This document shows positions 1-64,000 of a DNA stretch of 64,000 nt, one piece after another. Every line of letters starts with the position of its first letter. Position 1 is the stretch's first letter. A program made the translations under genes and the position numbers. The stretch comes from Escherichia phage HK6. The stretch lies in sequence record PP724615.1; one strand, written 5' to 3'. A model generated the notes under the pieces. The model did no database searches and had not been told where the DNA came from. It saw nothing but the letters and a program-made list of their open reading frames with translations.

Positions 1-47
1 CAAAATGGCTAGGATTCTGTCAAATCAAATCGTGCTGTTAATAAGTC

Positions 48-56
48 TGTGGATAA
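48..56 (+). promoter_or_regulatory. DnaA-box consensus match TGTGGATAA
   Basis: Exact 9-mer match to the DnaA box consensus; single copy. Confidence 0.3.
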
Positions 57-87
57 CTTAAATAATAGTGTTTCTCACTTCCATTCT

Positions 88-240
88 TAAATGAGAATCA
101 TTATCATTTGCATTCCACTATCTAAATGAGAATCGTTTCACTTCCTGAATAATTTTCATTCCACTTTTTAAATGAGAATCGTTTCACTTTCTAAATGCGA
201 ATTATTATCATTCTCATTCCGCTTTTTAAATGAGAATGAT
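88..240. repeat. Five degenerate direct repeats of TAAATGAGAAT(C/G)
   Basis: Copies near 88, 123, 170, 193 (variant) and 228, interleaved with CATTCCAC(T) motifs. Confidence 0.7.
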
Positions 241-255
241 TCTTATTATCATTCG

Positions 256-279
256 TATTTAGCGCAGGGCAATTGCCCT
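256..279. repeat. Perfect 24-bp palindrome AGCGCAGGGCAATTGCCCTGCGCT followed by TTTT
   Basis: Perfect inverted repeat, GC-rich arms, T-run downstream; hairpin/terminator-like or protein-binding site. Confidence 0.7.
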
Positions 280-286
280 GCGCTTT

Positions 287-511
287 TGTGCAAATCCGAC
301 ATTGCTCCACGGGTGTTACGTGCGGGCGTGTATGTGCAAATCCGACAATTTTTGGTAGTGTGCAAATCCGACCCCAAAATTTTTTATAGTGTGCAAATCC
401 GACAATGAATTTTTCCTAAAAACTCCAGCAATCACGAACTGCGTTCGAATCCTGTGGGGTATGTGCAAATCCGACATGGTTTTTCTAGGATTAAGATGTG
501 CGAATCCGACA
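287..511 (+). repeat. Cluster of six TGTGCAAATCCGAC(A/C) boxes (287, 333, 359, 390, 462, 497)
   Basis: Near-identical 15-mers in direct orientation at irregular spacing; the copy at 497 has one substitution (TGTGCGAATCCGACA). Confidence 0.85.
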
Positions 512-838
512 AGATTTTTGTGACTTCGATTAGATGGTGTGTGATTGTATGAGTTTGGGGAGAAGTTGAGAGATCGAGAGAAACTTGAGGGAACTGCGGG
601 AGGGGCGCATGTTTGGTGCGGGGCACCCGATTTGCGGGGATTTTGGGGAAGAGTTGAGAAGATTTGGGTTAATTTGAGATTAGTGGAGATAAAGTAAAAT
701 TTTATTAGCAAAATGGGGCAAAATAGCTTGACAAGTGAAAATTTCTGTGGCTCTAAAAACTCAGGCAATCATGGGCCTTCGGCCCGAAATAATGCTGCCA
801 TTTTCAGGAGATTATATGTTCCTAAAAACTTAGGCAAT

Positions 839-1037
839 TGTGCAAATCCGACCATAAATTTCTAGAAACACAATGTGCAAATCCGACAGTAATTTCTGAA
901 AAAGTGTTTTCAAAAAATGTCTTCTAGAAATAACCGCCCTCCCCATAACCGCCCTCCCCATAACCGCCCTGTATGGGAAAACCGGCCTAGGATATGTAGC
1001 GTTGGGAGAAACTGCCCTAGAACATGTGCAAATCCGA
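839..1037 (+). repeat. Three further TGTGCAAATCCGA boxes (839, 874, 1025)
   Basis: Same 15-mer family as the 287-511 cluster. Confidence 0.8.
930..971 (+). repeat. Tandem repeat ATAACCGCCCTCCCC x2 plus a partial third copy
   Basis: Head-to-tail 15-bp units at 930-944 and 945-959, partial at 960-971; followed by two GGGARAAACYGCCCTAG copies. Confidence 0.85.
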
Positions 1038-1321
1038 TTTAAAGTTTAGTGTAAACCCTAGAGTTAGTGTTCAACTATTCCTAAAAACTTAGGAGTCTAC
1101 TAGAAAGTGTTGTGCCATCCTAGGCAGAATGGCGGCAACCGGTGTATCATCTTGAATGTAAATTATGTGGTCAAAAGTTTTACCTTTAATTTAAGTATAA
1201 GATCCCCAAAGATTGGAAGAGATGCTCCACCCCTGGGATACGAATTGCGTGAGATGGTACAAAACTTCTTAAGATTTCCCTAGCCCTCCGACAAGCTACG
1301 GGGGAAATAGAAGTTTCCCAT

Positions 1322-1350
1322 CCACCATCCGTATCCGGGTGGATCTCTTT
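1322..1350 (+). terminator. Candidate hairpin plus T-rich tract
   Basis: ATCCACC...GGTGGAT inverted repeat followed by CTCTTTATTC. Confidence 0.3.
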
Positions 1351-1409
1351 ATTCTATGTTATTTCATAGAGTTATTATAACATGCAGAAATCATAACGTC
1401 AAGTAGAGT

Positions 1410-2300
1410 TTATTCATCGAACATGAGATTTCCTTTCATCCCCATCTCCGCATACTCCATGAGTTCTTTGATGGATCTCACAGGGTAATCTACTTTACTA
1501 AAGTTATCATATATCTTGCATGAACTCTCATACAACTCGTTAGGTATCTGCAATTTGTTATCCGTTAGCTTCTCATAACGTGCAGAAGAATTTGTACCGT
1601 CAAACAGAACTGCGATAACTGCGGCGATTTGTTTAGTAAGATCATCTGCTCCTAGAATTATTCTATTAATAGCACTCGTTACTTCATGCTTAGGTTTAGC
1701 AGGTGGAAGGATAGGTTCGAGATCCTTAGGTAAAGGTTCTGTTCCTAGGAATCCTTCTTTTGTGCGGAACCAATAATTATCTAGATCAGATATCGTTTTA
1801 GACTTATTCCAAATAGTGAAGCAGGGTTTATTTCCTTCACGATCTCTGTATTCACGAACTGGAAGGTAATGATCAGGGAATGAATTGAGTGCATCATGCA
1901 TCGGTGAGCCTGTCTTTTTGAAGGACAAACCATACAACTCATTATAATTCATAACTTCATCTTCGTAAACATGAAAATCTTTATATGCTGGAAGATTAAA
2001 CCATTCTTGAAGCGAATGAACTGCAAAACGTTGTGCCCAAGCATGCATCACTAGAACTCTGTATTCTTTTACTTCATCTTTTGGAGAAGTACCTTTAGCT
2101 GTTCTAGCTGAACGAATACAGAACATCTCAACAACACGTTTCTCATTTAAAGAGAGTTCAGAATAACAACGTTCATGGCAACCTTCTAGCATTTCTAGAA
2201 GTTCACGTAGTTTCTCTACATCGACCGGTGGAAAAGGTCTTTCTTCAACTGCGAATTTACCAGTTACACCTTTTGGTTTTCTATTACTATAAAATCCCAT
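1410..2300 (-). CDS. Hypothetical protein (296 aa)
   Basis: Long ORF, ATGA start/stop overlap with downstream gene; no motif recognised. Confidence 0.6.
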   Translation of the reverse strand: MGFYSNRKPKGVTGKFAVEERPFPPVDVEKLRELLEMLEGCHERCYSELSLNEKRVVEMFCIRSARTAKGTSPKDEVKEYRVLVMHAWAQRFAVHSLQEWFNLPAYKDFHVYEDEVMNYNELYGLSFKKTGSPMHDALNSFPDHYLPVREYRDREGNKPCFTIWNKSKTISDLDNYWFRTKEGFLGTEPLPKDLEPILPPAKPKHEVTSAINRIILGADDLTKQIAAVIAVLFDGTNSSARYEKLTDNKLQIPNELYESSCKIYDNFSKVDYPVRSIKELMEYAEMGMKGNLMFDE

Positions 2301-2914
2301 TAATTACCTCTCTTATCTTCATTAAGAGCAGCTCCCAACGCCTCCATAATAGCATCCTCTAAACTTCCATGTTTACCAGGATTATTAAAATGAATAGTAC
2401 AAACAGAACTCCTAGAAACTCCAGCATCCGCAGGTGCTACGCTTCGCATATCAGATTCAAAAGCTTCTTGAGTATGTTTCAACTGTACAGAAGGGCCGTA
2501 ATCTTCCGCAAACTTATATGACTGCGTACTACTTACTACACCCCCACAAGGAACATTGTGCAAATCCGACATTAATTTTTTATCGGAGTTATTCAGCATT
2601 GAGATTGTCCCTGACTGCCACGGATCTCTAATAGTCACTGGAGTACTAGGGCGGTTCACCTCGGTCTTCACGAGTTTGTACCCCGCATCGATTAATGTGT
2701 TAATTAGATTATCAGCTGGGATGCGAGCCTTGCCAAAAATCTTACGAGCATCTTCGAGCTTACCTTCAAGATCTTTACATGCTCTAAGGTCAGTGTGTGC
2801 AAATGTTAGCTTCATAGATTTGAATTGTACAGTAGCAGTTAAATCTTTAAGGCTATAATCCCACGTATTCAGTTCATGATCTGGCACTACTTGAATAGGT
2901 TGTTGTGTAAACAT
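2300..2914 (-). CDS. Hypothetical protein (204 aa)
   Basis: Long ORF in an overlapping gene string; carries an internal TGTGCAAATCCGACA box at 2557-2571. Confidence 0.6.
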   Translation of the reverse strand: MFTQQPIQVVPDHELNTWDYSLKDLTATVQFKSMKLTFAHTDLRACKDLEGKLEDARKIFGKARIPADNLINTLIDAGYKLVKTEVNRPSTPVTIRDPWQSGTISMLNNSDKKLMSDLHNVPCGGVVSSTQSYKFAEDYGPSVQLKHTQEAFESDMRSVAPADAGVSRSSVCTIHFNNPGKHGSLEDAIMEALGAALNEDKRGN

Positions 2915-3099
2915 TATTTATTCTCCAGTTTGTCTAACAGTTTATGGGCTGCTAGATTATATTGTTTAAGTTCACGATTAAGGATTTGGTTCTCACACTT
3001 TAGCTCTAGATTCTTATTATTAAGAATATTGCAGATTAGTAGAAGTGCTAGTATTAGTAACAGAGAACCTACGAGCATTAAAAGAAAAAGAGTTTCCAT
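2914..3099 (-). CDS. Small membrane protein (61 aa)
   Basis: Hydrophobic N-terminal segment; start/stop overlaps with neighbours. Confidence 0.45.
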   Translation of the reverse strand: METLFLLMLVGSLLLILALLLICNILNNKNLELKCENQILNRELKQYNLAAHKLLDKLENK

Positions 3100-3539
3100 T
3101 ATTTTATCTCCATTCTTAACTTTGAAAACTTATTATACCAAACTATATGATTATCGTCAATTACAAATTTATGATAACATGCCGGTACGGTATAAGTTCC
3201 ATAATCCGTGACACGCTGCACAACCTTGTGTGCACACAGTCGACAACCATGCCCTTCTAAATGAGATCTAGCAGTTTGCCAGTAATAACCATCATGGTCT
3301 GGACAGTAGATCTCTACTTGCTGTTGCATTGTTTTATAATTTACACGCTCATACCCAAAGAAAACTCCATGAACTGCAACAGCTTTCTTGATAAATATAA
3401 GGTTTAGTGCTTCTTGTTGAAAGTCGGGATGTAGCTGCTTAATCTTAGTTCTATTAATAGATCCATCCGATTTGATAAACCTATTTATTGGGAAGTTGTT
3501 AGCTTCCTCGATCAGTAATTCATTTACTTTTTCTCTCAT
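3099..3539 (-). CDS. Hypothetical Cys/His-containing protein
   Basis: ORF extends to 3641 in the track; start placed at the internal Met just after the upstream stop (uncertain). Confidence 0.5.
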   Translation of the reverse strand: MREKVNELLIEEANNFPINRFIKSDGSINRTKIKQLHPDFQQEALNLIFIKKAVAVHGVFFGYERVNYKTMQQQVEIYCPDHDGYYWQTARSHLEGHGCRLCAHKVVQRVTDYGTYTVPACYHKFVIDDNHIVWYNKFSKLRMEIK

Positions 3540-3540
3540 A

Positions 3541-3765
3541 TTAGATATTCTCACAGCTAAGGTAGAAACATTCGTAAGCATCACCAGTAAACTCTTTATC
3601 TTGTAGTATACACTTAGCCTGGTCTTCTGGTACTCCAGCATCTAATAATTGTTGTTTACTTGGCTTTTCAGCGAATACCTTTACAAAATATTCACCATCC
3701 TGATTATACTCATTTATATCTCTAGTAAGGACGTATACTTGCATCTGAAGTTCCTTGAAACACAA
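3541..3765 (-). CDS. Hypothetical protein (74 aa)
   Basis: ORF track; start uncertain. Confidence 0.4.
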   Translation of the reverse strand: MCFKELQMQVYVLTRDINEYNQDGEYFVKVFAEKPSKQQLLDAGVPEDQAKCILQDKEFTGDAYECFYLSCENI

Positions 3766-3798
3766 AAGGCCAGAACAATTAAGTCCTGGCCCCTAAAA

Positions 3799-4170
3799 TT
3801 AATGAAGTTGTTTACCACTTCTTAAAATAGTGGCCGTTTCCATAAGATTTAACGTTGTATCACGCTTTTTGATTTGTTTGTCGAGTTCATCGGTACGTTT
3901 GCCAATGTAAGCGTTAATAGCCATATTCATAGCTGAGGCGAGATCTTCTTTGGTTATCTCTTCATCATCTAAAGCTAATTTAGCCAAAGAATCGAAAGTA
4001 CTAGAAAGTCCTATAAGATCAGAAGCTTCCCCTGCCAAAATAGGATTTATATTATCTATTGTTACTTCTAGCATAGAGTTAACAATATCTTCTCCGTCTA
4101 CTAGACCAGATTCAATATTACTCTCCCATTCCTTCATCTGCTCCAGCAATGGATTTTTCTTTTCTGTCAT
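3799..4170 (-). CDS. Hypothetical acidic protein
   Basis: ORF extends to 4236; start moved to internal Met with AGGAAA-like RBS to reduce overlap with upstream gene (uncertain). Confidence 0.45.
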   Translation of the reverse strand: MTEKKNPLLEQMKEWESNIESGLVDGEDIVNSMLEVTIDNINPILAGEASDLIGLSSTFDSLAKLALDDEEITKEDLASAMNMAINAYIGKRTDELDKQIKKRDTTLNLMETATILRSGKQLH

Positions 4171-4579
4171 GGTAGAGGTTTCCTGTGTCAGTTGGTAAGA
4201 AGGACGATTGAGCTTTAGGTGGATGTTGTTTAGCAATCCAGTTAAGAATCAGCACACGACTAGGAACAATATCAGTGTTGTACCAGGAATCATGAACCCA
4301 TTGACGAGCATCCTCAAACTTACCAAATTTATACGCTTTCTTAAATAATTCAAACCCAAAACAATCTGGTGTGAAGTCTACTTCACGATACTGAATTACT
4401 TTAGAACCGGTTAGGTCTTGGATCGCTGCATTAATTTCTGTATGCGAGAATTTTGTTTCGTGAAACTTATTAAAGAATCGGTAGTTGAAGCGTCCGTTCG
4501 TTTCGACAAACAACTGGATGAAGAGATCGTTAAATTGATTATCAAACCAGTAATTCTGTAGTTGTTGTAGTGCTGTCAT
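4118..4579 (-). CDS. Hypothetical protein (153 aa)
   Basis: ORF track. Confidence 0.55.
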   Translation of the reverse strand: MTALQQLQNYWFDNQFNDLFIQLFVETNGRFNYRFFNKFHETKFSHTEINAAIQDLTGSKVIQYREVDFTPDCFGFELFKKAYKFGKFEDARQWVHDSWYNTDIVPSRVLILNWIAKQHPPKAQSSFLPTDTGNLYHDRKEKSIAGADEGMGE

Positions 4580-4776
4580 TTACGAACTCCGTTAATTGCC
4601 GCGATAATGCCTTCGTACATAAAAGGAAGTAGTTCAGAAGTGTAGAAGATATTTTCCGTTATTCCTAGATGTCGAAAAAGTATATTAAATAATGCTGTTA
4701 GAAATACAATCTGAGGCAGTAATACAAAATACTCAGTTACAATCTTTGGTGCCTGATAAACAAGACGTTTTATCAT
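4576..4776 (-). CDS. Small membrane protein (66 aa)
   Basis: Hydrophobic; ATGA overlap with downstream gene. Confidence 0.4.
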   Translation of the reverse strand: MIKRLVYQAPKIVTEYFVLLPQIVFLTALFNILFRHLGITENIFYTSELLPFMYEGIIAAINGVRK

Positions 4777-4875
4777 TGTTTTTATGTCTCCTTATTACTT
4801 TGGCCTGCTCCACAATAATAAAAACTGCGAGCACTAATAGTGCTAGTAGCCCCGCAGTAATTGGTACTAAATCAA

Positions 4876-5202
4876 TCATGGGAGACGCCATACGTAATTA
4901 GCTGTCTGTAGGATCTTAGGTGTGTCATCATGATACATTACTACAGACTTTGGTGAATAGCTATCAGCTAGTTCTTTACGAATCATTTCACACTCTTCAC
5001 CAGTATCAATATTTTTAACTATCACTTTCATATTAAGTGGTGTTAATACAGAAAGTGGTTTCCAGGAGTCCTCGATCTCAATTCCTACCTTTTTCTCGAT
5101 TAACATGAGAACTTCTAATGTATCGTCCGGAATACTAATATTATTATTCACAAACTGTAATATCTCATGTAAGGTATTTAATTCATTAAAATTAAGCTTC
5201 AT
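4876..5202 (-). CDS. Hypothetical protein (108 aa)
   Basis: ORF track. Confidence 0.5.
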   Translation of the reverse strand: MKLNFNELNTLHEILQFVNNNISIPDDTLEVLMLIEKKVGIEIEDSWKPLSVLTPLNMKVIVKNIDTGEECEMIRKELADSYSPKSVVMYHDDTPKILQTANYVWRLP

Positions 5203-5437
5203 CTTTAAGAATATCCTCTACCATATCACAAGACTGTTGCAATTCATCAGCAATACGTTTAATATCGGTTTTTGTTACTTTACCAACTAACATCACCAGT
5301 AACATAGAAAAGATAATAAGTGGAACTGGAATAACAAATAAGGCTACCTTAACAAGGTTCTTTGGCGTCCATGTGTGGTATTTAGTAACCAGTACACCAA
5401 CCACAATTAGATAAAACGCTAGAATAAACATCATCAT
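5192..5437 (-). CDS. Small membrane protein (81 aa)
   Basis: Two hydrophobic segments. Confidence 0.45.
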   Translation of the reverse strand: MMMFILAFYLIVVGVLVTKYHTWTPKNLVKVALFVIPVPLIIFSMLLVMLVGKVTKTDIKRIADELQQSCDMVEDILKDEA

Positions 5438-5715
5438 TTTTTAATCTCCGTAATTATCTGTGCACGCATTACTTTATTAGGTAATTTTGTATTCCCAGCT
5501 ATTGCTTCAATATTGTTTAATTTTTCTTTTAGAATATCCGAGCGTCTCTGTGCTAGTTCAATATCTTGTTCTTGTTCTATTAAGCGGCAGTGAAGTCCAC
5601 TATTAGTAATAAGCATACTCTCCATGTTTTTTCGTATGCTTACAATACCAATAACCCCACCAATCGCTGCTAGTGTCATAAGCACTAGCAATCCAATGAG
5701 AATTTCAATTAACAT
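5434..5715 (-). CDS. Membrane-anchored protein (93 aa)
   Basis: N-terminal transmembrane segment, charged C-terminus. Confidence 0.5.
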   Translation of the reverse strand: MLIEILIGLLVLMTLAAIGGVIGIVSIRKNMESMLITNSGLHCRLIEQEQDIELAQRRSDILKEKLNNIEAIAGNTKLPNKVMRAQIITEIKK

Positions 5716-5875
5716 TAAATACCCCTACATTTTTCGTTATCCGGGACTAATTTACACATTTCTACTTTCAGTTCTTTTGCTGAGTTTTCTAGTTTAGAAA
5801 CTTTATTGTGAATAAGTCCCAAAAATATCACTTGGAAAACTACCATTATTGCTACTAATGCTAGTTTACTCTCCA

Positions 5876-6145
5876 TTATTTCTTACCTTTCAGTTGCTTA
5901 ACTTCACGCTCAAAAGATGCTGCACGGCGTTCGGCAGTTGCTTGATGCTCTTTAGCAAAACGTGCTTCCTGTTTTGCTAGGTTGAACGCCATAGCATTCT
6001 TATTCAGGGAATCATACATCTTTTTCATTGCCGGAATAGACATCTTCATGAGCTGGCCTTCAAAACCCTGCATGTCGAGGAGAATTGCCAGAACGTTAGC
6101 CATTTCATTTTTAGTCATGTTTTCCATTAGAATTTCCTCTCTCAT
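5876..6145 (-). CDS. Hypothetical protein (89 aa)
   Basis: ORF track; promoter module upstream at about 6139-6190. Confidence 0.5.
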   Translation of the reverse strand: MREEILMENMTKNEMANVLAILLDMQGFEGQLMKMSIPAMKKMYDSLNKNAMAFNLAKQEARFAKEHQATAERRAASFEREVKQLKGKK

Positions 6146-6205
6146 TAATTTATGAACTTATTATACAGAATTTTAAGGCTTAAAGCAACTGAATTTTTTA
6201 ATTAC

Positions 6206-6637
6206 TTACCAATCGTTAACAACGCCGGAGAACTCAGAAGCAAAAACTTTTTCAAATTTCTCTGCAATTTCAGGATGATCTTTGCAGATCAGCTCAATAC
6301 AGGCTTCTGGAGTCATTCCTTCATCTTCAGGATCACCATAGTATTTATCCCAAAGATCATCAGGAATGATATGTTCCGCCAAATCTTGGAAAGAGATTAA
6401 CTGATAACGTTCTGCCTCCTCAGCGATAAGAATTTCGCACAGATCTTTATCTATATCACTACGATAATCCGCAATTAATAGGGCATTGCAAGCATGACAT
6501 TCCCAGACCATCAAACGTTCAGAGATAGGATTAGACTTATCTTGGACGTAAGACTGGAACAAGGTTCGGAAAGTTGCCTTAACTTGTTCAAACTTATCTG
6601 CTGCTGCGAAAACTAGAGCTTTATCAACTTTGTTCAT
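6206..6637 (-). CDS. Hypothetical protein (143 aa)
   Basis: ORF track; promoter module upstream at about 6646-6700. Confidence 0.55.
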   Translation of the reverse strand: MNKVDKALVFAAADKFEQVKATFRTLFQSYVQDKSNPISERLMVWECHACNALLIADYRSDIDKDLCEILIAEEAERYQLISFQDLAEHIIPDDLWDKYYGDPEDEGMTPEACIELICKDHPEIAEKFEKVFASEFSGVVNDW

Positions 6638-6804
6638 TTTGATTCCTTCTCATCAATTTATAAAATAATTATACAGAAACTTAAGCATTTTAGCAAATAA
6701 AACTTTTAATTAAAATGCCTAATCCCGTGCCAATAGCAATACAAAGGATTATAAGTATTGCTATCGCTTGTATGATTCGTTTAATAATAGCCTCAGCTAT
6801 ATAC

Positions 6805-7326
6805 TTAGACATCTAACATCCAACTAGTTTTATCATGAGATGTGTACTTACCACTCATGATGTCTTCCAGGCGTACTGGTGATTTTGCGTACTCAACACA
6901 AACGTTAATATAACGAGGATCTCCCATTAGCTCAAAGTGAGTATGCCCATGTAAGTTCTTTTTACCCCTCAGCTCCCCGGGGTGTATTGGGGCATGAGAA
7001 AGCCAGAAGTTTTTATACTTAACTAGTGACTGTATGTTATCTACAACTCCTATTAAGTCTTTGAAAGATAATCCTCCTCGTTCTAAGTCGTGGTTTCCCA
7101 AAACTAACGTAGTTCTAATATTGCTAAAGAGTTTTTCGAACTTCTCCAAACCATTTCTAGATACAAATGCATCTCCTAAAATATAGAATACTGTACGTTT
7201 ATCTTTCATGGATATAATAGTATCCATAATAAATTCGTCATGCTCTTCCATATTAGAGAAGATTGGTCTGAATTTAGTAATATTTGCATGTCCTAAGTGG
7301 AGATCACTCCAAAAACAAACTTTCAT
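6805..7326 (-). CDS. Calcineurin-like metallophosphoesterase (173 aa)
   Basis: Motifs SDLHLGH, GDAF, GNHD, GHTH. Confidence 0.8.
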   Translation of the reverse strand: MKVCFWSDLHLGHANITKFRPIFSNMEEHDEFIMDTIISMKDKRTVFYILGDAFVSRNGLEKFEKLFSNIRTTLVLGNHDLERGGLSFKDLIGVVDNIQSLVKYKNFWLSHAPIHPGELRGKKNLHGHTHFELMGDPRYINVCVEYAKSPVRLEDIMSGKYTSHDKTSWMLDV

Positions 7327-8201
7327 TAAAGAATCCTCTGTACACCGCAGCTATCTTCCCGGAGTGTAGTAAATGTGGTGATTTTGCCAGTTTCATCGTT
7401 AACTTGCGCAACCGTCAACTGCCCGTTGAAAACACCGCCAGTATCAAGATAAACACGGTTCTGGTATAAAATCGGGTAGGGTACTCCAGTATGCCCATGA
7501 AATACAAAGTCTACTCCATTAACTGGGGGTACTTCTACCATGTATTTTTCCTTAAATCCTGCATAACGCTGGAAATATGGGTGTTCCTCACCATTTTTGG
7601 ACAAGTAGAAGCCTATTTCTTGGATTACATCTCGATCCCATAAATATGGTTCAACATGGTACCCCGGATGGTCATGTGGGTCTTCCTTAGCTGCTTCTAC
7701 TTGCGCAATAAGATTATCCCATACTGGGGTTTCTACTTCATTACCACATTCTTTGTATGTAAAAGGTACACCACCATGAACAACACCAAATTTCTTACCA
7801 CGATGTCTAACAGTTAGGAATACTGGCATTTTTTCAGCCATATCTTCGGCAATATTTTTAATGGTGTCTGCATCTAGTTCATTCATAGCCCACATACCCC
7901 CATTATACATCCAATTAGCCCAATCTCCCACAATCATAAATTGGTCATGATTACCCCGGACACTGATAAAGCGTGGATTATATAGGAATTTGGCTAAAAC
8001 TTGTAAGTTTTGTGTGCCTCGATCAATTAAGTCACCAACACATACTACGCAATCTTTTTTGCTATTATACCCGGCTAATTTCAACGCATCTTCTAGCAAA
8101 TCATTGCATCCATGAATATCACCAACGAAAAACAAGTTGGCATCATCAGGCACTACTAGAGTTTTATGTACATTAAATTCTTTTTTCATAATTATTCCCA
8201 A
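7326..8201 (-). CDS. Ser/Thr protein phosphatase (PPP family, 291 aa)
   Basis: Motifs GDIHG, GDLIDRG, RGNHD; start may be the Met 4 codons downstream. Confidence 0.85.
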   Translation of the reverse strand: MGIIMKKEFNVHKTLVVPDDANLFFVGDIHGCNDLLEDALKLAGYNSKKDCVVCVGDLIDRGTQNLQVLAKFLYNPRFISVRGNHDQFMIVGDWANWMYNGGMWAMNELDADTIKNIAEDMAEKMPVFLTVRHRGKKFGVVHGGVPFTYKECGNEVETPVWDNLIAQVEAAKEDPHDHPGYHVEPYLWDRDVIQEIGFYLSKNGEEHPYFQRYAGFKEKYMVEVPPVNGVDFVFHGHTGVPYPILYQNRVYLDTGGVFNGQLTVAQVNDETGKITTFTTLREDSCGVQRIL

Positions 8202-8437
8202 ATAACAGTTAAAATAGTTGTGCCATAATCATTAGATAGTTGGAGAGTATAACCCTCTTTATAGAGGGCTTTTATAGCTTCATAACTAATCTCATCACGA
8301 TTAAACTGCACAAAAGAACCCCCAATCTCCACAGAAGAAACTATTCTCTTTTTAACATACTTATATGGTTTCTTCCTGTTATTAAGGAGTGCAGCTCTAT
8401 TTATCCTGGCTAAACGTTTTGCTTGTTCCGCTAACAT
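8192..8437 (-). CDS. Hypothetical protein (81 aa)
   Basis: ORF track. Confidence 0.45.
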   Translation of the reverse strand: MLAEQAKRLARINRAALLNNRKKPYKYVKKRIVSSVEIGGSFVQFNRDEISYEAIKALYKEGYTLQLSNDYGTTILTVIWE

Positions 8438-8503
8438 TTAATCCTCCAATCAATTTATATAAGTATTATATCAAAATTTTTAGCAAAAAGCAAGTAAAAT
8501 AAA

Positions 8504-8529
8504 AGCCTGATCAGCTAAGATCAGGCTTT
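8504..8529 (-). terminator. Hairpin plus T-run terminator downstream of thioredoxin-like gene
   Basis: AGCCTGATC..GATCAGGCT stem, T-rich tracts on both sides. Confidence 0.55.
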
Positions 8530-8534
8530 GTTTA

Positions 8535-8825
8535 TTAGTCCTCTGGATTATCATCCAGGAAATTTTTAATAGCTTCGTGCATAGTTTCTTTACGAAGCTG
8601 ACGTCCAATCAAAATATGATTAGCCTCTACTCGACCATTAGGTAAACGATCCGCCAGAACTACTACAGGAACTTGGCGCACACCAAATTTCTGCATTAAT
8701 TCTGTATTATCAGTCTCTTTATGGATTTCCAAATTATAGTCATTGACTACTTTATCAAATACTGGCTCAAACATTTTGCAAGGATTGCAAGTGGAACCTT
8801 TCAATAGATATACTAATTTACTCAT
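8535..8825 (-). CDS. Thioredoxin-like protein (96 aa)
   Basis: CxxC motif (CNPC) in a thioredoxin-sized protein. Confidence 0.7.
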   Translation of the reverse strand: MSKLVYLLKGSTCNPCKMFEPVFDKVVNDYNLEIHKETDNTELMQKFGVRQVPVVVLADRLPNGRVEANHILIGRQLRKETMHEAIKNFLDDNPED

Positions 8826-9249
8826 AGTTATTAATGGCCTCTAAGAAGTTTTTCATAGTTTTTACGGTTGCGGTGCTTAGATCAAGATTTACACCCAAAC
8901 ACTCGGTTAATGCTTCCTGATAAGGAGCCTTCAATCTGCCTTCTGGGACTTCTACCTTTTTATACTCTTTATTTTTGACCTTTTTAATCATAGTCTCTAG
9001 TACAAGAAGTGGTAATTTAGCACCCTCAATATCAGTACCCAAAAGTTCAGTTAAAATTTTATTAAGATCAAGACGAGTTAACTTTTTGCCCTTAGACATA
9101 GATGCACCTACCTTTGTATCAATAGATTTTTCCGCTTTCTTTTCGAGCTTTTTGTACTCAGGAGAGTCATGATCACGGAGTGCAATGTTTAGCTCGTAAT
9201 GTGGTATACGAAAATGTTCCGCCATTTGAGTATAGAAACGATCAGACAT
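8818..9249 (-). CDS. Hypothetical protein (143 aa)
   Basis: ORF track. Confidence 0.55.
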   Translation of the reverse strand: MSDRFYTQMAEHFRIPHYELNIALRDHDSPEYKKLEKKAEKSIDTKVGASMSKGKKLTRLDLNKILTELLGTDIEGAKLPLLVLETMIKKVKNKEYKKVEVPEGRLKAPYQEALTECLGVNLDLSTATVKTMKNFLEAINNYE

Positions 9250-9324
9250 AATATATACCTCTCTTAACTAATTTATGTATATATTATATAATAACTAGGG
9301 CTAAAAGTCAACTACTTTTTTATC

Positions 9325-9741
9325 TTAATCTACTGCATGTATAAATCTTTTCCTAACTAGATACATAGTTATTGGGTAAATTGAGTACATAAGTATCGGG
9401 GAGAAAAGGGTGAAATACGCTGTAACTCCCCCAGCTAACATCAAAGGTATTAATGCTAGAGTAAGGGCCATAAGAATCATGCCGAATGAAACAGCCAAAG
9501 CTATGGATATAGGATTCTCTAGTTCCATCCATAACCAACAATATTTCGTATCTCTATGGCAATTGCATTTACAAACGCCGAATGAACCCATAATTATATA
9601 CTCTAGTCCGTGAATAACCTTTATTAATAAGCTATTTCGGGTAGTTAATGCAAGGATAGTAAAGACTATCATTAAAACGAATACTACTAGACTTATTTTC
9701 CAGATACCTAGCAGCATCATAGTGAATAGTTCTGCAAACAT
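9325..9741 (-). CDS. Integral membrane protein (138 aa)
   Basis: Multiple hydrophobic segments. Confidence 0.55.
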   Translation of the reverse strand: MFAELFTMMLLGIWKISLVVFVLMIVFTILALTTRNSLLIKVIHGLEYIIMGSFGVCKCNCHRDTKYCWLWMELENPISIALAVSFGMILMALTLALIPLMLAGGVTAYFTLFSPILMYSIYPITMYLVRKRFIHAVD

Positions 9742-9818
9742 GGCTTTCTCCTATCTTCAAAAATTATTAAAGCCCCCTTTGCCTAAAAAGGCGGGAATAT
9801 TCCCGCCTAAGTTATTAA

Positions 9819-10232
9819 TTAAACTAGTTCGACATGACCGCCATCATAGGTACCACGTTTTATTTCATCGTGATAATCTCCCGAAGCATTCCAATCAGCA
9901 CCAAAACGAAGTTTAATGCCTAGTTCTTTACCAGCTTGTTCAAAAGCCTTTTTAACTGCCCAAAATGCTTCTAAATCATTCCAATCAATTTTGCCATTAA
10001 TGTATGGAGCAAAATCAAGGGCATCCCCAGTAATATGCTTGCTTTTACTAGGATCTTTTAAAAATGAAGTACCATTAGCAATATTCTGGGCACTTTGTGC
10101 TACTGTACGAATACCCTGTACGATCGTGAAATCATATGGAGATAATTCTAAAGCTCTACGAGCTACTTTTTGTAGCTCTGGCTTAACGGTAGCTAATTGT
10201 TTTTCGCTATTTTTACCAAATTTAAAACTCAT
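9819..10232 (-). CDS. lys: Endolysin, L-alanyl-D-glutamate peptidase type (137 aa)
   Basis: 137-aa protein matching my recollection of the T5 endolysin sequence; directly downstream of the holin gene. Confidence 0.85.
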   Translation of the reverse strand: MSFKFGKNSEKQLATVKPELQKVARRALELSPYDFTIVQGIRTVAQSAQNIANGTSFLKDPSKSKHITGDALDFAPYINGKIDWNDLEAFWAVKKAFEQAGKELGIKLRFGADWNASGDYHDEIKRGTYDGGHVELV

Positions 10233-10885
10233 ATTGATCTACCTAAAGATCTCTGTTGTGGAGAACAGAGCTTTGTTAAATACTCGTTAAATTTCTCAGA
10301 ATCGGCTGCATCTACAGGATTATCTTTCCAAGCAATACCAATATATCCAGCATAGATATTGTTTAGATTGAAATACGGACAAGTGTATATGTAATTAAAA
10401 GTAACGTTCTTAAACGCAGGTATATTTAACCCCATATATTTATTTACTTTTACACTTAAATCCGATGCGTAGTTAAAGCCGTCTAAGTGACGTCTATATA
10501 GCTCAGACGTCTTATTTACCGCTTTATCGGCCAAGTCAGCCCTATCTAATTGCGCATTGCTTTCCCATGCAATAATGTTAGAATAATCATTAATGGCATC
10601 GGGTTTATACTTGACTACAAAAACAGCATCCGCACCCGTTTGGGAAAAAAGCACCATGCTCTTTTCTCTAGCTACGTTAGGAAAATTACTTATCCTTTGA
10701 GTTTGAACATCCTGTAGAACCGCAGACGTGGAGAAAGTCTTTAAGAATGACATCACCTCACTAGTATTACTAACAAATAAGAAAATAATGACAGCAACTA
10801 AGATAGTTAGCAGACGTTTAAGAAGCGATGCTGGATCTTTCGCTTCTTGGAGCAGTACCGTTAATAATTGTAAGAACTTTTCCAA
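10229..10885 (-). CDS. Holin-like membrane protein (218 aa)
   Basis: N-terminal transmembrane segment; 4-bp overlap with the endolysin start. Confidence 0.65.
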   Translation of the reverse strand: MEKFLQLLTVLLQEAKDPASLLKRLLTILVAVIIFLFVSNTSEVMSFLKTFSTSAVLQDVQTQRISNFPNVAREKSMVLFSQTGADAVFVVKYKPDAINDYSNIIAWESNAQLDRADLADKAVNKTSELYRRHLDGFNYASDLSVKVNKYMGLNIPAFKNVTFNYIYTCPYFNLNNIYAGYIGIAWKDNPVDAADSEKFNEYLTKLCSPQQRSLGRSI

Positions 10886-11008
10886 TTGTAACCTCCTCTA
10901 ACCAGTACCATTATACTAATTTTGGAGGAAAATTACAATGTGTTTTTAAAGATCACTTCTGGAGCATAAAATTTTGTCGTTGTCAAGAAGAATTTTACAT
11001 AAAAGAAA

Positions 11009-11032
11009 AGCCAGGGTCGTTAAACCCTGGCT
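11009..11032 (-). terminator. Hairpin plus T-run terminator
   Basis: GCCAGGG..CCCTGGC stem followed on the minus strand by TTTTCTTTTATG. Confidence 0.6.
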
Positions 11033-11056
11033 TAAAACTACTTACTCTTCGTTATG

Positions 11057-11641
11057 CTACTCTGATTGAGGTAACTGGGCTTTATTATATTGCTCAGATC
11101 GATATTTTGCCAAGATTTCAATACGCTTATGGATTTCCTTGCTATCTAGATAGATATTTTTGTTGTCTTTTACCATCTCGTCGATTTCATCTATTGAGAA
11201 GAATGGATAGTAGACATCTAGCATCATATCTTCTACGAACTTGTTGTAAGATTCATAGGCTTTCTTGATTTCTTGACCCTTCTCACAGAATCCGCCAGAG
11301 AACGTGTGTCCCATTAGCGTAGCATGTGGATGTACTACCCATCCATGACAGGATAGGAAAATTGTGCAGTAAGCAGAAGCACTAGGACCAATCAGGTGTC
11401 CTATAACTGTTCCACGGCAATTAGCAATTAAGTTAGATAACTGTGCAGCAGTATCAACATAACCACCCGGGCCATTAATCATCAGATTAATTTCGTCGTC
11501 CTCATGTGCCTGCATAAGTACCATTGATAAATCACGGTATTCATCCGGCGGGCCTAGTTCTTCATCAAAGAAAAAGGTATACTCGTTAGATTGGCGAATG
11601 GAGTGAAACAGGTTAGTCTTTTCTTCTTTTTTATTAGTCAT
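11057..11641 (-). CDS. ClpP-like serine protease subunit (194 aa)
   Basis: ClpP-like motifs INGPGG, GPSASA, TLMGH. Confidence 0.6.
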   Translation of the reverse strand: MTNKKEEKTNLFHSIRQSNEYTFFFDEELGPPDEYRDLSMVLMQAHEDDEINLMINGPGGYVDTAAQLSNLIANCRGTVIGHLIGPSASAYCTIFLSCHGWVVHPHATLMGHTFSGGFCEKGQEIKKAYESYNKFVEDMMLDVYYPFFSIDEIDEMVKDNKNIYLDSKEIHKRIEILAKYRSEQYNKAQLPQSE

Positions 11642-11653
11642 AGCGATCCTTGA

Positions 11654-12406
11654 TTATCCAACTAGTGGTTCTAGCTCTAAGTCACAGAAGTTATAAACTT
11701 CTAGTTTAAGGTTATTGATACCATCGAATTTATTAACTAATTCGTGAGTAATATATTTTGCAGGAATACCACTTTCAGATGGATGATCTGATTTAATAGT
11801 GAACTTCTGCTCAGCGGGTACTACATTTACTATCAAAGAATCCATATCTAAATGGTTTGTTTCTCTGAGTAGCTCTCCTTCATTGGGGAATCTAACATCT
11901 GTTATTACGGCGACGTCTGGGTCGTCTTTAGCGATGGATTGCTCCAGAATTATGAGCCAAATGCGTTCATGCACCAGCTGCCTTCCTAGCTCTGTTCCTA
12001 CGAGCTGTAACATTTTTCTCGGAGAAATAAATAAACTATAAAGACCATCTTCTTTATTCTCTGAGATAAGTTGTTGAGGATTAAGGTATTTTTCCTCAAA
12101 AATAGGCCAAACGTACGAGAAGTCTTCAAACTTATCGATACCGTACTTAAACCATACATCTCTGGCTCGCTCCAATTGAGATTGTGTGACCGTAAACCAT
12201 TGGTCAATCTCTTTTCCCCTGCGCTCTCCTAGAAACTCTGGAGTTACACCGAGGATTACGGATGCAAGTTCATAAACGGGCTTAGCAAAACTATAACGAC
12301 GAGAAAAACACGTTGGATACGTGTCATTACACCAATCGATAATTAATTTTGCAACGGTATCTTTTCCCGAACCAGCTTCACCATGTAAACCGACTAATAC
12401 TGACAT
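11654..12406 (-). CDS. dnk: Deoxynucleoside monophosphate kinase (250 aa)
   Basis: P-loop GEAGSGKDT at the N-terminus; size fits phage dNMP kinase. Confidence 0.7.
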   Translation of the reverse strand: MSVLVGLHGEAGSGKDTVAKLIIDWCNDTYPTCFSRRYSFAKPVYELASVILGVTPEFLGERRGKEIDQWFTVTQSQLERARDVWFKYGIDKFEDFSYVWPIFEEKYLNPQQLISENKEDGLYSLFISPRKMLQLVGTELGRQLVHERIWLIILEQSIAKDDPDVAVITDVRFPNEGELLRETNHLDMDSLIVNVVPAEQKFTIKSDHPSESGIPAKYITHELVNKFDGINNLKLEVYNFCDLELEPLVG

Positions 12407-12759
12407 TAATCTTTCCTATTGTTAATTGGTGGATAATATACTAAACAACGTTTTTCTTGCAAATCTTGACGATAGAAGCAAACCATACTTGTCAGTCGTG
12501 AAATATATGAATATTCTGCCTCACGGCATTTTGCCAACATATTCCAATCTTTATATGGTACAACTACTACTACGCCATCTTCTCCATTTGTAGCTAATTT
12601 CTTTTCAAACTTAAAGTCAAAGCTACAAGGTTGAAGTCCTTTAGGCCAATCTACATGAGCTGTTGGTAACTCATGTGAGGGTTCTGGCTTTATTTCTTGC
12701 GCACAGCCTGTGATTGTGATTGCGGCTGCGAGCAGTATTCCAAGTTTCCAGTTAAACAC
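12406..12759 (-). CDS. Lipoprotein, candidate o-spanin (117 aa)
   Basis: Signal peptide with lipobox ITGC; overlaps the 3' end of the upstream coiled-coil gene. Confidence 0.45.
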   Translation of the reverse strand: MFNWKLGILLAAAITITGCAQEIKPEPSHELPTAHVDWPKGLQPCSFDFKFEKKLATNGEDGVVVVVPYKDWNMLAKCREAEYSYISRLTSMVCFYRQDLQEKRCLVYYPPINNRKD

Positions 12760-13139
12760 GCTAATCTTTCCTCGAACTCTTTATTCTGCTTTTTAGCAAT
12801 TAATGTTACCAACCCAGGCTTTGCAGCTATAATATCTTGGCGACTAAGTGCTTTATCTAACTGCTTGATCTTTTTGTCTAGATCTGCTTGCGAAATATTA
12901 TTCATTGTGAAATACTGATTCATTCTAGTCTCACGAAGTTCGCTTTCAGCTTTCACCTTATTAAGGGAAGTCTCTAGAGAAGAAATCTTTTTAGTAGCTA
13001 CCGCAAGATCTCCTGCTAAAGTCTCCACTTTATCTACTAAGTGATAAGCACCGAACCCGATGCCTATCGCTAGACCTGCTCCCAGAATATACCACTTACC
13101 GTGCCATATTCCTGAAAGAAGTTTTTGTATCAAATCCAT
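12690..13139 (-). CDS. Membrane-anchored coiled-coil protein, candidate i-spanin (149 aa)
   Basis: N-terminal TM then charged helical region; 70-bp overlap with the lipoprotein gene. Confidence 0.45.
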   Translation of the reverse strand: MDLIQKLLSGIWHGKWYILGAGLAIGIGFGAYHLVDKVETLAGDLAVATKKISSLETSLNKVKAESELRETRMNQYFTMNNISQADLDKKIKQLDKALSRQDIIAAKPGLVTLIAKKQNKEFEERLACLTGNLEYCSQPQSQSQAVRKK

Positions 13140-13794
13140 GCGCTGCTAACCTGTCTTTATCTGATACTTTAATCATATCAGGCTCACCAGTTCCTAGTAC
13201 ACCGAAGATATACTGTTCTAGAACTTGGTGTAAACGGTATAAATTACTTTCAATTTCCTGCCACGGAATACCTGACTGATGGAAACGAATGTTAGTCTGA
13301 ATCACGAAGTTACGAACATCATCGTTATCGTTCTTTTTAATACCTTTCACATATGCAATCGGTACGCGCAGTTCGGATAAGATACGTTCTGCTTTAGGTT
13401 TTGCTTCAGCTAGCAGATCACGCATTGTTTCACGAACATCTCCACGACTCTTATCCATTAAGTAAGAGCGAGCATGCAATCCCATCTCTTCCATTTTATC
13501 GAACATAGTGTCGAGATTAAACGTTTTGAAGCTAAATGCTGGATGCCAGCAGTACAGCTCGTGTAACCAGTAAACTTCACTTGCAACAAATAGTGGGTTT
13601 ACAAAGTATTCGAAATCGCCACGGAAAGATAGCGAACCATCACGAAATACCTGGCGAGTATGCACAATGTTCTTTTCTGCATCATCGGTTACTTTAACCA
13701 GTAACTCCTCAGTTTTACGTTCCCACACACGATCTGGGTCGAACAAACTGTTCTGCAAATCATACACATCGGCGAACTTAGAAATAATCCTCAT
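13096..13794 (-). CDS. Hypothetical protein (232 aa)
   Basis: Long ORF behind promoter module at about 13797-13860. Confidence 0.6.
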   Translation of the reverse strand: MRIISKFADVYDLQNSLFDPDRVWERKTEELLVKVTDDAEKNIVHTRQVFRDGSLSFRGDFEYFVNPLFVASEVYWLHELYCWHPAFSFKTFNLDTMFDKMEEMGLHARSYLMDKSRGDVRETMRDLLAEAKPKAERILSELRVPIAYVKGIKKNDNDDVRNFVIQTNIRFHQSGIPWQEIESNLYRLHQVLEQYIFGVLGTGEPDMIKVSDKDRLAAHGFDTKTSFRNMAR

Positions 13795-13861
13795 ATTTAA
13801 TCCTCTTGCCTCAATCTATAAACATATTATACAAAAGTTTGGGCATCTAAGCAACTAAAAT

Positions 13862-13903
13862 TTTATTATAAAAATAGCCCAGTCGCAAAAGTGCAGGCTG
13901 GGC
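13862..13903 (-). terminator. Hairpin plus T-run terminator
   Basis: AGCCCAG..CTGGGCT stem followed on the minus strand by ATTTTTATAAT. Confidence 0.5.
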
Positions 13904-13948
13904 TTTGTCATTATTTGCTTTTGCTAGTAAGTTGATTTAGTATCAATC

Positions 13949-14329
13949 TTATGTAATATTAGTTTCTCTAGCTTTGCGTAGTACCCCTGCATTTCTCCAC
14001 AATTTGATGTCAGCAACTGTTTCTTTATATGGAGCAATGGTAGAACCAATTGGGCCAGCAACTAATAGCCCAAAGAACCCTACAATACGCATATAGAACA
14101 AACATTCTTTGGCTGTCATACTACTTACTGCTTTTTTCTGTCTTTCATCTTTAAACTCATGTTCTTGATTATCAATGCGTAGATACTTAACAAACCATTC
14201 AGCAGAGTATTCGTCCAAATGTCTAATAATAGCTATAGCATATCCAGCACCGATTAAAAACCAAGCTGTAACAAGAATTAGTAATATAGTCATATTATCT
14301 CCAGTTATGGCTAGCAGCCACCTCACCAC
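13949..14329 (-). CDS. Membrane protein (126 aa)
   Basis: Hydrophobic segments. Confidence 0.5.
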   Translation of the reverse strand: MVRWLLAITGDNMTILLILVTAWFLIGAGYAIAIIRHLDEYSAEWFVKYLRIDNQEHEFKDERQKKAVSSMTAKECLFYMRIVGFFGLLVAGPIGSTIAPYKETVADIKLWRNAGVLRKARETNIT

Positions 14330-14403
14330 TTACCGCACTAAGGGGCACGACTCCCTTATCCGTAACAGTTGCAGGTGACGCAACTCGGTCCTACGCGAGT
14401 TCT

Positions 14404-14688
14404 TTAGGTATTCTGCATTTCAGCTTTAAATTTTTTCATATTACGAGTTTTTCTATAAAAGAAAAACACAGATGTTGGGCCTAGAAGAATATCCACAATA
14501 AATATCATAGATCTAGCACACCTGAGTAATGTTTTATCATCAAGAGGTGGCAGATCTAACGGTCGAGTTTTATGTATAACGTATAATATTACATCTTTAT
14601 TCTTAGAAATATACAGATCATCAACCAAGCTGTAAATAGCAACCACAGATCCAATGACGAACCAAAGAGCAAATGGAGAGATAATCAT
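14404..14688 (-). CDS. Membrane protein (94 aa)
   Basis: Hydrophobic segments. Confidence 0.45.
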   Translation of the reverse strand: MIISPFALWFVIGSVVAIYSLVDDLYISKNKDVILYVIHKTRPLDLPPLDDKTLLRCARSMIFIVDILLGPTSVFFFYRKTRNMKKFKAEMQNT

Positions 14689-14981
14689 TTCAGATCCTTT
14701 TCATTAATTAGAATATTAGTAAACAGTGGAGTAAATCCTAGACTCATAGTGGGTCCAAAGGTTTTCATAGCTATCCATAACTGCATGGTAATCATCCCAT
14801 CTTTAATCTCTGGATCTTTATATTCACCAATACGTTTTTTGGCAAAGGCAACTACATCTGGATTATTTTTATTTTCCTGAATATAGTCATGCCAAAACTG
14901 GGTATTCTCACTACGTAGGAATGTTAAAACATCCTTAGTTGCTGGAATCTGCACTGTGCTGTTGATGTTTAGTCTTTTCAC
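14685..14981 (-). CDS. Hypothetical protein (98 aa)
   Basis: ATGA overlap with downstream gene. Confidence 0.5.
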   Translation of the reverse strand: MKRLNINSTVQIPATKDVLTFLRSENTQFWHDYIQENKNNPDVVAFAKKRIGEYKDPEIKDGMITMQLWIAMKTFGPTMSLGFTPLFTNILINEKDLK

Positions 14982-15378
14982 GTTCTTCTCTCCGACGTTT
15001 ACTTTCTTTCATCATATGAGCTGCTACAACTTCATGGTAGTAGTCATTAATGTTACCTTCTGGCAAGAAATGCTTAATAGTCTCTAGCTGACAAATAACT
15101 CGATGAAGATGGTTATTTGGTAGACACAATTTTATACCTGCAACAAATCCAGAGAAGCCTGGAACACTGAACATGGGTTGGGCCTCTACTCTACCTTCAG
15201 AGTTGATATTAAGCTCAATTGAAATACCCATTTTCATGCTATAAAGCTGGCAATATTCTCCATTACCAGACCTTGACCAAACAGTGAAATCCTCATCAAT
15301 TTGATCTTGGATTTCTGTAATTGCAAATTTAATTCTAGGGTCTAAATTATTCATCTTCACCTTCAAAGTCGCAATCAT
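14935..15378 (-). CDS. Hypothetical protein (147 aa)
   Basis: ORF track. Confidence 0.5.
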   Translation of the reverse strand: MIATLKVKMNNLDPRIKFAITEIQDQIDEDFTVWSRSGNGEYCQLYSMKMGISIELNINSEGRVEAQPMFSVPGFSGFVAGIKLCLPNNHLHRVICQLETIKHFLPEGNINDYYHEVVAAHMMKESKRRREEREKTKHQQHSADSSN

Positions 15379-15652
15379 AACGACAAGTAAAAGAACTGGA
15401 GCTATTAGTACGTTGAGTGGTTATTTCACCGCGTTTGCTAATAGTAACGGCTGGAGTAGAGAAGTTTTTATTAGTATATATTTCTACTTTACCATTACGT
15501 TCCTTAACATCACGAACTTTACCATACTCGGTAATAATGCCGTTCTGTTGGACTTTAACATTACCATTTTTCATAGAAACTTTGGTAGATGCCAGAGAAC
15601 CGAAACTAACTGCGGAGATCACCAGTGCAATAATAAACTTATTCATCTTCAT
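15347..15652 (-). CDS. Secreted small protein with acidic C-terminus
   Basis: Signal-peptide-like MKMNKFIIALVISAVSFGSLAS at the internal Met; ends CRYDCDFEGEDE. Confidence 0.5.
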   Translation of the reverse strand: MKMNKFIIALVISAVSFGSLASTKVSMKNGNVKVQQNGIITEYGKVRDVKERNGKVEIYTNKNFSTPAVTISKRGEITTQRTNSSSSFTCRYDCDFEGEDE

Positions 15653-15920
15653 CCTCTCCACTACAATCACGACATACATCATAATCGTTGAAAGAACGTT
15701 CGTGAGCTTCACACCACCAAGAACAAGAATCGCAGAGAAACATTTCGGTTTTCTCCAGTGCTTGACCTAAAAGATCATCAGCTTCCTCAGCAGTAATCTT
15801 CAATCCGCACACATCTGCCACACGTTCTTTAATTAAACGACCTGCTTTGTGGTAAGACATGCAGGTTCCCGCAACATCATGTTCAAGAACATGAACAGCA
15901 CAGTCTAGACGAGTTTTCAT
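15639..15920 (-). CDS. Cys-rich small protein with acidic C-terminus (93 aa)
   Basis: Multiple Cys pairs; ends CRDCSGEDEDE. Confidence 0.5.
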   Translation of the reverse strand: MKTRLDCAVHVLEHDVAGTCMSYHKAGRLIKERVADVCGLKITAEEADDLLGQALEKTEMFLCDSCSWWCEAHERSFNDYDVCRDCSGEDEDE

Positions 15921-15950
15921 TTCAAACCTCTCTCATCAATTTATAAACAT

Positions 15951-15979
15951 ATTATAGCAAGAAAAGAGAGGTTTAGCAA
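15951..15979 (-). promoter_or_regulatory. Conserved early promoter (-35 TTGCTA, 17 bp, -10 TATAAT)
   Basis: Minus-sense TTGCTAaacctctcttttcttgcTATAAT; one of about 22 copies of this module. Confidence 0.65.
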
Positions 15980-15996
15980 ATGAATTATTTCAGAAT

Positions 15997-16344
15997 TTAG
16001 TCATAGCACCACCATAACCCACGTTTACGCATGTCATGATCGCGATTATAATCATAATTTTCTGGATCTTTCATCACGCGGTGGAGTTCTTGACGATTCC
16101 CTTGACGAACCATTTTATTAGAATGCCACTTAACATTCTTACTAATAGAATTCCAGTTATAACCATCCTTTTTCTCATTACGAATGGTTGCTTCCTTCAT
16201 TTCTTTTTTGATGTCGTCCCAGGATTTGGCATAAATAACACGAATCCAGTAGCCATTTTCTTTGAGGAAAGAATATTCTTGAGAGAATTGTTCTTTAGAC
16301 TTCCACCACTGATCACCAGATTGTCTACGATAAGTACGGCTCAT
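15997..16344 (-). CDS. Hypothetical Trp-rich protein (115 aa)
   Basis: ORF track. Confidence 0.5.
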   Translation of the reverse strand: MSRTYRRQSGDQWWKSKEQFSQEYSFLKENGYWIRVIYAKSWDDIKKEMKEATIRNEKKDGYNWNSISKNVKWHSNKMVRQGNRQELHRVMKDPENYDYNRDHDMRKRGLWWCYD

Positions 16345-16426
16345 ATTACCTCCATTAAGTCTTTTAAATTAACCTAATGTGGATGAATTTTATTATACAT
16401 ATATTATGTACCTTTATACAGAAAAA

Positions 16427-16454
16427 CCCCAGACTACTTATTCAATAGCTGGGG
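16427..16454 (-). terminator. Hairpin with T-runs on both sides
   Basis: CCCCAG..CTGGGG stem; TTTTTCTG follows on the minus strand. Confidence 0.55.
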
Positions 16455-16465
16455 TTTGTTATTAA

Positions 16466-16753
16466 TTACAGATCGGGGCGTTCATCTTCGAACGCTACAA
16501 AGCCATCAAATTCATCATTTGAGATGCCCATAATCATTGCTTCCATTTTCCTAATCTCCGAAATTTTCATGCCTGCTTTACTATTCTTATAATATTTGCG
16601 AGGGTTCCCGCACATCCAACAAGAACAGATGCAAGGAGTAGTAGTGATAATACCTAACCGCTTAGGGCTTTCTTCATGTGGAAAGACTGCCCAATACTTC
16701 TTGCGGTTGTTCTTCACACGTTGCCGGTGATGGCGTCTTAATGCTCGATCCAC
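16466..16753 (-). CDS. Hypothetical basic Cys-containing protein (95 aa)
   Basis: ORF track. Confidence 0.5.
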   Translation of the reverse strand: MDRALRRHHRQRVKNNRKKYWAVFPHEESPKRLGIITTTPCICSCWMCGNPRKYYKNSKAGMKISEIRKMEAMIMGISNDEFDGFVAFEDERPDL

Positions 16754-16834
16754 ACATTTCTCCTAAAACTTGGGAGATAAACGGAGTTTGCTCGACTACC
16801 TTGCGTAGCTGGGAGAAATCGTATCCAAACCCCA

Positions 16835-17203
16835 TTACATCGCCTGAGTAAATGTACGACTAATAACGTCGTTCTGCTGTTCACGAGTCAGTGCATTAAA
16901 ACGTACAGCGTACCCTGAAACACGGATAGTTAATTGAGGGTATTTTTCAGGATGTTTCTGTGCATCCAAAAGCTGATCACGGCTTAATACATTGACATTT
17001 AGGTGCTGACCACCTTCGATTTGAGGGGCGACTTCCACTTTGACTTCACGGAAGGCTTCGGGATCGAATTGTGGTGTGATACCTTCTAGATCTTCAACTA
17101 GAACTTTCTGTTTAAGTTCACCATTGTCGGAGTATAGCTGAATAATCTGATTTTCATGAACAAGGTTAATTACGCCAGATTTAAGATTTTGATATGCTTT
17201 CAT
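16835..17203 (-). CDS. grcA: Autonomous glycyl radical cofactor, GrcA/YfiD-like (122 aa)
   Basis: C-terminal [11 protein letters not shown]...[37 protein letters not shown] matches E. coli GrcA nearly residue-for-residue, including the RVSGY glycyl-radical motif. Confidence 0.85.
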
Positions 17204-17226
17204 TAGATCTCCCCGATGTTAGAATT

Positions 17227-17302
17227 TGGTAGTTAGTAGTGGATTTGAACCACTGTAGTCACTCCGTATGAAGGAGGTGCATAACCACTCTGCCAACTAA
17301 CT
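17227..17302 (-). tRNA. tRNA with CAT anticodon (Met-type)
   Basis: T-arm AGTGG-TTCAAAT-CCACT, 7-bp acceptor stem, encoded CCA; anticodon read by eye. Confidence 0.65.
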
Positions 17303-17398
17303 ATTATGTTTTACTAGACTAAGTAAGTATTCTTTATACTCTTTAGACCAATTAGCTTTTTTAAACTTTCCTGGACGCATAGTCTTAATTCCTAAATT

Positions 17399-17476
17399 TG
17401 GTACTCCGGGAGGGATTTAAACCCCCCGATCTCTCGGTTATCAGCCGAGTGCTTTAGATCGCTAAGCTACCGAAGC
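17399..17476 (-). tRNA. tRNA-Ile (GAT)
   Basis: Anticodon arm CTCGG-CTGATAA-CCGAG, acceptor GCTTCGG/CCGGAGT with G-U pairs. Confidence 0.65.
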
Positions 17477-17477
17477 A

Positions 17478-17705
17478 TTAACATTTAATTGCAGAACGTT
17501 TACCATTTCTAGGCGCACCTGGAAGTCGTGCACATTCCGCCATTTTTCTTTTTATTTTGTAGATATTTTCTTGTGTTTGTTCTTCAGGCTTAATACCTGA
17601 AACACTACACCACTGATTACCATCCCATGCAGTAATGATCATAACACCATTACTCATGATCTTTTCTGTGAAAGTAATCCTCATTATAGCAACTCGTCTA
17701 AGCAA
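17478..17705 (-). CDS. Hypothetical protein (75 aa)
   Basis: ORF track. Confidence 0.4.
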   Translation of the reverse strand: MLRRVAIMRITFTEKIMSNGVMIITAWDGNQWCSVSGIKPEEQTQENIYKIKRKMAECARLPGAPRNGKRSAIKC

Positions 17706-17977
17706 GAGGTATATTTAATTTTACCATCTTTATCTACTTTGATTTCGACTTCCGCTCGTGGTACTTGACGAACTACACCATGAATCATCTTATAGCGAAT
17801 GCCTTTAGCTGGTTCATGATCTTTTGGAAATACTTGCTTAACCGTTACTACCTTGAAACCCTCACGCGGTGTTAACACTACTACTTGATCACCTTCTTTG
17901 ATTTTCCAAGAGCTAGGAAATTCATAGGTATAGCGTTGACCACCAGTTTGGAACACAACAGAAAGATAACGTTTCAT
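17684..17977 (-). CDS. Hypothetical protein (97 aa)
   Basis: Promoter module upstream at about 17975-18040. Confidence 0.5.
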   Translation of the reverse strand: MKRYLSVVFQTGGQRYTYEFPSSWKIKEGDQVVVLTPREGFKVVTVKQVFPKDHEPAKGIRYKMIHGVVRQVPRAEVEIKVDKDGKIKYTSCLDELL

Positions 17978-18226
17978 TTGGTTTCCCTCTCATTAATTTA
18001 TATAAATATTATAACAAGAAATAAGAGAGAAAGCAAATGAATTTTTAATAAAGTTTAGTCACTTCATAAACTATACTACGAGATTCTTTATTACGTTCTA
18101 TTAAATTAGCATATGCTTTTTCAGCTTCATTTTTAGTATTAAAGTCTATAACGTGGGAGGTATTAGCTCTGTTTGATTGGCTATACCAGATAACTACTAG
18201 GAGTTTAAACATACTAGTCCTTAAAT

Positions 18227-18313
18227 TGGTGCTGGGCACAGGATTCGAACCTGCAATGGGATTACTCCTCCTGATTACAAATCAGGTGCATTCAACCATT
18301 CTGCCAACCCAGC
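18227..18313 (-). tRNA. tRNA, anticodon TGT by eye, with long variable arm (87 nt)
   Basis: Anticodon arm CCTGA-TTTGTAA-TCAGG; T-arm GCAGG-TTCGAAT-CCTGT; variable-arm hairpin; isotype uncertain. Confidence 0.6.
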
Positions 18314-18478
18314 AGAACCCGTTATTTCAACGGGATTTCTTTTTCAATAACAGGGGACTTATCAGTCATGACTGTCATTGCCATTTGTTGTAGAAATTCA
18401 AAGGTGAAGGCTACACGTTCTTCACCAATCTCTACTTCTACACGTTTCTTTTGTTTGTCGATCTTAACTTTTAGGTTA

Positions 18479-18730
18479 TCAGCCATTAGAGAGTACAGTA
18501 CTGGTAGTTGGCAATACTACAGATGAAGCAACAGTGTTTAAATGCTTTCTCCAGTCTAGGTTAAATTGTTTTCGAAACTCTTCATAAGGTTCTTCTGGAT
18601 AAAAGCTAAAACCTCCTTTCTCATCATTCAGGATAACAGAGCCGTCAGTTTGTTCGTATGCTCGGTATGTTTCTCCAATAACAATAACTCGTTTATCGGT
18701 ACTTTTATTACGAAACTCAAAAACGTGCAT
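18479..18730 (-). CDS. Hypothetical protein (83 aa)
   Basis: ORF track. Confidence 0.45.
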   Translation of the reverse strand: MHVFEFRNKSTDKRVIVIGETYRAYEQTDGSVILNDEKGGFSFYPEEPYEEFRKQFNLDWRKHLNTVASSVVLPTTSTVLSNG

Positions 18731-18746
18731 AATGTTTCCTTAAAGT

Positions 18747-18822
18747 TGGAGCGGCTAGAGGGAATCGAACCCTACTCAGCGAGGCTTGGAAGGCCTGCGA
18801 CACAACCCGTGTGCTTAACCGC
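18747..18822 (-). tRNA. tRNA-Gly (TCC)
   Basis: T-loop TTCGATT; anticodon loop CTTCCAA. Confidence 0.6.
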
Positions 18823-18830
18823 TTATTATT

Positions 18831-18906
18831 TGGCTGGAGAAGGAGGAATCGAACCTACCATTAACGGAGTCAAAGGCCGTTGTGCTAACCGTTACACTAC
18901 TCTCCA
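18831..18906 (-). tRNA. tRNA-Gln (TTG)
   Basis: Acceptor TGGAGAG/TTCTCCA; anticodon loop CTTTGAC; T-loop TTCGATT. Confidence 0.65.
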
Positions 18907-18912
18907 ATTATT

Positions 18913-18988
18913 TGGCTGGGATGCCACGGATCGAACGTGGAACCTTCGGAGTCAGAGGCCGACGATCTGCCAATTGATCTACATCCCA
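18913..18988 (-). tRNA. tRNA-Gln (CTG)
   Basis: Acceptor TGGGATG/CATCCCA; D-stem GATC/GATC; anticodon loop CTCTGAC; T-arm CCACG-TTCGATC-CGTGG. Confidence 0.7.
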
Positions 18989-18997
18989 AGAATGCTA

Positions 18998-19234
18998 TTA
19001 ACTAGATGCTGTTTCTACTGGCTGAGATACAGCCGGCTGTTCTAACGTATCTGGTGCTGATACGGAGAAAAGAGCTTGTAATGCTGCAATATCACGCTCG
19101 TAAGTATCAATACGAGTAGTAAGAGTATCTACCATTTGTTTATGGTAAGCTAAGTTATTCTGAGACTCATCTCGAAGAGTTTGCAGTTCTGCAAGACGTG
19201 TTAACATAATTTCACTAATTAAAGCATTACTCAT
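18998..19234 (-). CDS. Hypothetical coiled-coil protein (78 aa)
   Basis: ORF track. Confidence 0.4.
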   Translation of the reverse strand: MSNALISEIMLTRLAELQTLRDESQNNLAYHKQMVDTLTTRIDTYERDIAALQALFSVSAPDTLEQPAVSQPVETASS

Positions 19235-19424
19235 TTGTTTCTCCTAAGTTTTCCTGTTCTTCTAAACGTTTGCCTTCATGATCTACTCGAATAACTCCGC
19301 ATCCTTCGCAAATCACAACTGCACCATAACCTTCTTTGACCTCAGCTTCTGTAATCAAACCAGAAAGATCACCAGTATCTCTGCCCCACATATCAATGGA
19401 GCATTGTTTGCAGAAATCAGCCAT
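19227..19424 (-). CDS. Small zinc-ribbon-like protein (65 aa)
   Basis: CKQCS and CEGCG Cys pairs. Confidence 0.4.
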   Translation of the reverse strand: MADFCKQCSIDMWGRDTGDLSGLITEAEVKEGYGAVVICEGCGVIRVDHEGKRLEEQENLGETNE

Positions 19425-19451
19425 ATTTTATTTCCTATTTAAGTTAATTTG

Positions 19452-19528
19452 GGGTGGCTAGTGGAATTCGAATCCACATAGGCCTGATTCACAATCAGGA
19501 TCATTAACCAATTATGATATAGCCACAA
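19452..19528 (-). tRNA. tRNA-His (GTG)
   Basis: Anticodon arm CCTGA-TTGTGAA-TCAGG; T-arm GTGGA-TTCGAAT-TCCAC; acceptor GTGGCTA/TAGCCAC. Confidence 0.75.
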
Positions 19529-19892
19529 TTGAAAACTCGCAGGGTTAGCGAAACCTTCCTCAATTAGCATGTTCTAGAATACTAATCAAGTTATCTCCTA
19601 TTGCACGCAGCTCAAGACGAGTACGAATTTTCAATTGTGGCGGCTCTCAGAAACTCTTCTACTCTAGTCTTAGCAGCTTACTCCCGAACGCATGTCGGGG
19701 AAGTCTTACCAAGAGCATCAAATAGCACCGTTACACTTTGAGCCATAGGTGTATCAAGAAGCAGAAGGACTTGAACCTTCACGAGATAGACCATTTATCT
19801 CAGCCGCTTTATGAGGTATGTTGCTGGGAGTGGATGTTCCCCATAAACCTTTTAGGCAGCCCCGTCTACCGATTCCGGCATACTTCAAGATT

Positions 19893-19986
19893 TGGAGGTA
19901 GGTAAGGGGATCGAACCCTTACACCGTATCACTACGATCAACCGATTTCAAGTCGGAGTCCAGCGCCAGCCGTTGGATTGACCTAC
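19893..19986 (-). tRNA. tRNA-Ser (TGA), long variable arm
   Basis: T-arm AAGGG-TTCGATC-CCCTT; acceptor GGTAGGT/ACCTACC; anticodon loop CTTGAAA. Confidence 0.65.
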
Positions 19987-19998
19987 CGTATAAATTGT

Positions 19999-20093
19999 TT
20001 GGCGGAAAAGATGGGAGTTGAACCCATAAGGCGGTATTGCTACCACTCAACCGATTTCCAATCGGGTTTAGTCACCAGTCTATTTGCTTTTCC
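19999..20093 (-). tRNA. tRNA-Ser (GGA), long variable arm
   Basis: T-arm ATGGG-TTCAACT-CCCAT; acceptor GGAAAAG/CTTTTCC; anticodon loop TTGGAAA; 5' end overlaps the stop of the HNH gene by about 14 nt. Confidence 0.6.
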
Positions 20094-20664
20094 GTTGTTC
20101 TGTTAATACTTTTGGGCTTAATCCGGTTAGTTTAGTATATCGTCTACGTAAAGTGGACTCTGATACTTCTAGATCTTTAGCTGCCTTAACCCACCCCATT
20201 AATAAAACCTTTTCAGTTATGTCTTCTAAGGACAATTCTGGTTTTATTAACTTTCCTGTAGGTTTTGGCTTACAATTTGTACATGTTACTGATCTCTGAA
20301 GCATTAGATTTCCACATAAGGGGCAAGGTACTCTACTATCAGACCATCCATTATCTTTATTAGTTTTCTTCTGATGTTCTATTTTTGACAAAACTTGAAG
20401 ATTATCTTTAGATAGATTCAGCCTATCTCTATCCTTGTGATCTACTTCTAATTCAGGGTCAAATAGATTATATAAGTCCCCAAATACATGAGAAATAATT
20501 CGGTGTATAAGTACCGAAGTTTGCTTACCATTTATCTGTAATTTTACAGCAGGGTATCCATCAACTATATATCTTGATAAAATTTTATTAGTAAATGTAG
20601 ATAACACATCCCCTGTTTCATTTACTAAATACCCTGGTGCATCTTTTATTGGTACAAACTGCAT
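20080..20664 (-). CDS. HNH homing endonuclease (194 aa)
   Basis: N-terminal IKDAPGYLVNETGDV (NUMOD4-like), HNH core VDHKDRDRLNLSKDNLQVLSKIEHQKK, C-terminal HTH-like tail. Confidence 0.75.
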   Translation of the reverse strand: MQFVPIKDAPGYLVNETGDVLSTFTNKILSRYIVDGYPAVKLQINGKQTSVLIHRIISHVFGDLYNLFDPELEVDHKDRDRLNLSKDNLQVLSKIEHQKKTNKDNGWSDSRVPCPLCGNLMLQRSVTCTNCKPKPTGKLIKPELSLEDITEKVLLMGWVKAAKDLEVSESTLRRRYTKLTGLSPKVLTEQRKSK

Positions 20665-20680
20665 ACATTACCCTATAAGT

Positions 20681-20765
20681 TGGTGGGGCTAGGGAGACTC
20701 GAACTCCCACGCATTTAAGCTACGGAATCTAAGGCCGTATTGTCTACCAGTTCCAGCATAGCCCC
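20681..20765 (-). tRNA. tRNA-Leu (TAG), long variable arm
   Basis: T-arm GGGAG-TTCGAGT-CTCCC; acceptor GGGGCTA/TAGCCCC; anticodon loop CTTAGAT. Confidence 0.65.
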
Positions 20766-20770
20766 AAATT

Positions 20771-20844
20771 TGGTGGAGAAAGAGGGAGTTGAACCCTCGT
20801 CTTCTGCGTGCAAAGCAGATGTTCTACCATTAAACTATATCCCC
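20771..20844 (-). tRNA. tRNA-Ala (TGC)
   Basis: T-arm GAGGG-TTCAACT-CCCTC; anticodon arm TCTGC-TTTGCAC-GCAGA. Confidence 0.65.
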
Positions 20845-21129
20845 AAATTCTTTAGTTTACTAAGGCTATTAGCTCGGCGTAACTACAGCACCTTCGCTTC
20901 GAGCGGAAGGAACCGCGTCATCTCGCAAACCCGATACACTATTCAGTTGCCGCTGAATCTAGTGGACTAATCTAGAACTTCTCCCGAATCGTAGGGATCG
21001 TGCTTTTTGGCAGCCAGTCCTAGGTCGAGCTAATACCTTAGTGAACTATGATGAGGATTTCTCCTCATCAATTTATATTGATATTATAACAAGAAATTAA
21101 GCATCAAGCAACTGCATTTTTCTTGAAAT

Positions 21130-21209
21130 TGGTAGATCGCCTGGGACTCGAACCCAGAACCTTCCGATTAAAAGTCGGATGCTACTAAACCTATTGAGCT
21201 AGCGATCTA
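21130..21209 (-). tRNA. tRNA-Lys (TTT)
   Basis: Acceptor AGATCGC/GCGATCT; anticodon arm TCCGA-CTTTTAA-TCGGA; T-arm CTGGG-TTCGAGT-CCCAG. Confidence 0.7.
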
Positions 21210-21397
21210 TTAGTAACCATTATACACTTCTTTAATAGAGTGGACTTTTAAGTAAGGGTGATTAGTACTAAACTCTACCATTACTTCATCCCAATTTTTA
21301 CCGTAATGAGCAAGTAAGGATTTTGATGTATTCTTACCTGAACGTTTGTCACTTACTACTAATCGAAATACTTTCATTTCGAAATCCCCTATTAAAA

Positions 21398-21474
21398 TGG
21401 AAGCGGGTGCAGGAATCGAACCTACCTCTTTCTAGCTTATGAGACTAGTGATCTCTACCAGAGATCTAACCCGC
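21398..21474 (-). tRNA. tRNA with CAT anticodon (Met/fMet/Ile2-type)
   Basis: Anticodon arm CTAGT-CTCATAA-GCTAG; T-loop TTCGATT; acceptor pairing imperfect, ends approximate. Confidence 0.5.
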
Positions 21475-21481
21475 AATTGTT

Positions 21482-21557
21482 TGGTCAGTGCGGCAGGACT
21501 CGAACCTGCGACCCGAAGCATCCAAGGCTCCCACGCTACCAACTGCGCTACGCACTG
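21482..21557 (-). tRNA. tRNA-Pro (TGG)
   Basis: Acceptor CAGTGCG/CGCACTG; anticodon loop CTTGGAT; T-arm GCAGG-TTCGAGT-CCTGC. Confidence 0.75.
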
Positions 21558-21566
21558 TTAATTCTT

Positions 21567-21764
21567 TTATTGTGGAGGAATATTAATAATTCGTCCATCT
21601 ACACAATAAACGGTACTAGGAATCGTACTATATATGTAGAAATTCTTTATATTACTCTCTCCGCCACAGAAATTTTTAGCAAATTCATACTCTTTATTAA
21701 TGGTTGAGTCAAATTTAAAACAACCAGTAAGTAGGAATACAGATAGTAATAAAACTTTCTTCAT
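21567..21764 (-). CDS. Small lipoprotein (65 aa)
   Basis: Signal peptide with lipobox LLTGC; promoter module upstream. Confidence 0.5.
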   Translation of the reverse strand: MKKVLLLSVFLLTGCFKFDSTINKEYEFAKNFCGGESNIKNFYIYSTIPSTVYCVDGRIINIPPQ

Positions 21765-22217
21765 TTAGCTTTCCTTCTCTTCACTTTATAAGATATATTA
21801 TACAGAGAATTAAGCAGAATAGCAAATGAATTTTTAATAAATTTACTTATTGTGTAGGCCACCTGGAGGCTACCAACCCCACGGCTGACAAAGAAGTTTG
21901 CGAGACCTCTCTTAAATGCCAGAATAGACCCGCCGATCTATCGGAACCTACATAATAAGTAAACTTTATAGTGTCATTCTAGACAGGACTCGAACCTGTT
22001 ATCACTTGTGCGGACTTACGAGAACCATTCTTTCACTCGAATCGAACGAGCTTCTGCCCTCGCCAAGCTGGTTTCCCCATCAACCACGCTAGAATGTTTG
22101 ATTATTTTCAGTGCAAGAGTCCGAGTCTTGGACACGACCGCTTCGCAAGTACATAGGCTGCTTATCATGAGTCAGCACTTCCGAATTGCTAGCTCCGTGT
22201 TCTGCACTGAAATTTTG

Positions 22218-22565
22218 TTAATTTAACAGTAAAGTACGATCTACTTCACCATTAATTGTTCGGCATTCTTCTGGGATCTCTGGTGTAGCCTTATATTCCC
22301 ACCATTCAGAACCGTCGTATTCACCACGTTCTAACCAAGTTCCATCAGTAAACCACACGTTACCATAAAGCAATTGCCCACCATAACCAGAATCATATTT
22401 AAAGTCTAGATTATTTAGAAAATCTTCAATATCTTTTTCTGTATAACCTACGGGCAATACCCAAACTTCTTTGTCTCCATAATAACCGAATTCTATCTTA
22501 ATACACTTAACTTCAGAATTAGTATTCTTTAGGGCAAGTAACAACTCTTCTTTAGCATTAATCAT
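22218..22565 (-). CDS. Hypothetical protein (115 aa)
   Basis: ORF track. Confidence 0.5.
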   Translation of the reverse strand: MINAKEELLLALKNTNSEVKCIKIEFGYYGDKEVWVLPVGYTEKDIEDFLNNLDFKYDSGYGGQLLYGNVWFTDGTWLERGEYDGSEWWEYKATPEIPEECRTINGEVDRTLLLN

Positions 22566-22591
22566 AGCATATTTCTCGTGCTAGTTTAGTT

Positions 22592-22667
22592 TGGTACACC
22601 CACTAGGACTTGAACCTAGAACCCCCCGCTTAAGAGGCGGTAGCTCTAACCATTGAGCTATGGATGT
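22592..22667 (-). tRNA. tRNA-Lys (CTT) by eye
   Basis: Acceptor ACATCCA/TGGGTGT; anticodon loop CTCTTAA; T-arm CTAGG-TTCAAGT-CCTAG. Confidence 0.55.
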
Positions 22668-22843
22668 ATTAAATTACTTTTTCCAGTTCATCAGCTATGG
22701 CTTTGATTTTTTCAAAGTTTACATCACTTATAATGATACCTTCCAGTGACAGAGATATTCTAGCATTTTTTATAGCAGATTCTTTTATCTGCTCTATCTC
22801 TTCTGGAGTAAACTCCCTACGTTCCATAGCTAACCTACCTTAT

Positions 22844-22920
22844 TTGGCGCGACCGATGGGATTCGAACCCACATTCTCTCCCGTGACAGGGGAGTACCAT
22901 TACCAAACCAGCCCCGGTCG
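22844..22920 (-). tRNA. tRNA-Asp (GTC)
   Basis: Acceptor GCGACCG/CGGTCGC; anticodon arm CTCCC-CTGTCAC-GGGAG; T-loop TTCGAAT. Confidence 0.7.
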
Positions 22921-22930
22921 CATAATTCAT

Positions 22931-23116
22931 TTACTCAGCTTTGAGTTTTTCAATAGCTGCATTAAGTTCCTTAAGAAACTCTTTTCGTACATTAAGACGA
23001 TTAAGACTTACTAGTATATCATGTTTAAGTTCTTCGATGTATTTCTTCTCAACTTCAATATTGTTGATAGTGCTATCACGATGAACTTCTAGCTGTGCAA
23101 TTACATTCTTGGACAT
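22931..23116 (-). CDS. Hypothetical coiled-coil protein (61 aa)
   Basis: ORF track. Confidence 0.35.
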   Translation of the reverse strand: MSKNVIAQLEVHRDSTINNIEVEKKYIEELKHDILVSLNRLNVRKEFLKELNAAIEKLKAE

Positions 23117-23230
23117 GCTTGTTTCCTCAGTTATTAATGAAAATGGTATCTGTGGCTGAATTCGATGTCAGCAATGATAGCTGGTTGGCTACCGGTTTAC
23201 TTAACTCTACACAGAATTTGGCGGGCCGTG

Positions 23231-23313
23231 TAGGATTCGAACCTACGTTGTCTTTCGACACGGATTAACAATCCGCCGCCAAACCGCTTGGCTAACGACC
23301 CTAAATTTATATT
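23231..23313 (-). tRNA. tRNA, anticodon GTT (Asn-type) with unusually long variable arm (83 nt)
   Basis: Acceptor GGGTCGT/ACGGCCC; D-stem GCCA/TGGC; anticodon arm GCGGA-TTGTTAA-TCCGT; 13-nt variable arm; T-arm GTAGG-TTCGAAT-CCTAC. Confidence 0.6.
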
Positions 23314-23453
23314 GCTGACTAGGATTTTCACCTAGACGGAGTTAGCACCGTAGCGTGTAGCGGCATACCTCTCCAAACCGTGCCTCATCTTTCAATTACG
23401 GAGACAGTGTTCCTACGCGTGCCTGAATTGTTTTAACAATTCTTTCAGCAAAT

Positions 23454-23529
23454 TGGACGACCGCATGAGATTTGAACTCACATAAAAAGGATTTGCAATC
23501 CTTCGCCTAAGCCATTCAGCCAACGGTCG
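23454..23529 (-). tRNA. tRNA-Cys (GCA)
   Basis: Anticodon arm AAGGA-TTGCAAA-TCCTT; T-loop TTCAAAT; acceptor CGACCGT/GCGGTCG. Confidence 0.65.
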
Positions 23530-23598
23530 ATTTATCTTATTCTATCATGTTGCTTCTCCAGTTCAATTTATGTAATTATTATACAGAACTTTTGGAAA

Positions 23599-23886
23599 CT
23601 AAGCAACTACATTTTTTAAAAATTTGATGCCTTTCTTTTTCTTCTTATATTTCCACGTTAATGGATTCTGTCGATTATGAACGCTTGAGATCTTTGTCTC
23701 GTCAAAGTTCTTCAATATCATGTAATCACAAGATAATTGTTCTAGTGGAATGTGATCACCATCAAAAGCATATACATAAGGCTGTTGACTAGCACGATAA
23801 TGATAGACTTTGTTAATTCTACGTTTCAGCGACTTATCCGCGCAGTAAATAAAGAAGTTTTCAGGATGCATCAGCAGCTCCTTCAA
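23599..23886 (-). CDS. Hypothetical protein (95 aa)
   Basis: Promoter module upstream at about 23540-23620. Confidence 0.5.
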   Translation of the reverse strand: MKELLMHPENFFIYCADKSLKRRINKVYHYRASQQPYVYAFDGDHIPLEQLSCDYMILKNFDETKISSVHNRQNPLTWKYKKKKKGIKFLKNVVA

Positions 23887-23888
23887 AT

Positions 23889-23963
23889 TGGTGCACCCTG
23901 TTCGTATCGAACGAACCTCTCAAGCTCTTCAGGCAAGCGCTAATCCATCTCAGCTAAAGGTGC
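23889..23963 (-). tRNA. tRNA-like, possible Phe (GAA), weak anticodon stem
   Basis: Good acceptor (GCACCTT/AGGGTGC) and T-arm (GTTCG-TTCGATA-CGAAC) but the anticodon stem has two mismatches; may be degenerate. Confidence 0.4.
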
Positions 23964-23969
23964 AAATTT

Positions 23970-24040
23970 TGGCAGGGGTAAAGGTATTCGAAACCTTTTC
24001 ATGGGTTTTGGAGGCCCATTTGCAACCTATGCGTACCCCA
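23970..24040 (-). tRNA. tRNA-Trp (CCA) candidate, short D region
   Basis: T-arm AAGGT-TTCGAAT-ACCTT; anticodon loop CTCCAAA; only about 71 nt, 5' end approximate. Confidence 0.45.
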
Positions 24041-24049
24041 ATTATTAAT

Positions 24050-24124
24050 TGGCACACCCAACGAGGATCGAACTCGTGTTCCCACTGTGAAAGAGTAGTG
24101 TCCTAACCGCTAGACGATAGGTGC
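24050..24124 (-). tRNA. tRNA-Glu (TTC)
   Basis: D-stem GTCT/GGAC; anticodon arm CTACT-CTTTCAC-AGTGG; T-arm ACGAG-TTCGATC-CTCGT. Confidence 0.7.
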
Positions 24125-24131
24125 ATTAAAT

Positions 24132-24219
24132 TGGTGGGCGTTAATGGAGTCGAACCACTCGAGTCGCAATGACCAGGGATTTACAATCCCCTCCGCTACC
24201 ACTTACGGAATAAACGCCC
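24132..24219 (-). tRNA. tRNA-Tyr (GTA), long variable arm
   Basis: Anticodon arm GGGGA-TTGTAAA-TCCCT; D-arm TTCC..GG.AG resembles bacterial tRNA-Tyr; acceptor GGGCGTT/AACGCCC. Confidence 0.7.
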
Positions 24220-24417
24220 AAATTCTCTTTAAGGTAGCCAGTGTTACCGCACTGACTAGGAGTTATCGGTAAAATGGTGGGGGCCATCTGCCAAAAATTT
24301 ACTCTGCTAAAGTAAGAACTACCTTAAAAAGAACTTTCCAAATTAGATAAATATTATACCAAGTTTTATAGTATTGGGCAAGTCAAATTTTAAAGAACTT
24401 GCCCAATGCTGTATTAG

Positions 24418-24693
24418 TTAGTCGAACTTAGGAGTGACAGTTAAGGAGAATGGAAGTTCGAAAACTTCTTCCCCCTCATTACTAACGGTAACTACACGAC
24501 CTTTAAGTTCAGACATTGAAATATCAATATCAGCTTTTGCATCCGGAGCCATGCCAGCTTCAACACATTTAGCTTTAATTTCCGGCAGAAGTTCTACATC
24601 GTAGAAATAAAGCCATTCAATCTCACCTTCCCAGCCTTCCCAGGATTTACAGATTGCACTTTCAATACCAGCTGCTATAACACGATTTTGCAT
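24418..24693 (-). CDS. Hypothetical protein (91 aa)
   Basis: Promoter module upstream at about 24700-24770. Confidence 0.5.
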   Translation of the reverse strand: MQNRVIAAGIESAICKSWEGWEGEIEWLYFYDVELLPEIKAKCVEAGMAPDAKADIDISMSELKGRVVTVSNEGEEVFELPFSLTVTPKFD

Positions 24694-24783
24694 TCATTAA
24701 CTCCTTCATCAATTTATATAACTATTATATCAGAAATTTAAAGCAAAAGGCAAGTACATTTTTAAAAATTCTGTTTGGAGGAG

Positions 24784-24990
24784 CTAAACTCCAGATTCTT
24801 CAGCCAAGTCTAGACTAATAAGAGATATAGCCATAATTGCCGCTCCATGTTCTTTTTCTCCAGTTTCTTTAGCTAGAGTTATAATATCAAGAAATTGCTT
24901 ATGAAAATCTGCAACCTCTTGAGTTAAACCCGCCTCAGCAATCATACCTTTAAGCATGAAACGTTGTGCGGTAATTTCAGGATTAGCCAT
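24784..24990 (-). CDS. Hypothetical protein (68 aa)
   Basis: ORF track. Confidence 0.4.
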   Translation of the reverse strand: MANPEITAQRFMLKGMIAEAGLTQEVADFHKQFLDIITLAKETGEKEHGAAIMAISLISLDLAEESGV

Positions 24991-25164
24991 GTTGTTTCTC
25001 CAGTTTCATCTTTAATAGTCTACAAATAAAATCAATGTCTTCATCCGTGCCTAGATCTCTATCTTCAAGAGTTGCCTTGAAGTTTTTAGTCAACTCCATG
25101 AGAATAACTTCTCTAGAACGACGTGTTGGCGGAGGTGGATGTCTATACATCTTATTTCCTTAAT

Positions 25165-25241
25165 TTGGTAGGGGTGGTGGGATTCGAACCCACAAAACCT
25201 GAATTTTAAGTCCAGTACCTATGCCAATTCGATTACACCCC
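25165..25241 (-). tRNA. tRNA with TAA anticodon (Leu-type) but short variable arm
   Basis: Acceptor GGGGGTG/CACCCCT; anticodon arm CTGGA-CTTAAAA-TTCAG; T-arm GTGGG-TTCGAAT-CCCAC; 77 nt. Confidence 0.55.
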
Positions 25242-25343
25242 CATGTAATCAGTTTATTAGTTGATACATATTATAGCCTAGTGAAAATCCTACTACTAGT
25301 CCCACAAACCAACCAATATAGTAATCTTTTAGTTTCACAGGTA

Positions 25344-25529
25344 TTATCCTCGTTCAATATCTAGGGAAATACCACAGTTAGGATTAATACCTGTACCATT
25401 GCAATTTGGGCAAACCCAGATATTGCAAAAAGTATCTCCTGCTTCTGCATCAGAACTTTCACCAATTCCCCTACACTCAGGGCAGGCACATTCTTCTAGC
25501 TCTTGCTTGAGTTCTTGAAACTTGGACAT
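25344..25529 (-). CDS. Small zinc-ribbon protein (61 aa)
   Basis: CPECRG...CPNCNG Cys pairs. Confidence 0.45.
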   Translation of the reverse strand: MSKFQELKQELEECACPECRGIGESSDAEAGDTFCNIWVCPNCNGTGINPNCGISLDIERG

Positions 25530-25538
25530 ATAGTCTCC

Positions 25539-25727
25539 TTAGTCAATTACTTTTGAGGCTTCTAAAGCATTGACGTAGTAAACATCTTCTACATTATACA
25601 TATAGTCTACTACTTTGTCCATAGCATGGAGTTCGGATGTAGCCTTTACTAGTCTGTACCCTTGTTTAAACTCGTCCGAACGTTCTCTATCTTGTGCAAA
25701 TTTAACAGAAACTATGAATAATTCCAT
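25539..25727 (-). CDS. Hypothetical protein (62 aa)
   Basis: ORF track. Confidence 0.4.
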   Translation of the reverse strand: MELFIVSVKFAQDRERSDEFKQGYRLVKATSELHAMDKVVDYMYNVEDVYYVNALEASKVID

Positions 25728-25745
25728 TAATTGTCCTTATTTAAT

Positions 25746-25823
25746 TTGGTGGCTCCCCGAGGATTCGAACCTACGTACCTACCGGTTATGAGCCGGGTGC
25801 TCATACCATATGAGCTTGAGAAC
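25746..25823 (-). tRNA. tRNA with CAT anticodon (Met/fMet/Ile2-type)
   Basis: Acceptor GGTTCTC/GGGAGCC; D-arm GCTCA-TATGGTA-TGAGC; anticodon loop CTCATAA; T-loop TTCGAAT. Confidence 0.6.
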
Positions 25824-25829
25824 CAAAAT

Positions 25830-25918
25830 CTGGCGGAAGAAGTGGGAATCGAACCCACAAGGCTATATTTCAAACCGACAGATTAGCAATCTGCTGCAAT
25901 ACCGTTATGCTATTCTTC
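25830..25918 (-). tRNA. tRNA-Ser (GCT), long variable arm
   Basis: Acceptor GGAAGAA/TTCTTCC; anticodon arm GCAGA-TTGCTAA-TCTGT; T-arm GTGGG-TTCGATT-CCCAC. Confidence 0.7.
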
Positions 25919-25940
25919 CGAATTTATAAGATATATTATA

Positions 25941-26510
25941 TTAGAAATTTAGCTTCATAGCAAGAAAATTTTTCAAGTTTTCGGTAGACATCTCATCCAC
26001 ATCTACAGGAGAAACAAATCCATTTAATTTTCTAGCAAATTTTTCACCAGCAGGATCGTTGTCCCCGACAGCTACTAATTTAAAAGGTAATAATTTCAAT
26101 TGCTTTAATAACGCTTTTCCTGGAGAAGAACCCAACATTGCCAGGGCTGGGTAACCAGCATTATGTAACGCAACTGCCTTAAATACAGATTCAGCGATCA
26201 ATACTACTTTTTCATCTCCATTGAGAGTTTCTAGTCCCCATACACACTGGGTAGTAGAATAAGTAAAGTATTTAGCTTCAAAGGGGCACTTACCATGACC
26301 TTTTGGAGCAGAAGGATTGTAAGTTTGATAGCCCCTCAACATCCCAGAGAAGTCATACAACGGGACAGTTAGCCATCCTTCCGGACTTAACCAGCAATGA
26401 TATTTATCTGTATCAAATCCTCTAGATAAGAGGTGCTGTGTTAGCTCATCAACATTCATATTTGGTTCCTCTCTCAAATTTATAGATATATTATACAGAG
26501 AATTTAGCAT
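25941..26510 (-). CDS. Toprim-domain protein (189 aa)
   Basis: VAVGDNDPAGEKFARKL resembles the Toprim DxD acidic motif; no zinc-binding primase domain. Confidence 0.5.
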   Translation of the reverse strand: MLNSLYNISINLREEPNMNVDELTQHLLSRGFDTDKYHCWLSPEGWLTVPLYDFSGMLRGYQTYNPSAPKGHGKCPFEAKYFTYSTTQCVWGLETLNGDEKVVLIAESVFKAVALHNAGYPALAMLGSSPGKALLKQLKLLPFKLVAVGDNDPAGEKFARKLNGFVSPVDVDEMSTENLKNFLAMKLNF

Positions 26511-26634
26511 TCAAGCAATCAAATTTTTTAACTTTTTAGAGGAGAATCATAGGGCACTTAAGGGTAGCAGATAAGTGGTGAGGACCAAAATTTGTGACCC
26601 CACTAAAAATCCGGGGGCAATTTTTAAAGATCCC

Positions 26635-26663
26635 TTGACATTTTCGCTGGGGTAGTGTAAAGT
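26635..26663 (+). promoter_or_regulatory. sigma70-like promoter (TTGACA, 17 bp, TAAAGT) for the plus-strand operon
   Basis: Perfect -35 hexamer, weaker -10; shares the 13-mer TTGACATTTTCGC with the promoter at 55633. Confidence 0.5.
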
Positions 26664-26725
26664 ATATGTTATGGATGAGTGATCAAAGAGACACACATTT
26701 TCTATATACTAGGAGGTGTCAAAAA

Positions 26726-27718
26726 ATGACAGAAGAAGTAGCTAAGAGTCCTGAGACCGTCGCTAGCGTTGCAGCAGAACTGCACCGTCACGAGGAATCA
26801 GATAAGAAAAAGTGGGAGAAGGTCAGAGCCTACGAAGAAAAACATCGTGAACACGATGAAGATGATAAAGAAGATGACGATGATGAGCATTGTCATAAAT
26901 ATGGAAAACATAAAATGCAAGAACCAGTAAACGTATTTACTAGTGGCTTCCCTGGCCTACTGGGTGGTTACCCAGCAAACGCAGGTGCTTTCGGTGGTGA
27001 AGGTATGGGACTATTCGGAGCTATCCTAATCGGTGCTCTATTAACAGGCGGATTCGGTGGATTCGGTGGATTCGGTGGACGTGGTATAGTTGGTGATGGT
27101 ACCGCAGTTGATGCAGTACTTCAGAACCAAGATACCGCTAGTATTCTAGCAGCTATTAACACTACTCGTACAGAAGCTAATCAGGGTACTGGAGCTGTTT
27201 TAAGCGCAGTTAACAATGGTTTTAGCCAGACATCCCAAAACCAGAGCCGTGATACTCAGTCTGTACTAACTACGATCTATGGTACGGGTGCTAATCTGTC
27301 TAATCAAATCTGCCAGGAAACTCGCAACGTTATTCAGGGTCAGTTCGATCTTTCTCGCCAGATTGATCAATCTTTCGCAGCTAACCAGATAGCTCGTGCA
27401 CAAGATAAGTTTGATTCTGCACAGATCGCTTTCCAGCAGACTTTACAAACTAATAACCAGTTTGCCGCTGTTCAGGCTCAGATGTGTGCTAACCAGAACT
27501 CTCTGGAACGTCAGATTGCTGAATGTTGCTGTGAACTTCAGACTGCGATCGCTGGTGTAACTACTGCGCGTATCCAGGATGAGTTAGATGCGTGTCGCCT
27601 ACGTGAAGCAATCGCTGCGGGTAGCGGTGCTAACGGTCAGGTAATTAATCAAATCGCTTTAAGTCTTGGTACTATCACTCAGACTCTGGCTGGTCTGCAG
27701 GCTAAACTGCCGGCTTAA
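26726..27718 (+). CDS. Low-complexity membrane protein, acidic N-terminus, GGFGGFGGFGG segment, Q/T/N-rich C-terminus (330 aa)
   Basis: Start at the ATG 8 nt after AGGAGG (track ORF begins 26666); hydrophobic glycine-zipper GMGLFGAILIGALLTGGFGGFGGFGGRG; no family recognised. Confidence 0.65.
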   Translation: MTEEVAKSPETVASVAAELHRHEESDKKKWEKVRAYEEKHREHDEDDKEDDDDEHCHKYGKHKMQEPVNVFTSGFPGLLGGYPANAGAFGGEGMGLFGAILIGALLTGGFGGFGGFGGRGIVGDGTAVDAVLQNQDTASILAAINTTRTEANQGTGAVLSAVNNGFSQTSQNQSRDTQSVLTTIYGTGANLSNQICQETRNVIQGQFDLSRQIDQSFAANQIARAQDKFDSAQIAFQQTLQTNNQFAAVQAQMCANQNSLERQIAECCCELQTAIAGVTTARIQDELDACRLREAIAAGSGANGQVINQIALSLGTITQTLAGLQAKLPA

Positions 27719-27739
27719 TATTAAGGGGAGGAGCCCATT

Positions 27740-28156
27740 ATGAGTAAATATGGTTTTGTAAATAACGGACTTAATCAAAGTATGGGCTCCCAGCAGCCCA
27801 TTCCGGGTCTGGATAACCCCTACTTACAACAGTTGCAACAGCGTTTAGCAGAAGCGCAACAGATGCAGCAACAACTCCAGCAAAACCCTGGAAGTGTAAG
27901 TCCTATGCAAATGATGCAGCAAATGAGCGGGCAGTCGCAAATGCCTCAACAAATGCAGCAACAGATTCCGCAGCAGCAAGTTCAGCAACAAACCCAACAA
28001 CCGCAGGTTTCTGCGGAAGGACAGGCAGTACTAGCCCTTTTCGAAGACTTCGCAAAGACAGAGGATGGAAAACAGCTTGTATCACTTATGGGTAAGTTTA
28101 ATAGCTTCTGCCAAAGCCAAGTTGCAAAAGCTCAAAATGGTGGTAATAACTCCTAA
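27740..28156 (+). CDS. Gln-rich low-complexity protein (138 aa)
   Basis: RBS GGGGAGGAG; about 40 percent Q in the central region. Confidence 0.6.
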   Translation: MSKYGFVNNGLNQSMGSQQPIPGLDNPYLQQLQQRLAEAQQMQQQLQQNPGSVSPMQMMQQMSGQSQMPQQMQQQIPQQQVQQQTQQPQVSAEGQAVLALFEDFAKTEDGKQLVSLMGKFNSFCQSQVAKAQNGGNNS

Positions 28157-28165
28157 GGAGGAATT

Positions 28166-28360
28166 ATGTGTTGCAGAAAATCTGTTTCGTGCTGCCCAAT
28201 GCCTGTAGCACGTTGTTGCTCTCCAGCAATGTTTACGCAAATACCGGCGTTCAATCCGTTTGCCTTTAAGCCTACTCTTATCCTGCCCCCTAGAGTAGAT
28301 TTTCAGTCAAGATTGGCCTCCCGTATGGGTGGTTGCTGTAACAAGAGTATATGGTTCTAA
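28166..28360 (+). CDS. Small Cys-doublet protein (64 aa, four CC pairs)
   Basis: RBS AAGGAGG; MCCRKSVSCCPMPVARCC...GGCCNKSIWF. Confidence 0.55.
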   Translation: MCCRKSVSCCPMPVARCCSPAMFTQIPAFNPFAFKPTLILPPRVDFQSRLASRMGGCCNKSIWF

Positions 28361-28375
28361 GGAACCAAACAATAA

Positions 28376-28406
28376 AGCCCCTAAGTCTTTCGACTAGGGG
28401 CTTTTC
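28376..28406 (+). terminator. Rho-independent terminator ending the plus-strand operon
   Basis: GCCCCTAG..CTAGGGGC stem followed by TTTTCTTTT. Confidence 0.75.
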
Positions 28407-28426
28407 TTTTATCTTAAATACAGAAA

Positions 28427-28455
28427 AGCCCGCGCTTTCGGAGAAAACGCGGGCT
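28427..28455 (-). terminator. Rho-independent terminator downstream of SPFH gene
   Basis: AGCCCGCG..CGCGGGCT stem followed on the minus strand by TTTTCTGTATTT. Confidence 0.7.
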
Positions 28456-28479
28456 TGGTTCGAAGATTACGTGTAACTA

Positions 28480-29427
28480 TTACTTGTTACGCATATCCAT
28501 AATCATTTGACCATCATAGCCAGTGCCAACTACAGTCTGAGGTACACCACCTTGATACTTCTGAGCACGAATCATTTCAACTTCCAGTTGCTTCCAGCGA
28601 ATCATCTCAGGAGTAATGGTACGTTGCAATGCGGCGTTAGCTTCAGCTTCTTTCTTAGCTGCGTACAGTTTAGCATCTGCGTCACGTTCATTAGCAATAG
28701 CTTGGTTGTTGCGAGCCTCACGATCTGCTTCTGCTTGTTTAACTTTTTGCTGTGCTTCCTGTTCAACGCGAGCGAGTTCAGCTTTCGCAGCATTAACTTG
28801 TTCTTCACGAACTTTGGTATTCTGTACCTGTTCCATGATTACCGGTGGCAAAGTAATATCCTGAAGAAACACCTGCTTAACTGTGTAACCATATGGGCGT
28901 GCATACTCTTCAACTTCCTGTTGAATTGCAGTTTGCAATTGAGCCTGAATTTTAGCATCAAATAAATCTTGTGCTTTAGGTACAGACTTACCAAACTCAC
29001 GAATAGTAGACAGTAATTTTTCAGTTACATATTTGTCTAACGCTTGATCCTGAGTACCTGCGTTAATACGGTTAATCGGTGCCTTAGAACCATCAAACTG
29101 CAACATAACAGTCAAGTCAACAGTGGATTTAAACTTGTCCTGGCTAGGAACCTGAAGTTTATCTAATTTTACAGCAATATCTTTTGTACTAAAAGTATCA
29201 AAAGATGCAAACGGGTTTACAAGATGGAAACCAGGCAATACTGGATTAGGGTCTACTTTACCCAGGAATGTTTGGGTTTTAACCGTACCATCAGAAACAA
29301 TAGTATATGAATTAAAAGCTAGGATTAAACCTGCTAAACCAACTACAGCACCAATACCCCAACGTTTAATAGTACGAATTACTTTCTGCTCAGAAGTCAG
29401 TTCTTTCATATTTTTAGTATTAAACAT
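28480..29427 (-). CDS. SPFH/band-7 (stomatin/prohibitin-like) membrane protein (315 aa)
   Basis: N-terminal TM, SPFH-like core, long Ala/Gln/Glu-rich coiled coil. Confidence 0.7.
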   Translation of the reverse strand: MFNTKNMKELTSEQKVIRTIKRWGIGAVVGLAGLILAFNSYTIVSDGTVKTQTFLGKVDPNPVLPGFHLVNPFASFDTFSTKDIAVKLDKLQVPSQDKFKSTVDLTVMLQFDGSKAPINRINAGTQDQALDKYVTEKLLSTIREFGKSVPKAQDLFDAKIQAQLQTAIQQEVEEYARPYGYTVKQVFLQDITLPPVIMEQVQNTKVREEQVNAAKAELARVEQEAQQKVKQAEADREARNNQAIANERDADAKLYAAKKEAEANAALQRTITPEMIRWKQLEVEMIRAQKYQGGVPQTVVGTGYDGQMIMDMRNK

Positions 29428-29461
29428 ATATTTCCTTTGTTTTAGTTACAGTTAATAAAAT

Positions 29462-29536
29462 TGGCCGAGGTGACAGGATTCGAACCTGCATAAAGGAATT
29501 TAGAAGACTCCTGCCTCTCCCTTAGACTACACCCCG
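29462..29536 (-). tRNA. tRNA-Arg (TCT)
   Basis: Acceptor CGGGGTG/CACCTCG; anticodon arm GGAGT-CTTCTAA-ATTCC; T-arm GCAGG-TTCGAAT-CCTGT. Confidence 0.65.
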
Positions 29537-30040
29537 TTTAAGTATTTTTAAGAACTCTCGTAAAAACTCTTAAAAATACAGACGATACCGGGAGAGTCAT
29601 AAGTCTCACTCATTAAGTATTTCAAGACAAAATACGGTAACGTCTATTATTTTCCAGTTTAAGTCAGGGTGACTTAGTGGTTATGTCCTGCGGTATATTG
29701 AGGACTCGGTTAGGCTTGGGGTCATGACTTCCCGCCTTTTGCTGCTACTCAACAGGAATTATCGCGAATTACCTGTGCTATTGTGCACCATTAGTGACAT
29801 CTCTCATGTCAGCATTTCCCACTTTGTGGATAGCTTGAAAAACTACTCCGATATGGAGAAAGAACTTCACTATCCTAGAATACCTTCTAAAGTTCTTCTT
29901 TAGCCTGGACATAGTTAAATCGTAATAAAACTATTCAGCAGACTGGTTGGTTAGTCTGGAACCAACTACCGCGTGGTTTAGGCAGTGCGCAACTAACCTC
30001 GGAAGCTTTTACGTTAAAAGCACCAGTTATCCAGTTCTTA

Positions 30041-30112
30041 CCGACCGTAGGATTCGAACCTACATCTTCCACCAGTTACGGCTTGATAATACCAATTATA
30101 ATAGGACGGCAG
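30041..30112 (-). ncRNA. tRNA-like element without a clean anticodon stem
   Basis: Canonical T-arm GTAGG-TTCGAAT-CCTAC and partial acceptor pairing; no 5+7+5 anticodon arm found. Confidence 0.3.
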
Positions 30113-30370
30113 TGTTACTACATAAGTGATTTCCATACCCCACTATTTATAAATTAGAGAAGAGTTTAGGGGAGAGGTTTCAGACGCCTCATTTTACACG
30201 TTCTAGCCACTAACCGGGATTGCCGCCCCCTGTGTACTAGTTTTACAACTAACCCACCGACTCTATTCAATGCGCTCCGGTTGGGATTCTGCATTCAGCG
30301 TAATCGGCTCGCTGTTCCCTAATTTATGAATATATTATACATAATTTATAAGCATTTAGCAAATGAATTT

Positions 30371-30805
30371 TTAGAAAAATTCACTAGCAATCAAAGCAGT
30401 TGTTTTACCGTCATAACGTCCAGGAAACTCTGCCTTAATAGTTTTCATTAATAGAGCTTTGGTAATACCTGGGTTTAATTTAACCAGTTCTGCAAAATAC
30501 TCACGAATTTCAGTTTCAGTCAGTTGACTTGGCTGATACTCTTGCAGCATGGAATAAAGCAGTTGCTCATAGTCTACATCAGTAGGAACTTTCGTACCAA
30601 CTTTAATAGCGCGCTGTTTTGCATTTTCTAGAGCCTTAATCTGAGCTTTCAGATAGGCTACGAACTCGGTTCGAGTAACAATGTCTTTATCAATACGTTG
30701 CAGATCACCAATCATGGTCTGAAGATTAAGTGCCCGCTCTTTATCACCGTGAGTACGTGCTAGACTAAGCAGTCCACGAAGGGTCATTAGGATATTTTCA
30801 CCCAT
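30371..30805 (-). CDS. Hypothetical protein (144 aa)
   Basis: ORF track. Confidence 0.55.
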   Translation of the reverse strand: MGENILMTLRGLLSLARTHGDKERALNLQTMIGDLQRIDKDIVTRTEFVAYLKAQIKALENAKQRAIKVGTKVPTDVDYEQLLYSMLQEYQPSQLTETEIREYFAELVKLNPGITKALLMKTIKAEFPGRYDGKTTALIASEFF

Positions 30806-30808
30806 TAT

Positions 30809-30976
30809 TTCATCCCCAATGCTTGGTTAAAAGATTGTTCTGTCATAACTGCTGAGACTTTGGCGAAATCAAACTTTTTAGGGTTCGTAGTGATTTCAGC
30901 AACGTTAGAAGTTTTAACAGTTTTCGTAGTACGAAAACCGCGAGTGTTAACACCAATAATTACAACTGATTTCATA
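30809..30976 (-). CDS. Small hypothetical protein (55 aa, below track threshold)
   Basis: ATG behind a GAGAGGAAG RBS and a promoter module; read by eye. Confidence 0.35.
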
Positions 30977-31043
30977 TTTCGCTTCCTCTCATTAATTTAT
31001 GAAAGTATTATACAGAAATTTAAGTAATTAAGCAAGTAAATTT

Positions 31044-31511
31044 TTAAGTTTTAGTGACAACAGGTTTATAGAATGTATGTCCCTTAATCTTAGTTGTTTT
31101 CTTAAATTTCTTTGTCCAGTAAGGTTTATCTTTACCACTATGGAAGTATAGTGCTCCATGTGTAGGATCTTGTGGTAAATCAACGTAGTATATCACTCTA
31201 GCTAAATTCTTAGCGGTTTGCCAAGCCTCATCAGTTTTATCAACTTTTGGTCTCTTAGATACCCAAGAGAACTGGTTAGACTGATATACTACTTTACAGT
31301 AGGAATCTGGGAATTTACCGGAGTTTACACGGTTTTTAGTAACATGTGCAATCGCCGTCATTCCCTTTATGCCCTCACCACGACTTTCGAAATAGATATT
31401 TTTAGCAATGCAATCTATTTCTTTTGCATCGTGCGATGCCTGACTACTAAAGCTGAAGGTAAGGGCAGCTACTAAAAGCAAAGCTGCCTTCATTCTTCTT
31501 ACTCCTGCCAA
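31044..31511 (-). CDS. Secreted SleB-like cell wall hydrolase (155 aa)
   Basis: Signal peptide; IAKNIYFESRGEG...TAIAHVTKNRV resembles the SleB/hydrolase_2 family. Confidence 0.7.
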   Translation of the reverse strand: MAGVRRMKAALLLVAALTFSFSSQASHDAKEIDCIAKNIYFESRGEGIKGMTAIAHVTKNRVNSGKFPDSYCKVVYQSNQFSWVSKRPKVDKTDEAWQTAKNLARVIYYVDLPQDPTHGALYFHSGKDKPYWTKKFKKTTKIKGHTFYKPVVTKT

Positions 31512-31816
31512 TCATATTCAACACGATTGGGATTTTCTTTATACCCTAAGTCAAGCAAATCATTACGCATATTTTGCTTAGCTACTGGGTTCGAGGTTAC
31601 TAGTACCACTTTCTTTGGTCTCTGCCCAAATTCTAAGAGTAAACGAAGAATTTGATAACCTTCCATACCATCTACAGCCAAGTCATTATCCATATAAACG
31701 AAATGGCCTGTGGTATCAGTTTTATTCAGAAACTCTACAGCGGCTTCTGGGGTTCGAATGATAATGTCCATTCCGTGAAGATTACGCACATCATCAATCA
31801 AAATATGAAAAGTCAT
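31499..31816 (-). CDS. CheY-like receiver-domain candidate (105 aa)
   Basis: ILIDDV, VYMDNDL and LVTSNP spaced like receiver-domain acidic pocket, phospho-Asp and conserved Thr/Ser; weak. Confidence 0.4.
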   Translation of the reverse strand: MTFHILIDDVRNLHGMDIIIRTPEAAVEFLNKTDTTGHFVYMDNDLAVDGMEGYQILRLLLEFGQRPKKVVLVTSNPVAKQNMRNDLLDLGYKENPNRVEYDWQE

Positions 31817-32258
31817 AATAGCCTCGTTTCATCAATTTAAAAATATATTATACAGATAACTTAGTAAATTAGCAAATACATTTTTAAATTGTGAAACTAG
31901 TAAACCGATAAACAGCCTAGAGGCGCCACAGGCCATATCTTATGAGCCATGTACCTTTGATCTAGGGTTTGAATCATCAACGAATACTTTGCATCTTTTA
32001 GCTTTAAAAGTTTAGAAGTTTGAGTTCTTTAAACTTTTTAGCTTTCATACTTAAATGTTGATCTTTGAAGTTGTGTCGGTAATATCAACGACGCTTTGTT
32101 TTTACGTGTCAGATTAAATGTCTGATGTAATAAACATAATCTCCAATAGATTATACTTTATAGTATGGTCAGCGGTCTTATTTAACCTCGTATTTCAACC
32201 GCTGCTGCGAGGTAAGATGCTTGGGCTTTCGTCTACCGATTTACTAGCTTTTAAATTA

Positions 32259-32897
32259 TTACTCTACTTCAATGAAGGTAGAGGCGTTAGACTCGGACAG
32301 AACAAAGTCAACATTTGTTGCAAAGTCCTGGTATTCCTCGTCATGCTGCTTAATCAGCTTTTCCAGTTCCAGCGGGTCAATCAAGAATGGAGTATTCTTG
32401 AGTTCCAGCAGGTTGAGCTGCATTTTAACTTCATCTTCGGAAGTTTTCTTATCGCGGGTAGCCATGCTATCCTGCAAACGCTCATATTTAGCATCAAACT
32501 GTGCTTTCTGCGTATTAAACTTAACCGTAGCGGCATGGAACTGCTTACGCATGTTAGCCAGCAGTTGAGCTTTAAGTTCCATAGAACGCTTAGCTTCAAT
32601 TGCTTCCGCAACAGTCATCTTACGAGAGCCAATCTCAACGACTGTTTCCGCATTGCTTTTAATCAGAGCAGCTTTGATACGATCACGCTGGGACATCATA
32701 TCCAGGAGAGATTGGAAATCTGCCTTAATACGAGCAGACAGATCGTCTACTTCGATTGCAGCGCCAACTACAACCTTATTTTTATCCTTACCTTCACCAA
32801 CAGCGATCAGAAGCTGTTGTTCAGTAGCTTTACGAATTTTAGCTTCCAGAGATTTGATAGTTGCCAGAGCGCGAGTTTTAGAGATACGAGTAGTCAT
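32259..32897 (-). CDS. Hypothetical helical protein (212 aa)
   Basis: Chosen over the antisense 270-aa ORF by codon style and strand context. Confidence 0.55.
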   Translation of the reverse strand: MTTRISKTRALATIKSLEAKIRKATEQQLLIAVGEGKDKNKVVVGAAIEVDDLSARIKADFQSLLDMMSQRDRIKAALIKSNAETVVEIGSRKMTVAEAIEAKRSMELKAQLLANMRKQFHAATVKFNTQKAQFDAKYERLQDSMATRDKKTSEDEVKMQLNLLELKNTPFLIDPLELEKLIKQHDEEYQDFATNVDFVLSESNASTFIEVE

Positions 32898-32950
32898 TAT
32901 TTGCTTCCTTATATGAAGTTTGAGATTTGAATTTGTTTAAATTTGGTCTA

Positions 32951-33133
32951 TTACAGACCAATTGCCAGCAGAGTGCGCAGAACAGTATCATTACTGTTAT
33001 CAATTTTAGGATTAGCACGATTTAGCAGATCAAAGATTTTCTGGATACCTGATTGACGTTCAGCCATACGACGGATACCCAGATTACGAGTAGCTTTCTT
33101 ACCATTTTTACGAACATTTTTAGATACTGGCAT
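32951..33133 (-). CDS. Small basic protein (60 aa)
   Basis: ORF track; promoter module upstream. Confidence 0.4.
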   Translation of the reverse strand: MPVSKNVRKNGKKATRNLGIRRMAERQSGIQKIFDLLNRANPKIDNSNDTVLRTLLAIGL

Positions 33134-33203
33134 ATTTGTTTTCCTTTTATTGTTTTCTCAAATTTATGAATATATTATACAGAATTTTGGAGCCGGAAGC
33201 AAA

Positions 33204-33905
33204 TCAAATTTTCATTTTTTCGATCATAGCTGCAACACAATAGCTCTCAACTAAGGCATCGAATGCTGGATCATGTTTAACCGGATAGATCCCATAACGA
33301 ATAGTGTCCATTTTCTCCATTTTAGCGGTTGCCCAGCTAATACCTTCAGCCTCTAGCTCTTTGTAACTATATCCAGCTTGCATCCAGAGATTACGAAGAG
33401 ATCGAACATTGCCCAAATTCCAGAATTTCCACGGAACTACCTCTTCATTGGTTCCAGCATGGAAAGTGTTTGCAGAGTAGATAGTCATATCAAACTCTGG
33501 GCCATTGCCATAATACAAAGCATTATCGCCTAGAGCCAACTCCATAATATTTTGAGCCATAGAGTAGGCAGCATAGTTAGAGCCGAGTTTATTAGTACAA
33601 TGATGTTTACCGTTTTGGAATGCAATCAGCTTTGGATTACGCTCGTTCATAGCTTGCATAATGTGGATAGCAGACGGACTGTCTTTAGCTTGATCCATCC
33701 AGAATGCTAGAGTAGATGCTGTAACTTTGGCACCAGAATTAAGCTGATCCTGCACATCCAAAGTAACAAATACTAGATCAGGGTCTTTATCAATTCCATG
33801 CATAGCCACAAAAGCGAATGAAGGCATTGCGATATGAGTAGTACCACAATCTCCCGGAGTTCCCAGAGATTCAATATCTAGCATACCAAATGGTTTTACT
33901 TTCAT
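33204..33905 (-). CDS. DEDD-type 3'-5' exonuclease (233 aa)
   Basis: Exo I-like MLDIESLG near the N-terminus and H..D..AFDA near the C-terminus. Confidence 0.6.
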   Translation of the reverse strand: MKVKPFGMLDIESLGTPGDCGTTHIAMPSFAFVAMHGIDKDPDLVFVTLDVQDQLNSGAKVTASTLAFWMDQAKDSPSAIHIMQAMNERNPKLIAFQNGKHHCTNKLGSNYAAYSMAQNIMELALGDNALYYGNGPEFDMTIYSANTFHAGTNEEVVPWKFWNLGNVRSLRNLWMQAGYSYKELEAEGISWATAKMEKMDTIRYGIYPVKHDPAFDALVESYCVAAMIEKMKI

Positions 33906-33933
33906 AACTTATCCTTTATTGTGTAGAAAACTA

Positions 33934-34170
33934 TTAAAGAGCTGTCTCTTTAATAGACTCCCACTTCTTGGGGTCTTTAAAACCAGGAAGCATATCCTCA
34001 CTGACATCCCAGTTCTCTTCCATAGAGAAGTCGGGCCATTCATTCCAGCTACCTTCCAGCTCTTCATAACAGGTGTCCATTACCTCATGACTAGAAAGTC
34101 GTGTATAATCTCTAGCGGACTTATGAGTGCTAGCACGGTTAAAATCATTCTTTACTACAAAATTACGCAT
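33934..34170 (-). CDS. Hypothetical acidic protein (78 aa)
   Basis: ORF track. Confidence 0.45.
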   Translation of the reverse strand: MRNFVVKNDFNRASTHKSARDYTRLSSHEVMDTCYEELEGSWNEWPDFSMEENWDVSEDMLPGFKDPKKWESIKETAL

Positions 34171-34211
34171 AGTTTCTCCAAATAAGAGGGGCTTTCGCCC
34201 CCTGATTTAAA

Positions 34212-34427
34212 TTACTTGCCCAGCAGTTTAAGGATATTTTCCATAATAGTTTGGGCAGATTTTTCACTCTTGTTGGTTTCAGCCAACTTTAAAGCTAGTT
34301 CTTCCTGCTGTTTCTGAATATCCGCAGCAATTTTTTGATCAGCCTCAATACGAGCTTGAAGCTCATCAGTGATAGTGGTAAAGGAAGCAACGATTTCAGT
34401 AACGGAACGTGGTTTCTTAGAGAACAT
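34212..34427 (-). CDS. Hypothetical coiled-coil protein (71 aa)
   Basis: ORF track. Confidence 0.45.
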   Translation of the reverse strand: MFSKKPRSVTEIVASFTTITDELQARIEADQKIAADIQKQQEELALKLAETNKSEKSAQTIMENILKLLGK

Positions 34428-34491
34428 AAAAAATATCCTTGATTAGTTAGAGAATTAGTAGATTGTAGGGGCTTCTGCCCCTATTTATCTA

Positions 34492-35007
34492 TTACTTCGC
34501 TTTACGCTTGCGAGCTGGTTTAGCAGATTTACGGGCAGAATCACCCGTGAACTTAATGCCTACACCGTAACACAGAGCGCGAACGTTATCTTTACTATAC
34601 TCTACGCCAAAGATATTTGGCTTAACAGAACCAAACTGTCCACGAGCATCACGTAGTACGTCTGCCGTTGGTTTACGCTTCTGGTTAACTGCTTTCTCAT
34701 AGTCTTTCATAGCCATGCCATTACGAGAGAACAATTCAGCCCCAGCGTTGAAGCTCAGGGAAACTGGGACAGATTTGTGGCCGTAATTTTCTACATACAT
34801 AACCATTTTGTAGGATTTACGGGTGGCATTTTTAGCTTTAGGCTTCTGACGAATCGGAGCCGGATTATTCAGTGCTTGTGCAGCCTGAGCATCGGTAGGA
34901 TGCTTACGCAGGTGGCGTTCCAGACGAGCTTTGCGATTAGCCTCGGTCTGCGGGAAAGTTTTAACTGCCGGAGCTGCTTGAGTTTTTGCGTTTTTCTGCT
35001 TAGCCAT
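34492..35007 (-). CDS. Basic protein with Lys/Arg-rich termini (171 aa)
   Basis: Basic N- and C-termini, optimal-looking codons. Confidence 0.55.
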   Translation of the reverse strand: MAKQKNAKTQAAPAVKTFPQTEANRKARLERHLRKHPTDAQAAQALNNPAPIRQKPKAKNATRKSYKMVMYVENYGHKSVPVSLSFNAGAELFSRNGMAMKDYEKAVNQKRKPTADVLRDARGQFGSVKPNIFGVEYSKDNVRALCYGVGIKFTGDSARKSAKPARKRKAK

Positions 35008-35082
35008 TATTTGTTTTCCTTTTTGTTTATCAATTTATGAAGTATATTATACGAGAATTTGAAGCGTTTAGCAAATGAATTT

Positions 35083-35532
35083 TTAATTTATTAACTGTAA
35101 GCTTCTTTTAATTTCAGACCTTACCTGCATCAAAAGAACTCCTAAAGTATTATCCCCGATGCCTCGGCAAACACCCCAATATGTATCTCCCCAGGTATTT
35201 CCTTCGATCAAAGTTGCATTTTTTGTTGCTAACAGTTTGTCCCTCAAATCAGGGATTGCAAACTTTAACCGTAAAAGCTCTAGCATTACATCATCTTTTA
35301 CCTTATCCCAGTCAGAGCGCAGAGTTAATTTACGTCCTCTACGTTTGGCAACACCTGCATTTAGGGAGCGCAGTACATGAGCTACATCATCTTTTTGGTC
35401 GGATTTCATAGCCTGAAAAGCATGTTCTACAGTATCAGCATGCCATATTTCATTCAGATATTCAAAAGTAATTGGTGATAAATAAAAGTTTGATAAGAAA
35501 CTATAAGCACCTTTAAATTCAGTAATCTTCAT
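35083..35532 (-). CDS. NADAR / YbiA-like (DUF1768) protein (149 aa)
   Basis: Motifs FLSNFY, HAFQAMK, GNTWGDTYWGV typical of the YbiA/NADAR family. Confidence 0.7.
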   Translation of the reverse strand: MKITEFKGAYSFLSNFYLSPITFEYLNEIWHADTVEHAFQAMKSDQKDDVAHVLRSLNAGVAKRRGRKLTLRSDWDKVKDDVMLELLRLKFAIPDLRDKLLATKNATLIEGNTWGDTYWGVCRGIGDNTLGVLLMQVRSEIKRSLQLIN

Positions 35533-35813
35533 TTTTTACGCCCCGCATCTTTAGCCTCTTCGGCTGTATAGATATACTGATAAGCCCCTTTGGAGTATGC
35601 TGGAGCAGTACACATTTTCTTACGCTCAATCTCTTCTTGAGCTTTTCTTTCGCGTTCAGCTAATTCTTCGTCCAGATAAACTAAACGTTGTTCTGGAGGG
35701 GGTGGAAGACGTGTTTCTGGCTCACCAATATTAGCCTTTCTTATTTGACGAGGTGATTGTGCGCGTTTTCTCAATGGTTTAAATCCTAATGAATTTGAGT
35801 TATAAATCCGCAT
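35529..35813 (-). CDS. Hypothetical basic protein (94 aa)
   Basis: ORF track. Confidence 0.45.
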   Translation of the reverse strand: MRIYNSNSLGFKPLRKRAQSPRQIRKANIGEPETRLPPPPEQRLVYLDEELAERERKAQEEIERKKMCTAPAYSKGAYQYIYTAEEAKDAGRKK

Positions 35814-35890
35814 AAAGCCCTCCTCACTTTCAATACGAATATTATACTAAATTAGAGGGCTTTAAGCAAGAGAATTTTTCAATTTATTTA

Positions 35891-36379
35891 TCACATCTCA
35901 GCCATTTCAGCTTCAGTAATAACTGTATTACATAAGGCATCTACAGCTTCATTACCACTAATACCAGAATGTCCTTTAACCTTAATAAAGGTAGGGTTAG
36001 TATTATGAAAGTTGATATACTGCTGTGTTAATTTAAATGCTTCCTGCCAAAGTTCTAGATTAAGAGGAACTTCACCATCTGCTTTCTTCCAGCCTTTCCT
36101 TTGCCAAGAAAACATCCAACTTTCCATGCCATTTTTGCAATAAGCAGAGTCAGTATAGATAGCAATTGGTCTATTATCTTTTTTAACAGACCAACGTAGA
36201 GCTTCTACGATAGCTGTGAGTTCCATCTCATTATTTGTAGTTTTAGGATTATAACCAGATTTAGAACCTAAACGATCGTAGTTATCATCATAGACAATAA
36301 AACCCCAAGCACCTGGACCTGGGTTAGACTTACAAGCACCATCTGTGTAAATGTGGAAAACCGACATTATACCTCCCAA
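35891..36379 (-). CDS. rnhA: Ribonuclease HI (162 aa)
   Basis: TDGACKSNPGPGAWG, TNNEMEL and KGHSG motifs align with E. coli RNase HI. Confidence 0.85.
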   Translation of the reverse strand: MGGIMSVFHIYTDGACKSNPGPGAWGFIVYDDNYDRLGSKSGYNPKTTNNEMELTAIVEALRWSVKKDNRPIAIYTDSAYCKNGMESWMFSWQRKGWKKADGEVPLNLELWQEAFKLTQQYINFHNTNPTFIKVKGHSGISGNEAVDALCNTVITEAEMAEM

Positions 36380-36648
36380 CTAATTTTAAGACCCATGTCT
36401 ACAAAGGCGGCTTCTCGGTAGTATTGTGAGAGATGATACCCCTTATCCGATAAGGTTTTTAGTACCGATTTAGCTGCTCCTGGCATTTCTCTAGGATTAT
36501 ATAGCCACCTAGCGTAAGGATTATCTCGAATAATTACTTCTGTATTTCCAGACTTAGCAGCTTCTACAATCTTTTCTTCTATAAACTTTAGAAATGCAGG
36601 TACTTCTGTTAACCCTGCAAGTTCTTGAGCTTCTTTGGCTGAAATCAT
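36367..36648 (-). CDS. Hypothetical protein (93 aa)
   Basis: ORF track. Confidence 0.5.
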   Translation of the reverse strand: MISAKEAQELAGLTEVPAFLKFIEEKIVEAAKSGNTEVIIRDNPYARWLYNPREMPGAAKSVLKTLSDKGYHLSQYYREAAFVDMGLKISWEV

Positions 36649-36741
36649 TATATACCTCCAATTTATAAAATATATTATATTTAAATTTCACTAAATAAGC
36701 AAATGAAATTTAAATATAATAGCCCCGAAGGGCTACTTAAG

Positions 36742-37581
36742 TTAAGAGGACATTTTAGCTTTAAGAGCTGGATGTGGATCATATCCTTCAAGTTGGAAGG
36801 ACCAAGCCGCAGTATTATTCTCTAATAAATCATAGAGATCTACAAATTCTGGCATTACTAGAGTTGGCAAAGGACGTGGTTTGCGTTTCATTTGCTCCTC
36901 TACTTGCTCTATATGATCACTGTAAATATGTGTATCTCCACCACTAAAGATGAGATAACGAGGTTTTAATCCAGTCAGTTTTGCCAGGATATGTGTTAAT
37001 AAAGCATAGCTAGCAATATTGAAAGGCAGACCTAGAAAACAGTCTACAGAACGTTGTGTCCATTTAAGGTCTAAGTATCCATCATTACTTACGTAACATT
37101 GAAAACCATAGTGACATGGTGGTAATGCCATCTTATCCAGTTCAGCTACGTTCCATGCGGATACTAGGTGTCTACGACCGTGTGGATTATTCTTGAGACC
37201 CTCAATGAGTTCTAGGATCTGATCTCGTCCACCAAAGTTACGCCATTGTTTACCATATACTGGCCCTAGATTACCATTGTCATATCCCATACTTATGGCT
37301 TGGTCTTCATAATTTGGAGTCCAGATGGTCCACTGTCCTTCGTCACGCCCAAATGTGAATACTCGCAGATCATGGAGATTTGTAGATCCAGATAAAAACC
37401 ATAAGAGTTCTCCAACTACCGACTTCCAAGCTAGACGTTTTGTAGTTACAGCTGGAAATCCCTCACGTAAATCGAACTTAGCATAGGAATCAAAAATTGA
37501 AACTGTGCCTGTTCCTGTACGGTCGTTACGTGGTTCACCTAGTAGAATTACATCTGTTAGAATTTTTAAATATTGTTGCAT
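36742..37581 (-). CDS. thyA: Thymidylate synthase (279 aa)
   Basis: Active-site region PPCHYGFQ and other ThyA-conserved blocks. Confidence 0.9.
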   Translation of the reverse strand: MQQYLKILTDVILLGEPRNDRTGTGTVSIFDSYAKFDLREGFPAVTTKRLAWKSVVGELLWFLSGSTNLHDLRVFTFGRDEGQWTIWTPNYEDQAISMGYDNGNLGPVYGKQWRNFGGRDQILELIEGLKNNPHGRRHLVSAWNVAELDKMALPPCHYGFQCYVSNDGYLDLKWTQRSVDCFLGLPFNIASYALLTHILAKLTGLKPRYLIFSGGDTHIYSDHIEQVEEQMKRKPRPLPTLVMPEFVDLYDLLENNTAAWSFQLEGYDPHPALKAKMSS

Positions 37582-38114
37582 TAATAAGTAACCAATTCCT
37601 GTACAAATCGCAGGCTGTTATCACTGTTTGCGCCAGTTGCGTAAACTAAACGAGTAGATTCATAGTTGTAATCTAGAATCGTATTATCCAGATGTACATC
37701 TGCCTCTAGTTTTTGATTACTAAAGATTGTTGATACAAAAGCACTTTCAATATGTCCATGAATATACATTTCGTACAGTAATGTTGCACCGCCTAAAACC
37801 ACTGTCTGTTGATCTTTTAAGAATGTGGGTAATGTATCTCCAATCTTTGAAATTGGGGTATAGATACCATGTTTAATATCATCAGGCAGAGGACGATCCG
37901 CACGAATAAAGAGATCAGATTCTCCAATCATACGTTGCCGAACAACTTCTGGAAGTGCTAAATAAGTACCCGCACCAATGATGATGTTATCTGGATTCAA
38001 CACGTCCAGTTGAGAATAGAAAGCATCTAGTTCTTCTTTGAAGGAACCCCAGGGGAGTTTACCTCGGAGGCCGAACTCTCCATTCGGCCCAACTGCATAT
38101 ATTGCTGTAATCAT
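37581..38114 (-). CDS. frd: Dihydrofolate reductase (177 aa)
   Basis: DHFR-like N-terminus IYAVGPNGEFGLRGKLPW; directly upstream of thyA. Confidence 0.75.
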   Translation of the reverse strand: MITAIYAVGPNGEFGLRGKLPWGSFKEELDAFYSQLDVLNPDNIIIGAGTYLALPEVVRQRMIGESDLFIRADRPLPDDIKHGIYTPISKIGDTLPTFLKDQQTVVLGGATLLYEMYIHGHIESAFVSTIFSNQKLEADVHLDNTILDYNYESTRLVYATGANSDNSLRFVQELVTY

Positions 38115-39256
38115 AAGAAATCTCCAAATTCATTACCCAGATCTTTCAGAGTATCCGTAGAGGTCTCAGTTACCTGACCTACACGGTAGGCTGCACCAAT
38201 CTGGATTTCTTGTGGAGCAGGCTGTAAAGAAGTAGTATCCAACCAGTTCATGATCCACGGAATAGGGTTTTTGGTGATTACTGGTAAATGACTAGGCCAT
38301 TCTACACCAATGTGCATGAACGCATTACGCCCTACAAAATATAGGTACTCTTCTAGAAGTTCTGCGTTCAAACCAATCAGACTACGACCTTTGAAAATGA
38401 AATGACCCCATTCAATTTCAGTTTTCAGAGTTTTCAGGAGCTGTGCTGGTGCTTTAGCCACTGCTTCATCTACCAGATCTTTGTCAAACTGCTGGAACAT
38501 AATCTGGATGATTGCTTTAGACATCTGAGTGTGTAGAGCTTCATCTTTAGCGATTAATTGCAGATTTTTAGCAATACCTTGCAGAATATCGTTCTCTGCT
38601 AATGCAAAGGTACATGCAAAGGATGCGTAAAACTGCATTGCTTCCAGACCGTAGATCGCAAAGTAAGCATCTAATAGCTTAGCCTGAGTTTCACGTTTAA
38701 CTTCAGGGAACTCAGTTTCTGGATATGTATTGTCTCCACGATGATCGCGTACTGCGATGAAATACTGACCTAACTGGTACAGTTCATCGAATAGTTCAAC
38801 AGAATCAGCGATGCGTGCGAATGCTTCTTGGTTTTTGGTTACAGAATCAATAAATTCTGCTGGATCAGTCAGCACATTACGAATAATATTGCTATAAGCA
38901 CGACTATGCAGGTCTTCAAAATAGCTCCACTGTTTGAGCATACCTTCCAATTCTGGACGACTTACAAGGGGCATAATAGCTGCTTCAGGAGCACGACTAA
39001 TAAAGGAGTCTGTTTGAGTCTGCCATGCTAAGTTCAGGAGTGTAATTTCCTGAATTTCCCGTGGGAGATTAGGCCATTGTTTCTTATCTGCTTCCAGACT
39101 GATTTCAGTTTCAGTCCAAAATTGAGAGCGTTGCAGGAGTGCCAGACGTTCTAGTTCTGGATGTGCTACACGTACATAATCTGCGATACCGAGAGAATCT
39201 CCCAGGAAAAGGTCAGCGTTAGTATGATCCCAATTCAGGTTTAGTAAAGTAGTCAT
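38111..39256 (-). CDS. nrdB: Ribonucleotide reductase class Ia small subunit (381 aa)
   Basis: Strong similarity to E. coli NrdB blocks (HSRAYSNIIRNV, FACTFALAEND, IAKDEALH). Confidence 0.9.
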   Translation of the reverse strand: MTTLLNLNWDHTNADLFLGDSLGIADYVRVAHPELERLALLQRSQFWTETEISLEADKKQWPNLPREIQEITLLNLAWQTQTDSFISRAPEAAIMPLVSRPELEGMLKQWSYFEDLHSRAYSNIIRNVLTDPAEFIDSVTKNQEAFARIADSVELFDELYQLGQYFIAVRDHRGDNTYPETEFPEVKRETQAKLLDAYFAIYGLEAMQFYASFACTFALAENDILQGIAKNLQLIAKDEALHTQMSKAIIQIMFQQFDKDLVDEAVAKAPAQLLKTLKTEIEWGHFIFKGRSLIGLNAELLEEYLYFVGRNAFMHIGVEWPSHLPVITKNPIPWIMNWLDTTSLQPAPQEIQIGAAYRVGQVTETSTDTLKDLGNEFGDFL

Positions 39257-39333
39257 TGATTTTCCTCTTTCTCACTATTTCAGGAATATTATAGCAAATC
39301 TGATAGCGATTAGCAAGTAAAATTTCAAAGAAA

Positions 39334-39355
39334 AAGGAGACCCGAAGATCTCCTT
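39334..39355 (-). terminator. Hairpin plus T-run terminator between nrdA and nrdB
   Basis: AAGGAGA..TCTCCTT stem followed on the minus strand by TTTCTTTGA. Confidence 0.55.
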
Positions 39356-39362
39356 GTTTTTA

Positions 39363-41693
39363 TTAAATAGTACAACCACCGGATGCACAACCGGCTGCTT
39401 CTTCTCCAGCACCTCCACCATTTGCGGTATTGAAGTTAGCATAATACCAAGTTTTCCACCCATACTTAACAGCAGTCATGAAATCACGAACCACTACTGG
39501 GCCAGGAATGATTTCATTCTCAAACTTGGTGTAGTCATAGTACATATTCGTACTGATAGACTGACTGAAGAATTTCTGCATAGTTGCTACCCACTTGATC
39601 CACTCGATACGATCTACATCATAAGCCAGTTTATAGCTCATTAACGTTTCCCAATCGGTTGCACCCGGAGCAATTGCAATTACTTTATTCACTGCACTAC
39701 CCTTGATAGATACAATCTTACGAGGCGGTTCAATAGAGTTAGTAACACCTAACAGAACAGAAGAACTTTCTCCCGGCATCTGAGCAGTCAGAACAGAGTT
39801 ACGCATACCATATTTCAGAATATCTGCACGCAGAGACTCCCAGTCCATTTCTAGACCTACGGATACCAGTTCATCAACAGTTTTCTTGTACGTGTCGATT
39901 ACCAGAATTCCTTTAGATGGTTTAGTACGATCAAACCACTCACATGCACCCTGTTCTTTAGCTAGTCGTACAGAGGCTTTATGCAGGAAGTAAGACAGTT
40001 TTTCAGCCTCACGGTGAATCCAGTTACGGGCTTCAATACCTTCATAAGCCAGACCTTCTGCTGCCATTGCACCTGCTGCGTTCATTAGTCCAATACCAAC
40101 ATTACGACGTTTCTTAGCCGTATATTCCATAGTTGGGAACGGATAATCCTGAATTTCAATAATTGTATCAACGAATTTCAGAAGGATGTAGCAAGTTTTT
40201 TCCCACTCAGCTAGTGATTCCATACGTCCAAGTACAACACCACCTAAGTTACACAAAGATACTTCACCAATATCCTCCGGTTTCATTTGATCAAGCTGCT
40301 CTTTTGTCTTATACAGCTCTGTGATATGATGGAACGGGCGTGTAGGCTGAGTAATTTCAACACAAAGGTTTGTCATACGGATCGGATCAAGGAAATTACC
40401 GTGACGATTAGATTCCCCGATGTGATGAGCATACATACGTCCTGTTTCCATTCGGATACGTAGCCAAGTATCTAGGATTTCTTTTGCAGAGACTTTAGGA
40501 GCTGCAGGAACTGTTTTTCCTTCGTGGTCGATCTTTGTAAGAGATGCCACACGTTTCTCCGCTGCCACGTAGATTTCTTCAAATTTAGCCTCGTCATCAC
40601 TATAAAACGCTTCATGAACTTCTGGAGCATAGAAGTATGACATTAGCGTAATATCTTCGTTTTTAAGATAACGTTTTAACAAAAGATTGTTAAAGCTCAG
40701 AGAATAATCCATCTTATCGATTTTATTCTCATCTGTAGCACGTTGTTGCTTAACCTGCATCAATTGAATGATTTCAGGGTCGAAGTATGGATAAGACACT
40801 GTAGCAGAACCACCACGAGTTTGCTGAGTATTGGCCTTTACTGAGCGGTCAATGTGTCGATAATATGGCAGTTTTCCGGAATGCGGGAATGCCCCATTTC
40901 GCACCGGATCAGCAATTGATCGGCTTTCAAGATGATACCCGATTCCCGCTCTGGCTGCGACCATTTTGAAGACGATGTGCTCGGCGGTGTCGATTGAATC
41001 CAACGTGTCAGTGGAATCCACGAGGCAGCAACTAGCAAATCCACGGTCACTAGAGCGCAGACCAACCAGTGGCGGCGTAGGAACGTTGATTTTGTGGAGT
41101 GACATTGCGTTGTAGAGATCGATTGCATCTAGAATTGTCCAGTTAGGTTGAGATAGCATCGCCATTGCCATACCCATGTAGGCAAACTGCGGAGTTTCGT
41201 AAATTTCACCAGTGGCTATGTTACGACGGGAATACTTATCAAAGAACTGCTTCAGTCCACCACTAGTAAAAAGACGGTCACGATCATGGTCGATAACCTG
41301 ATTCAGAGCTTCAAATTGCTCATCGGTAATCCATGCACTCATGTCTTCCCATGCACCTACGCTAACCATATGGTCATGGAAGAAGCGTAGAGAAGGTGGT
41401 TCGAAAGAATCATAAAGGCGTTTACGCATTTGCGCAAGACGTAATTCCTTTGCTGGCACATCATATGCTGGATTATCTTTAATAAGACTTTCAGCAGCTT
41501 TAATTAATGCATCCATCAGAGTGTCGGAATCTACAACCCCTTTAGGCAGAGTTTTTTGAGCAGCCATAGTAATGGCTGACCAACTTACATCAACTGTTTT
41601 GCAACCATACTCTGCCCAACCATTGATTTTTTCAGGAGCAAAGTCTTCTACAGTACCGTCACGTTTAATTACTTTTTCAATGCGATGGCTCAT
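39363..41693 (-). CDS. nrdA: Ribonucleotide reductase class Ia large subunit (776 aa)
   Basis: ATP-cone N-terminus, catalytic core blocks, C-terminal Cys pair; start set at MSHRIEK behind an AGGAAA RBS, not the longer track ORF. Confidence 0.9.
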   Translation of the reverse strand: MSHRIEKVIKRDGTVEDFAPEKINGWAEYGCKTVDVSWSAITMAAQKTLPKGVVDSDTLMDALIKAAESLIKDNPAYDVPAKELRLAQMRKRLYDSFEPPSLRFFHDHMVSVGAWEDMSAWITDEQFEALNQVIDHDRDRLFTSGGLKQFFDKYSRRNIATGEIYETPQFAYMGMAMAMLSQPNWTILDAIDLYNAMSLHKINVPTPPLVGLRSSDRGFASCCLVDSTDTLDSIDTAEHIVFKMVAARAGIGYHLESRSIADPVRNGAFPHSGKLPYYRHIDRSVKANTQQTRGGSATVSYPYFDPEIIQLMQVKQQRATDENKIDKMDYSLSFNNLLLKRYLKNEDITLMSYFYAPEVHEAFYSDDEAKFEEIYVAAEKRVASLTKIDHEGKTVPAAPKVSAKEILDTWLRIRMETGRMYAHHIGESNRHGNFLDPIRMTNLCVEITQPTRPFHHITELYKTKEQLDQMKPEDIGEVSLCNLGGVVLGRMESLAEWEKTCYILLKFVDTIIEIQDYPFPTMEYTAKKRRNVGIGLMNAAGAMAAEGLAYEGIEARNWIHREAEKLSYFLHKASVRLAKEQGACEWFDRTKPSKGILVIDTYKKTVDELVSVGLEMDWESLRADILKYGMRNSVLTAQMPGESSSVLLGVTNSIEPPRKIVSIKGSAVNKVIAIAPGATDWETLMSYKLAYDVDRIEWIKWVATMQKFFSQSISTNMYYDYTKFENEIIPGPVVVRDFMTAVKYGWKTWYYANFNTANGGGAGEEAAGCASGGCTI

Positions 41694-42058
41694 TTGGCTT
41701 TCCTTTTTATAGTTATCAGGATTTAAGGAATATTCTACTTTATTATCGGTCATTAGGCAAATAAAATTTTCTGATAGAAAAGGCCCGAGTATTTTCATAC
41801 CCAGGCCCTGTATATTACCAGTCTAGCTTTTTAGCTTATTCAATTACTTTAGCTCTAGCTACTTCTTTTAATAGAATATCTATGGAGGTGCTCAGCTCGT
41901 TATAATTGAATGGTTTATTTGGATTTGAGGTTACAATTTTCCACGCTAGGGTTGTCTTAGGACTTTCTTCCCCTTCCTTACGTGTAATCATATTAGCAGC
42001 ACTCAGTGAAGTACGATGTATTTTAGTTTTACGGCTCAGATGAACGACGTTTCCCATA

Positions 42059-42820
42059 TTACACCTTCCCCATGTCTTTAAAAATATCATAGAATGCTTT
42101 AGACTCAACAGAACGAACGTTATCAATCAATTCGATCATTGAGAATGGGGCATTTTCGTATTTCTCATAGACTTCCATAAGGAGTGCTAGACCTGAGTCA
42201 CCTTTAATGTCTTTCTGAGCTATATCTCCGCAGATAATTAAACGGCAGTCTTGTCCTACACGAGTTAGGAGACAAATCATTGCCTCAACGGAAATATTCT
42301 GAGCTTCATCGACAATTACATAGGAGTTGTTGAAAGTTCTGCCACGAGCATGTTCGATAGCCAAAAATTTAATTTTCTGACGTTCGACATATCCTTTATA
42401 TGCATGATCGCCGATGGCCCATTTCATACCATCAGCTATTGGCTCCAACCAAGGTTCTAGCTTTTCCGCTAGATCACCAGGAAGCATACCAAGAGACTTG
42501 CCTAGAGGTTCATTAGGACGTACGAGAATCACTTGCTCAATATCTGAGTGAATGTCTACGAGTTCCTGAGCTGCAAGAACGGACGGAATAAAGGTTTTAC
42601 CAGTACCCGGCTCACCGATACCCACAGTCACTGTGTTGTTCTTGATCATATTGATATATGATTTTTGCTCGCGGTTTTTACCTACTAGGGATTTAGCAAC
42701 TGGATTAGCGTAATCATTAGAAAAATCAGCCTGAATTACGTTGTTCTCATATTTGTTGCCACGCTTTCTTGAACCATTGCGGTTCTCTCTTTTTTGACGT
42801 GCTTTTCCCATAAATAACAC
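42059..42820 (-). CDS. phoH: PhoH-like ATPase (253 aa)
   Basis: Walker A GEPGTGKT and VIVDEAQN Walker B; RBS AGGAG. Confidence 0.85.
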   Translation of the reverse strand: MLFMGKARQKRENRNGSRKRGNKYENNVIQADFSNDYANPVAKSLVGKNREQKSYINMIKNNTVTVGIGEPGTGKTFIPSVLAAQELVDIHSDIEQVILVRPNEPLGKSLGMLPGDLAEKLEPWLEPIADGMKWAIGDHAYKGYVERQKIKFLAIEHARGRTFNNSYVIVDEAQNISVEAMICLLTRVGQDCRLIICGDIAQKDIKGDSGLALLMEVYEKYENAPFSMIELIDNVRSVESKAFYDIFKDMGKV

Positions 42821-43105
42821 TCCTATAGTGTACTTCGCTAACAGAGGATCAACAAAAAGATCTTGTTTATCAACTTACAAATATATTATACCAATATATA
42901 CAGTAAAAAGCAACTACAATTTTAAATAAGCCTATGATATTGCATTTAAATAAAAAATTTGCTTGCTTTTAACGTGAGATGTGTGATACTAGATAATCAT
43001 TTTATATCGCGTGCACGAGTGCGTGATTATACAATTTTTAATAGAGATTGGCAAATAAAATTTTTTGACTCAGATCATGTTACAGAACTTTATAGTAAAA
43101 TATTG

Positions 43106-43134
43106 TTGACATCCGCCCTCGAATGAGTTATAAT
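43106..43134 (+). promoter_or_regulatory. Consensus sigma70 promoter (TTGACA, 17 bp, TATAAT) upstream of nrdD
   Basis: Perfect -35 and -10 hexamers with 17-bp spacer; about 30 bp before the nrdD RBS. Confidence 0.75.
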
Positions 43135-43163
43135 AGTAGTCTTAGTTAGAGAAGGAGAGTATA

Positions 43164-45038
43164 ATGAATCGCAATGAAGAACTAAAGTATAAAGAAATGC
43201 AGGCGTTAATTAGAAACTGCAAAGAGATTATCGAAGGGTCAGCAGATGAAGAGCTGCTGTTTAATAATGCTAATAAACCCTCAGAACGTTTCCCTACACA
43301 AAGGGATATGCTTGCAGGTGAGTTGAGTAAGTATCTGATTCTAGAAGAAATGCCAATTCAGATTCGAAATGCTCATATGATTGGGGATATTCATTTCCAT
43401 GATGCTGATTATGCTGCATTAGGCATGACTAATTGTTGTCTGGTAGCTCTGGAAGATATGTTAAAGAATGGTATGAAGGTTGGTAATGCTGAAATTAGCA
43501 CTCCAAACTCTATTACCACTGCGGCGGCTATTACTGCTCAAATTATCACTCAGGTTAGCTCCCATCAGTATGGTGGTACTTCTGTAGATCGCCTTGATGA
43601 AGTATTAGCCCCTTATGTTCGTAAATCCTATGACAAAAATCATGCGTTTGCAAAACGTTGGACTAAGGATGAAGCCAAAGCATCCGTAATGGCTACGGAG
43701 ATGACTGAAAAAGAAGTCTATGACGCTTGTCAGGGTTTAGAATATGAAATCAATACCATGTTCAACTCTAATGGTCAGAGTCCATTTATTACCTTTGGTT
43801 TTGGTCTAGGAACTTCTTGGGAAGCACGTCTAGTACAGAAAGCAATACTGAAAGTACGCATGGATGGTTTAGGTATCAATAAACGTACAGCTATCTTCCC
43901 AAAACTGGTATTTGTACTTCGTGATGGTGTTAACATGAAACCAGGAGATGTTAATTATGACATCAAGAAGTTAGCTATGAAATGTACTGCTGAACGTATG
44001 TATCCAGATTATATCAGCTATGACAAGGTTGTAGAAGTTACTGGAGACTACAAAGTTTCTATGGGCTGCCGTTCATTCCTAGCTGCTACAGAAGATGGTG
44101 AAACTGCCGGTCGTAATAACTTAGGTGTTGTTTCTGTAAACTTGCCTAGAATTGCTATCGAAGCTGAAGGAAATATTGACCTATTCTTTGATTTGCTTGA
44201 GCTACGTGTGGATACAGCGTTAAAAGCATTGGAGTGGAGAGTTGATCGCTTAAAATACATTCAAGCTAAAGCTGCACCTATCCTCTATATGTCCGGAGCC
44301 TTTGGGTTACGCTTGGGGCCTGATGAGTATGTGTTCGATCATTTCTATAACCGTGCTTCTGTATCTCTAGGGTATATTGGTTGCCATGAAATGCTACAGT
44401 TCATGTTTGGCAAAGATGTAGACACAATGTCCGAGACCTGCATCAAGTTTGTTCAGCGTGTATTGCAGTACATGCGGGATAGAGTCGATCAGAAGAAGGA
44501 AGAGACTAAGTTAGGTTATAGCTTGTATGCTACACCGTCAGAGTCCCTATGCGATAGGTTTTGCCGTTTAGATCGTGAATATTTCCCAGAGCATGAAGAT
44601 ATTCTGTCTAAAGGATACTACACTAACTCGCACCACCTTGATGTAGAACGTAAAGTTGCTCCCAATGTGAAATTTGATTATGAATCTAACTTTACTCCTA
44701 TTGCTTCTGGTGGGTGCATTTCCTATGTAGAACTACCAGATATGAAACGATTCCCAGATGCACTGGAATGGGTTATTAATTATGCTGCTAGTAAAGTTCA
44801 TTACTTCGGTATTAATACTCCAGTGGATTCTTGTGGTAAATGTGGATTCTTAGGTGAAACAGTAGCATCCGAAGATGGGTTTAAGTGCCCTATCTGTGGT
44901 AATCATGACCCCGAAACTCTTGAAGTAACTCGTCGAGTTTGTGGGTATCTTGGAAATCCAGGTGCTCGTCCATTTAACCCCGGCAAACAGCACGAGGTAA
45001 TGGGCAGAGTGAAGCATCAAGATATTCGAGCTAAGTAA
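43164..45038 (+). CDS. nrdD: Anaerobic ribonucleoside-triphosphate reductase (624 aa)
   Basis: C-terminal zinc ribbon CGKCGF...CPICG and glycyl-radical motif RVCGYLG. Confidence 0.9.
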   Translation: MNRNEELKYKEMQALIRNCKEIIEGSADEELLFNNANKPSERFPTQRDMLAGELSKYLILEEMPIQIRNAHMIGDIHFHDADYAALGMTNCCLVALEDMLKNGMKVGNAEISTPNSITTAAAITAQIITQVSSHQYGGTSVDRLDEVLAPYVRKSYDKNHAFAKRWTKDEAKASVMATEMTEKEVYDACQGLEYEINTMFNSNGQSPFITFGFGLGTSWEARLVQKAILKVRMDGLGINKRTAIFPKLVFVLRDGVNMKPGDVNYDIKKLAMKCTAERMYPDYISYDKVVEVTGDYKVSMGCRSFLAATEDGETAGRNNLGVVSVNLPRIAIEAEGNIDLFFDLLELRVDTALKALEWRVDRLKYIQAKAAPILYMSGAFGLRLGPDEYVFDHFYNRASVSLGYIGCHEMLQFMFGKDVDTMSETCIKFVQRVLQYMRDRVDQKKEETKLGYSLYATPSESLCDRFCRLDREYFPEHEDILSKGYYTNSHHLDVERKVAPNVKFDYESNFTPIASGGCISYVELPDMKRFPDALEWVINYAASKVHYFGINTPVDSCGKCGFLGETVASEDGFKCPICGNHDPETLEVTRRVCGYLGNPGARPFNPGKQHEVMGRVKHQDIRAK

Positions 45039-45045
45039 GCTAATC

Positions 45046-45080
45046 AGCCGGGTTGCTAGTCGACCTGGCTTTTATTTTAT
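45046..45080 (+). terminator. Rho-independent terminator after nrdD
   Basis: GC-rich imperfect hairpin followed by TTTATTTTATTT. Confidence 0.55.
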
Positions 45081-45109
45081 TTGCTTTCATCCAAAAATTT
45101 ATATATAAT
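45081..45109 (+). promoter_or_regulatory. Conserved early promoter (TTGCTT, 17 bp, TATAAT)
   Basis: Same module as the other early promoters, followed by AGAGGAG RBS. Confidence 0.65.
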
Positions 45110-45137
45110 AGATTTATAAATTTGAGAGGAGAAAGAT

Positions 45138-45518
45138 ATGGAATTAAAGCCCTATATAGTTGAATCTACATGTGGTAGTTTCCATCTGGGTGTGGATGAT
45201 ATTGCTGAGGCTGTCTTTGCTGCTACAGGTGATTACTCGCATATAGAGGGTGTTGCATACCCTACCATTATTGGCGATTGGGTGGAAACAAATCTAGATG
45301 TATCGCCTTATAACCCATATTGCTTGTTTGATGAAGACAGAGATGAAGTAAAATGTAATCTTGAATTTGTGTATAATAGAGTGTTAAAAGTATACCAACG
45401 TAGCCCCAATGGGTACGAAGATATTACTTGGAGTATTAAACAGTATCTTAAAGATATATACTCTAGTTTTTCTGACGAAGACCTAGAAATAGTTGCAGTG
45501 GAGTTTAATAATGACTAA
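45138..45518 (+). CDS. Hypothetical acidic protein (126 aa)
   Basis: ORF with strong RBS behind promoter. Confidence 0.6.
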   Translation: MELKPYIVESTCGSFHLGVDDIAEAVFAATGDYSHIEGVAYPTIIGDWVETNLDVSPYNPYCLFDEDRDEVKCNLEFVYNRVLKVYQRSPNGYEDITWSIKQYLKDIYSSFSDEDLEIVAVEFNND

Positions 45519-45717
45519 GAATGTGAAACACCTTAAATATCGCTTAATTTACAACGGACGTATGGAAACAGAAGATCTGGCCCAGTTAGCTATTAATTCT
45601 AAGGAGGTTACAGTGCGTGCGCTGGCAATTGAAAAGTTGCGTGCCTCTTATGAAAATCGTGTTATGGAATTAGAGGAGAAACTTTATGGCATTCTCGAAG
45701 CCGATGCTACCAGATAA
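45493..45717 (+). CDS. Hypothetical protein (74 aa)
   Basis: ORF track. Confidence 0.4.
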   Translation: MQWSLIMTKNVKHLKYRLIYNGRMETEDLAQLAINSKEVTVRALAIEKLRASYENRVMELEEKLYGILEADATR

Positions 45718-45907
45718 GGGTTTAAACGCCGCTTTGGAAAACGCATTAATGCAGCACTGGGAAACTGGCTATAAGGATGGTGTTGAATCCTGCGCTACTA
45801 TGCTAGAAGTTATTGCTAATACCTTAATGGAGAAAGGCAATAAAGAATTAGCTGAGCTATTAGATAGTATTGGGCAAAACTTCAGAGAACAGGTGAAAAA
45901 TGCGTAG
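45686..45907 (+). CDS. Hypothetical protein (73 aa)
   Basis: ORF track. Confidence 0.4.
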   Translation: MAFSKPMLPDKGLNAALENALMQHWETGYKDGVESCATMLEVIANTLMEKGNKELAELLDSIGQNFREQVKNA

Positions 45908-46736
45908 ATTAATTATTATTAGTGGTGCAGGTTTGAGTGTTGAAAGTGGTGTACGAGCTTTTCGTACTAATACTGCTAGCGGTAAAGCATTGTGGGATGA
46001 TTATGATCTAGAAGAAGTATGTAATATTCATGCCTTTCGTGGTAATTTTTATCATAAAACCCATATGTTTTACAACAAGCGTCGTGAAGAGCTAAAAACT
46101 GTTGAACCCAATCTTGCGCATTTGCGTATTGGTGAATGGTATAAACAATATCCAGGTCAAGTAGTAAACTTGACTACCAACGTTGATGACCTTATTGAGC
46201 GTGCTGGCGTTTCACATAGTGACATTCTGCACATTCACGGATATTTAAAAGAGGTTGTTGTAGCTGATAGCTACAATAGTAGCAATAAACGGATTATTGA
46301 TGTAGGATACAGTTCTATCGATCCGGATGATTATAAATGGGTTAAACCTAATGTAATCTTCTTTGGAGAGCATGCTCCAGCATATGCAGAAATGTACAAT
46401 GTTTTTGATGGTATTACCAGTCAAGATATGATTGTTGTGGTTGGTTGTTCTAACCAAGTAATTAACTTCTACTGGGAATTATTTCCTGTTCTTAATTTGA
46501 CTGCTGCGAAACTTATGGTTGTTAACTACCATGATAGTGCCCTCGCAGCGGAACCGGGCTATCAAGGTATGACTCGTAGTGAGATGTACCAGCTGGAGGA
46601 ACGCGGTATCCCTTACTGGAGTAAAGGTGCGGTAGATGCTTTCAGTGACCCTGATTTTATTGCTCGTGTAGAAGCTCATTTAGAGGGTAGACCTTATGTG
46701 TTGAGAAGCAAGGGAAACAGATATGTCCATAGTTAA
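45900..46736 (+). CDS. Sir2-like (sirtuin family) protein (278 aa)
   Basis: N-terminal Rossmann motif IIISGAGLSVESGVRAFR resembles the sirtuin GAGxS...FR signature. Confidence 0.6.
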   Translation: MRRLIIISGAGLSVESGVRAFRTNTASGKALWDDYDLEEVCNIHAFRGNFYHKTHMFYNKRREELKTVEPNLAHLRIGEWYKQYPGQVVNLTTNVDDLIERAGVSHSDILHIHGYLKEVVVADSYNSSNKRIIDVGYSSIDPDDYKWVKPNVIFFGEHAPAYAEMYNVFDGITSQDMIVVVGCSNQVINFYWELFPVLNLTAAKLMVVNYHDSALAAEPGYQGMTRSEMYQLEERGIPYWSKGAVDAFSDPDFIARVEAHLEGRPYVLRSKGNRYVHS

Positions 46737-46905
46737 ATCTGTATATACACATCCCGATGACATATTTGTATGGGCAGATGGTAGTTGGTGCTATCGATGT
46801 GAGTTATGGGAAATGGACTATAAATCCGATGACTATGGCGTCATATATGTTGATACGGTTGAGTATGATACGTTCTTAGAAAGGAACAAAAATGGAAATA
46901 AGTAA
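46723..46905 (+). CDS. Hypothetical protein (60 aa)
   Basis: ORF track. Confidence 0.35.
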   Translation: MSIVKSVYTHPDDIFVWADGSWCYRCELWEMDYKSDDYGVIYVDTVEYDTFLERNKNGNK

Positions 46906-47398
46906 TACTCCAATTATTTTTCTAGATATTGATGGGGTGCTCAATTCGAGCATCTCCCACCATCATGCACCTGATAATGAAAAGATTTTCTTTGGAAGTG
47001 ACTGGGTTTTCAAACCGCTTCTCAAGGCTTTTCAGGATTTTATTCGTCCTTCTCCGATAATGATTGTTGGAGTATCCTCATGGTTCTCTGTCAGGAATGA
47101 GATGGAAAACGTTCAGATTATGACCGGATTAGGTCTTATCGATCGTTTTCTTGGTACAACGGATTTTACTGGGGGTGGATTATCTAGGGGTAATTCTGTT
47201 CTTCGCTTCGTTGAAAAGCATAAGCTCAAACATTGGTGTGTGCTTGATGATGCTGGTGCTATGATGTATCAGTATCCAACGGTTATAGTCAACGGTAGGA
47301 CTGGGATAAATCTTCAAGATTTAAAAGCTGTTAGCTATATGCTAGAATTTAGCCCAGATCTTGAAATGTGTAAATCCTTACAACAATTTAAGGTGTAA
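46892..47398 (+). CDS. HAD-superfamily phosphatase (168 aa)
   Basis: Motif I FLDIDGVLN near the N-terminus; later acidic VLDDAG. Confidence 0.6.
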   Translation: MEISNTPIIFLDIDGVLNSSISHHHAPDNEKIFFGSDWVFKPLLKAFQDFIRPSPIMIVGVSSWFSVRNEMENVQIMTGLGLIDRFLGTTDFTGGGLSRGNSVLRFVEKHKLKHWCVLDDAGAMMYQYPTVIVNGRTGINLQDLKAVSYMLEFSPDLEMCKSLQQFKV

Positions 47399-47400
47399 AT

Positions 47401-47829
47401 ATGTTCAATAATGTATTCTCTAAAGAAGCTAACCCAATTTTGGTTAACTTTTGGCGTACTCTCCCAGCTAGCCTGTATAATGAGGCTATTAACTCCTTGA
47501 AAATATGGTGTGAGAATAATGAAATCTCCTTTGCTTTTAAAGATGATATTGATGAGGCCCCCTGTATTGGTTTAATTGTTCAGGTAGAGGAGGGTCTTGA
47601 GGAGATTGTCGGCTGGAAAGAGTTAGATGAAATAGGCTTAGTTTTTGCGTTAAACTATAAGCTGTTTATGCCTGCTAAGCATCGCCTCGTTGTTAACTAT
47701 AAAACTAGTGAATCTCCTGGTTTTCAAGTTAATGAACGTTACGGTTGGTCTTACTTACCGGAAGAAGTAAATGATGGTATCCAAAAACTTCGCCGTTTTG
47801 GTTATCAAATTCCGGGTTTAACTGCTTAA
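47401..47829 (+). CDS. Hypothetical protein, paralog A (142 aa)
   Basis: Shares blocks with the next ORF (PCIG, LNY/LNF, shared C-terminal PGL). Confidence 0.55.
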   Translation: MFNNVFSKEANPILVNFWRTLPASLYNEAINSLKIWCENNEISFAFKDDIDEAPCIGLIVQVEEGLEEIVGWKELDEIGLVFALNYKLFMPAKHRLVVNYKTSESPGFQVNERYGWSYLPEEVNDGIQKLRRFGYQIPGLTA

Positions 47830-47838
47830 GGAGGAAGA

Positions 47839-48231
47839 ATGGAACAAGTATATTGGCGTCAGATTGACCCTAGTTTGGTGAAGCGTGCGGAAAAGCTGCT
47901 ACAACGTTGGTTAGGGGTAAGGCAAGCCTCCTTCACTTTTCCGGAGCAGCAAACGGATGATCCCTGCATTGGCGTTTTCCTGTCTGGATATGCCGGGGAA
48001 TGGGAGATGGACTGGAATGAATTGTCAGCTATGGGTTTAATTGTTGCCCTAAACTTCTCTATATTCCATCCACGTGGTTTGGCCATATGTCGCGTGCCTG
48101 ATGACGGTTGTTCGCCCCATCTTTTACAGGTGGAAAATGATATTTGGGAGTACACTCCAGATATTCTCGCAGAAGCTAAAGAACAATTAAATCGTGTTGG
48201 GATTTATGTTCCGGGATTAAATGATGAATAA
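47839..48231 (+). CDS. Hypothetical protein, paralog B (130 aa)
   Basis: Tandem paralog of 47401-47829. Confidence 0.55.
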   Translation: MEQVYWRQIDPSLVKRAEKLLQRWLGVRQASFTFPEQQTDDPCIGVFLSGYAGEWEMDWNELSAMGLIVALNFSIFHPRGLAICRVPDDGCSPHLLQVENDIWEYTPDILAEAKEQLNRVGIYVPGLNDE

Positions 48232-48418
48232 GGAATTTTGGAAAATAAAAGGGAAGATTTCTAAGTGGAATACTACAGGGAAAATTAGTAAGTCTCTAGA
48301 GATAGAGATAGCTAGAATGTTTACTGATCCTAATTTTGATATAGAAAAACTAAGCAAAGTAGATGCTAAAAAAGTAGATAAGTATATAGAAGAGATTAGA
48401 AGTATTTTAAGTGTCTAA
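48221..48418 (+). CDS. Hypothetical protein (65 aa)
   Basis: ORF track. Confidence 0.35.
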   Translation: MMNKEFWKIKGKISKWNTTGKISKSLEIEIARMFTDPNFDIEKLSKVDAKKVDKYIEEIRSILSV

Positions 48419-48494
48419 TCCACGTAACCGAGTCATTTTGGCTCGGTTTTATCCGTACTCAAGACCAATGATAGCACCATCCGGAAAATTTTAC

Positions 48495-48523
48495 TTGCAG
48501 GATGCCCAAAATCTTGATATAAT
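48495..48523 (+). promoter_or_regulatory. Early-type promoter (TTGCAG, 17 bp, TATAAT) at the start of a long leader
   Basis: TTGCAGgatgcccaaaatcttgaTATAAT; about 500 nt before the next start codon. Confidence 0.5.
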
Positions 48524-49021
48524 ATTTATATTGAATTGAGAGACATTAGTAAAAATTGATTTTGCTAATTTTTCTTGTTTACAATCCGCGATACGGAACA
48601 GTTAGGCTGCCCCATTAAGGGTTGTTTTAACTGTTACGTGTTAGTTTTTAAACAAATAGTTAATAGAATACTTAGCGATCTACATCCCGTAGGAACCCTG
48701 GTAAGGCCTCGAAGCAACCTAGTGTGAGGTGGTTGTGAAGTGAGACGGGAAGAGTGAAAAACTCTGAGAAGTGATGACGTAAGGTATACTGCATCTAGTA
48801 TGAGCTAGTACATGAAGCATTAGGTGAGCAAATCTGGCTTAGCGGCCATCCTCAAGGATTTGTGCGGTATAGTGAAGCGGCAGTGTAGCGTGAAAGGGGA
48901 AGTTGCCACCCCCCTTCAGTATTTGCGATTAATTGTTGAGAAATTGACAGTAACAGTTGTTCTATTCTTTCTGAATAGTCCTAAAGAAAACTTATTTCAT
49001 TTCCAACACAGGAGTATTGTT

Positions 49022-51811
49022 GTGTTCTCAATCCTACAAGGTCATGCAGGATTTCATCGCGACTTAGCCACAGGCATTTGGCGAGAAGTTAAAGCAGAAG
49101 ACTATCTTTTTGCTAAAAGATTTTCCTCAAAGCATCCTGAAGGTAAACCAGCTTCAATGCCCTTCAAGTTTGATGTAATTGATGAAGTTGATCCTCAAAC
49201 CCTAGTAGAAATGCTCCCTCTTATGAGACGTTTAACGTCTGACCCTCATATCGTTGCGGTACGAGGTCGATGTCTTGCACCCAAAAATAACGTGCGGCGT
49301 AAGAAGGGCAACTTTAATGTATCTAACCCAAGTCATATAATTGCATTGGACGTGGATGGTATTGTAGATACAGGTGGTTGTAACAAGTTTGATCTTGTTG
49401 GCATGGCTCGACATATTATTAGGATGTTAAATAGTATTAGTGAGGATATGTTTCCTCTTGATGCAGGGTTTATTGCTCATGCATCGTCTTCGGCTGGGCT
49501 AAAACCAGGTATCCGAATGCACTTAATACTAGAATCTAATGTTAAAGTAACTCAGGGTCAAATCAAATTCTTATTTACATCTATCAACGAAAGTAGTAGA
49601 CAAAAGTATGGCTTTGATATTGCCGACTTAGCTTATTACTCTTCCGTACAGCTCCATTATTTTGCAGATCCGTTATTTACCGATGGTATAGTAGATCCGT
49701 TTAAAGCGGAGGGTGCCTCACGTCTGGTATTTGTTAAGGGTTCTAAAGTAAATTTACCTAATAATCTGGTTGACTATGAAACAACTAGAGGTGAGTTTAA
49801 AGAGGAGTTCTACTCTTTACTCGACCAAATTAAGGGTAAAAAAGCTGCCTCTGATAAAGTAGAGGAAACTATCAGCGAACTAGAAGAAGCTGAGGATGGA
49901 GTGTACCTACGTATTATACCTAAACTCTATCATAGAGCTTTGGAGGATGGTGTTGATTTTGCATGGCTAGAAAAAGAAATCCGTCCAGCCTTATCAGAAT
50001 ATATTGCAACTAAAGATAATAGTCGCAATATTCAAGATTACTTTAATAACGGTCGTAAGCAGGCTCTAAAAGCATTTGTTAATAATTCTAAACGTGATAT
50101 ACCTGATGTTTTAAAAGGTATTCCACTTAAAAAGCTAGAAACTAACTCTCTAGAAACTGATAACTTCTTGAAATTAAATACTGTACCACCAGAAGGTTAT
50201 ATGACTTTTGTAAAAGCAAGTCTAGGTACAGGTAAAACTACGGCGGTTGTGCGTTGGTTAGATTCAGGAGTTATTAAAGGTAATTTCTTAGCAATTACCA
50301 ATACTCGAGCACTGGTATCTTCAAATGCTAAGAAATTTAGTGCAGGACAATATGATAAGTCTGTAGATATGCTTAATTTTAAGCGTGGCGCTATTGACCG
50401 TATGTCCACAACTATACATTCTTTGCATAAGTTCAAGAGTTTTATTGGTCAAATTGATGCAATCTTTATCGATGAATGTGATGCTGTAATGAATGACCTA
50501 TTATTCGCCCCGGTTGTTAAACAACGTCGTGAATGTATTCAGGTTCTTCGGGATATTCTTGCAACTGCAAAAATCATTATATTATCTGATGGGGATATTA
50601 GTGCAGAAACAATTGAAGCATACGGTTCTTTGATTGAGTTTGATAAACCAGTAGCATTTTATAATCATCACCGTAAGATGCTGTCAAAAGCTCATGCTTA
50701 TGAGTTCCCTGACGAATCCAGTATTTGGGTTGCACTTCAGACTTCTCTAGAGATGGGTGAGAAATCTATCCTAGTATCTGACTGTGGTCCAGATGAACTG
50801 AATGAGAAGGGCATGGCGTTGCGTCGTAATACGGGTGCGTTAGTTAAGGAAATCCACTCAAACTCTACGTCTGATGTAGATATTCGACGTATTCTGGATT
50901 ACACAACTAATGAGTTAATTGACCAACAAATTGATTGCTTATTATGTAGCCCATCCGTAACGAGCGGTGTTGACTTTAACTATTTTGATAACGTATTCGT
51001 TATTACTAGGACCAGTAACCAAGCGCCAAACATGCGTTTTCAAGCAATCAGGCGCGACCGTGGCGCTCAGAACATTTATTATTTTATTGATAAATCTACG
51101 AGTGGATTCTCCGCAGGTTCTGAGCAATATAACATTGACGAGGGTTGGCTGGAGTTAGCACAGCAATTATACGCACGTCGCAGAGAGCTGGAATCTAGGA
51201 ACTATACTAGTACTTTACGTTACTATTTGCTTGATCAGGGTGCAACTATTGATATTTTCAGTGAAAGCTGGGGAACTATCGAAGGTGCGGGGAAAGAATA
51301 TACAGAAGAGCGAATCAAAGCCATTTTGTATTCAACCCCTGATTATTGTGCTCCACGCCATGCAGATGCGTATGAAGCTAAACTACTTCTTGTACGCTAT
51401 TATCATCTTGAGTCTATTAAAGATGTAACAGTTGAGCATGTTGAACAATATATCAAGGATAAACCGAATGATCGAGCTGCATTCTTCCATAAGATGCACG
51501 AGATGTTCTGGGAAGATATTAAGAAGTGTTCAAATGTCACTATCAAACCATTCATAGAAGCTCTGAAAGGTAAGAAGAAAGATTTCTTCCTTAAAACAGG
51601 TCAGAGTGCTAACCCAAAATATGCAAGAATGTATCTTGGTATGATGGGTATTGGTAAGGATATGAACACGGAGAATATTGTAGACTGGTACAGAACCTAT
51701 TGTAAAATCGAGTGTATGCCAATCCCATATAAGTTTATGACTGATGAGGAGAAACATATGCATGATGAAGCAATGGCAGAGCTAGGTGCTAGAAATGACA
51801 GTGAAGAATAA
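49022..51811 (+). CDS. SF2 helicase-like ATPase, putative replication origin-binding protein (929 aa)
   Basis: Walker A SLGTGKTT and DExD-like IFIDECD; start set at GTG 49022, 7 nt after AGGAG, not the track start 48824. Confidence 0.75.
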   Translation: MFSILQGHAGFHRDLATGIWREVKAEDYLFAKRFSSKHPEGKPASMPFKFDVIDEVDPQTLVEMLPLMRRLTSDPHIVAVRGRCLAPKNNVRRKKGNFNVSNPSHIIALDVDGIVDTGGCNKFDLVGMARHIIRMLNSISEDMFPLDAGFIAHASSSAGLKPGIRMHLILESNVKVTQGQIKFLFTSINESSRQKYGFDIADLAYYSSVQLHYFADPLFTDGIVDPFKAEGASRLVFVKGSKVNLPNNLVDYETTRGEFKEEFYSLLDQIKGKKAASDKVEETISELEEAEDGVYLRIIPKLYHRALEDGVDFAWLEKEIRPALSEYIATKDNSRNIQDYFNNGRKQALKAFVNNSKRDIPDVLKGIPLKKLETNSLETDNFLKLNTVPPEGYMTFVKASLGTGKTTAVVRWLDSGVIKGNFLAITNTRALVSSNAKKFSAGQYDKSVDMLNFKRGAIDRMSTTIHSLHKFKSFIGQIDAIFIDECDAVMNDLLFAPVVKQRRECIQVLRDILATAKIIILSDGDISAETIEAYGSLIEFDKPVAFYNHHRKMLSKAHAYEFPDESSIWVALQTSLEMGEKSILVSDCGPDELNEKGMALRRNTGALVKEIHSNSTSDVDIRRILDYTTNELIDQQIDCLLCSPSVTSGVDFNYFDNVFVITRTSNQAPNMRFQAIRRDRGAQNIYYFIDKSTSGFSAGSEQYNIDEGWLELAQQLYARRRELESRNYTSTLRYYLLDQGATIDIFSESWGTIEGAGKEYTEERIKAILYSTPDYCAPRHADAYEAKLLLVRYYHLESIKDVTVEHVEQYIKDKPNDRAAFFHKMHEMFWEDIKKCSNVTIKPFIEALKGKKKDFFLKTGQSANPKYARMYLGMMGIGKDMNTENIVDWYRTYCKIECMPIPYKFMTDEEKHMHDEAMAELGARNDSEE

Positions 51812-52028
51812 AAAATGGGAAACAAGGAAGTTCCCAGTAAAAGAACGTAAAGTTCCTGTTTACGACACTTCGGAAAAGCTATGTAGGGTAGTACCGCATA
51901 GATTAGCTGGCATCCCTAACATATCCGAGTGGTTACTTAAACAACGGAAAACAAACGTGTCTCTTCGTATCGGCTTTGAGTTAGATAAAGTCTACGCTGA
52001 ACTTGCTTCTTTGCTCAAGGAATCGTAA
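51786..52028 (+). CDS. Hypothetical protein (80 aa)
   Basis: ORF track. Confidence 0.4.
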   Translation: MLEMTVKNKKWETRKFPVKERKVPVYDTSEKLCRVVPHRLAGIPNISEWLLKQRKTNVSLRIGFELDKVYAELASLLKES

Positions 52029-52036
52029 AAATTTAT

Positions 52037-52065
52037 TTGCTTTCAGGAAAATTTTTCTGTATAAT
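52037..52065 (+). promoter_or_regulatory. Conserved early promoter (TTGCTT, 17 bp, TATAAT)
   Basis: Followed by AGAGGAG RBS and the ATG at 52097. Confidence 0.65.
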
Positions 52066-52096
52066 AGATTCATAAATTTGAGAGAGGAGTTTAAAT

Positions 52097-52801
52097 ATGG
52101 CTGGTTCTCGCAGAAAGAAACATATCCATGAAATCCCGGATGAAGTCTTTAAAAAGGTTATAGAGCATCTGGAGAACGGTGGTACTAAGAAAGCAGCATG
52201 TGAAATGCTCGGCGTATCATCCAATCCAACTATGGAAAGGATGATTGAAGAATGGCAAGACCGCCAGATTCAAGTTGCCGAAATGAAGAAAAAGAAACGT
52301 GGTACACTCATTGAAGGCATTGAGTTAGCTAACGTTATTGAGCAGTATTTATCTGGTGATTCTTTTGAAGAAATTGCCGATCGTAATTATCGCTCTGTAG
52401 CAATGGTCAAATCAGTTTTGGAACGCTATGGTGCTTTACTTCGTTTGAACGATATTGTAGACCCATTGAATCCTCCAATTATTCCTGATGATGCTGTAGC
52501 AGAAGAATTTGCAGTTGGTGAGCTTGTTTGGGTTCCTGGATACCAGTGTATAGGCGAAATCAAAAAGGCAATGGATAATCCTGTAGGTTGCTACCGTGTA
52601 TGGCTTCTATCGGAAGGCAAACAACAGAACGTCCATTATATGAATTACGAGCTGGCCTCTGTTAAACATCTGGAAAAATTAGGGGTTGACGTAAAATCTC
52701 TAGGGTACAAGTGGACTCGTGAAGAAGTAATTTCATTAATTAATGAAGCTGTTAAGGCTGCCTTGAAACTTGATAAAGAAAAAGGAAAACGCCGTGAGTA
52801 G
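52097..52801 (+). CDS. Hypothetical protein with HTH-like segment (234 aa)
   Basis: Segment TKKAACEMLGVSSNPTMERMIEEW looks HTH-like. Confidence 0.6.
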   Translation: MAGSRRKKHIHEIPDEVFKKVIEHLENGGTKKAACEMLGVSSNPTMERMIEEWQDRQIQVAEMKKKKRGTLIEGIELANVIEQYLSGDSFEEIADRNYRSVAMVKSVLERYGALLRLNDIVDPLNPPIIPDDAVAEEFAVGELVWVPGYQCIGEIKKAMDNPVGCYRVWLLSEGKQQNVHYMNYELASVKHLEKLGVDVKSLGYKWTREEVISLINEAVKAALKLDKEKGKRRE

Positions 52802-53045
52802 GCTAACTGATTTGCTTAAAGATGGGGAAGTAAAAACTCTCTATCGTAGAAGCTGGGATAATGATAATAATGGCTTAGTATTACTAACTCTAGATGCTGA
52901 CTCAGATGTAGTTACCCAACATACCTGGGTAGCTGGTAATTATCCCTATAGTGAGGTTGTTACGTTAACAGTATGCGAAGCTATTGCCGACGATTGGGAG
53001 GTTGCCAGCATCGATGATATGCTCGCTGTTGGCCTGGTGGAGTAA
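52770..53045 (+). CDS. Hypothetical protein (91 aa)
   Basis: ORF track; start uncertain. Confidence 0.45.
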   Translation: MIKKKENAVSRLTDLLKDGEVKTLYRRSWDNDNNGLVLLTLDADSDVVTQHTWVAGNYPYSEVVTLTVCEAIADDWEVASIDDMLAVGLVE

Positions 53046-53148
53046 CTACAGAAAAATTTCAGTTGCTTAATCCTATAATTCTTGATATAATATTCTCATA
53101 GTTTGAAAGAACTATTCTGTTTAATTCTTAATTAAGGAAATATAAAAT

Positions 53149-53559
53149 ATGACTACTCCAACTCAGTGGACTGATGAACTGTTCGAAAAAATGTCTTCCG
53201 AATACGTTGCTCGCATGGAGCAATTTCCAGAGGATGAACGTCCGGGTGTTAGCATGGAAATTGTTAGCGAAATTGCCCAGGAAAATGGTGTAACTCCGAA
53301 TGGTTTTCGTATGAAGCTAACTAAAGCAGGTGTGTATATCAAGAAAGCTGCTGGCTCCGCTTCTAAATCTAGCGCATCTACTGGAGAAAAAGCTTCTGGT
53401 GGTTCTCGTACTTCTAAAGCCCAAGCTCATGCCGACCTTCGTTCAGCATTCTCTGATGCTGGCCTAGCACCAGATTTTCTGGATGATGCAATTATCGACA
53501 AACTGACCGGTAAAGCGGCTGCTCATCTGGCAGAAGCAATCCGAGCTATCACTAAGTAA
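53149..53559 (+). CDS. Hypothetical protein with optimal-looking codons (136 aa)
   Basis: Promoter-like TTGCTT...TATAAT upstream; Ser/Ala-rich central segment. Confidence 0.6.
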   Translation: MTTPTQWTDELFEKMSSEYVARMEQFPEDERPGVSMEIVSEIAQENGVTPNGFRMKLTKAGVYIKKAAGSASKSSASTGEKASGGSRTSKAQAHADLRSAFSDAGLAPDFLDDAIIDKLTGKAAAHLAEAIRAITK

Positions 53560-53595
53560 TTTTTAGATAAATCCACCAACAAAAGGAACACAGTT

Positions 53596-53892
53596 ATGAC
53601 CAAAGCTGAAATTATCGCACAATGTGAAAAATTTGGTGAGTTTTATCTTCATTACGAAAAACTTCGTCAGAAAGGAACCACGTACCTTCAGGGTACGATG
53701 GAATTTGATCCAGCTCAAGATAAATATCTGGCTGAGCGTATTAAACGTGAACGTATTCGTAAAGCGAAAGATGATGAGATCCTTGTCTTCTCTCGTACTA
53801 ATGATAGCTTCCGTTTTATTCCTGTCGAGAAAGTCCGTCGTGTGACTAGCCTCCAATCAGAGTTAGATCGTGCTTCTCCAGTAGGCCGATAA
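53596..53892 (+). CDS. Hypothetical protein (98 aa)
   Basis: ORF with RBS. Confidence 0.55.
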   Translation: MTKAEIIAQCEKFGEFYLHYEKLRQKGTTYLQGTMEFDPAQDKYLAERIKRERIRKAKDDEILVFSRTNDSFRFIPVEKVRRVTSLQSELDRASPVGR

Positions 53893-53902
53893 GAAACCAA
53901 TT

Positions 53903-53925
53903 AGCCCCTATATGGGGCTTTTTGT
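53903..53925 (+). terminator. Rho-independent terminator
   Basis: AGCCCCTATATGGGGCT hairpin followed by TTTTTGTG. Confidence 0.7.
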
Positions 53926-53942
53926 GTATTTGGGATATGTAA

Positions 53943-54251
53943 ATGAGCGAACAGGTAAATCAAAACTATGAAGGACACGTTGATGACCAGTCCATCATAC
54001 TCTGGGAGAAGGAGGGAGAACAAGTAAGATTAACAGTATCTGAATTTCGTGGGAATCTATACATGGGTATTCGTTACTGGCTTCTTGATATTAATGATGA
54101 ATGGTTTCCAACGAAATCTGGCTTCTCTTTTCCTTACACCCTAGAAACAACATCACAGCTTTTCTATGCGTTTACACAGATTCTTAGCGAATCTGAGGTT
54201 TTACATGAGGTACAGAAACGAGCTGAAGAACTCAAAGCCAAGAATGCCTAG
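53943..54251 (+). CDS. Hypothetical protein (102 aa)
   Basis: ORF track. Confidence 0.5.
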   Translation: MSEQVNQNYEGHVDDQSIILWEKEGEQVRLTVSEFRGNLYMGIRYWLLDINDEWFPTKSGFSFPYTLETTSQLFYAFTQILSESEVLHEVQKRAEELKAKNA

Positions 54252-54278
54252 TTCTTGGCTTTTTCTTTATAAATGTAT

Positions 54279-54307
54279 TTGCTTTCAACTCAGTTTTGTT
54301 ATATAAT
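54279..54307 (+). promoter_or_regulatory. Conserved early promoter (TTGCTT, 17 bp, TATAAT)
   Basis: Same module; precedes the GTG-start ORF at 54338. Confidence 0.65.
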
Positions 54308-54337
54308 ATTTATATAAATTAATGAGAGGGTTGCAAA

Positions 54338-54610
54338 GTGAAAAAGATAAATATAAGTACACTTAAACCTTTCCCATATATCGGACAGCCTCTTATACTT
54401 ATGTGGGAGGAGAAGATTAATGGAGAAAAGTATACTAAAATTAGAAGTGGGTATAAGCTGATTTCACTTCATTACGAAAAAGAAGTATTAACAGCTGAAA
54501 TATACTCTCCATTATCAGATAGGCTAGTAAAAACCACGTATTTGCATCTCTGCAAAAATTTTACATGGCACGGATCCACTAGACAGCCCACGTACTATGA
54601 GGCAGAATAA
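54338..54610 (+). CDS. Hypothetical protein, GTG start (90 aa)
   Basis: GAGAGGG RBS then GTG. Confidence 0.5.
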   Translation: MKKINISTLKPFPYIGQPLILMWEEKINGEKYTKIRSGYKLISLHYEKEVLTAEIYSPLSDRLVKTTYLHLCKNFTWHGSTRQPTYYEAE

Positions 54611-55582
54611 ATGACTAATGTAAAAGACTTTATTAAACGTTGCCAAGAAGCGTATTACCAGGGAATGTCTTTAATCTCTGACGAAGAATATGATCGTCTG
54701 ATTAAAAGATTTCCGTTAGAAGAAGAGATCGGGCCTAAGGGCGATATTCCACATCTGTATCGTATGTATTCTTTACAGAAAGTTTATTATAATCGTGGAG
54801 ATAAACCTCCATTTAACCCATTAGGTCAGGTAGAAACTGATAAGTTAGATGGTTGTGCGATTTCTCTGTTATATATTAATGGAGAATTTGTTCAAGCACT
54901 AACTCGTGGTAATGGTATTCTAGGGAATGATGTCACAAGCAACGTAAGATTGCTGAACATCCCTAAAAAGATTTCCCAAAAAGTACCTACTCAAATCACT
55001 GGTGAAGTTCTAATTACAAAAGAAGTAGAAAATAAACGTAACTTTGCCTCTGGTGCTATTAACCTCAAAGATAGTGATGATTTCGTACAACGTATCGGAG
55101 AAGGTGGTTTAATCTTCGTTGCATACGGTATCCAGTGTTCTGCTGAATCTGTAGGTATTACAGAAGCATATTTAAAAGATATGCTTTGGCTAGAGAATGA
55201 GGACTTCTTAACAGTTGTTAATGTGCGTTCCTTCTTTAAATGGATTCCGACGGACGGTAAAGTTGTTCGTATTAATGATAACAACAAATTCTTTCGTGAA
55301 GGCTGGACTAATAAATTTCCTCGTGGCGCATTCGCTATTAAAGAAGATGAAGAAGGCGAAATTACAACTCTTACTAAAGTTGAATGGCAGGTAGGGGCTT
55401 CTGGTAAAGTAACTCCAGTTGGTTATTTCGAACCGGTAATTATTGATGATGCTACAATTGTTAAGGCGACTCTTAATAACGTTGATTATATTAACTCTCT
55501 TGATCTAGAGATCGGTTGCCAGATTCGAGTAATTCGTGCTGGTGGTGTGATCCCGTGCATAGTAGAGCGAGTATACGATTAA
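54611..55582 (+). CDS. NAD-type DNA ligase, N-terminal part (adenylation and OB, 323 aa)
   Basis: LigA-like N-terminus YYQGMSLISDEEYDRL; adenylation lysine motif KLDG. Confidence 0.75.
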   Translation: MTNVKDFIKRCQEAYYQGMSLISDEEYDRLIKRFPLEEEIGPKGDIPHLYRMYSLQKVYYNRGDKPPFNPLGQVETDKLDGCAISLLYINGEFVQALTRGNGILGNDVTSNVRLLNIPKKISQKVPTQITGEVLITKEVENKRNFASGAINLKDSDDFVQRIGEGGLIFVAYGIQCSAESVGITEAYLKDMLWLENEDFLTVVNVRSFFKWIPTDGKVVRINDNNKFFREGWTNKFPRGAFAIKEDEEGEITTLTKVEWQVGASGKVTPVGYFEPVIIDDATIVKATLNNVDYINSLDLEIGCQIRVIRAGGVIPCIVERVYD

Positions 55583-55632
55583 TACATAACCCTTTGCTAC
55601 CCATCTACCATATCGGAATTATAAAGTGGTTA

Positions 55633-55661
55633 TTGACATTTTCGCCGCTTAGGTATATACT
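55633..55661 (+). promoter_or_regulatory. sigma70-like promoter (TTGACA, 17 bp, TATACT) inside the ligase split
   Basis: Perfect -35; shares TTGACATTTTCGC with the promoter at 26635. Confidence 0.55.
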
Positions 55662-55725
55662 ATTATCATTCAGTTGAGGGATAGAAAGTTATGGCGAGGG
55701 TAAGCAAAGTTAGTTAAAATTGTAG

Positions 55726-55754
55726 TTGCTAAATGCTTAAATACTTGCTATAAT
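55726..55754 (+). promoter_or_regulatory. Conserved early promoter (TTGCTA, 17 bp, TATAAT)
   Basis: Directly upstream of the second ligase ORF. Confidence 0.6.
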
Positions 55755-55784
55755 ATTTATATAAATTGATAAGGAAGAAATTTG

Positions 55785-56564
55785 ATGAAAATCGAAATTC
55801 CAACACAATGTCCCTCTTGTGGTTCTAAGCTAGATCTTGTCAACGGACAATTATTCTGTAGGAATAAGTCCAACTGTCCAGCGCAATCAAGTAAGTTAAT
55901 TGAGAACTTCTGTTCAAAAATGAAGTTAAAGGGCTTTGGCCCAAAAACTATTGAGAAGCTGGAGCTGACGAAGATTTCAGAACTATTTTACCTAACCGAA
56001 GAAGATTTGGTTAGAGCCGTGGGTAGCAAGGTTGCCGCTAAGTTAATTAGCGAATTAAATACTAAAGTTCGCGGAGGCATTGACTTTGGTTCAGTTCTCG
56101 GTTCTTTAGGAATCCCTCTAATTGGAGAGGTTGCAGCAAAGAAATTATCCCAAAATTGCACTAGCTTCCACGATGTGAAGGCTGACGGCAAGGCTGGAGA
56201 AAACTATAAAGCCTGGCTAAATTCCCCACAAGGCAAGGATGTTATCGAACTACCGTGGAAATTCTCAACTGGTATTAAGGGCACTAAAGCCGACATCATC
56301 ATTACAGATGAGTTAGTTGCCCAGCCAAATGGAATCGCGGTATGTATTACCGGATCTTTGCAAGATTTTGCAAATCGAACGGATGCAACAAACTATTTAG
56401 AGAGTCTAGGATATACGGTTAAGAAATCCGTTACCAAAGACGTCAAATACCTAATCTGTGAGGATGAATCAAAACGTTCTTCCTCATCTTATAAGAAAGC
56501 CGAAACGAATGGGATAGAAATCCTGTCGATTAAAGAACTATTGGAGAAAAATAATAATGTCTAA
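55785..56564 (+). CDS. NAD-type DNA ligase, C-terminal part (Zn finger, HhH, BRCT, 260 aa)
   Basis: Four-Cys zinc finger CPSCGSKL...CRNKSNCPAQ, HhH-like segments, BRCT-like C-terminus; ATG 8 nt after AAGGAAG. Confidence 0.75.
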   Translation: MKIEIPTQCPSCGSKLDLVNGQLFCRNKSNCPAQSSKLIENFCSKMKLKGFGPKTIEKLELTKISELFYLTEEDLVRAVGSKVAAKLISELNTKVRGGIDFGSVLGSLGIPLIGEVAAKKLSQNCTSFHDVKADGKAGENYKAWLNSPQGKDVIELPWKFSTGIKGTKADIIITDELVAQPNGIAVCITGSLQDFANRTDATNYLESLGYTVKKSVTKDVKYLICEDESKRSSSSYKKAETNGIEILSIKELLEKNNNV

Positions 56565-57324
56565 ACTGAACTGGAACGTAGAAGGTGTAACCGAGTCTCT
56601 GAAAGCAAAAGCCACTGCTCTGGGTGTTGCTGTAATCTCTCAAGAACAAGTAGCTGCTATCGCTGCTGAACTGGCTGCTGAAACTGGCAAAGATGTTACT
56701 GCTCGCTCTGTTGGCTCTAAACTGCGTAAAGAAGGTTTTGAAGTACAGAAAGCTAACGAAGTGCAGAAATCTCCGTGGACTCCTGAGCAGGAAGCTGAAC
56801 TGGTTGATTTCCTGAACGCTCATGCTGGTCAGTATACCTATGCTGAAATCGCTGCTGCTGTAGCTGGTGGTCAGTTCGGTGCTAAACAGGTACAGGGTAA
56901 GATCCTGAGTCTGGAAATGACCGCTTCTGTTAAACCAACTGAAAAAGCTGCTGCTGTTCGTTCCTTCACTCCGGATGAAGAAACTGATTTTGTTAATCAG
57001 GTTGTTGCTGGTGCTACTATTGAAGCTATCGCTGCTCACTTCGGTCGCAATATTAAGCAGATCCGTGGTAAAGCTCTGAGCCTGCTTCGTGAAGGTCGTA
57101 TTGCTGCTATGCCGGTACAGGAAACTTCAAGTGCTAAAACTCGTGAAGATCTGTTAGAAGGTCTAGATCTGGTTAACATGACTGTTGCTGAGATCGCTGA
57201 GAAAACCGGTAAGTCTGAGCGTGGTGTTAAATCTATGCTGTCTCGTCGTGGTCTGGTTGCTAAGGACTATGATGGTGCCGCTAAGCGTGCTAAACTGGAT
57301 GCAAAAGCTGCGGCTGCTGAATAA
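56557..57324 (+). CDS. Ala-rich protein with three internal HTH-like repeats (255 aa)
   Basis: Three related segments (TYAEIAAAVAGGQFGAKQVQGKILSL / TIEAIAAHFGRNIKQIRGKALSL / TVAEIAEKTGKSERGVKSMLSR); codon usage looks tuned for high expression. Confidence 0.65.
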   Translation: MSKLNWNVEGVTESLKAKATALGVAVISQEQVAAIAAELAAETGKDVTARSVGSKLRKEGFEVQKANEVQKSPWTPEQEAELVDFLNAHAGQYTYAEIAAAVAGGQFGAKQVQGKILSLEMTASVKPTEKAAAVRSFTPDEETDFVNQVVAGATIEAIAAHFGRNIKQIRGKALSLLREGRIAAMPVQETSSAKTREDLLEGLDLVNMTVAEIAEKTGKSERGVKSMLSRRGLVAKDYDGAAKRAKLDAKAAAAE

Positions 57325-57342
57325 TCTGGTAAATTAAACCTA

Positions 57343-57374
57343 AGGGGAGGGGGCTATGCTCCTTCCCCTTTTTG
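57343..57374 (+). terminator. Rho-independent terminator
   Basis: AGGGGAGGGGG..CTCCTTCCCCT hairpin followed by TTTTTGCATTT. Confidence 0.7.
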
Positions 57375-57406
57375 CATTTAGAAGGCACGAAAGCGTGCAA
57401 AGGAGA

Positions 57407-58879
57407 ATGACCTTGTTTAACGTGCAAGCTGTAGTGTTGAAGATGCTTCTCGCTTCCGAACAGAAGCAAATAGCATTGGAAACATTCTCAAAACTGCATA
57501 AAGATCATTTTAATGACGCTTTCTCCTCAATTTACCAAGCCGTCCAGAATTATTATAAAAAATATAACACAATGCCGTCCATTGACGCACTTATGCTTGA
57601 AGCTAATAGGAACGCCCGCCTTTCTCAAGCTCTAGTCGTCTTAGCTAACACTCAAATTCCAGAAGTGAGCATGGAACAGGCACTTGAAGTCCTAGAGGCC
57701 GAATATACACAGGATTTATTCCTGAAGCTTCTAGAAACAGACGTGCTTCAAGATTTAACAATGCTGGATCAGGGAGAAATTCTCAACCGAGTTGCCTCCC
57801 TTCACTTAAAATTAGAAGAGAAAGTAACGAATACTGGAAAAGTATTCAACGCAGATAACATGCGTATTTTCCAGAGAGAAGAAGATACCAAACTGAACTT
57901 AATCGCTCTTGGTATTTGTAATGAGTTCGACGCTCAAATTGGTTTAGCTCGCACAGAAACGTTACTGCTTGGTGGTTGGCGTGGTACTGGTAAATCCATT
58001 ATCTGTTCAAACATACAGGTTCAGCAATATTTGAATGGGGATATTGCTCCATACTTCTCAATTGAGATGAAAGAACATGAAGTATTTAGACGTAATCTAG
58101 CCATGTTAGCTGGTGTATCAGCATTAGCAATGCGTAATAATACTCTAGAAGGTGCAGCTCTATTAAGATTAGCCAGAACTAGAGCTAGAATGTTTAATGG
58201 TGGTGAAGAGCTTTTCGATAACTTCGTTAAACAGTACACAATGGCTAAGATGAGTGATTTCTACGATATGGAGAGTAAACTAATAGAAGGGTATGAGCTA
58301 CATACTCCTATGATTATTGTTTATGACCCTGAGCTGTCTATTACAACAGTTGACGTAGAATTAAATAAATTAGTTGCTAGATATGGAGATAAAGTTACAG
58401 TAGCTTTACTGGACTATATTAACCAAACCCGACTTCCAGATTCTAAAACCATTGATATGTATGACTGGAAAGAACAGATGGTTGTTAGCTCGTCTTTCAA
58501 ATCTATCTGCCAGAAACATAACGTGGCTGGTGTAGCTCCTTACCAGATCGATCAAGATGGTAGAACACGTATGTCAAAGGGGATTCTTGATTCCGCAGAC
58601 ATGGCTGCTAATCTTAATGCTGCAAAAGCTGATAATGGTCAAGGTGCTATTATGTTTGACTTCGTTAAGACTCGTTCTTCTGATAGCGTGAAGTTTATGC
58701 CTAAAATGAACTGGGAAACTCTGCGAATGGATAACACTACCAACCTAGCAATGGAAGATATATCTCAAATGGAAGCTGAGTTCGTTATCCCTATTGAGAA
58801 GGATAAGCCGGCTCAACCTAAACGTGCTAAGAAAGACAAAACTGAAAATTCAACAGGTGAACAGGCCAGCGATATATGA
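57407..58879 (+). CDS. DnaB/RecA-like replicative helicase candidate (490 aa)
   Basis: Walker A GGWRGTGKS; start set at the ATG after AAAGGAGA (track start 57356 lies inside the terminator hairpin). Confidence 0.65.
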   Translation: MTLFNVQAVVLKMLLASEQKQIALETFSKLHKDHFNDAFSSIYQAVQNYYKKYNTMPSIDALMLEANRNARLSQALVVLANTQIPEVSMEQALEVLEAEYTQDLFLKLLETDVLQDLTMLDQGEILNRVASLHLKLEEKVTNTGKVFNADNMRIFQREEDTKLNLIALGICNEFDAQIGLARTETLLLGGWRGTGKSIICSNIQVQQYLNGDIAPYFSIEMKEHEVFRRNLAMLAGVSALAMRNNTLEGAALLRLARTRARMFNGGEELFDNFVKQYTMAKMSDFYDMESKLIEGYELHTPMIIVYDPELSITTVDVELNKLVARYGDKVTVALLDYINQTRLPDSKTIDMYDWKEQMVVSSSFKSICQKHNVAGVAPYQIDQDGRTRMSKGILDSADMAANLNAAKADNGQGAIMFDFVKTRSSDSVKFMPKMNWETLRMDNTTNLAMEDISQMEAEFVIPIEKDKPAQPKRAKKDKTENSTGEQASDI

Positions 58880-59766
58880 GTAGAATAACAGAACTACTTG
58901 ATCTGAAAGGCATTGAATATAAAGACACAGGTGGGGACATCCTCATCTGTTGTCTCAATCCAGATCATGACGATAAACACCCAAGTTTGCGTATTGATCC
59001 TGAAACAGGTATTATGCACTGCTTGAGTTGTGGCTTCGGTAAAGGTATACCGAGCATTTACCATTATTTTAATGAGACTCAGTACAGACAGTCCCCAAGG
59101 CTATCGCAAGTACGCAAAAAGATTTCAGAGATTAGGAATGGATCAACGAATCTTGCAATTCCTGAATCTGCTTACCTTTTCGAAGGTGATTTCCGAGGTA
59201 TAAGTTCTAAGACCTTGAAGAAATATTTTGCTTTCCAACACCAAGCAGACTGGGAAGGCAGAATTGTATTCCCAATCACAGATGCTGTTGGACGCAATAT
59301 CCTATTTTTGGGTCGTTCTATAAACAGTTCTGCCCCTCCTAAATACTTAGTAAAACCAAAACAAGTTTCACCGCCGATTTTCCCTGTACGATATAATACT
59401 CCAGTGCTTATTCTAGTTGAAGGTATCTTTGATATGCTGAACCTAGAGGATAATGGTATAGACTATGCTTCTTGCTGCTTTGGTACACATCAGTTCACTT
59501 CAGATAACATTGCAGATAAGTTCAGTCCTTATATTATTGCTGGTGTAAAAGTTGTTGTTATCTTACTAGATAATGATGCTTCTGGTAATAAAGCTGCACA
59601 AGCGTTGGCCAAGCTAATTCGTACAAAAACGCGTTTAACACCTGTAGTTGCTAACTTTCTCCTACCTGAAGGCAAAGATCCAGGTGAGTTAAACAAAGAT
59701 GAAATTGATATGTTAGCAAAACGTATTGAAATTTTAGTTGCTGAATCGCTTAAAGATTTGGTATAA
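58876..59766 (+). CDS. DNA primase, zinc-binding plus Toprim (296 aa)
   Basis: Zinc-binding CC...H...C..C region and Toprim motifs LVEGIFDMLN and LLDNDASGNKAAQ. Confidence 0.8.
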   Translation: MSRITELLDLKGIEYKDTGGDILICCLNPDHDDKHPSLRIDPETGIMHCLSCGFGKGIPSIYHYFNETQYRQSPRLSQVRKKISEIRNGSTNLAIPESAYLFEGDFRGISSKTLKKYFAFQHQADWEGRIVFPITDAVGRNILFLGRSINSSAPPKYLVKPKQVSPPIFPVRYNTPVLILVEGIFDMLNLEDNGIDYASCCFGTHQFTSDNIADKFSPYIIAGVKVVVILLDNDASGNKAAQALAKLIRTKTRLTPVVANFLLPEGKDPGELNKDEIDMLAKRIEILVAESLKDLV

Positions 59767-59828
59767 TATATTGGTAAGTTAGAGAAGAAACACTGAAGTT
59801 ATACTTACTTACCAAGAGGAGATTAAAT

Positions 59829-62396
59829 TTGAAAATCGCAGTAGTTGATAAAGCTCTAAATAACACTCGTTATGATAAACATTTCCAGCTATACGGCGAG
59901 GAAGTTGATGTATTCCATATGTGTAACGAGAAGTTATCTGGTCGTTTGCTTAAAAAGCACATTACTATTGGAACACCAGAAAACCCATTTGATCCGAATG
60001 ATTATGATTTTGTTATACTAGTAGGTGCTGAACCTTTCCTGTATTTCGCAGGTAAGAAAGGCATTGGTGACTATACTGGTAAACGTGTAGAGTATAATGG
60101 ATATGCTAACTGGATTGCGAGTATCAGCCCAGCCCAGTTACACTTTAAACCTGAAATGAAACCAGTTTTTGATGCAACAGTAGAGAATATCCACGATATT
60201 ATCAATGGTCGTGAGAAGATTGCAAAAGCTGGTGATTACCGTCCTATTACTGACCCTGACGAGGCGGAAGAATATATCAAGATGGTGTATAATATGGTTA
60301 TCGGACCTGTAGCATTCGACTCCGAAACCTCAGCACTATACTGTCGAGATGGTTATCTGCTTGGTGTTTCTATGTCTCACCAAGAGTATCAGGGTGTGTA
60401 TATCGATTCTGATTGCCTCACAGAGGTTGCAGTATATTATCTCCAGAAAATTCTGGATAGTGAAAATCACACTATTGTTTTTCACAACCTGAAGTTTGAT
60501 ATGCACTTTTATAAGTACCATCTGGGACTTACTTTTGACAAAGCACATAAAGAACGCAGGCTCCATGATACCATGTTGCAGCATTATGTTCTGGATGAGC
60601 GTCGTGGTACTCATGGCTTGAAATCTCTAGCAATGAAGTATACCGATATGGGTGACTATGACTTTGAACTAGATAAGTTCAAGGAGGATTACTGCAAAGC
60701 ACATAAAATCAAGAAAGAAGATTTCACTTATGATTTAATTCCGTTTGATATTATGTGGCCTTACGCTGCAAAAGATACCGATGCCACCATACGTTTGCAC
60801 AATTTCTTCTTACCAAAAATTGAGAAGAATGAAAAACTTTGCAGTCTGTATTATGATGTTCTAATGCCTGGTTGTGTATTTCTCCAGCGTGTTGAGGATC
60901 GTGGTGTACCAATTTCTATTGATCGCTTGAAAGAAGCTCAGTATCAGTTAACTCATAATCTGAATAAAGCTCGTGAGAAGCTGTATACTTATCCAGAAGT
61001 CGTTCAGCTAGAGAAAGATCAGAACGAAGCGTTTAACCCAAACTCTGTTAAACAACTCCGTGTTCTTCTGTTTGATTATGTTGGCTTAACTCCAACAGGT
61101 AAATTGACGGATACTGGAGCAGACTCTACAGATGCAGAGGCTTTGAACGAATTGTCTACGCAGCATCCAATTGCTAAGACTCTACTAGAAATTCGTAAGC
61201 TGACTAAGCTGATCTCTACTTATGTTGAGAAGATTCTTCTGAGTATTGATGCAGATGGTTGCATTCGTACTGGCTTCCATGAACACATGACTACTTCTGG
61301 TCGTCTGAGTTCTTCTGGTAAACTGAACCTGCAACAGTTACCTCGTGATGAATCTATTATCAAGGGTTGTGTAGTAGCTCCTCCCGGGTATCGTGTAATC
61401 GCATGGGACTTAACAACTGCGGAAGTTTATTATGCTGCTGTTCTATCTGGTGATAGAAATATGCAACAGGTATTTATCAACATGAGAAATGAACCTGATA
61501 AATACCCTGACTTCCACTCTAACATCGCACACATGGTATTTAAGCTCCAATGCGAACCTCGTGATGTTAAAAAGTTGTTCCCAGCTCTGCGTCAGGCTGC
61601 TAAGGCAATTACCTTTGGTATTTTGTATGGTTCTGGCCCGGCTAAAGTAGCTCATTCTGTTAATGAAGCTCTTCTGGAACAAGCTGCTAAGACAGGCGAA
61701 CCGTTTGTAGAATGTACTGTTGCAGATGCTAAAGAGTACATTGAAACTTATTTCGGTCAGTTCCCGCAGCTTAAGCGTTGGATTGATAAGTGCCACGATC
61801 AAATCAAGAATCATGGGTTTATCTATAGTCACTTTGGGCGTAAACGTCGTCTGCATAATATCCACTCCGAAGACCGTGGTGTTCAGGGTGAAGAAATTCG
61901 TTCTGGATTTAACGCAATCATTCAGTCTGCTTCCTCTGATAGCCTCCTTTTAGGTGCTGTAGATGCAGATAATGAGATCATTTCTCTTGGCCTAGAACAA
62001 GAGATGAAGATTGTTATGCTGGTTCATGACTCCGTAGTTGCTATTGTTCGTGAGGATTTGATTGATCAATACAATGAAATCCTGATTCGTAATATCCAAA
62101 AAGACCGTGGTATCAGTATTCCTGGCTGTCCGATTGGTATTGATTCTGATTCTGAAGCTGGAGGTTCTCGTGACTACTCTTGTGGTAAGATGAAGAAGCA
62201 GCATCCATCAATCGCTTGTATTGATGATGATGAATATACTCGTTATGTCAAGGGTGTATTACTTGACGCAGAATTCGAGTATAAGAAACTAGCTGCAATG
62301 GATAAAGAGCATCCAGATCATAGCAAATACAAGGATGATAAGTTTATTGCTGTATGTAAAGATTTGGATAACGTGAGAAGGATTCTCGGTGCTTGA
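59829..62396 (+). CDS. DNA polymerase, family A with 3'-5' exonuclease (855 aa)
   Basis: Exo motifs near the N-terminal third, Pol A motifs RQAAKAITFGILYG and VHDS; TTG start after AAGAGGAG RBS; 855 aa matches T5 polymerase length. Confidence 0.9.
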   Translation: MKIAVVDKALNNTRYDKHFQLYGEEVDVFHMCNEKLSGRLLKKHITIGTPENPFDPNDYDFVILVGAEPFLYFAGKKGIGDYTGKRVEYNGYANWIASISPAQLHFKPEMKPVFDATVENIHDIINGREKIAKAGDYRPITDPDEAEEYIKMVYNMVIGPVAFDSETSALYCRDGYLLGVSMSHQEYQGVYIDSDCLTEVAVYYLQKILDSENHTIVFHNLKFDMHFYKYHLGLTFDKAHKERRLHDTMLQHYVLDERRGTHGLKSLAMKYTDMGDYDFELDKFKEDYCKAHKIKKEDFTYDLIPFDIMWPYAAKDTDATIRLHNFFLPKIEKNEKLCSLYYDVLMPGCVFLQRVEDRGVPISIDRLKEAQYQLTHNLNKAREKLYTYPEVVQLEKDQNEAFNPNSVKQLRVLLFDYVGLTPTGKLTDTGADSTDAEALNELSTQHPIAKTLLEIRKLTKLISTYVEKILLSIDADGCIRTGFHEHMTTSGRLSSSGKLNLQQLPRDESIIKGCVVAPPGYRVIAWDLTTAEVYYAAVLSGDRNMQQVFINMRNEPDKYPDFHSNIAHMVFKLQCEPRDVKKLFPALRQAAKAITFGILYGSGPAKVAHSVNEALLEQAAKTGEPFVECTVADAKEYIETYFGQFPQLKRWIDKCHDQIKNHGFIYSHFGRKRRLHNIHSEDRGVQGEEIRSGFNAIIQSASSDSLLLGAVDADNEIISLGLEQEMKIVMLVHDSVVAIVREDLIDQYNEILIRNIQKDRGISIPGCPIGIDSDSEAGGSRDYSCGKMKKQHPSIACIDDDEYTRYVKGVLLDAEFEYKKLAAMDKEHPDHSKYKDDKFIAVCKDLDNVRRILGA

Positions 62397-62886
62397 TTTC
62401 AAATTGCCCGTATATGCTTTACGGGCGTTTGTATCAATTGAGCAAGAAGGTGATTATTCCGTAATTACAACAAGGTATAATAAATACGTGCTAGATAACA
62501 GGAAGTTGCCTGGCACTTTTTCTCAACGTAGGCTTATTCTATTTGAGAAACGGAAAGAATTACCATACAAGCTCTATCCTATTAGAGGTAGAATATCAAT
62601 GTTGTCTCAATTAGTTGGGTCAAAGCGTAGCCAATTTATAGATTCTGATGGAAATCTTATTAACTGGAAGAAAACTACGTTCTATGATGTTGTCACCTCT
62701 AAAGTTTTGCATTCAGCTAGAATTTATAACGGAAAATACCAATGCTATGTAGCTAAAGTTCCATACCCATTTGTATTATCCTATGTTCCAGCTTATATAA
62801 GCTATATTCTGGTAAATAATAGCCCTGTTATTTATCAAGTCCATCAAGAGGAGCCTGAAATTCCTAGACTTAGAATAAAATTATGA
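62389..62886 (+). CDS. Hypothetical protein (165 aa)
   Basis: Overlaps the polymerase stop by 8 nt. Confidence 0.5.
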   Translation: MLDFKLPVYALRAFVSIEQEGDYSVITTRYNKYVLDNRKLPGTFSQRRLILFEKRKELPYKLYPIRGRISMLSQLVGSKRSQFIDSDGNLINWKKTTFYDVVTSKVLHSARIYNGKYQCYVAKVPYPFVLSYVPAYISYILVNNSPVIYQVHQEEPEIPRLRIKL

Positions 62887-64000
62887 AGGTTGTCATATCT
62901 AATAAAGCATATTTCAAGCCCGATGATGAACTTTGGGATTATTGTAGTAAGCAAACCACTTATCACATTGAGACAATGACTAGTAAATACCCTATTATGT
63001 ATAAGAATAGTGGTGTTGTTGCCAAAGAGATTAAGTGGATTCCTATTACGCGTCTGGACTTACTAGACGCTAAAGGAGTAAAATACGAATTAGTCGATAA
63101 ACGTACATTAGCTCCGGTAGATATACCAAAACCTAAGTTCAAACTGCGTGAAGAAGACCAGCTCCCAATATATGAAGAGTGTGATGATACCTGTATTATT
63201 AATGGTAAGCCCGGATTCGGTAAAACTATCCTAGCCCTTGCACTTGCGTATAAATTTGGCCAAAAAACTCTGGTAATATGTACGAATACATCCATTCGTG
63301 AGATGTGGGCAGCAGAAGTTCGTAAATGGTTTGGGTTTGAGCCTGGTATCATAGGTTCTGGGAAATATAACATTGATCCACCAATTGTGGTCAGTAATAT
63401 TCAAACAGTGAATAAACATGCGAATAATCTTTCTAAAGTATTCGGTACTGTTATAGTTGATGAGGTTCACCATTGTGTGGCTACAACTTTCACTAACTTC
63501 CTAGAAATATCATGTGCTCGCTATAAGATTGGGCTATCTGGAACATTAAAACGTAAAGACGGTCTACAAGTTATGTTCAAAGATTTCTTTGGATATAAGA
63601 TCTTTAGCCCACCGGTTAATAATACTGTTGCACCTACAATCCATAGATACTCCGTACCTGTTGAGTTATCAGGGAACCAAAACGTACCATGGGCATTACG
63701 TGCTAACGATGTATATAATCATCCTGAATATCGAGAGACTATTATAAATCTAGCACATCTATACGTGAATATGGGGCATAAAGTACTCATTGTAAGCGAT
63801 AGAACAGAGTTAATCCAAACAGTACTAGAAGCTCTTGCACAGCGTGGTGTTACAACATATGAAATTATAGGGGCAACCCACTTAGATGATCGATTAAAAA
63901 TTCAGGAAGATATAGCAAAAGGTGGACCTTGTGTACTTGCAGCAGCTCAAAGTATCTTCTCTGAAGGTATTTCTCTTAATGAGTTGTCCTGTTTAATAAT
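62883..64000 (+). CDS. SF2 helicase, 3'-truncated at window edge
   Basis: Not in the track because it runs off the window; ATGA overlap with the upstream stop; Walker A GKPGFGKT and DEVHH box. Confidence 0.75.
   Translation, partial: MKVVISNKAYFKPDDELWDYCSKQTTYHIETMTSKYPIMYKNSGVVAKEIKWIPITRLDLLDAKGVKYELVDKRTLAPVDIPKPKFKLREEDQLPIYEECDDTCIINGKPGFGKTILALALAYKFGQKTLVICTNTSIREMWAAEVRKWFGFEPGIIGSGKYNIDPPIVVSNIQTVNKHANNLSKVFGTVIVDEVHHCVATTFTNFLEISCARYKIGLSGTLKRKDGLQVMFKDFFGYKIFSPPVNNTVAPTIHRYSVPVELSGNQNVPWALRANDVYNHPEYRETIINLAHLYVNMGHKVLIVSDRTELIQTVLEALAQRGVTTYEIIGATHLDDRLKIQEDIAKGGPCVLAAAQSIFSEGISLNELSCLI

What the first reader, a model, noticed from the sequence alone, without database searches (positions are those of the whole stretch)
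48419..49021. 600-bp ORF-poor structured leader upstream of the putative origin-binding helicase
After a promoter at 48495-48523 there is about 500 nt without a convincing RBS-led ORF before the best start of the 929-aa ATPase (GTG 49022, 7 nt after AGGAG). The leader contains GC-rich self-complementary segments (for example 48880-48915). The track ORF beginning at 48824 lacks an RBS and would prepend 66 residues of low-complexity sequence. A long leader next to an origin-binding-type protein could be a regulatory RNA or a replication origin.
Basis: inference. Interest (0 to 1): 0.55.

Follow-up and report, generated by a model that had tools for sequence, protein, structure and literature searches.

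The report
Large structured RNA leader, T5 helicase
The 0.5-kb "empty" stretch in front of the replication helicase gene of this T5-like phage is transcribed into a large, intricately folded RNA that is conserved across T5-like phages of many enterobacteria and matches no described RNA family, so a classic model phage carries an uncharacterised RNA element next to its replication initiator.

Summary
The upstream unit ends in a terminator (48426-48453). An extended -10 early promoter follows (48495-48523). About 492 nt without a conserved ORF then precede AGGAG and GTG 49022. The start of the D2/"origin-binding" helicase at 49022 is confirmed comparatively; the extension from 48824 is not conserved.

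The leader is not a spacer. It folds into a 5' hairpin, a ~38-bp stalk, a ~245-nt multi-helix head with an invariant CUUAGCGG loop, and a 3' hairpin. Length and architecture are kept in Tequintavirus, Epseptimavirus, Klebsiella, Pectobacterium, Providencia and Proteus-like phages.

Covariation is strong. In the right head, 30 of 38 pairs show changes on both sides and 94.8% of cells pair, against 40-49% in slid controls. In the left head the figures are 15 of 24 pairs and 97.4%. G·U pairs outnumber A·C 78 to 5, so the sense strand folds.

There is no Rfam match, no iterons, no DnaA boxes and no antisense promoter. Window-type and T5-type phages carry almost unalignable head "alleles" (31-56% identity) within 80-100% identical flanks. 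Head type co-inherits with the first ~450 codons of D2.

Best reading: a new structured RNA family acting with or on D2. An origin or primer RNA, or a stand-alone ncRNA, is not excluded.

The parts
48426..48453 (+). Rho-independent terminator of the upstream transcription unit (CCGAGTCA/TGGCTCGG stem followed by TTTT).
   Evidence: Inverted repeat I9. The homologous T5 site is annotated as a terminator.
48495..48523 (+). Early sigma-70 promoter: -35 TTGCAG and extended -10 TGATATAAT, with the predicted transcription start near 48530.
   Evidence: Sequence. T5 has a promoter annotated at the same place. A promoter is conserved at this position in all lineages. Published T5 early promoters have an A/T-rich ATATT discriminator (PMC7472727).
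48530..49021 (+). The whole structured leader RNA (about 492 nt), 5' UTR of the D2 helicase gene.
   Evidence: The length is 477-528 nt across genera. No ORF is conserved. No Rfam match.
48538..48576 (+). P1, the 5' hairpin: GAGAGA-C-AUUAGUAAAA / loop AUUGA / UUUUGCUAAU-U-UUUCUU.
   Evidence: Minimum-free-energy and centroid folds. A hairpin of different sequence sits at the same place in L063, L064, L029 and L080.
48590..48616 (+). The most conserved sequence block, GAUACGGAACAGUUAGGCUGCCCCAUU, containing the mini-hairpin P2 (48599-48609, CAGU-UAG-GCUG).
   Evidence: Identical in window and T5 types and kept in the Pectobacterium and Klebsiella phages. L080 has the compensated form CGGU/GCCG.
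48628..48672 (+). 5' strand of the long stalk.
   Evidence: Pairs with 48918-48959 to give about 38 bp in 5 segments. The base of the stalk covaries: L025 AACUAUUAC/GUAAUAGUU, L063 GAUUAUUAUAC/GUAUAAUAAUU, L064 GGUUAUUAUAUA/UAUAUAAUAACC, L080 GCUGCUAC/GUAGUGGC.
48918..48959 (+). 3' strand of the long stalk.
   Evidence: Duplex free energy is -32 to -46 kcal/mol in 8 lineages. The z-score against shuffles is -4.3 to -5.9 in six of them.
48674..48773 (+). Left half of the head. Helices 48685-90/48745-50, 48697-99/48704-06, 48708-11/48741-44 and 48714-19/48731-36 (with an 11-nt UAG...AGGU loop and a purine-rich internal loop AA/GAAG), hairpin 48751-55/48761-65, then the conserved GAGAAGUG at 48766-73.
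   Evidence: Model R3 finds L080, L063 and L064 (E 1e-20 to 2e-6). 97.4% of cells pair and 15 of 24 pairs change on both sides.
48785..48871 (+). Three-way junction of the right head: P6 48785-91/48865-71, P7 48792-99/48819-26, P8 48829-35/48856-62, P9 48836-39/48844-47.
   Evidence: Models R1 and R2. 30 of 38 pairs change on both sides. RNAalifold predicts the same helices independently. The junction is also found in T5, Providencia and, weakly, a Proteus-like phage.
48838..48845 (+). Invariant CUUAGCGG, the loop and closing pairs of P9.
   Evidence: Identical in all 15 aligned sequences. Present in Providencia and the Proteus-like phage. Occurs twice in predicted hairpin loops of the 1.6-kb leader of Aeromonas phage TS3.
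48892..48917 (+). Hairpin GAA-GGGG / CCCC-UUC with the conserved 11-nt loop AAGUUGCCACC.
   Evidence: Helix 6. It shows a G-C to U-A swap within the window type. T5 has AUAUGA/UCAUAU at the same place.
48962..48978 (+). 3' hairpin CUAUUC-UUUCU-GAAUAG. No U-tract follows, so it is not a terminator.
   Evidence: Compensated forms occur in L063 (CUUUCC/GGAAAG), L080 (UACUAU/AUAGUA) and L029 (CUAUC/GAUAG).
49010..49024 (+). Shine-Dalgarno AGGAG (49010-14) and GTG start codon (49022-24) of D2.
49022..51811 (+). Gene for the 929-aa D2 / 'replication origin binding' SF2 helicase.
   Evidence: PF02399 hit at residues 394-533. phrog_3712 over the full length. Matches solved herpesvirus origin-binding (UL9-type) proteins in the PDB. 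Biochemistry of T5 D2 is in PMC3632103. Its first ~450 codons co-segregate with head type.

Best explanation
The interval is the transcribed 5' leader of the D2 replication-helicase gene. It is a functional RNA of a previously undescribed family, not a spacer, not coding sequence and not a classical double-stranded DNA origin.

Shown here:
- A conserved early promoter drives about 492 nt that fold into one architecture: a 5' hairpin, a conserved single-stranded block with a mini-hairpin, a ~38-bp stalk, a ~245-nt head, and a 3' hairpin about 30 nt before the ribosome-binding site.
- The head consists of a left multi-helix domain with a purine-rich internal loop, a three-way junction carrying an invariant CUUAGCGG loop, and a hairpin with the conserved loop AAGUUGCCACC.
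- There is no terminator between this RNA and D2.

Inferred (most likely mechanism): the RNA works in cis with D2 as a protein-binding regulatory or processing platform that sets how much D2 is made during the early phase.
- The invariant loops would be the recognition surface for a phage protein. The N-terminal ~450 residues of D2 itself are the prime candidate, because they are inherited together with the head allele.
- The 21-bp lower stalk is a plausible RNase III site. Cleavage there would detach the head and leave the D2 mRNA starting at the conserved 3' hairpin, which could act as a 5' stabiliser.
For: Promoter and terminator.

Start codon and absence of a conserved ORF.

Conservation: the leader is found by blastn in 535 phage records. 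Length and motif spacing are kept across genera.

Covariation:
- Right head: 94.8% of cells pair, 30 of 38 pairs change on both sides, 0 of 500 shuffles reach this, and slid controls give 40-49% and 7-12 pairs.
- RNAalifold on its own finds 35 pairs, 31 of them compensated.
- Left head: 97.4% paired and 15 of 24 pairs changed on both sides, against 36-56% and 1-4 pairs in slid controls.
- The stalk forms in 8 lineages from different sequences.

Homology searches: the covariance models find Pectobacterium, Klebsiella and metagenomic relatives at E 1e-14 to 1e-6. They find T5-type and Providencia phages at E 5e-4 to 7e-3.

Strand specificity: G·U 78 against A·C 5, and 18 against 2.

Coupling to D2: the RNA is always directly upstream of D2 in the same orientation. 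Head alleles are 31-56% identical inside flanks that are 80-100% identical. In the first 1350 nt of D2 the nearest neighbour of every one of 34 sequences has the same head type. This association is lost beyond about 1.8 kb and is absent upstream.

The leader of L063 folds with z = -5.7.
Against: No experiment or transcript data were available.

No conserved alternative pairing with the ribosome-binding site or a terminator (an 'expression platform') was found. The predicted 48588-94 x 49014-20 pairing exists only in T5-like sequences.

L066 and L063 have a second promoter-like site between the RNA and the D2 start, so D2 may be expressible without the leader there.

Co-inheritance with the D2 N-terminal part can be plain linkage.

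The covariation counts were made on alignments fitted to the model, and the number of independent lineages is small (about 6-8).

At 490 nt the element is far larger than known autoregulatory operators.
Confidence: 0.55

Rival explanations
1. RNA-dependent replication origin. The strong promoter makes a structured preprimer or R-loop RNA, as ColE1 RNA II or the T4 ori(uvsY)/ori(34) transcripts do. The R-loop primes DNA synthesis or loads the adjacent D2 helicase. The two head alleles would be origin-specificity types matched to the D2 N-terminal domain.
For: The region lies directly upstream of the presumed initiator helicase. It combines a strong promoter with about 500 nt of structured non-coding RNA. 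The first 60 nt are A/T-rich at 29% GC. The head co-inherits with the D2 N-terminal part. T5 origins have never been mapped to sequence (PMC3632103 and PMC10055335). In T5 the element lies at 59.0-59.5 kb of 121.75 kb, close to mid-genome. From my own memory, unverified, the 1976 electron-microscopy study placed a major origin near the centre.
Against: There are no iterons, tandem repeats or DnaA boxes. No antisense promoter is found inside the leader. The cumulative GC-skew minimum is at about 42-43 kb, where gene orientation switches, not at the leader. A recombitron study reported mainly unidirectional replication from one genome end (PMC10055335). Known phage R-loop origins do not need a 245-nt multi-helix head.
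Confidence: 0.2
2. Stand-alone, trans-acting large non-coding RNA of the ROOL/GOLLD/OLE kind (an ornate phage RNA, possibly multimeric or a decoy against a host defence or host enzyme). It would merely be co-transcribed with D2 and perhaps excised by RNase III at the stalk.
For: Its size and ornateness, with more than 60 supported base pairs and several invariant loops. The head is hypervariable between otherwise near-identical phages, as expected in an arms race. Promoter-like sites lie between the RNA and D2 in L066 and L063. Ornate phage RNAs that form RNA-only complexes are known (PMC12286853, listed).
Against: The position directly upstream of D2 is fixed in every lineage, with no terminator between them. 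There is no Rfam match to ROOL, GOLLD or OLE. It is not next to the tRNA cluster, which lies about 19 kb away. The haplotype block includes the D2 N-terminal part.
Confidence: 0.2
3. Nothing special: a non-functional spacer, an N-terminal extension of D2 from 48824, or small unannotated genes (as some automatic annotations call here).
For: Some GenBank records annotate 2-5 'hypothetical proteins' in the interval. The window has an open in-frame extension of 66 codons. The fold z-score in the window is only -2.3.
Against: The extension and all internal ORFs are not conserved, and stop codons and non-triplet indels occur in close relatives. The first 100 nt are 100% identical between the window and T5, while the flanking genes are 80-95% identical. 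Compensatory changes are extensive.
Confidence: 0.03

Closest known systems
Long structured 5' leaders that control the downstream gene (the phage lambda N leader with its RNase III site, the T4 gene 32 and gene 43 autoregulatory operators, the E. coli rpoS and rne leaders); comparison from general knowledge.
   Same: Lies in the 5' UTR of one conserved gene. It is transcribed from its own promoter and has no terminator before the gene. It has a long double-stranded stem suitable for RNase III, and a possible protein partner encoded just downstream.
   Different: It is much larger and more elaborate than known phage operators. No conserved sequestration of the ribosome-binding site was found. 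There is no sequence or Rfam relationship. Two highly diverged head alleles exist.
ColE1 RNA II, and the promoter-plus-transcript origins of T4 (ori(uvsY), ori(34)) and T7; comparison from general knowledge.
   Same: A strong promoter followed by a structured non-coding transcript of about 500 nt, next to replication genes. Allelic variation in structured parts could set specificity.
   Different: No antisense RNA promoter and no evidence of initiation here. The transcript continues into a protein-coding gene. The GC-skew minimum lies elsewhere.
ROOL, GOLLD and OLE large ornate RNAs (Rfam; PMC12286853).
   Same: Several hundred nucleotides long, with many covarying helices and invariant loops, phage-borne, and of unknown function.
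   Different: No covariance-model match. It is fixed in a 5' UTR rather than free-standing near tRNA genes. Its host range is enterobacterial Demerecviridae.
Candidate structured RNAs from large-scale phage screens (PMC10690425).
   Same: The same kind of evidence: covariation in phage intergenic regions upstream of a defined gene.
   Different: That paper's main text does not mention a helicase or origin-binding leader. I could not check its supplementary list, so I cannot exclude that fragments of this RNA are among its 10,006 candidates.

Membership tests
Any Rfam 15 family | Covariance-model match at the gathering score, or at least a suggestive E-value. | tested here: not met
   At gathering thresholds only tRNAs are found in the window. 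A permissive scan of 48300-49200 at E<=10 gives only three snoRNA-model noise hits.
Cis-regulatory leader / riboswitch-like element | Conserved structured domain in the 5' UTR of the same gene across relatives. | tested here: met
Cis-regulatory leader / riboswitch-like element | Expression platform: conserved alternative pairing with the ribosome-binding site or a terminator. | tested here: inconclusive
   The 48588-94 x 49014-20 pairing is predicted only in T5-like sequences. No terminator is present, and the region around the ribosome-binding site is otherwise unstructured.
Cis-regulatory leader / riboswitch-like element | Identified ligand or protein effector. | not testable with these tools
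   There is only indirect co-inheritance with the D2 N-terminal ~450 residues.
Iteron/DnaA-type double-stranded DNA origin | Clustered direct repeats (iterons) and/or DnaA boxes beside an A/T-rich unwinding element. | tested here: not met
   No repeat family beyond chance. No tandem repeats inside the leader. No DnaA box in 48419-49021.
ColE1 RNA II-type / R-loop origin | Promoter followed by a structured non-coding transcript. | tested here: met
ColE1 RNA II-type / R-loop origin | Antisense regulatory RNA promoter on the opposite strand. | tested here: not met
   The consensus scan finds no minus-strand promoter inside the leader. This is a simple consensus scan only.
ColE1 RNA II-type / R-loop origin | DNA synthesis initiates at or after the transcript. 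| not testable with these tools
   Needs origin mapping. The GC-skew minimum is at about 42-43 kb.
ROOL/GOLLD/OLE ornate RNAs | Homology to the family model. | tested here: not met
ROOL/GOLLD/OLE ornate RNAs | Free-standing gene, often beside tRNA genes. | tested here: not met
   It always directly precedes D2. The tRNA cluster is at 17.2-29.5 kb on the other strand.
5S rRNA-like | Significant sequence or structure similarity to 5S rRNA. | tested here: not met
   Short motif resemblances (AACUC..AGAAGUGA) do not exceed shuffles: z between -1.2 and 1.7 in 8 lineages. The Rfam 5S model is silent.
RNase III processing site (T7 early / lambda N leader type) | Double-stranded stem of at least ~20 bp. 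| tested here: met
   The lower stalk 48628-49 x 48939-59 has 21 bp with one bulged G. Cleavage itself is not testable here.
Protein-coding (N-terminal extension of D2 or small ORFs) | Reading frame conserved in relatives. | tested here: not met
   alignment.

The most novel reading that the evidence does not exclude
The leader head and the N-terminal ~450 residues of D2 form a matched RNA-protein module that defines where and how T5-like phages start replication. In this reading the ornate RNA, made from a strong early promoter, is bound by its cognate D2 and serves as the origin-specifying or primer-forming element. The two nearly unalignable head alleles are specificity types, analogous to plasmid incompatibility groups. 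That would identify the long-sought T5 origin and a new RNA-guided mode of initiator loading.
Probability: 0.15. Interest if true: 0.9.

Novelty: new variant of a known kind. Interest (0 to 1): 0.68.

Why it matters
T5 is a classical model phage and the type of a large family, the Demerecviridae, whose members are widely used in phage therapy and defence-system screens. Even so, this 0.5-kb region is left blank or filled with spurious small ORFs in hundreds of GenBank records.

A conserved ~490-nt RNA with more than 60 supported base pairs and invariant loops is among the larger bacterial or phage RNA structures without an assigned function. It sits next to the presumed replication initiator of a phage whose origins have never been mapped to sequence.

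The finding matters in three ways. It corrects annotation: the D2 start is 49022 and the leader holds no genes. It provides a tractable new RNA for structural work. It also makes two open questions directly testable by swapping or mutating the head in T5: how D2 is controlled, and where T5 replication starts.

Tried and rejected
1. Rfam at gathering and permissive thresholds found nothing in the leader.
2. I noticed collinear short motifs resembling E. coli 5S rRNA. Local-alignment scores do not exceed shuffles, so I rejected the resemblance.
3. A gapped motif scan of IMG/VR (GAGAAGTG N60-78 GCTTAGCGG) gave 29 loci. Only the known T5-like ones matched the covariance model, so the rest were chance.
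4. Other GCTTAGCGGC copies in the window (56034, 57277, minus strand) are at chance level, and 57277 lies inside an ORF.
5. A pseudoknot between the AAGUUGCCACC loop and the GGUGG of the left-domain hairpin is not consistently supported across lineages (inspection).
6. The pairing partner of GAGAAGUG and CAGUGUAG could not be resolved.
7. MAFFT alone misaligned the divergent lineages, and mafft-qinsi is not installed. Covariance models were therefore seeded from window-type sequences and iterated.
8. Models R2 and R3 did not detect Vibrio phage leaders, and gave only marginal hits in the Proteus-like and Aeromonas phages.
9. A protein search for the D2 N-terminal domain returned only two near-identical fragments. 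Profile searches against PDB and Pfam gave nothing significant. Structure prediction was not attempted because only a shallow alignment was admissible.
10. Literature searches found no description of this RNA. Bourguignon 1976 is not held.

Full report
**What the window is**

The window comes from a T5-like phage (Tequintavirus, close to Salmonella phages SPC35, Th1 and PK7). Interval 48200-49300 is 98-99% identical to those genomes. The window also carries the typical cluster of 22 tRNA genes. In T5 itself (NC_005859) the homologous place is annotated as a terminator, a promoter, about 470 nt of nothing, and then T5.108 'replication origin binding'. That protein is the D2 bipolar SF2 helicase studied biochemically (PMC3632103). 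It has a PF02399 hit at residues 394-533 and matches solved herpesvirus origin-binding proteins (UL9-type).

**Checking the observation**

- The ORF list gives 48824-51811, which is 66 codons longer than the 929-aa reading.
- That extension is peculiar to this haplotype. L013 has only 32 open codons and no start. L064 has a stop immediately before its ATG. Four genera have ATG exactly where the window has GTG. Protein matches begin at residue 1.
- No internal ORF is conserved.
- Several GenBank records nevertheless annotate two to five hypothetical proteins here.
- Folding energy in the window is only modestly below shuffles, and equally so on both strands (z = -2.3). Thermodynamics alone would not have made the case.

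**Conservation**

- The leader is found in 535 phage records.
- Aligning 33, and later 42, distinct upstream regions from IMG/VR and metagenomes shows a promoter in every lineage. The leader is 477-528 nt in Tequintavirus, Epseptimavirus, Klebsiella (Sugarlandvirus-like), Pectobacterium phages and a metagenomic relative. It is about 620 nt in Providencia phages and 770 nt in a Proteus-like phage.
- Five sequence blocks recur with nearly constant spacing: GAUACGGAACAGUUAGGCUGCCCCAU, GAGAAGUG, GCUUAGCGGC, CAGUGUAG and GUUGCCACCCC.
- Between these blocks the sequence changes freely.

**Structure**

Independent minimum-free-energy folds of eight lineages give the same architecture, as do RNAalifold runs on two alignments. 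The elements are:

- P1, a 5' hairpin (48538-76).
- A mini-hairpin CAGU-UAG-GCUG (48599-609). L080 has the compensated form CGGU/GCCG.
- A long interrupted stalk (48628-72 with 48918-59, about 38 bp).
- A head of about 245 nt.
- A 3' hairpin (48962-78).

The base of the stalk is a clear case of compensation: AACUGUUAC/GUAACAGUU in the window, AACUAUUAC/GUAAUAGUU in L025, GAUUAUUAUAC/GUAUAAUAAUU in L063, GGUUAUUAUAUA/UAUAUAAUAACC in L064, and GCUGCUAC/GUAGUGGC in L080. Duplex energies of the two stalk strands are -32 to -46 kcal/mol. The z-score against shuffles is -4.3 to -5.9 in six of the eight lineages.

**Covariance models and pair counts**

| Region | Model and seed | Relatives found | Cells paired | Pairs changed on both sides | Slid controls |
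|---|---|---|---|---|---|
| Right head, 48747-48923 (38 pairs) | R1, six window-type sequences plus my structure | L080 at E 5e-14; L064, L063 and Klebsiella phages at 1e-8 to 1e-6, all full length | 94.8% | 30 of 38; 0 of 500 shuffles as high | 40-49% paired, 7-12 pairs |
| Left head, 48674-48773 (24 pairs) | R3 | L080, L063, L064 | 97.4% | 15 of 24 | 36-56% paired, 1-4 pairs |

- RNAalifold on the right-head alignment predicts the same helices by itself: 35 pairs, 31 of them compensated.
- Rebuilding the right-head model from the diverse alignment (R2) recovers the three-way junction in Epseptimavirus-type (E 5e-4), T5 (E 2e-3) and Providencia (E 7e-3) leaders. In the Proteus-like phage the hit is weak but has sensible pairs (E 0.7).
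- Caveats: these alignments are fitted to the model, and there are only about 6-8 independent lineages.
- G·U pairs outnumber A·C 78 to 5 and 18 to 2. The sense strand therefore folds, which is the strand transcribed from the conserved promoter.

**Notable anatomy**

- CUUAGCGG (48838-45) is invariant in all aligned sequences. It recurs twice, in predicted hairpin loops, in the 1.6-kb untranslated region upstream of D2 in Aeromonas phage TS3, whose D2 is only 25% identical.
- The left domain has a purine-rich internal loop (AA opposite GAAG) between two covarying helices, and an 11-nt loop UAG....AGGU.
- The lower stalk is 21 bp with one bulge, long enough for RNase III.
- No U-tract follows any hairpin, so transcription should continue into D2.

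**Two head alleles**

- Window versus T5: the flanking genes are 80-96% identical and the first 100 nt of the leader are 100% identical. The head is only 31-56% identical, although its length and architecture are kept.
- L013 has the window-type head but Epseptimavirus-like upstream genes, so head type recombines independently of the upstream flank.
- Downstream the picture differs. 29 of 111 variable D2 residues segregate perfectly with head type. All lie between residues 36 and 419, with a dense cluster at 362-419.
- At the nucleotide level, perfectly associated sites peak at 1-450 and at 1051-1350 and vanish beyond 1350.
- In the first 1350 nt every one of 34 sequences has a nearest neighbour of the same head type. 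In 1801-2400 only 19 of 34 do.
- The head and the N-terminal ~450 codons of D2 therefore travel as one block. This fits functional matching but can also be simple linkage.

**Origin hypothesis**

- The leader has no iterons or tandem repeats, no DnaA boxes and no antisense promoter.
- The GC-skew minimum coincides with the switch of gene orientation at about 42.9-43.1 kb.
- T5 origins are unmapped. One study saw multiple origins and another inferred mainly unidirectional replication.
- A classical double-stranded DNA origin is therefore unlikely here. An RNA-dependent origin cannot be excluded.

**Known families**

- There is no Rfam match.
- A resemblance of short motifs to 5S rRNA did not survive a shuffle test.
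- No paper in the held library describes this RNA. It may be among the thousands of unnamed candidates of PMC10690425, which I could not check.

**Verdict**

- Mechanism is inferred, not shown. I favour a cis-acting, protein-binding regulatory or processing leader for D2 (0.55).
- The rivals are an RNA-dependent origin (0.2) and a co-transcribed stand-alone ornate RNA (0.2).
- A non-functional spacer or coding sequence is effectively excluded (0.03).

Noticed in passing
window 48221-48418 (+): A 65-aa ORF (phrog_29527, unknown function) lies directly before the terminator. It is absent from T5, L025 and L013, where the alignment shows a gap (8-10% identity). It looks like a small accessory gene inserted in this lineage.
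   Followed up: partly
L004, L033, L024 (leader positions about 54-150, equivalent to window ~48576): A nearly identical ~97-nt insertion sits just after P1 and is flanked by a TTTTTCTT direct repeat. It occurs in both window-type and T5-type head backgrounds, and no copy is present in the window. It is either a small mobile or indel element, or an optional extra hairpin. GenBank records such as MF774687, and phages ende and 26175II, show the same ~100-nt length difference.
   Followed up: partly
L072 218-1809 (Aeromonas phage TS3), L071 1223-1860 (Vibrio phage PG07), L070 1160-1872 (Vibrio phage GRLPWR), L069 (Vibrio phage D254): Distant Demerecviridae also have long non-coding stretches upstream of D2: 1.6 kb in TS3 and about 640 nt in PG07. 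The PG07 stretch folds with z = -3.4 and contains two ~56-nt direct repeats 112 nt apart. D254 instead has a 239-aa ORF there. The models did not detect homology, apart from the CUUAGCGG hairpins in TS3.
   Followed up: partly
L066 1434-1463; L063 1404-1432: A second strong promoter-like site (12 of 12 consensus matches in L066) lies between the structured RNA and the D2 start in the Proteus-like and one Pectobacterium phage. D2 may therefore also be transcribed without the leader in those phages. L027 has two tandem promoters upstream of the leader.
   Followed up: no
window 48556-48585 (+): A weaker promoter-like site (TTGATT, 18 nt, TACAAT) overlaps the 3' half of P1. It is not conserved outside T5-like phages.
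   Followed up: partly
window 49022-50221 (D2 residues 1-400): The N-terminal domain of D2 has no Pfam or PDB match. It does have invariant residues D110-x-D112, S155/S157/G159, and R165-x-H167 from Escherichia to Aeromonas and Vibrio phages. From memory this resembles the DxD and SGxGxH motifs of archaeo-eukaryotic primase-polymerases; I did not test that.
   Followed up: partly
window ~42800-43170: Gene orientation switches from the minus to the plus strand and the cumulative GC skew reaches its minimum here. This is a divergent promoter region, and an alternative candidate for an origin.
   Followed up: no
window 17227-29536 (-): A cluster of 22 tRNA genes, including two tRNA-Met, two Gln, two Lys, two Leu and two Ser, typical of T5-like phages.
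   Followed up: no

What the first reader, a model, noticed from the sequence alone, without database searches (positions are those of the whole stretch)
54611..56564. NAD-type DNA ligase split into two ORFs with promoters in the 200-bp gap
The first ORF carries the adenylation domain (KLDG) and ends at 55582; the second starts at 55785 and carries the zinc finger, HhH and BRCT-like parts. The gap holds two promoter-like elements (55633-55661 and 55726-55754). This is either a naturally two-subunit ligase or a gene interrupted by an inserted regulatory cassette.
Basis: partly seen in the sequence, partly recalled or inferred. Interest (0 to 1): 0.5.

Follow-up and report, generated by a model that had tools for sequence, protein, structure and literature searches.

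The report
Phage T5's known two-gene DNA ligase
This is the split NAD-dependent DNA ligase (ligA and ligB) of a T5-like phage, with the two named T5 promoters P-K28b and P-K28a between the halves; it is real and conserved, but already annotated, published and structurally solved in a relative, so it is ordinary.

Summary
ORF1 (54611-55582, 323 aa) carries domain Ia, the nucleotidyltransferase domain (K78 in KLDG) and the OB fold. ORF2 (55785-56564, 259 aa) carries a four-cysteine zinc finger, HhH and BRCT. They are collinear, contiguous halves of one LigA-type ligase, cut at the OB/Zn-finger boundary. On the full-length phage ligase profile, ORF1 covers positions 9-381 and ORF2 covers 388-654.

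The window is a Tequintavirus (T5-like phage). Its 202-bp gap is identical to that of phage T5. The T5 reference record annotates ligA (T5.116), promoter P-K28b, promoter P-K28a and ligB (T5.117) exactly here.

The split occurs in every Demerecviridae lineage sampled (Escherichia, Salmonella, Klebsiella, Pectobacterium, Providencia, Vibrio and Aeromonas phages). The promoter hexamers are the most conserved columns of the spacer. A two-chain ligase from Providencia phage PR1 is in the PDB (9HU3/9I5I). The T5 split ligase has been in the literature since 2005.

New here only in detail: two Salmonella phages carry a GIY-YIG homing-endonuclease gene in this gap, and Vibrio phages carry small ORFs there.

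Verdict: already known, low interest.

The parts
54611..55582 (+). [quoted passage not shown]
   Evidence: Pfam PF01653 and PF03120. phrog_3359 covers the full length at 3.6e-176, and phrog_3869 positions 9-381 are matched. It is 99% identical to T5 T5.116. PDB 9HU3_A matches at 6e-104.
55583..55784 (+). 202-bp intergenic spacer between the ligase halves. It has stop codons in all three frames, no terminator-like site and no Rfam match.
   Evidence: Stops in all frames, and ligB lies in frame +1 relative to ligA. No terminator-like site. No Rfam match at E<=1. Length is 202 bp in 28 of 29 close loci, and the variable-site fraction is 0.09 against 0.24 and 0.16 in the flanking coding DNA. Identical to T5.
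55633..55661 (+). Core of promoter P-K28b (TTGACA, 17 bp, TATACT). The annotated T5 feature corresponds to window 55613-55687.
   Evidence: Promoter scan, 11/12. The T5 record AY543070 has the feature 'promoter P-K 28b' at 66366-66440. The -35 and -10 elements are invariant in six diverged phages.
55726..55754 (+). Core of promoter P-K28a (TTGCTA, 17 bp, TATAAT with TG extension). The annotated T5 feature corresponds to window 55706-55780.
   Evidence: Promoter scan, 10/12 plus TG. The T5 record has the feature 'promoter P-K 28a' at 66459-66533. The extended -10 (CTTG.TATA.T) is invariant in six diverged phages, about 31 bp upstream of the ligB ATG.
55771..55777 (+). Shine-Dalgarno-like AAGGAAG ahead of the ligB ATG
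   Evidence: Read directly from the sequence. The GGA/GAGG-type element is retained in relatives.
55785..56564 (+). ligB: NAD-dependent DNA ligase subunit B (Cys4 zinc finger, HhH, BRCT), 259 aa
   Evidence: Pfam BRCT, HHH_2 and HHH_5. phrog_3498 covers the full length at 1.2e-136, and phrog_3869 positions 388-654 are matched. PDB 9HU3_B matches at 4.7e-81 and 2OWO residues 402-529 are matched. The T5.117 annotation is. Cys 9/12/25/31 are.
56557..57324 (+). D5 (DNA-binding/transcription factor) gene. Its ATG overlaps the end of ligB (ATGTCTAA). It is the first of the downstream replication genes served by the same promoters.
   Evidence: ORF list, phrog_323 D5-like at 1.5e-71, annotations in relatives.

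Best explanation
This is the ligA-ligB locus of a T5-like phage (Tequintavirus, Demerecviridae). It encodes a LigA-type NAD+-dependent DNA ligase as two separate polypeptides, cut at the boundary between the OB fold and the zinc finger. Subunit A (Ia-NTase-OB) holds the NAD+-binding and adenylyl-transfer chemistry (K78). Subunit B (Zn-HhH-BRCT) supplies the DNA-binding module that a LigA needs to clamp a nick. The two are inferred to associate non-covalently into a ligase that seals nicks and Okazaki fragments during phage replication. The 202-bp spacer is an ordinary, strongly conserved intergenic region. It holds two tandem sigma-70 promoters, annotated in T5 as P-K28b and P-K28a. With no terminator after ligA, these add transcription onto ligB, D5, the DnaB-like helicase, the primase and the polymerase downstream. 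Shown here: domain content, collinearity, conservation of the split and of the promoters, and identity to the annotated T5 features. Inferred: heterodimer formation for this particular pair (by homology to PDB 9HU3), ligase activity, and promoter activity in vivo.
For: [quoted passage not shown] The T5 reference AY543070 annotates ligA T5.116, promoter P-K 28b, promoter P-K 28a and ligB T5.117 in this order. The window's spacer is identical to T5's. Collinearity holds against E. coli LigA 2OWO and against phrog_3869. Catalytic and structural motifs are present: K78 in KLDG, TGEV, DGKVV, FAIK, the domain Ia motifs AYY and ISDEEYD, and four Cys. PDB 9HU3/9I5I contains chain A (339 aa) and chain B (248 aa, 'DNA ligase subunit B'). 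They match ORF1 and ORF2 end to end at 6e-104 and 4.7e-81 and come from Providencia phage vB_PreS_PR1. All 120 best ORF1 homologues are N-terminal halves only. The split is seen in Sugarlandvirus, Mccorquodalevirinae, Ermolyevavirinae and Shenzhenvirus, whereas a non-Demerecviridae jumbo phage has a fused 669-aa ligase. [quoted passage not shown] A LigN truncated to Ia-NTase-OB adenylates itself but cannot ligate (PMC1684257). ligA AAU05253 and ligB AAU05254 are listed as subunits in PMC3632103.
Against: No biochemical assay of the T5 pair was found in the searchable library. The paper behind 9HU3 could not be located, so heterodimer activity rests on the PDB entry's composition and on homology. 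The Pfam HhH hit in ORF2 is slightly below the curated cut-off. The count of promoter-like sites in the region is not above chance, so promoter function rests on conservation and on the T5 record's annotation, not on data generated here.
Confidence: 0.93

Rival explanations
1. The split is the scar of a mobile-element invasion ('genes in pieces'). A free-standing homing endonuclease or similar cassette once landed at the OB/Zn linker of a fused ligase, and the promoters came with it or evolved afterwards. This concerns origin and is compatible with the present two-subunit function.
For: Salmonella phages SP3 and vB_Sen_SG_WM_RUS_R2 carry a GIY-YIG ORF (Pfam 1.1e-5) directly after the ligA stop, inside this gap. 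The last ~65 residues of SP3's LigA carry 12 clustered substitutions that are absent from its closest HEG-less relatives. Vibrio phages have one or two extra small ORFs between ligA and ligB. Non-Demerecviridae phages have a fused ligase.
Against: The endonuclease is found in only 3 of 50,697 records, which represent 2 phages. It sits upstream of the retained promoter pair, so it looks like a recent secondary insertion into an existing spacer. The split and the promoters are shared by all Demerecviridae lineages sampled, so the origin event is ancient and left no endonuclease in this window. The only ORF of 40 aa or more that touches the gap is a 53-aa mechanical ORF overlapping the ligA end.
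Confidence: 0.15
2. The two ORFs are remnants of a ligase gene inactivated by a stop or insertion, i.e. a pseudogene, and the phage relies on host LigA.
For: A split essential enzyme is unusual. The NTase domain is about 70 residues shorter than in E. coli LigA, and Pfam matches only part of it.
Against: Both halves are intact, with all catalytic motifs. They are conserved from 46% to 100% identity across about 950 or more phage records. Each has its own PHROG family. ligB has its own SD and ATG. The homologous pair was produced and solved as a complex.
Confidence: 0.02
3. The halves are joined into one polypeptide by recoding or splicing (readthrough, frameshift, intron, or split intein).
For: None beyond the adjacency of the two ORFs.
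Against: The spacer has 5-7 stop codons in each of the three frames, and ligB is in a different frame. There is no Rfam intron or other RNA family. Pfam finds no intein-like domain. The PDB homologue consists of two separate chains that begin and end where these ORFs do.
Confidence: 0.01

Closest known systems
Bacteriophage T5 ligA (T5.116) / ligB (T5.117) with promoters P-K28b and P-K28a (GenBank AY543070; Wang et al. 2005, Virology 332:45, as cited in PMC1684257)
   Same: Same genes, same order, same split point and the same 202-bp spacer, which is identical over the 231 bases aligned. Subunit A is 99% identical and subunit B 96%.
   Different: A few amino-acid substitutions. In addition, this window has an extra ~277-bp segment with a 90-aa ORF (54338-54610) just upstream of ligA, which T5 lacks.
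Providencia phage vB_PreS_PR1 two-chain NAD+ ligase, PDB 9HU3 / 9I5I
   Same: Same two-subunit architecture. Chain A matches ORF1 residues 4-323 and chain B matches ORF2 residues 1-255, with the chain termini at the same positions.
   Different: It is a diverged orthologue from another Demerecviridae genus. Its NTase domain has small insertions, and its subunit B is 11 residues shorter.
Bacterial single-chain LigA (E. coli, PDB 2OWO)
   Same: Same domain order, Ia-NTase-OB-Zn-HhH-BRCT. K78 aligns with K115 and the four zinc-finger cysteines are present. The mechanism is presumably the same.
   Different: It is one 671-aa polypeptide. Here the chain is cut between the equivalents of residues ~393 and ~400, and the NTase domain is about 70 residues shorter.
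Phage 'genes in pieces' created by homing endonucleases, e.g. Aeromonas phage Aeh1 nrdA split by mobE and T4 topoisomerase gp39/gp60 (cited from memory, not checked here)
   Same: An essential replication enzyme is encoded as two adjacent ORFs that reassemble. In two Salmonella relatives a GIY-YIG gene sits in the gap.
   Different: This window and most relatives have no endonuclease in the gap. The gap holds promoters instead, and the split is family-wide rather than sporadic.

Membership tests
NAD+-dependent DNA ligase (LigA family) | N-terminal domain Ia with the NMN-binding YY...D..YD motif | tested here: met
   ORF1 residues 14-28, AYYQGMSLISDEEYD, align with the T. filiformis and E. coli domain Ia motif (domain-1 alignments).
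NAD+-dependent DNA ligase (LigA family) | Nucleotidyltransferase domain with the motif I lysine (KxDG) and motifs III, IV and V | tested here: met
   PF01653 at 3.5e-23. K78 of KLDG aligns with E. coli K115. TGEV, DGKVV and FAIK align with motifs III, IV and V.
NAD+-dependent DNA ligase (LigA family) | OB-fold domain | tested here: met
   PF03120 at 3.6e-22, 78.5 bits against a cut-off of 32.9.
NAD+-dependent DNA ligase (LigA family) | Cys4 zinc finger, HhH domain and BRCT domain | tested here: met
   Cys 9/12/25/31. ORF2 3-122 matches 2OWO 402-529, and ORF2 3-251 matches 1DGS 400-653. BRCT scores 33.3 bits against a cut-off of 21.3. HHH_2 scores 24.5 bits, slightly below its cut-off of 27.
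NAD+-dependent DNA ligase (LigA family) | All domains on a single polypeptide | tested here: not met
   There is a TAA stop at 55580-55582, then a 202-bp spacer with stops in all frames, and ligB is in another frame with its own SD and ATG.
NAD+-dependent DNA ligase (LigA family) | NAD+-dependent nick-sealing activity | not testable with these tools
   This needs purified proteins.
T5-type split ligase LigA/LigB of Demerecviridae | Two adjacent co-oriented genes cut at the OB/Zn-finger boundary | tested here: met
   On phrog_3869, ORF1 covers positions 9-381 and ORF2 covers 388-654. The dedicated half-families phrog_3359 and phrog_3498 are matched end to end.
T5-type split ligase LigA/LigB of Demerecviridae | Orthology to T5.116 and T5.117 in the conserved D3-ligA-ligB-D5-dnaB-primase-polymerase context | tested here: met
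   99% and 96% identity to T5. The gene order is the same as in T5_ev212 and T5.
T5-type split ligase LigA/LigB of Demerecviridae | Tandem promoters P-K28b and P-K28a in the spacer | tested here: met
   The spacer is identical to T5's, where these features are annotated. The hexamers are conserved in distant relatives.
T5-type split ligase LigA/LigB of Demerecviridae | The subunits form a complex | not testable with these tools
   This is inferred only from PDB 9HU3/9I5I, which holds both homologous chains.
Gene split by a resident homing endonuclease (genes in pieces) | An endonuclease ORF lies between the two halves | tested here: not met
   No such ORF lies in 55583-55784. One is present only in Salmonella phages SP3 and vB_Sen_SG_WM_RUS_R2.
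Intron- or intein-interrupted gene | A self-splicing RNA or protein element spans the interruption | tested here: not met
   No Rfam family matches at E<=1. Pfam finds no intein domains. The homologue is solved as two separate chains.

The most novel reading that the evidence does not exclude
The split may be actively maintained rather than a frozen accident. Placing the strong promoter pair inside the ligase coding unit would decouple ligB and the downstream D5, helicase, primase and polymerase genes from ligA in dose and timing. It would also make the OB/Zn spacer a recurrent landing pad for mobile ORFs (GIY-YIG in SP3-type phages, small ORFs in Vibrio phages). That would point to an ancient homing-endonuclease 'genes in pieces' origin, and possibly to an independent role for subunit B.
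Probability: 0.15. Interest if true: 0.35.

Novelty: already known. Interest (0 to 1): 0.1.

Why it matters
It matters little as a discovery. The split T5 ligase has been annotated since the 2005 genome paper, the promoters carry names from the classic T5 promoter work, and a homologous two-chain enzyme is in the PDB. It does show that a LigA can work as two polypeptides cut at the OB/Zn-finger hinge. The comparative details found here could guide a small study of why the split persists: the promoter pair is conserved across the whole family, and mobile ORFs sporadically occupy the spacer.

Tried and rejected
(1) I looked for a structured RNA, intron or riboswitch in the gap. Rfam at E<=1 over 55300-56000 returned nothing.

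(2) I tested recoding. All three frames of the gap have several stop codons, and ligB is in a different frame.

(3) phA11 and phC11 showed an extra ~193 bp in the megablast hit, which I suspected was an insertion in the gap. It is a 201-bp ORF upstream of ligA instead, and their gap is 202 bp.

(4) Literature searches failed for PDB code 9HU3 (only UniProt-like strings), for the phage name with 'ligase', for Providencia phage ligase structure, for the promoter sequences as text strings and for 'K28a/K28b' (unrelated hits). The primary papers for the structure and for the P-K28 promoters were therefore not read. My attribution of the P-K28 names to the Gentz & Bujard promoter series is from memory.

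(5) The supplement of Klimuk et al. 2020 (PMC7472727), which aligns T5 early and late promoters, is held only as an image. I could not check whether P-K28a/b are in it. That paper states that early T5 promoters carry ATATT at the discriminator. P-K28a reads TATAATATT, which fits the early class, but this is inference.

(6) Pfam found nothing convincing for the small ORFs between ligA and ligB in Vibrio phages.

(7) I did not use structure prediction or the large representative-protein search, because the question was already settled.

Full report
**What is in the sequence**

On the + strand, ORF1 runs 54611-55582 (323 aa, ATG start, TAA stop). ORF2 runs 55785-56564 (259 aa from the ATG). The mechanical ORF list starts ORF2 one codon earlier, at TTG 55782. 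However, an AAGGAAG Shine-Dalgarno-like element sits 7-9 bases before the ATG.

Pfam places the NAD-dependent ligase adenylation domain (3.5e-23) and the NAD-ligase OB domain (3.6e-22) in ORF1. In ORF2 it places BRCT (5.7e-8, above cut-off) and helix-hairpin-helix matches (HHH_2 3.1e-5, slightly below cut-off).

ORF1 carries these motifs:
- KLDG at residue 78, which aligns with E. coli LigA K115.
- TGEV at residue 130.
- DGKVV, within the string TDGKVV found at residue 214.
- FAIK at residue 241.
- The domain Ia motif AYY...ISDEEYD at residues 14-28.

ORF2 opens with four cysteines at positions 9, 12, 25 and 31.

Against E. coli LigA (2OWO, 671 aa), ORF1 residues 214-320 align to 284-390 and ORF2 residues 3-122 align to 402-529. 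Against T. filiformis ligase (1DGS), ORF2 residues 3-251 align to 400-653.

Against the full-length phage ligase profile phrog_3869 (656 positions), ORF1 1-321 covers positions 9-381 and ORF2 2-257 covers 388-654. Each half also matches its own dedicated family end to end: phrog_3359 at 3.6e-176 and phrog_3498 at 1.2e-136.

The two ORFs are therefore contiguous halves of one LigA-type ligase, cut at the hinge between the OB fold and the zinc finger. At most about six linker positions are missing.

**The gap**

- 55633-55661: TTGACA, 17 bp, TATACT (11 of 12).
- 55726-55754: TTGCTA, 17 bp, TATAAT with a TG extension (10 of 12).

No terminator-like site lies in the gap. The number of promoter-like sites in the 4-kb region is not above chance (9 against 8.6 +/- 2.9), so the scan alone proves nothing.

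The gap has 5-7 stop codons in each frame, and ligB is in frame +1 relative to ligA. No Rfam family matches at E<=1. Readthrough, frameshifting and intron splicing are therefore excluded as ways of making one protein.

**Where the window comes from**

Megablast of 54300-56900 hits 515 phage records, and 428 of them cover at least 80% of the query. The best is 97.9% identical (Salmonella phage SP01). [quoted passage not shown]

The T5 reference record AY543070 annotates these features in order: ligA (T5.116, 65364-66335), 'promoter P-K 28b' (66366-66440), 'promoter P-K 28a' (66459-66533), ligB (T5.117, 66538-67317) and D5. With the offset fixed by the ligA start, these promoter features correspond to window 55613-55687 and 55706-55780. 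Each contains one of the two scanned sites.

The window and T5 are identical over the 231 aligned bases spanning the gap.

**Conservation**

In 29 close loci that hold both halves, the gap is 202 bp in 28. Its variable-site fraction is 0.09, lower than the last 300 bases of ligA (0.24) and the first 300 bases of ligB (0.16). None of the four hexamers varies.

The broad protein search with ORF1 gives 1531 hits at E<=1e-5. Of the 120 best, 119 are 307-337 aa and one is a 240-aa fragment. All carry only the adenylation and OB domains, down to 46% identity. They come from Escherichia, Salmonella, Yersinia, Erwinia, Serratia, Pectobacterium and Vibrio phages.

tblastn with ORF2 finds 958 phage records. 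The sampled annotated records show the same ligA-ligB-D5-helicase-primase order:

| Phage | Lineage | Between ligA and ligB |
|---|---|---|
| Klebsiella phage VAC35 | Sugarlandvirus | 199-bp gap |
| Pectobacterium phage DU_PP_V | Mccorquodalevirinae | 189-bp gap |
| Aeromonas phage AhSzq-1 | Shenzhenvirus | 178-bp gap |
| Vibrio phage Wyman | Ermolyevavirinae | two small ORFs, then ~150 bp |
| Vibrio phage 234P1 | Demerecviridae | one small ORF, then ~150 bp |

A non-Demerecviridae jumbo Vibrio phage has a fused 669-aa ligase.

In each of the five distant relatives a promoter pair sits upstream of ligB, about 117-127 bp and about 30-31 bp before the ATG. In Vibrio phage 234P1 only the -10 region of the upstream promoter lies within the spacer. 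In a six-way alignment of the window, T5 and four of these relatives (234P1 was not included), the invariant columns are the -35 TTGAC, the -10 TATACT and the extended -10 CTTG.TATA.T of the second promoter. This is the real evidence that the promoters function. It is independent of the T5 annotation.

**What is already known**

[quoted passage not shown] It also shows that an archaeal LigN truncated to Ia-NTase-OB adenylates itself normally but is inactive in ligation. That supports the view that subunit A needs subunit B.
- PMC3632103 lists ligA (AAU05253) and ligB (AAU05254) as ligase subunits.
- PDB entries 9HU3 and 9I5I hold a 339-aa chain 'DNA ligase (NAD(+))' and a 248-aa chain 'DNA ligase subunit B'. 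They match ORF1 and ORF2 end to end at 6e-104 and 4.7e-81. The chain A sequence is 100% identical to Providencia phage vB_PreS_PR1, another Demerecviridae member.
- I could not find the paper for that structure in the searchable library.
- Klimuk et al. 2020 report that T5 early promoters carry ATATT at the discriminator. P-K28a reads TATAATATT, which fits the early class. This is my inference, not a reported mapping.

**Mechanism, with status of each step**

- Shown: two genes encode complementary, collinear halves with all catalytic and DNA-binding motifs. The split and the promoter pair are conserved across the family.
- Inferred from homology: the two proteins associate (PDB 9HU3). Subunit A performs NAD+-dependent self-adenylation and AMP transfer. 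Subunit B provides the Zn-HhH-BRCT DNA clamp, so together they seal nicks.
- Inferred from anatomy: there is no terminator after ligA, so ligB is transcribed from the promoter upstream of ligA plus P-K28b and P-K28a. These two promoters also feed D5, whose ATG overlaps the end of ligB in ATGTCTAA, and the replication genes downstream.

**Side findings bearing on the 'inserted cassette' idea**

One close locus, L023 (Salmonella phage SP3), has a 794-bp gap. A ~210-aa ORF with a GIY-YIG catalytic domain (Pfam 1.1e-5) is inserted directly after the ligA stop, upstream of the retained promoter pair. The same ORF sits at the same place in Salmonella phage vB_Sen_SG_WM_RUS_R2. It occurs nowhere else in 50,697 phage records.

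The last ~65 residues of SP3's LigA carry 12 clustered substitutions that are absent from its closest endonuclease-free relatives. This is what homing-associated co-conversion or target-site divergence would produce.

This shows that the spacer is used as a landing site by mobile genes. Because the endonuclease is rare and lies upstream of the ancient promoter pair, it is a secondary insertion and not the cause of the split.

**Verdict**

The feature is the known ligA/ligB split ligase of T5-like phages with the known promoters P-K28b and P-K28a.

- Novelty: already known.
- Interest: low (0.1).
- Most novel reading left open: the split may be maintained for expression control, or may derive from an ancient homing-endonuclease event. 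I rate this about 0.15 probable and of modest interest.

Noticed in passing
window 54329-54605 (ORF 54338-54610, +): A ~277-bp segment with a 90-aa ORF (phrog_35018, unknown function) lies between the T5-annotated promoter upstream of ligA and the ligA start. It is absent from T5 itself and present in only 2 of 29 close loci (T5_ev212, SP01). Salmonella phage phA11 has a different 201-bp ORF at the same spot. This junction appears to be a hot spot for small accessory ORFs.
   Followed up: partly
L023 3965-4606 (Salmonella phage SP3) and L040 1501-2142 (Salmonella phage vB_Sen_SG_WM_RUS_R2): A GIY-YIG homing-endonuclease-like ORF is inserted directly after the ligA stop, upstream of the retained promoter pair. 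It is found in only 3 records, representing 2 phages, of the whole phage collection.
   Followed up: yes
L023 3750-3972 (3' end of ligA in Salmonella phage SP3): Twelve amino-acid substitutions are clustered in the last ~65 residues of LigA next to the GIY-YIG insertion. They are absent from the closest endonuclease-free relatives L020-L022. This suggests a homing co-conversion tract or a cleavage-resistant target variant.
   Followed up: partly
window 56557-56564: The D5 start codon (ATG 56557) overlaps the end of ligB (TAA 56562-56564) in the string ATGTCTAA. This suggests translational coupling of ligB and D5.
   Followed up: no
L034 1452-2344 (Vibrio phage Wyman); L036 2051-2347 (Vibrio phage 234P1); L033 783-1346 (Pectobacterium phage DU_PP_V): Vibrio Demerecviridae carry one or two small ORFs between ligA and ligB. 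One of them has a weak DprA-like Pfam hit (E 0.008). Pectobacterium phage DU_PP_V has an annotated DprA-like gene immediately upstream of ligA instead.
   Followed up: partly
L029 3001-4954 (Salmonella phage S124-like contig): Identity is mosaic: LigA is only 83% identical to the window's, while LigB is 94.6% identical, with the same 202-bp gap. This suggests a recombination break point near the spacer.
   Followed up: no
window 55691-55717: A tiny ORF (ATG GCG AGG GTA AGC AAA GTT AGT TAA, 8 codons) lies downstream of P-K28b and is preceded by GAGGGA. The peptide is not conserved in Klebsiella or Pectobacterium relatives. The GAGG-like element after the -10 recurs after both promoters in several relatives, so it probably belongs to the conserved transcribed region of T5-type promoters and is not a gene.
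   Followed up: partly

What the first reader, a model, noticed from the sequence alone, without database searches (positions are those of the whole stretch)
56557..57324. Ala-rich protein with three tandem HTH-like repeats and host-optimal codon usage
Three internally repeated segments of about 23 residues and strongly biased codons (GCT, CTG, GGT, CGT) point to a highly expressed DNA-binding protein, possibly the abundant early DNA-binding factor of T5-type phages.
Basis: partly seen in the sequence, partly recalled or inferred. Interest (0 to 1): 0.45.

Follow-up and report, generated by a model that had tools for sequence, protein, structure and literature searches.

The report
Phage T5 D5 DNA-binding protein gene

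Summary
The ORF at 56557..57324 (+) encodes a 255-aa protein that is 254/255 identical to bacteriophage T5 D5 (T5.118). The T5 reference record annotates D5 as a DNA-binding protein required for DNA replication and late transcription. All three parts of the observation hold, with one correction.

- **Alanine:** 17.6% Ala against a window mean of 6.4%.
- **Codon usage:** GCT 40/45, GGT 17/19, CTG 16/19, CGT 10/12. CAI is 0.77 against a reference built here from 29 E. coli ribosomal-protein/EF genes. That is the highest of 83 window ORFs (others 0.34 ± 0.10) and above the median ribosomal-protein gene (0.66).
- **Repeats:** there are four helix-turn-helix modules of about 60 residues, not three of 23. 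The 23-residue segments are their HTH cores.

The gene lies in a conserved ligB–D5–helicase–primase–polymerase block. Upstream sequence is identical to the annotated T5 promoters P-K28b/a, and a strong terminator follows the gene. It occurs in 902 phage records, and strong codon bias is kept in distant orthologues.

The most likely mechanism is a monomer made in large amounts that coats duplex DNA with four basic recognition helices.

The parts
55633..55661 (+). Promoter-like site TTGACA-17-TATACT, at the position of the annotated T5 promoter P-K28b, upstream of ligB-D5
   Evidence: Consensus scan 11/12. The ligA-ligB gap is 100% identical to the T5 region annotated with P-K28b/P-K28a.
55726..55754 (+). 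Promoter-like site TTGCTA-17-TATAAT with an extended TG, at the position of the annotated T5 promoter P-K28a
55782..56564 (+). ligB (NAD-dependent DNA ligase subunit B). It is the upstream gene of the same transcription unit, and its stop codon overlaps the D5 start by 8 nt.
   Evidence: phrog_3498 E 1e-136. T5 annotation. No + strand promoter-like site lies between the ligB start and the D5 start. CAI is only 0.29.
56543..56546 (+). Shine-Dalgarno GGAG, 10 nt upstream of the D5 ATG
   Evidence: Read directly from the sequence.
56557..57324 (+). D5 coding sequence: 255 aa, 27.0 kDa, pI 6.8
   Evidence: ORF. 254/255 identical to T5 D5. phrog_323 E 1.5e-71. 512 phage records with near-identical DNA.
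56557..56766 (+). Module R1 (aa 1-70): tri-helical HTH with recognition helix ARSVGSKLRK (net charge +4)
   Evidence: AF2 helices 11-22, 29-43, 49-58. Invariant R50, K55, L56, R57. Weak profile match to a designed engrailed homeodomain, E 0.0035.
56767..56958 (+). Module R2 (aa 71-134): Myb/SANT-like tri-helical HTH that starts with W74
   Evidence: AF2 helices 76-88, 95-101, 109-118. R2-R3 hhalign probability 96%. Weak Pfam Myb match at 71-100. Invariant Q113, G114, K115, L117.
56959..57141 (+). Module R3 (aa 135-195): tri-helical HTH, the duplicate of R2
   Evidence: AF2 helices 139-150, 155-162, 166-178. Pfam HTH_23 at 151-184. Smith-Waterman z 8.4 against R2.
57142..57273 (+). Module R4 (aa 196-239): two-helix HTH resembling sigma-70 region 4
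   Evidence: Pfam Sigma70_r4_2 at 204-230, 28.7 bits against a cut-off of 25.7, found in 46/52 family members. AF2 helices 210-217, 221-231.
57274..57321 (+). C-terminal basic, Ala-rich helix (aa 240-255), net charge +3
   Evidence: AF2 helix 240-254. Charges.
57342..57370 (+). Intrinsic-terminator-like hairpin (13-bp stem, 8 G-C pairs) followed by a T run, 18 nt after the D5 stop codon
   Evidence: Scan. RNA fold -25.5 kcal/mol, z -3.1, 0/200 shuffles as stable.

Best explanation
The gene encodes the D5 protein of a T5-type (Demerecviridae) phage. D5 is an early protein made in very large amounts and is a flexible monomer of four helix-turn-helix modules strung together.

In each module the third ('recognition') helix is basic and highly conserved. 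The first helices are acidic.

The most likely mechanism has three steps:
1. The four recognition helices of one monomer bind successive stretches of double-stranded DNA with little sequence specificity.
2. Enough protein is made to cover phage DNA stoichiometrically.
3. Coating the template is what makes D5 necessary for phage DNA replication, for shutting off early genes and for turning on late genes.

Shown here: the identity with D5, the modular HTH build, the concentration of conservation in the recognition helices, and the expression signals. Taken from the T5 record and from paper titles: DNA binding and the replication/late-transcription phenotype. Inferred: multi-groove binding, coating of the DNA, and coating as the cause of the temporal switch.
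For: Identity:
- 254/255 aa identical to T5 D5.
- The T5 record note describes a DNA-binding protein required for replication and late transcription.
- phrog_323, E 1.5e-71.

Architecture:
- AF2 model with pLDDT 93 but pTM 0.52. That combination means confident domains with uncertain mutual arrangement.
- Four HTH modules are predicted. All module pairs are related at profile level.
- A natural 309-aa variant (P0122) carries an extra R2 copy.

DNA contact by all four modules:
- 25 of 56 positions in or beside the four third helices are at least 90% conserved, against 25 of 199 elsewhere (Fisher p 6.5e-7).
- The third helices carry net charges of +2 to +4. The first helices of R2 and R3 and the second helix of R1 carry -3 to -4.

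Fold:

Abundance:
- CAI 0.767, first of 83 ORFs. The co-transcribed ligB has 0.29 and the downstream helicase 0.33.
- ENC is lowest or second lowest locally in Proteus, Vibrio and Klebsiella phage orthologues.
- Upstream sequence is identical to annotated T5 promoters. A strong terminator follows the gene.

Context:
- The ligB-D5-helicase-primase-polymerase order is conserved in four Demerecviridae lineages.

Literature:
- The title of McCorquodale et al. [quoted passage not shown]
- In bioRxiv 10.64898/2026.07.11.737809, purified D5 is a 26-kDa monomer, is toxic when expressed alone in E. coli, and is proposed to bind retron msdDNA through an HTH.
Against: - No DNA-binding experiment, footprint or stoichiometry could be obtained here. 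The original biochemical papers are not held in the library.
- My recollection that D5 binds duplex DNA cooperatively is from memory only.
- The protein is nearly neutral overall (pI 6.8), which is unusual for a non-specific DNA coater.
- R4 resembles sigma-70 region 4, which would also fit a specific transcription-factor role.
- Co-transcription and an overlapping start with the poorly adapted ligB gene do not by themselves explain a large excess of D5.
- High CAI is indirect evidence of abundance.
Confidence: 0.75

Rival explanations
1. D5 is a sequence-specific transcription factor, or a sigma-like co-factor. Its C-terminal sigma-region-4-like HTH would recognise late promoters or contact host RNA polymerase and so switch transcription directly. 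Abundance would be secondary.
For: - Sigma70_r4_2 match above Pfam's cut-off in 46/52 family members.
- Many records annotate the gene as 'putative transcription factor D5' or 'D5-like transcriptional regulator'.
- The D5-type module occurs fused behind a LuxR/sigma-type HTH in P0255 and P0247.
- The mechanism of the T5 early-to-late switch is still unknown (PMC7472727).
Against: - The Pfam match covers only the HTH part of region 4 (profile positions 23-49 of 54). No region 2 is present.
- All four modules, not only R4, have conserved basic recognition helices.
- Codon adaptation at ribosomal-protein level suits a stoichiometric protein better than a regulator.
- The gene sits in the replication block, not beside late genes.
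- PMC7472727 reports other T5 proteins in RNA polymerase preparations and does not name D5 in the passages searched.
Confidence: 0.2
2. D5 is mainly a replisome accessory factor. It would organise origins or nicks, or load and position the neighbouring DnaB-like helicase and polymerase. The loss of late transcription would be an indirect result of failed replication.
For: - Conserved position between ligase subunit B and the helicase-primase-polymerase genes in four lineages.
- The record note says it is required for DNA replication.
- From memory only (not checked): D5 was reported to affect T5 DNA polymerase activity on nicked duplex DNA in vitro.
Against: - No domain other than HTH modules is present that could contact a helicase or polymerase.
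- The extreme codon adaptation exceeds that of every replisome gene in the window.
- This reading is compatible with DNA coating rather than an alternative to it.
Confidence: 0.15
3. The protein is a virion structural component ('portal vertex protein').
For: - Some GenBank records label it 'portal vertex protein'.
- The homologue was among the most abundant proteins in mass spectrometry of Yersinia phage phiR2-01 particle preparations (PMC8624392).
Against: - The same paper states that D5 is the one protein of that list not found in T5 virions.
- The fold is all HTH.
- The gene lies in the early replication block under early promoters.
- Carry-over of an abundant DNA-bound protein explains the mass-spectrometry signal.
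Confidence: 0.02

Closest known systems
Bacteriophage T5 D5 protein (T5.118, YP_006946.1; phrog_323)
   Same: 254/255 residues. Same length, same neighbours (ligB upstream with an 8-nt overlap, DnaB-like helicase downstream) and an identical upstream promoter region.
   Different: One substitution (D25A). In this window there is no HNH endonuclease gene between helicase and primase, unlike the T5 reference.
Tandem Myb/SANT-type repeats (c-Myb R1-R3, plant R2R3 Myb WER, Timeless C-terminal DNA-binding domain)
   Same: - Tri-helical modules in tandem. Each starts with an aromatic residue followed by an acidic helix ('W-T-x-E-E').
- The third helix is basic.
- Weak profile matches to Timeless (E 0.013) and c-Myb.
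- Pfam Myb models hit 13/52 family members.
   Different: - The query itself scores below Pfam's Myb cut-off (17.6 against 24.4 bits).
- The regularly spaced second and third tryptophans, which I recall as a Myb hallmark, are not kept.
- Linkers are much longer, at 17 to 31 residues.
- Resolvase, Lrp, LuxR and GcrA HTH domains match equally well, so no specific kinship is shown.
Sigma-70 region 4 / LuxR-GerE type HTH
   Different: Only the HTH core aligns. There is no sigma region 2 or 3 architecture, so D5 is not a sigma factor.
Bipartite or multi-HTH DNA-binding regions of transposases and homing endonucleases (Tc3, Mos1, TnsB; phage endonuclease tails)
   Different: - The PDB transposase matches are not significant (E 0.06 or worse). 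The best endonuclease match in BFVD (BcepSauron, E 1.6e-6) has low TM-scores (about 0.2) and 19% identity.
- D5 has no catalytic domain.
- D5 is a stand-alone four-module array.
Abundant phage-encoded or bacterial DNA-coating proteins (for example SPO1 TF1, HU/H-NS-type nucleoid proteins). Functional analogy only, from my own knowledge.
   Same: The proposed way of working: an abundant small protein covers DNA and thereby changes which genes are transcribed and how DNA is replicated.
   Different: No sequence or fold relationship. D5 is an all-alpha HTH array, and a monomer in solution according to the 2026 preprint.

Membership tests
T5 D5 protein family (phrog_323, Demerecviridae D5) | Full-length sequence homology to T5 D5 | tested here: met
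   254/255 identity. phrog_323 E 1.5e-71 over residues 1-253. 895 phage records cover at least 80% of the protein.
T5 D5 protein family (phrog_323, Demerecviridae D5) | Position in the early replication block: ligB - D5 - DnaB-like helicase - primase - DNA polymerase | tested here: met
   Window ORFs and PHROG matches. Same order in T5, Proteus phage PM135, Vibrio phage River4 and a Klebsiella Sugarlandvirus.
T5 D5 protein family (phrog_323, Demerecviridae D5) | Early-class expression from the T5 P-K28 promoters | tested here: met
   The 208-nt ligA-ligB gap is 100% identical to the T5 region annotated with P-K28b and P-K28a, and both hexamer pairs were found by the scan. Actual transcription was not measured.
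T5 D5 protein family (phrog_323, Demerecviridae D5) | Binding to double-stranded DNA; requirement for replication and late gene expression | not testable with these tools
   Taken from the T5 record note and the title of McCorquodale et al. 1979 as cited in PMC12630848. The paper itself is not held.
Myb/SANT DNA-binding repeat (Pfam PF00249/PF13921) | Score above Pfam's gathering cut-off | tested here: not met
   Query scores 17.6 bits against a cut-off of 24.4. 13/52 relatives match PF00249 at E<0.01 (best 8.6e-7) and 6/52 match PF13921.
Myb/SANT DNA-binding repeat (Pfam PF00249/PF13921) | Tri-helical fold with a conserved aromatic residue at the start of each repeat | tested here: met
Sigma-70 family | Region 4 HTH | tested here: met
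   Sigma70_r4_2 scores 28.7 bits against a cut-off of 25.7 at residues 204-230, covering profile positions 23-49 of 54. 46/52 relatives match.
Sigma-70 family | Region 2 (core binding and -10 recognition) | tested here: not met
   No Sigma70_r2 match even at E up to 10. The rest of the protein consists of further HTH modules.

The most novel reading that the evidence does not exclude
D5 is a phage 'chromatin' protein with two linked activities. First, the four-HTH monomers polymerise head-to-tail along phage DNA, using the acidic first helices and basic third helices of neighbouring modules. Second, its sigma-region-4-like last module touches host RNA polymerase, so that coating itself re-targets transcription from early to late promoters. 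The same module array would be a reusable part, also found fused to LuxR/sigma-type proteins (P0255, P0247) and varying in copy number (P0122).
Probability: 0.12. Interest if true: 0.5.

Novelty: already known. Interest (0 to 1): 0.15.

Why it matters
D5 has been known genetically and biochemically since the 1970s, so recognising it adds nothing new about the gene's identity.

The value lies in two smaller points. First, how T5 switches from early to late transcription is still unexplained (PMC7472727). D5 is one of the few proteins known to be required for late gene expression, and it has no solved structure. The four-module map with its conserved recognition helices gives concrete targets for mutagenesis.

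Second, D5 was recently reported as the trigger of a type IX retron defence system (bioRxiv 10.64898/2026.07.11.737809). Two of the four reported escape substitutions (G53D, G232D) fall on nearly invariant glycines, one in the R1 recognition helix and one directly after that of R4.

Tried and rejected
- **Single-sequence repeat detection.** Only R2/R3 was significant. Family profiles with column-shuffle controls were needed to show the four-fold relationship.
- **Sequence search of the PDB.** Neither the protein nor the family profile gave anything significant; the best matches were a designed engrailed homeodomain at E 0.0035 and Timeless at E 0.13.
- **Whole-chain Foldseek against the PDB.** The best E-value was 0.06, as expected for beads on a flexible string.
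- **Sharp & Li CAI weights from memory.** I replaced them with weights derived in-session from E. coli K-12 genes. The conclusion did not change.
- **Reading the original D5 papers (PMC353123, PMC355262).** They are not held.
- **Literature searches on 'T5.118/gpD5' and 'protein D5'.** They returned only noise.
- **The DRT4 trigger ORF55 of T5 (PMC12783706).** I checked it and it is a different protein, PriA-N-terminal-like.
- **The antisense ORF 56530..57039.** Rejected as a gene. Its Ser/Phe-rich translation is the mirror image of the GCT/GAA-rich sense strand.
- **The 'portal vertex protein' annotation.** Rejected.

Full report
**1. What is at the coordinates**

56557..57324 on the + strand is an ATG-to-TAA ORF of 255 codons. 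Its start overlaps by 8 nt the stop of the upstream ORF 55782..56564, which is NAD-dependent DNA ligase subunit B (phrog_3498, E 1e-136). A GGAG lies 10 nt before the ATG. The next ORF downstream is a DnaB-like helicase (phrog_19). It is followed by a 296-aa ORF at the position of the T5 primase gene and an 855-aa ORF at the position of the DNA polymerase gene.

**2. Check of the observation**

*Alanine.* There are 45 Ala in 255 residues (17.6%). The other 82 non-overlapping ORFs of the window average 6.4% (max 15.4%).

*Codons.*
- GCT 40/45, GGT 17/19, CTG 16/19, CGT 10/12, TCT 10/15, ACT+ACC 15/15.
- CAI is 0.709 with the Sharp & Li weights as I remember them.
D5 then scores 0.767.
- The other window ORFs have mean 0.339, sd 0.096, max 0.594.
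- The reference genes themselves, leave-one-out, have a median of 0.664 and a range of 0.54 to 0.84. Poorly expressed E. coli genes of the same locus (gsp operon) score 0.22 to 0.38.
- D5 also has the lowest effective number of codons in the window, 30.5.
- The bias is even along the gene, 0.70 to 0.84 per module. It is not a GC3 effect (GC3 0.305).
- It stops at the gene borders: ligB 0.29, helicase 0.33.

*Repeats.*
- An AlphaFold2 model from a 52-sequence alignment has mean pLDDT 93 and pTM 0.52. That combination indicates confident domains with an uncertain mutual arrangement.
- The model shows three tri-helical units (helices 11-22/29-43/49-58, 76-88/95-101/109-118, 139-150/155-162/166-178). 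It also shows a two-helix unit (210-217/221-231) and a C-terminal helix (240-254).
- On the single sequence, only R2 vs R3 is clearly significant (z 8.4, 0/500 shuffles). R1 vs R4 is marginal (z 2.5).
- With family profiles, R2-R3 reaches hhalign probability 96%.
- All six pairs exceed 60 of 60 column-shuffled controls, z 3.6 to 15.1.
- The alignments are in register: W6, W74 and F137 align at the module starts, and the 'xEIAxxxG' second helices and the basic third helices line up.
There is a fourth, more divergent copy at the N-terminus, and the true unit is about 60 residues.

**3. Identity**

- The DNA matches 514 phage records, 512 of them over at least 80% of its length. Most are 95 to 99% identical and are annotated 'D5 protein', 'putative transcription factor D5' or hypothetical.
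- The protein is 254/255 identical to T5 D5 (T5.118), with one change, D25A.
- The T5 record describes D5 as 'DNA-binding protein; required for DNA replication and late transcription; also is involved in shutoff of expression of ...'.
- By tblastn the family is present in 902 phage records from Escherichia, Salmonella, Klebsiella, Proteus, Vibrio, Aeromonas and Pectobacterium hosts.
- A profile search of 1.84 billion cluster representatives finds 556 proteins at E ≤ 0.001 and 77 at E ≤ 1e-30.
- The order ligB-D5-helicase-primase-polymerase is the same in T5, Proteus phage PM135 (Novosibvirus), Vibrio phage River4 (Ermolyevavirinae) and a Klebsiella Sugarlandvirus.

**4. Expression signals**

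- Two strong promoter-like sites lie upstream of ligB, at 55633-55661 (TTGACA-17-TATACT) and 55726-55754 (TTGCTA-17-TATAAT with TG).
- The whole ligA-ligB gap is 100% identical to the T5 stretch annotated as promoters P-K28b and P-K28a.
- No + strand promoter-like site lies inside ligB. D5 is therefore probably read from these promoters on a ligB-D5 transcript.
- Eighteen nt after the stop codon there is a 13-bp G+C-rich hairpin with a T run. It folds at -25.5 kcal/mol, z -3.1.

*Codon bias in orthologues.* Strong codon bias is a conserved trait of the family. ENC is 36.8 (Proteus phage), 30.7 (Vibrio phage) and 31.8 (Klebsiella phage), each lowest or second lowest in its 30-kb neighbourhood. 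The favoured Leu codon changes between them: CTG, TTA, CTA. This fits selection for translation in different hosts. I did not test it against host reference sets.

**5. Fold and family**

- Pfam gives only HTH-class matches:
  - Sigma70_r4_2 at 204-230 scores 28.7 bits, above the 25.7 cut-off, and is found in 46/52 relatives.
  - HTH_23 matches at 151-184.
  - Myb_DNA-binding at 71-100 falls below its cut-off in the query but matches 13/52 relatives.
- No solved structure is related by sequence. The best match is a designed engrailed homeodomain at E 0.0035, followed by the Timeless tandem Myb-like domain at E 0.013 to 0.13.
- Whole-chain Foldseek against the PDB gives nothing better than E 0.06.
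- In BFVD the only strong hits are D5 homologues (E 3e-27). Weak matches to other multi-HTH phage proteins follow.
- The modules are therefore ordinary tri-helical HTH domains with a Myb/SANT-like sequence flavour. No closer family can be claimed. D5 is not a sigma factor, because region 2 is absent.

**6. How it most likely works**

- Conservation is concentrated in the third helix of every module. In or beside those helices, 25 of 56 positions are at least 90% conserved, against 25 of 199 elsewhere (p 6.5e-7).
- These helices carry net charges of +2 to +4. The first helices of R2 and R3 and the second helix of R1 carry -3 to -4. The whole protein is near neutral (pI 6.8, 27.0 kDa).
- All four modules therefore look like working DNA-contact units joined by linkers of 17 to 31 residues.

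*Evidence from the literature:*
- A 2026 preprint reports that purified D5 is a 26-kDa monomer and is toxic when expressed alone in E. coli.
- It also reports that D5 triggers the type IX retron Kva2. The proposed route, from an AlphaFold3 model, is binding of the msdDNA stem-loop through an HTH.

*Inference:*
- Taken with codon adaptation at ribosomal-protein level, the best-supported mechanism is a stoichiometric duplex-DNA coating protein.
- Each monomer would lay four recognition helices along the DNA. Enough is made to cover the replicating phage genome.
- This coating would be needed for replication and for the early-to-late switch.
- The coating and its link to the switch are inference. 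My recollection of cooperative dsDNA binding in the 1979-1983 biochemical papers could not be checked, because the papers are not held.

*Rivals:*
- A sequence-specific or RNA-polymerase-contacting transcription factor, based on the sigma-region-4-like R4.
- A replisome accessory role, based on synteny.
- A virion component. This is rejected. The 'portal vertex protein' label and the phiR2-01 particle mass-spectrometry signal are best explained by carry-over, and D5 is not found in T5 virions.

**7. Extras that bear on the repeat architecture**

- One relative (P0122, 309 aa) has an additional R2 copy, giving five modules.
- The family profile also hits longer proteins with 4 to 10 copies of similar modules.
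- Among these are P0255 and P0247. In both, a LuxR/sigma-type HTH is followed by an array of R3-like modules (phrog_323 E 9.5e-22 on residues 233-380 of P0255).
- Module number thus varies by tandem duplication, and the array can be recombined with other DNA-binding heads.

**8. Verdict**

The feature is already known, so interest is low.

The modest additions are listed below. None of them appears in the papers I could read. I could not check the older literature or the T5 genome paper.
- The four-module map.
- The R2/R3 duplication.
- The concentration of conservation in the four recognition helices.
- The conserved codon adaptation across hosts.
- Two reported retron-escape substitutions (G53D, G232D) hit nearly invariant glycines, one in the R1 recognition helix and one directly after that of R4.

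Noticed in passing
window 53149..53559 (+): A 136-aa ORF at the position of the T5 D3 gene, annotated 'DNA binding protein' (phrog_1725, no Pfam match). It is also Ala-rich (15%) and has the third-highest CAI (0.576) and third-lowest ENC in the window. Its orthologues in the Vibrio and Proteus phages are likewise among the most codon-biased genes. It is probably a second abundant DNA-binding protein.
   Followed up: partly
window 34492..35007 (-): A 171-aa ORF of unknown function (Pfam DUF7022, phrog_4516) has the second-highest CAI in the window (0.594) and 14.6% Ala. That suggests another highly expressed protein with no assigned role.
   Followed up: partly
window 57342..57415 (+): The start of the helicase ORF as listed, and as annotated in T5 (ATG 57356), lies inside the terminator hairpin 57342-57370. 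An AAGGAG at 57400-57405 is followed by ATG 57407 and TTG 57413 in the same frame, and one close relative (EH7) annotates a shorter protein. The true start is probably downstream.
   Followed up: no
window 56530..57039 (-): A 169-aa antisense ORF overlaps D5. Its Ser/Phe-rich, low-complexity translation is the mirror of the GCT/GAA/CTG-rich sense strand, so it is an artefact of the codon bias and not a gene.
   Followed up: partly
window 58876..58879 (helicase/primase junction): The helicase ORF is followed directly by the ORF at the T5 primase position, with a 4-nt overlap. The T5 reference has an HNH homing endonuclease gene (hegJ) between the two, so the window comes from a T5 relative that lacks this insertion.
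   Followed up: partly
window 17227..29536 (-): A cluster of 22 tRNA genes lies on the minus strand, including Leu-UAG, Leu-UAA, Arg-UCU and Ala-UGC. D5 largely avoids the codons these phage tRNAs serve (TTA 1, CTA 1, AGA 0, GCA 2) and uses codons favoured in highly expressed host genes instead.
   Followed up: partly
proteins P0255, P0247, P0122, P0257 (from; not in the window): D5-type HTH modules occur in other arrangements. P0122 is a five-module D5 variant. P0255 and P0247 are 506 to 569-aa proteins with an N-terminal LuxR/sigma-type HTH followed by an array of R3-like modules. P0257 is an eight-copy HTH array. Their genomic contexts were not examined.
   Followed up: partly
public records matching window 56557..57324: Several GenBank and RefSeq records (for example Salmonella phages SP3 and vB_Sen-E22) label this gene 'portal vertex protein', which is almost certainly a mis-annotation. 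Many others call it hypothetical.
   Followed up: partly
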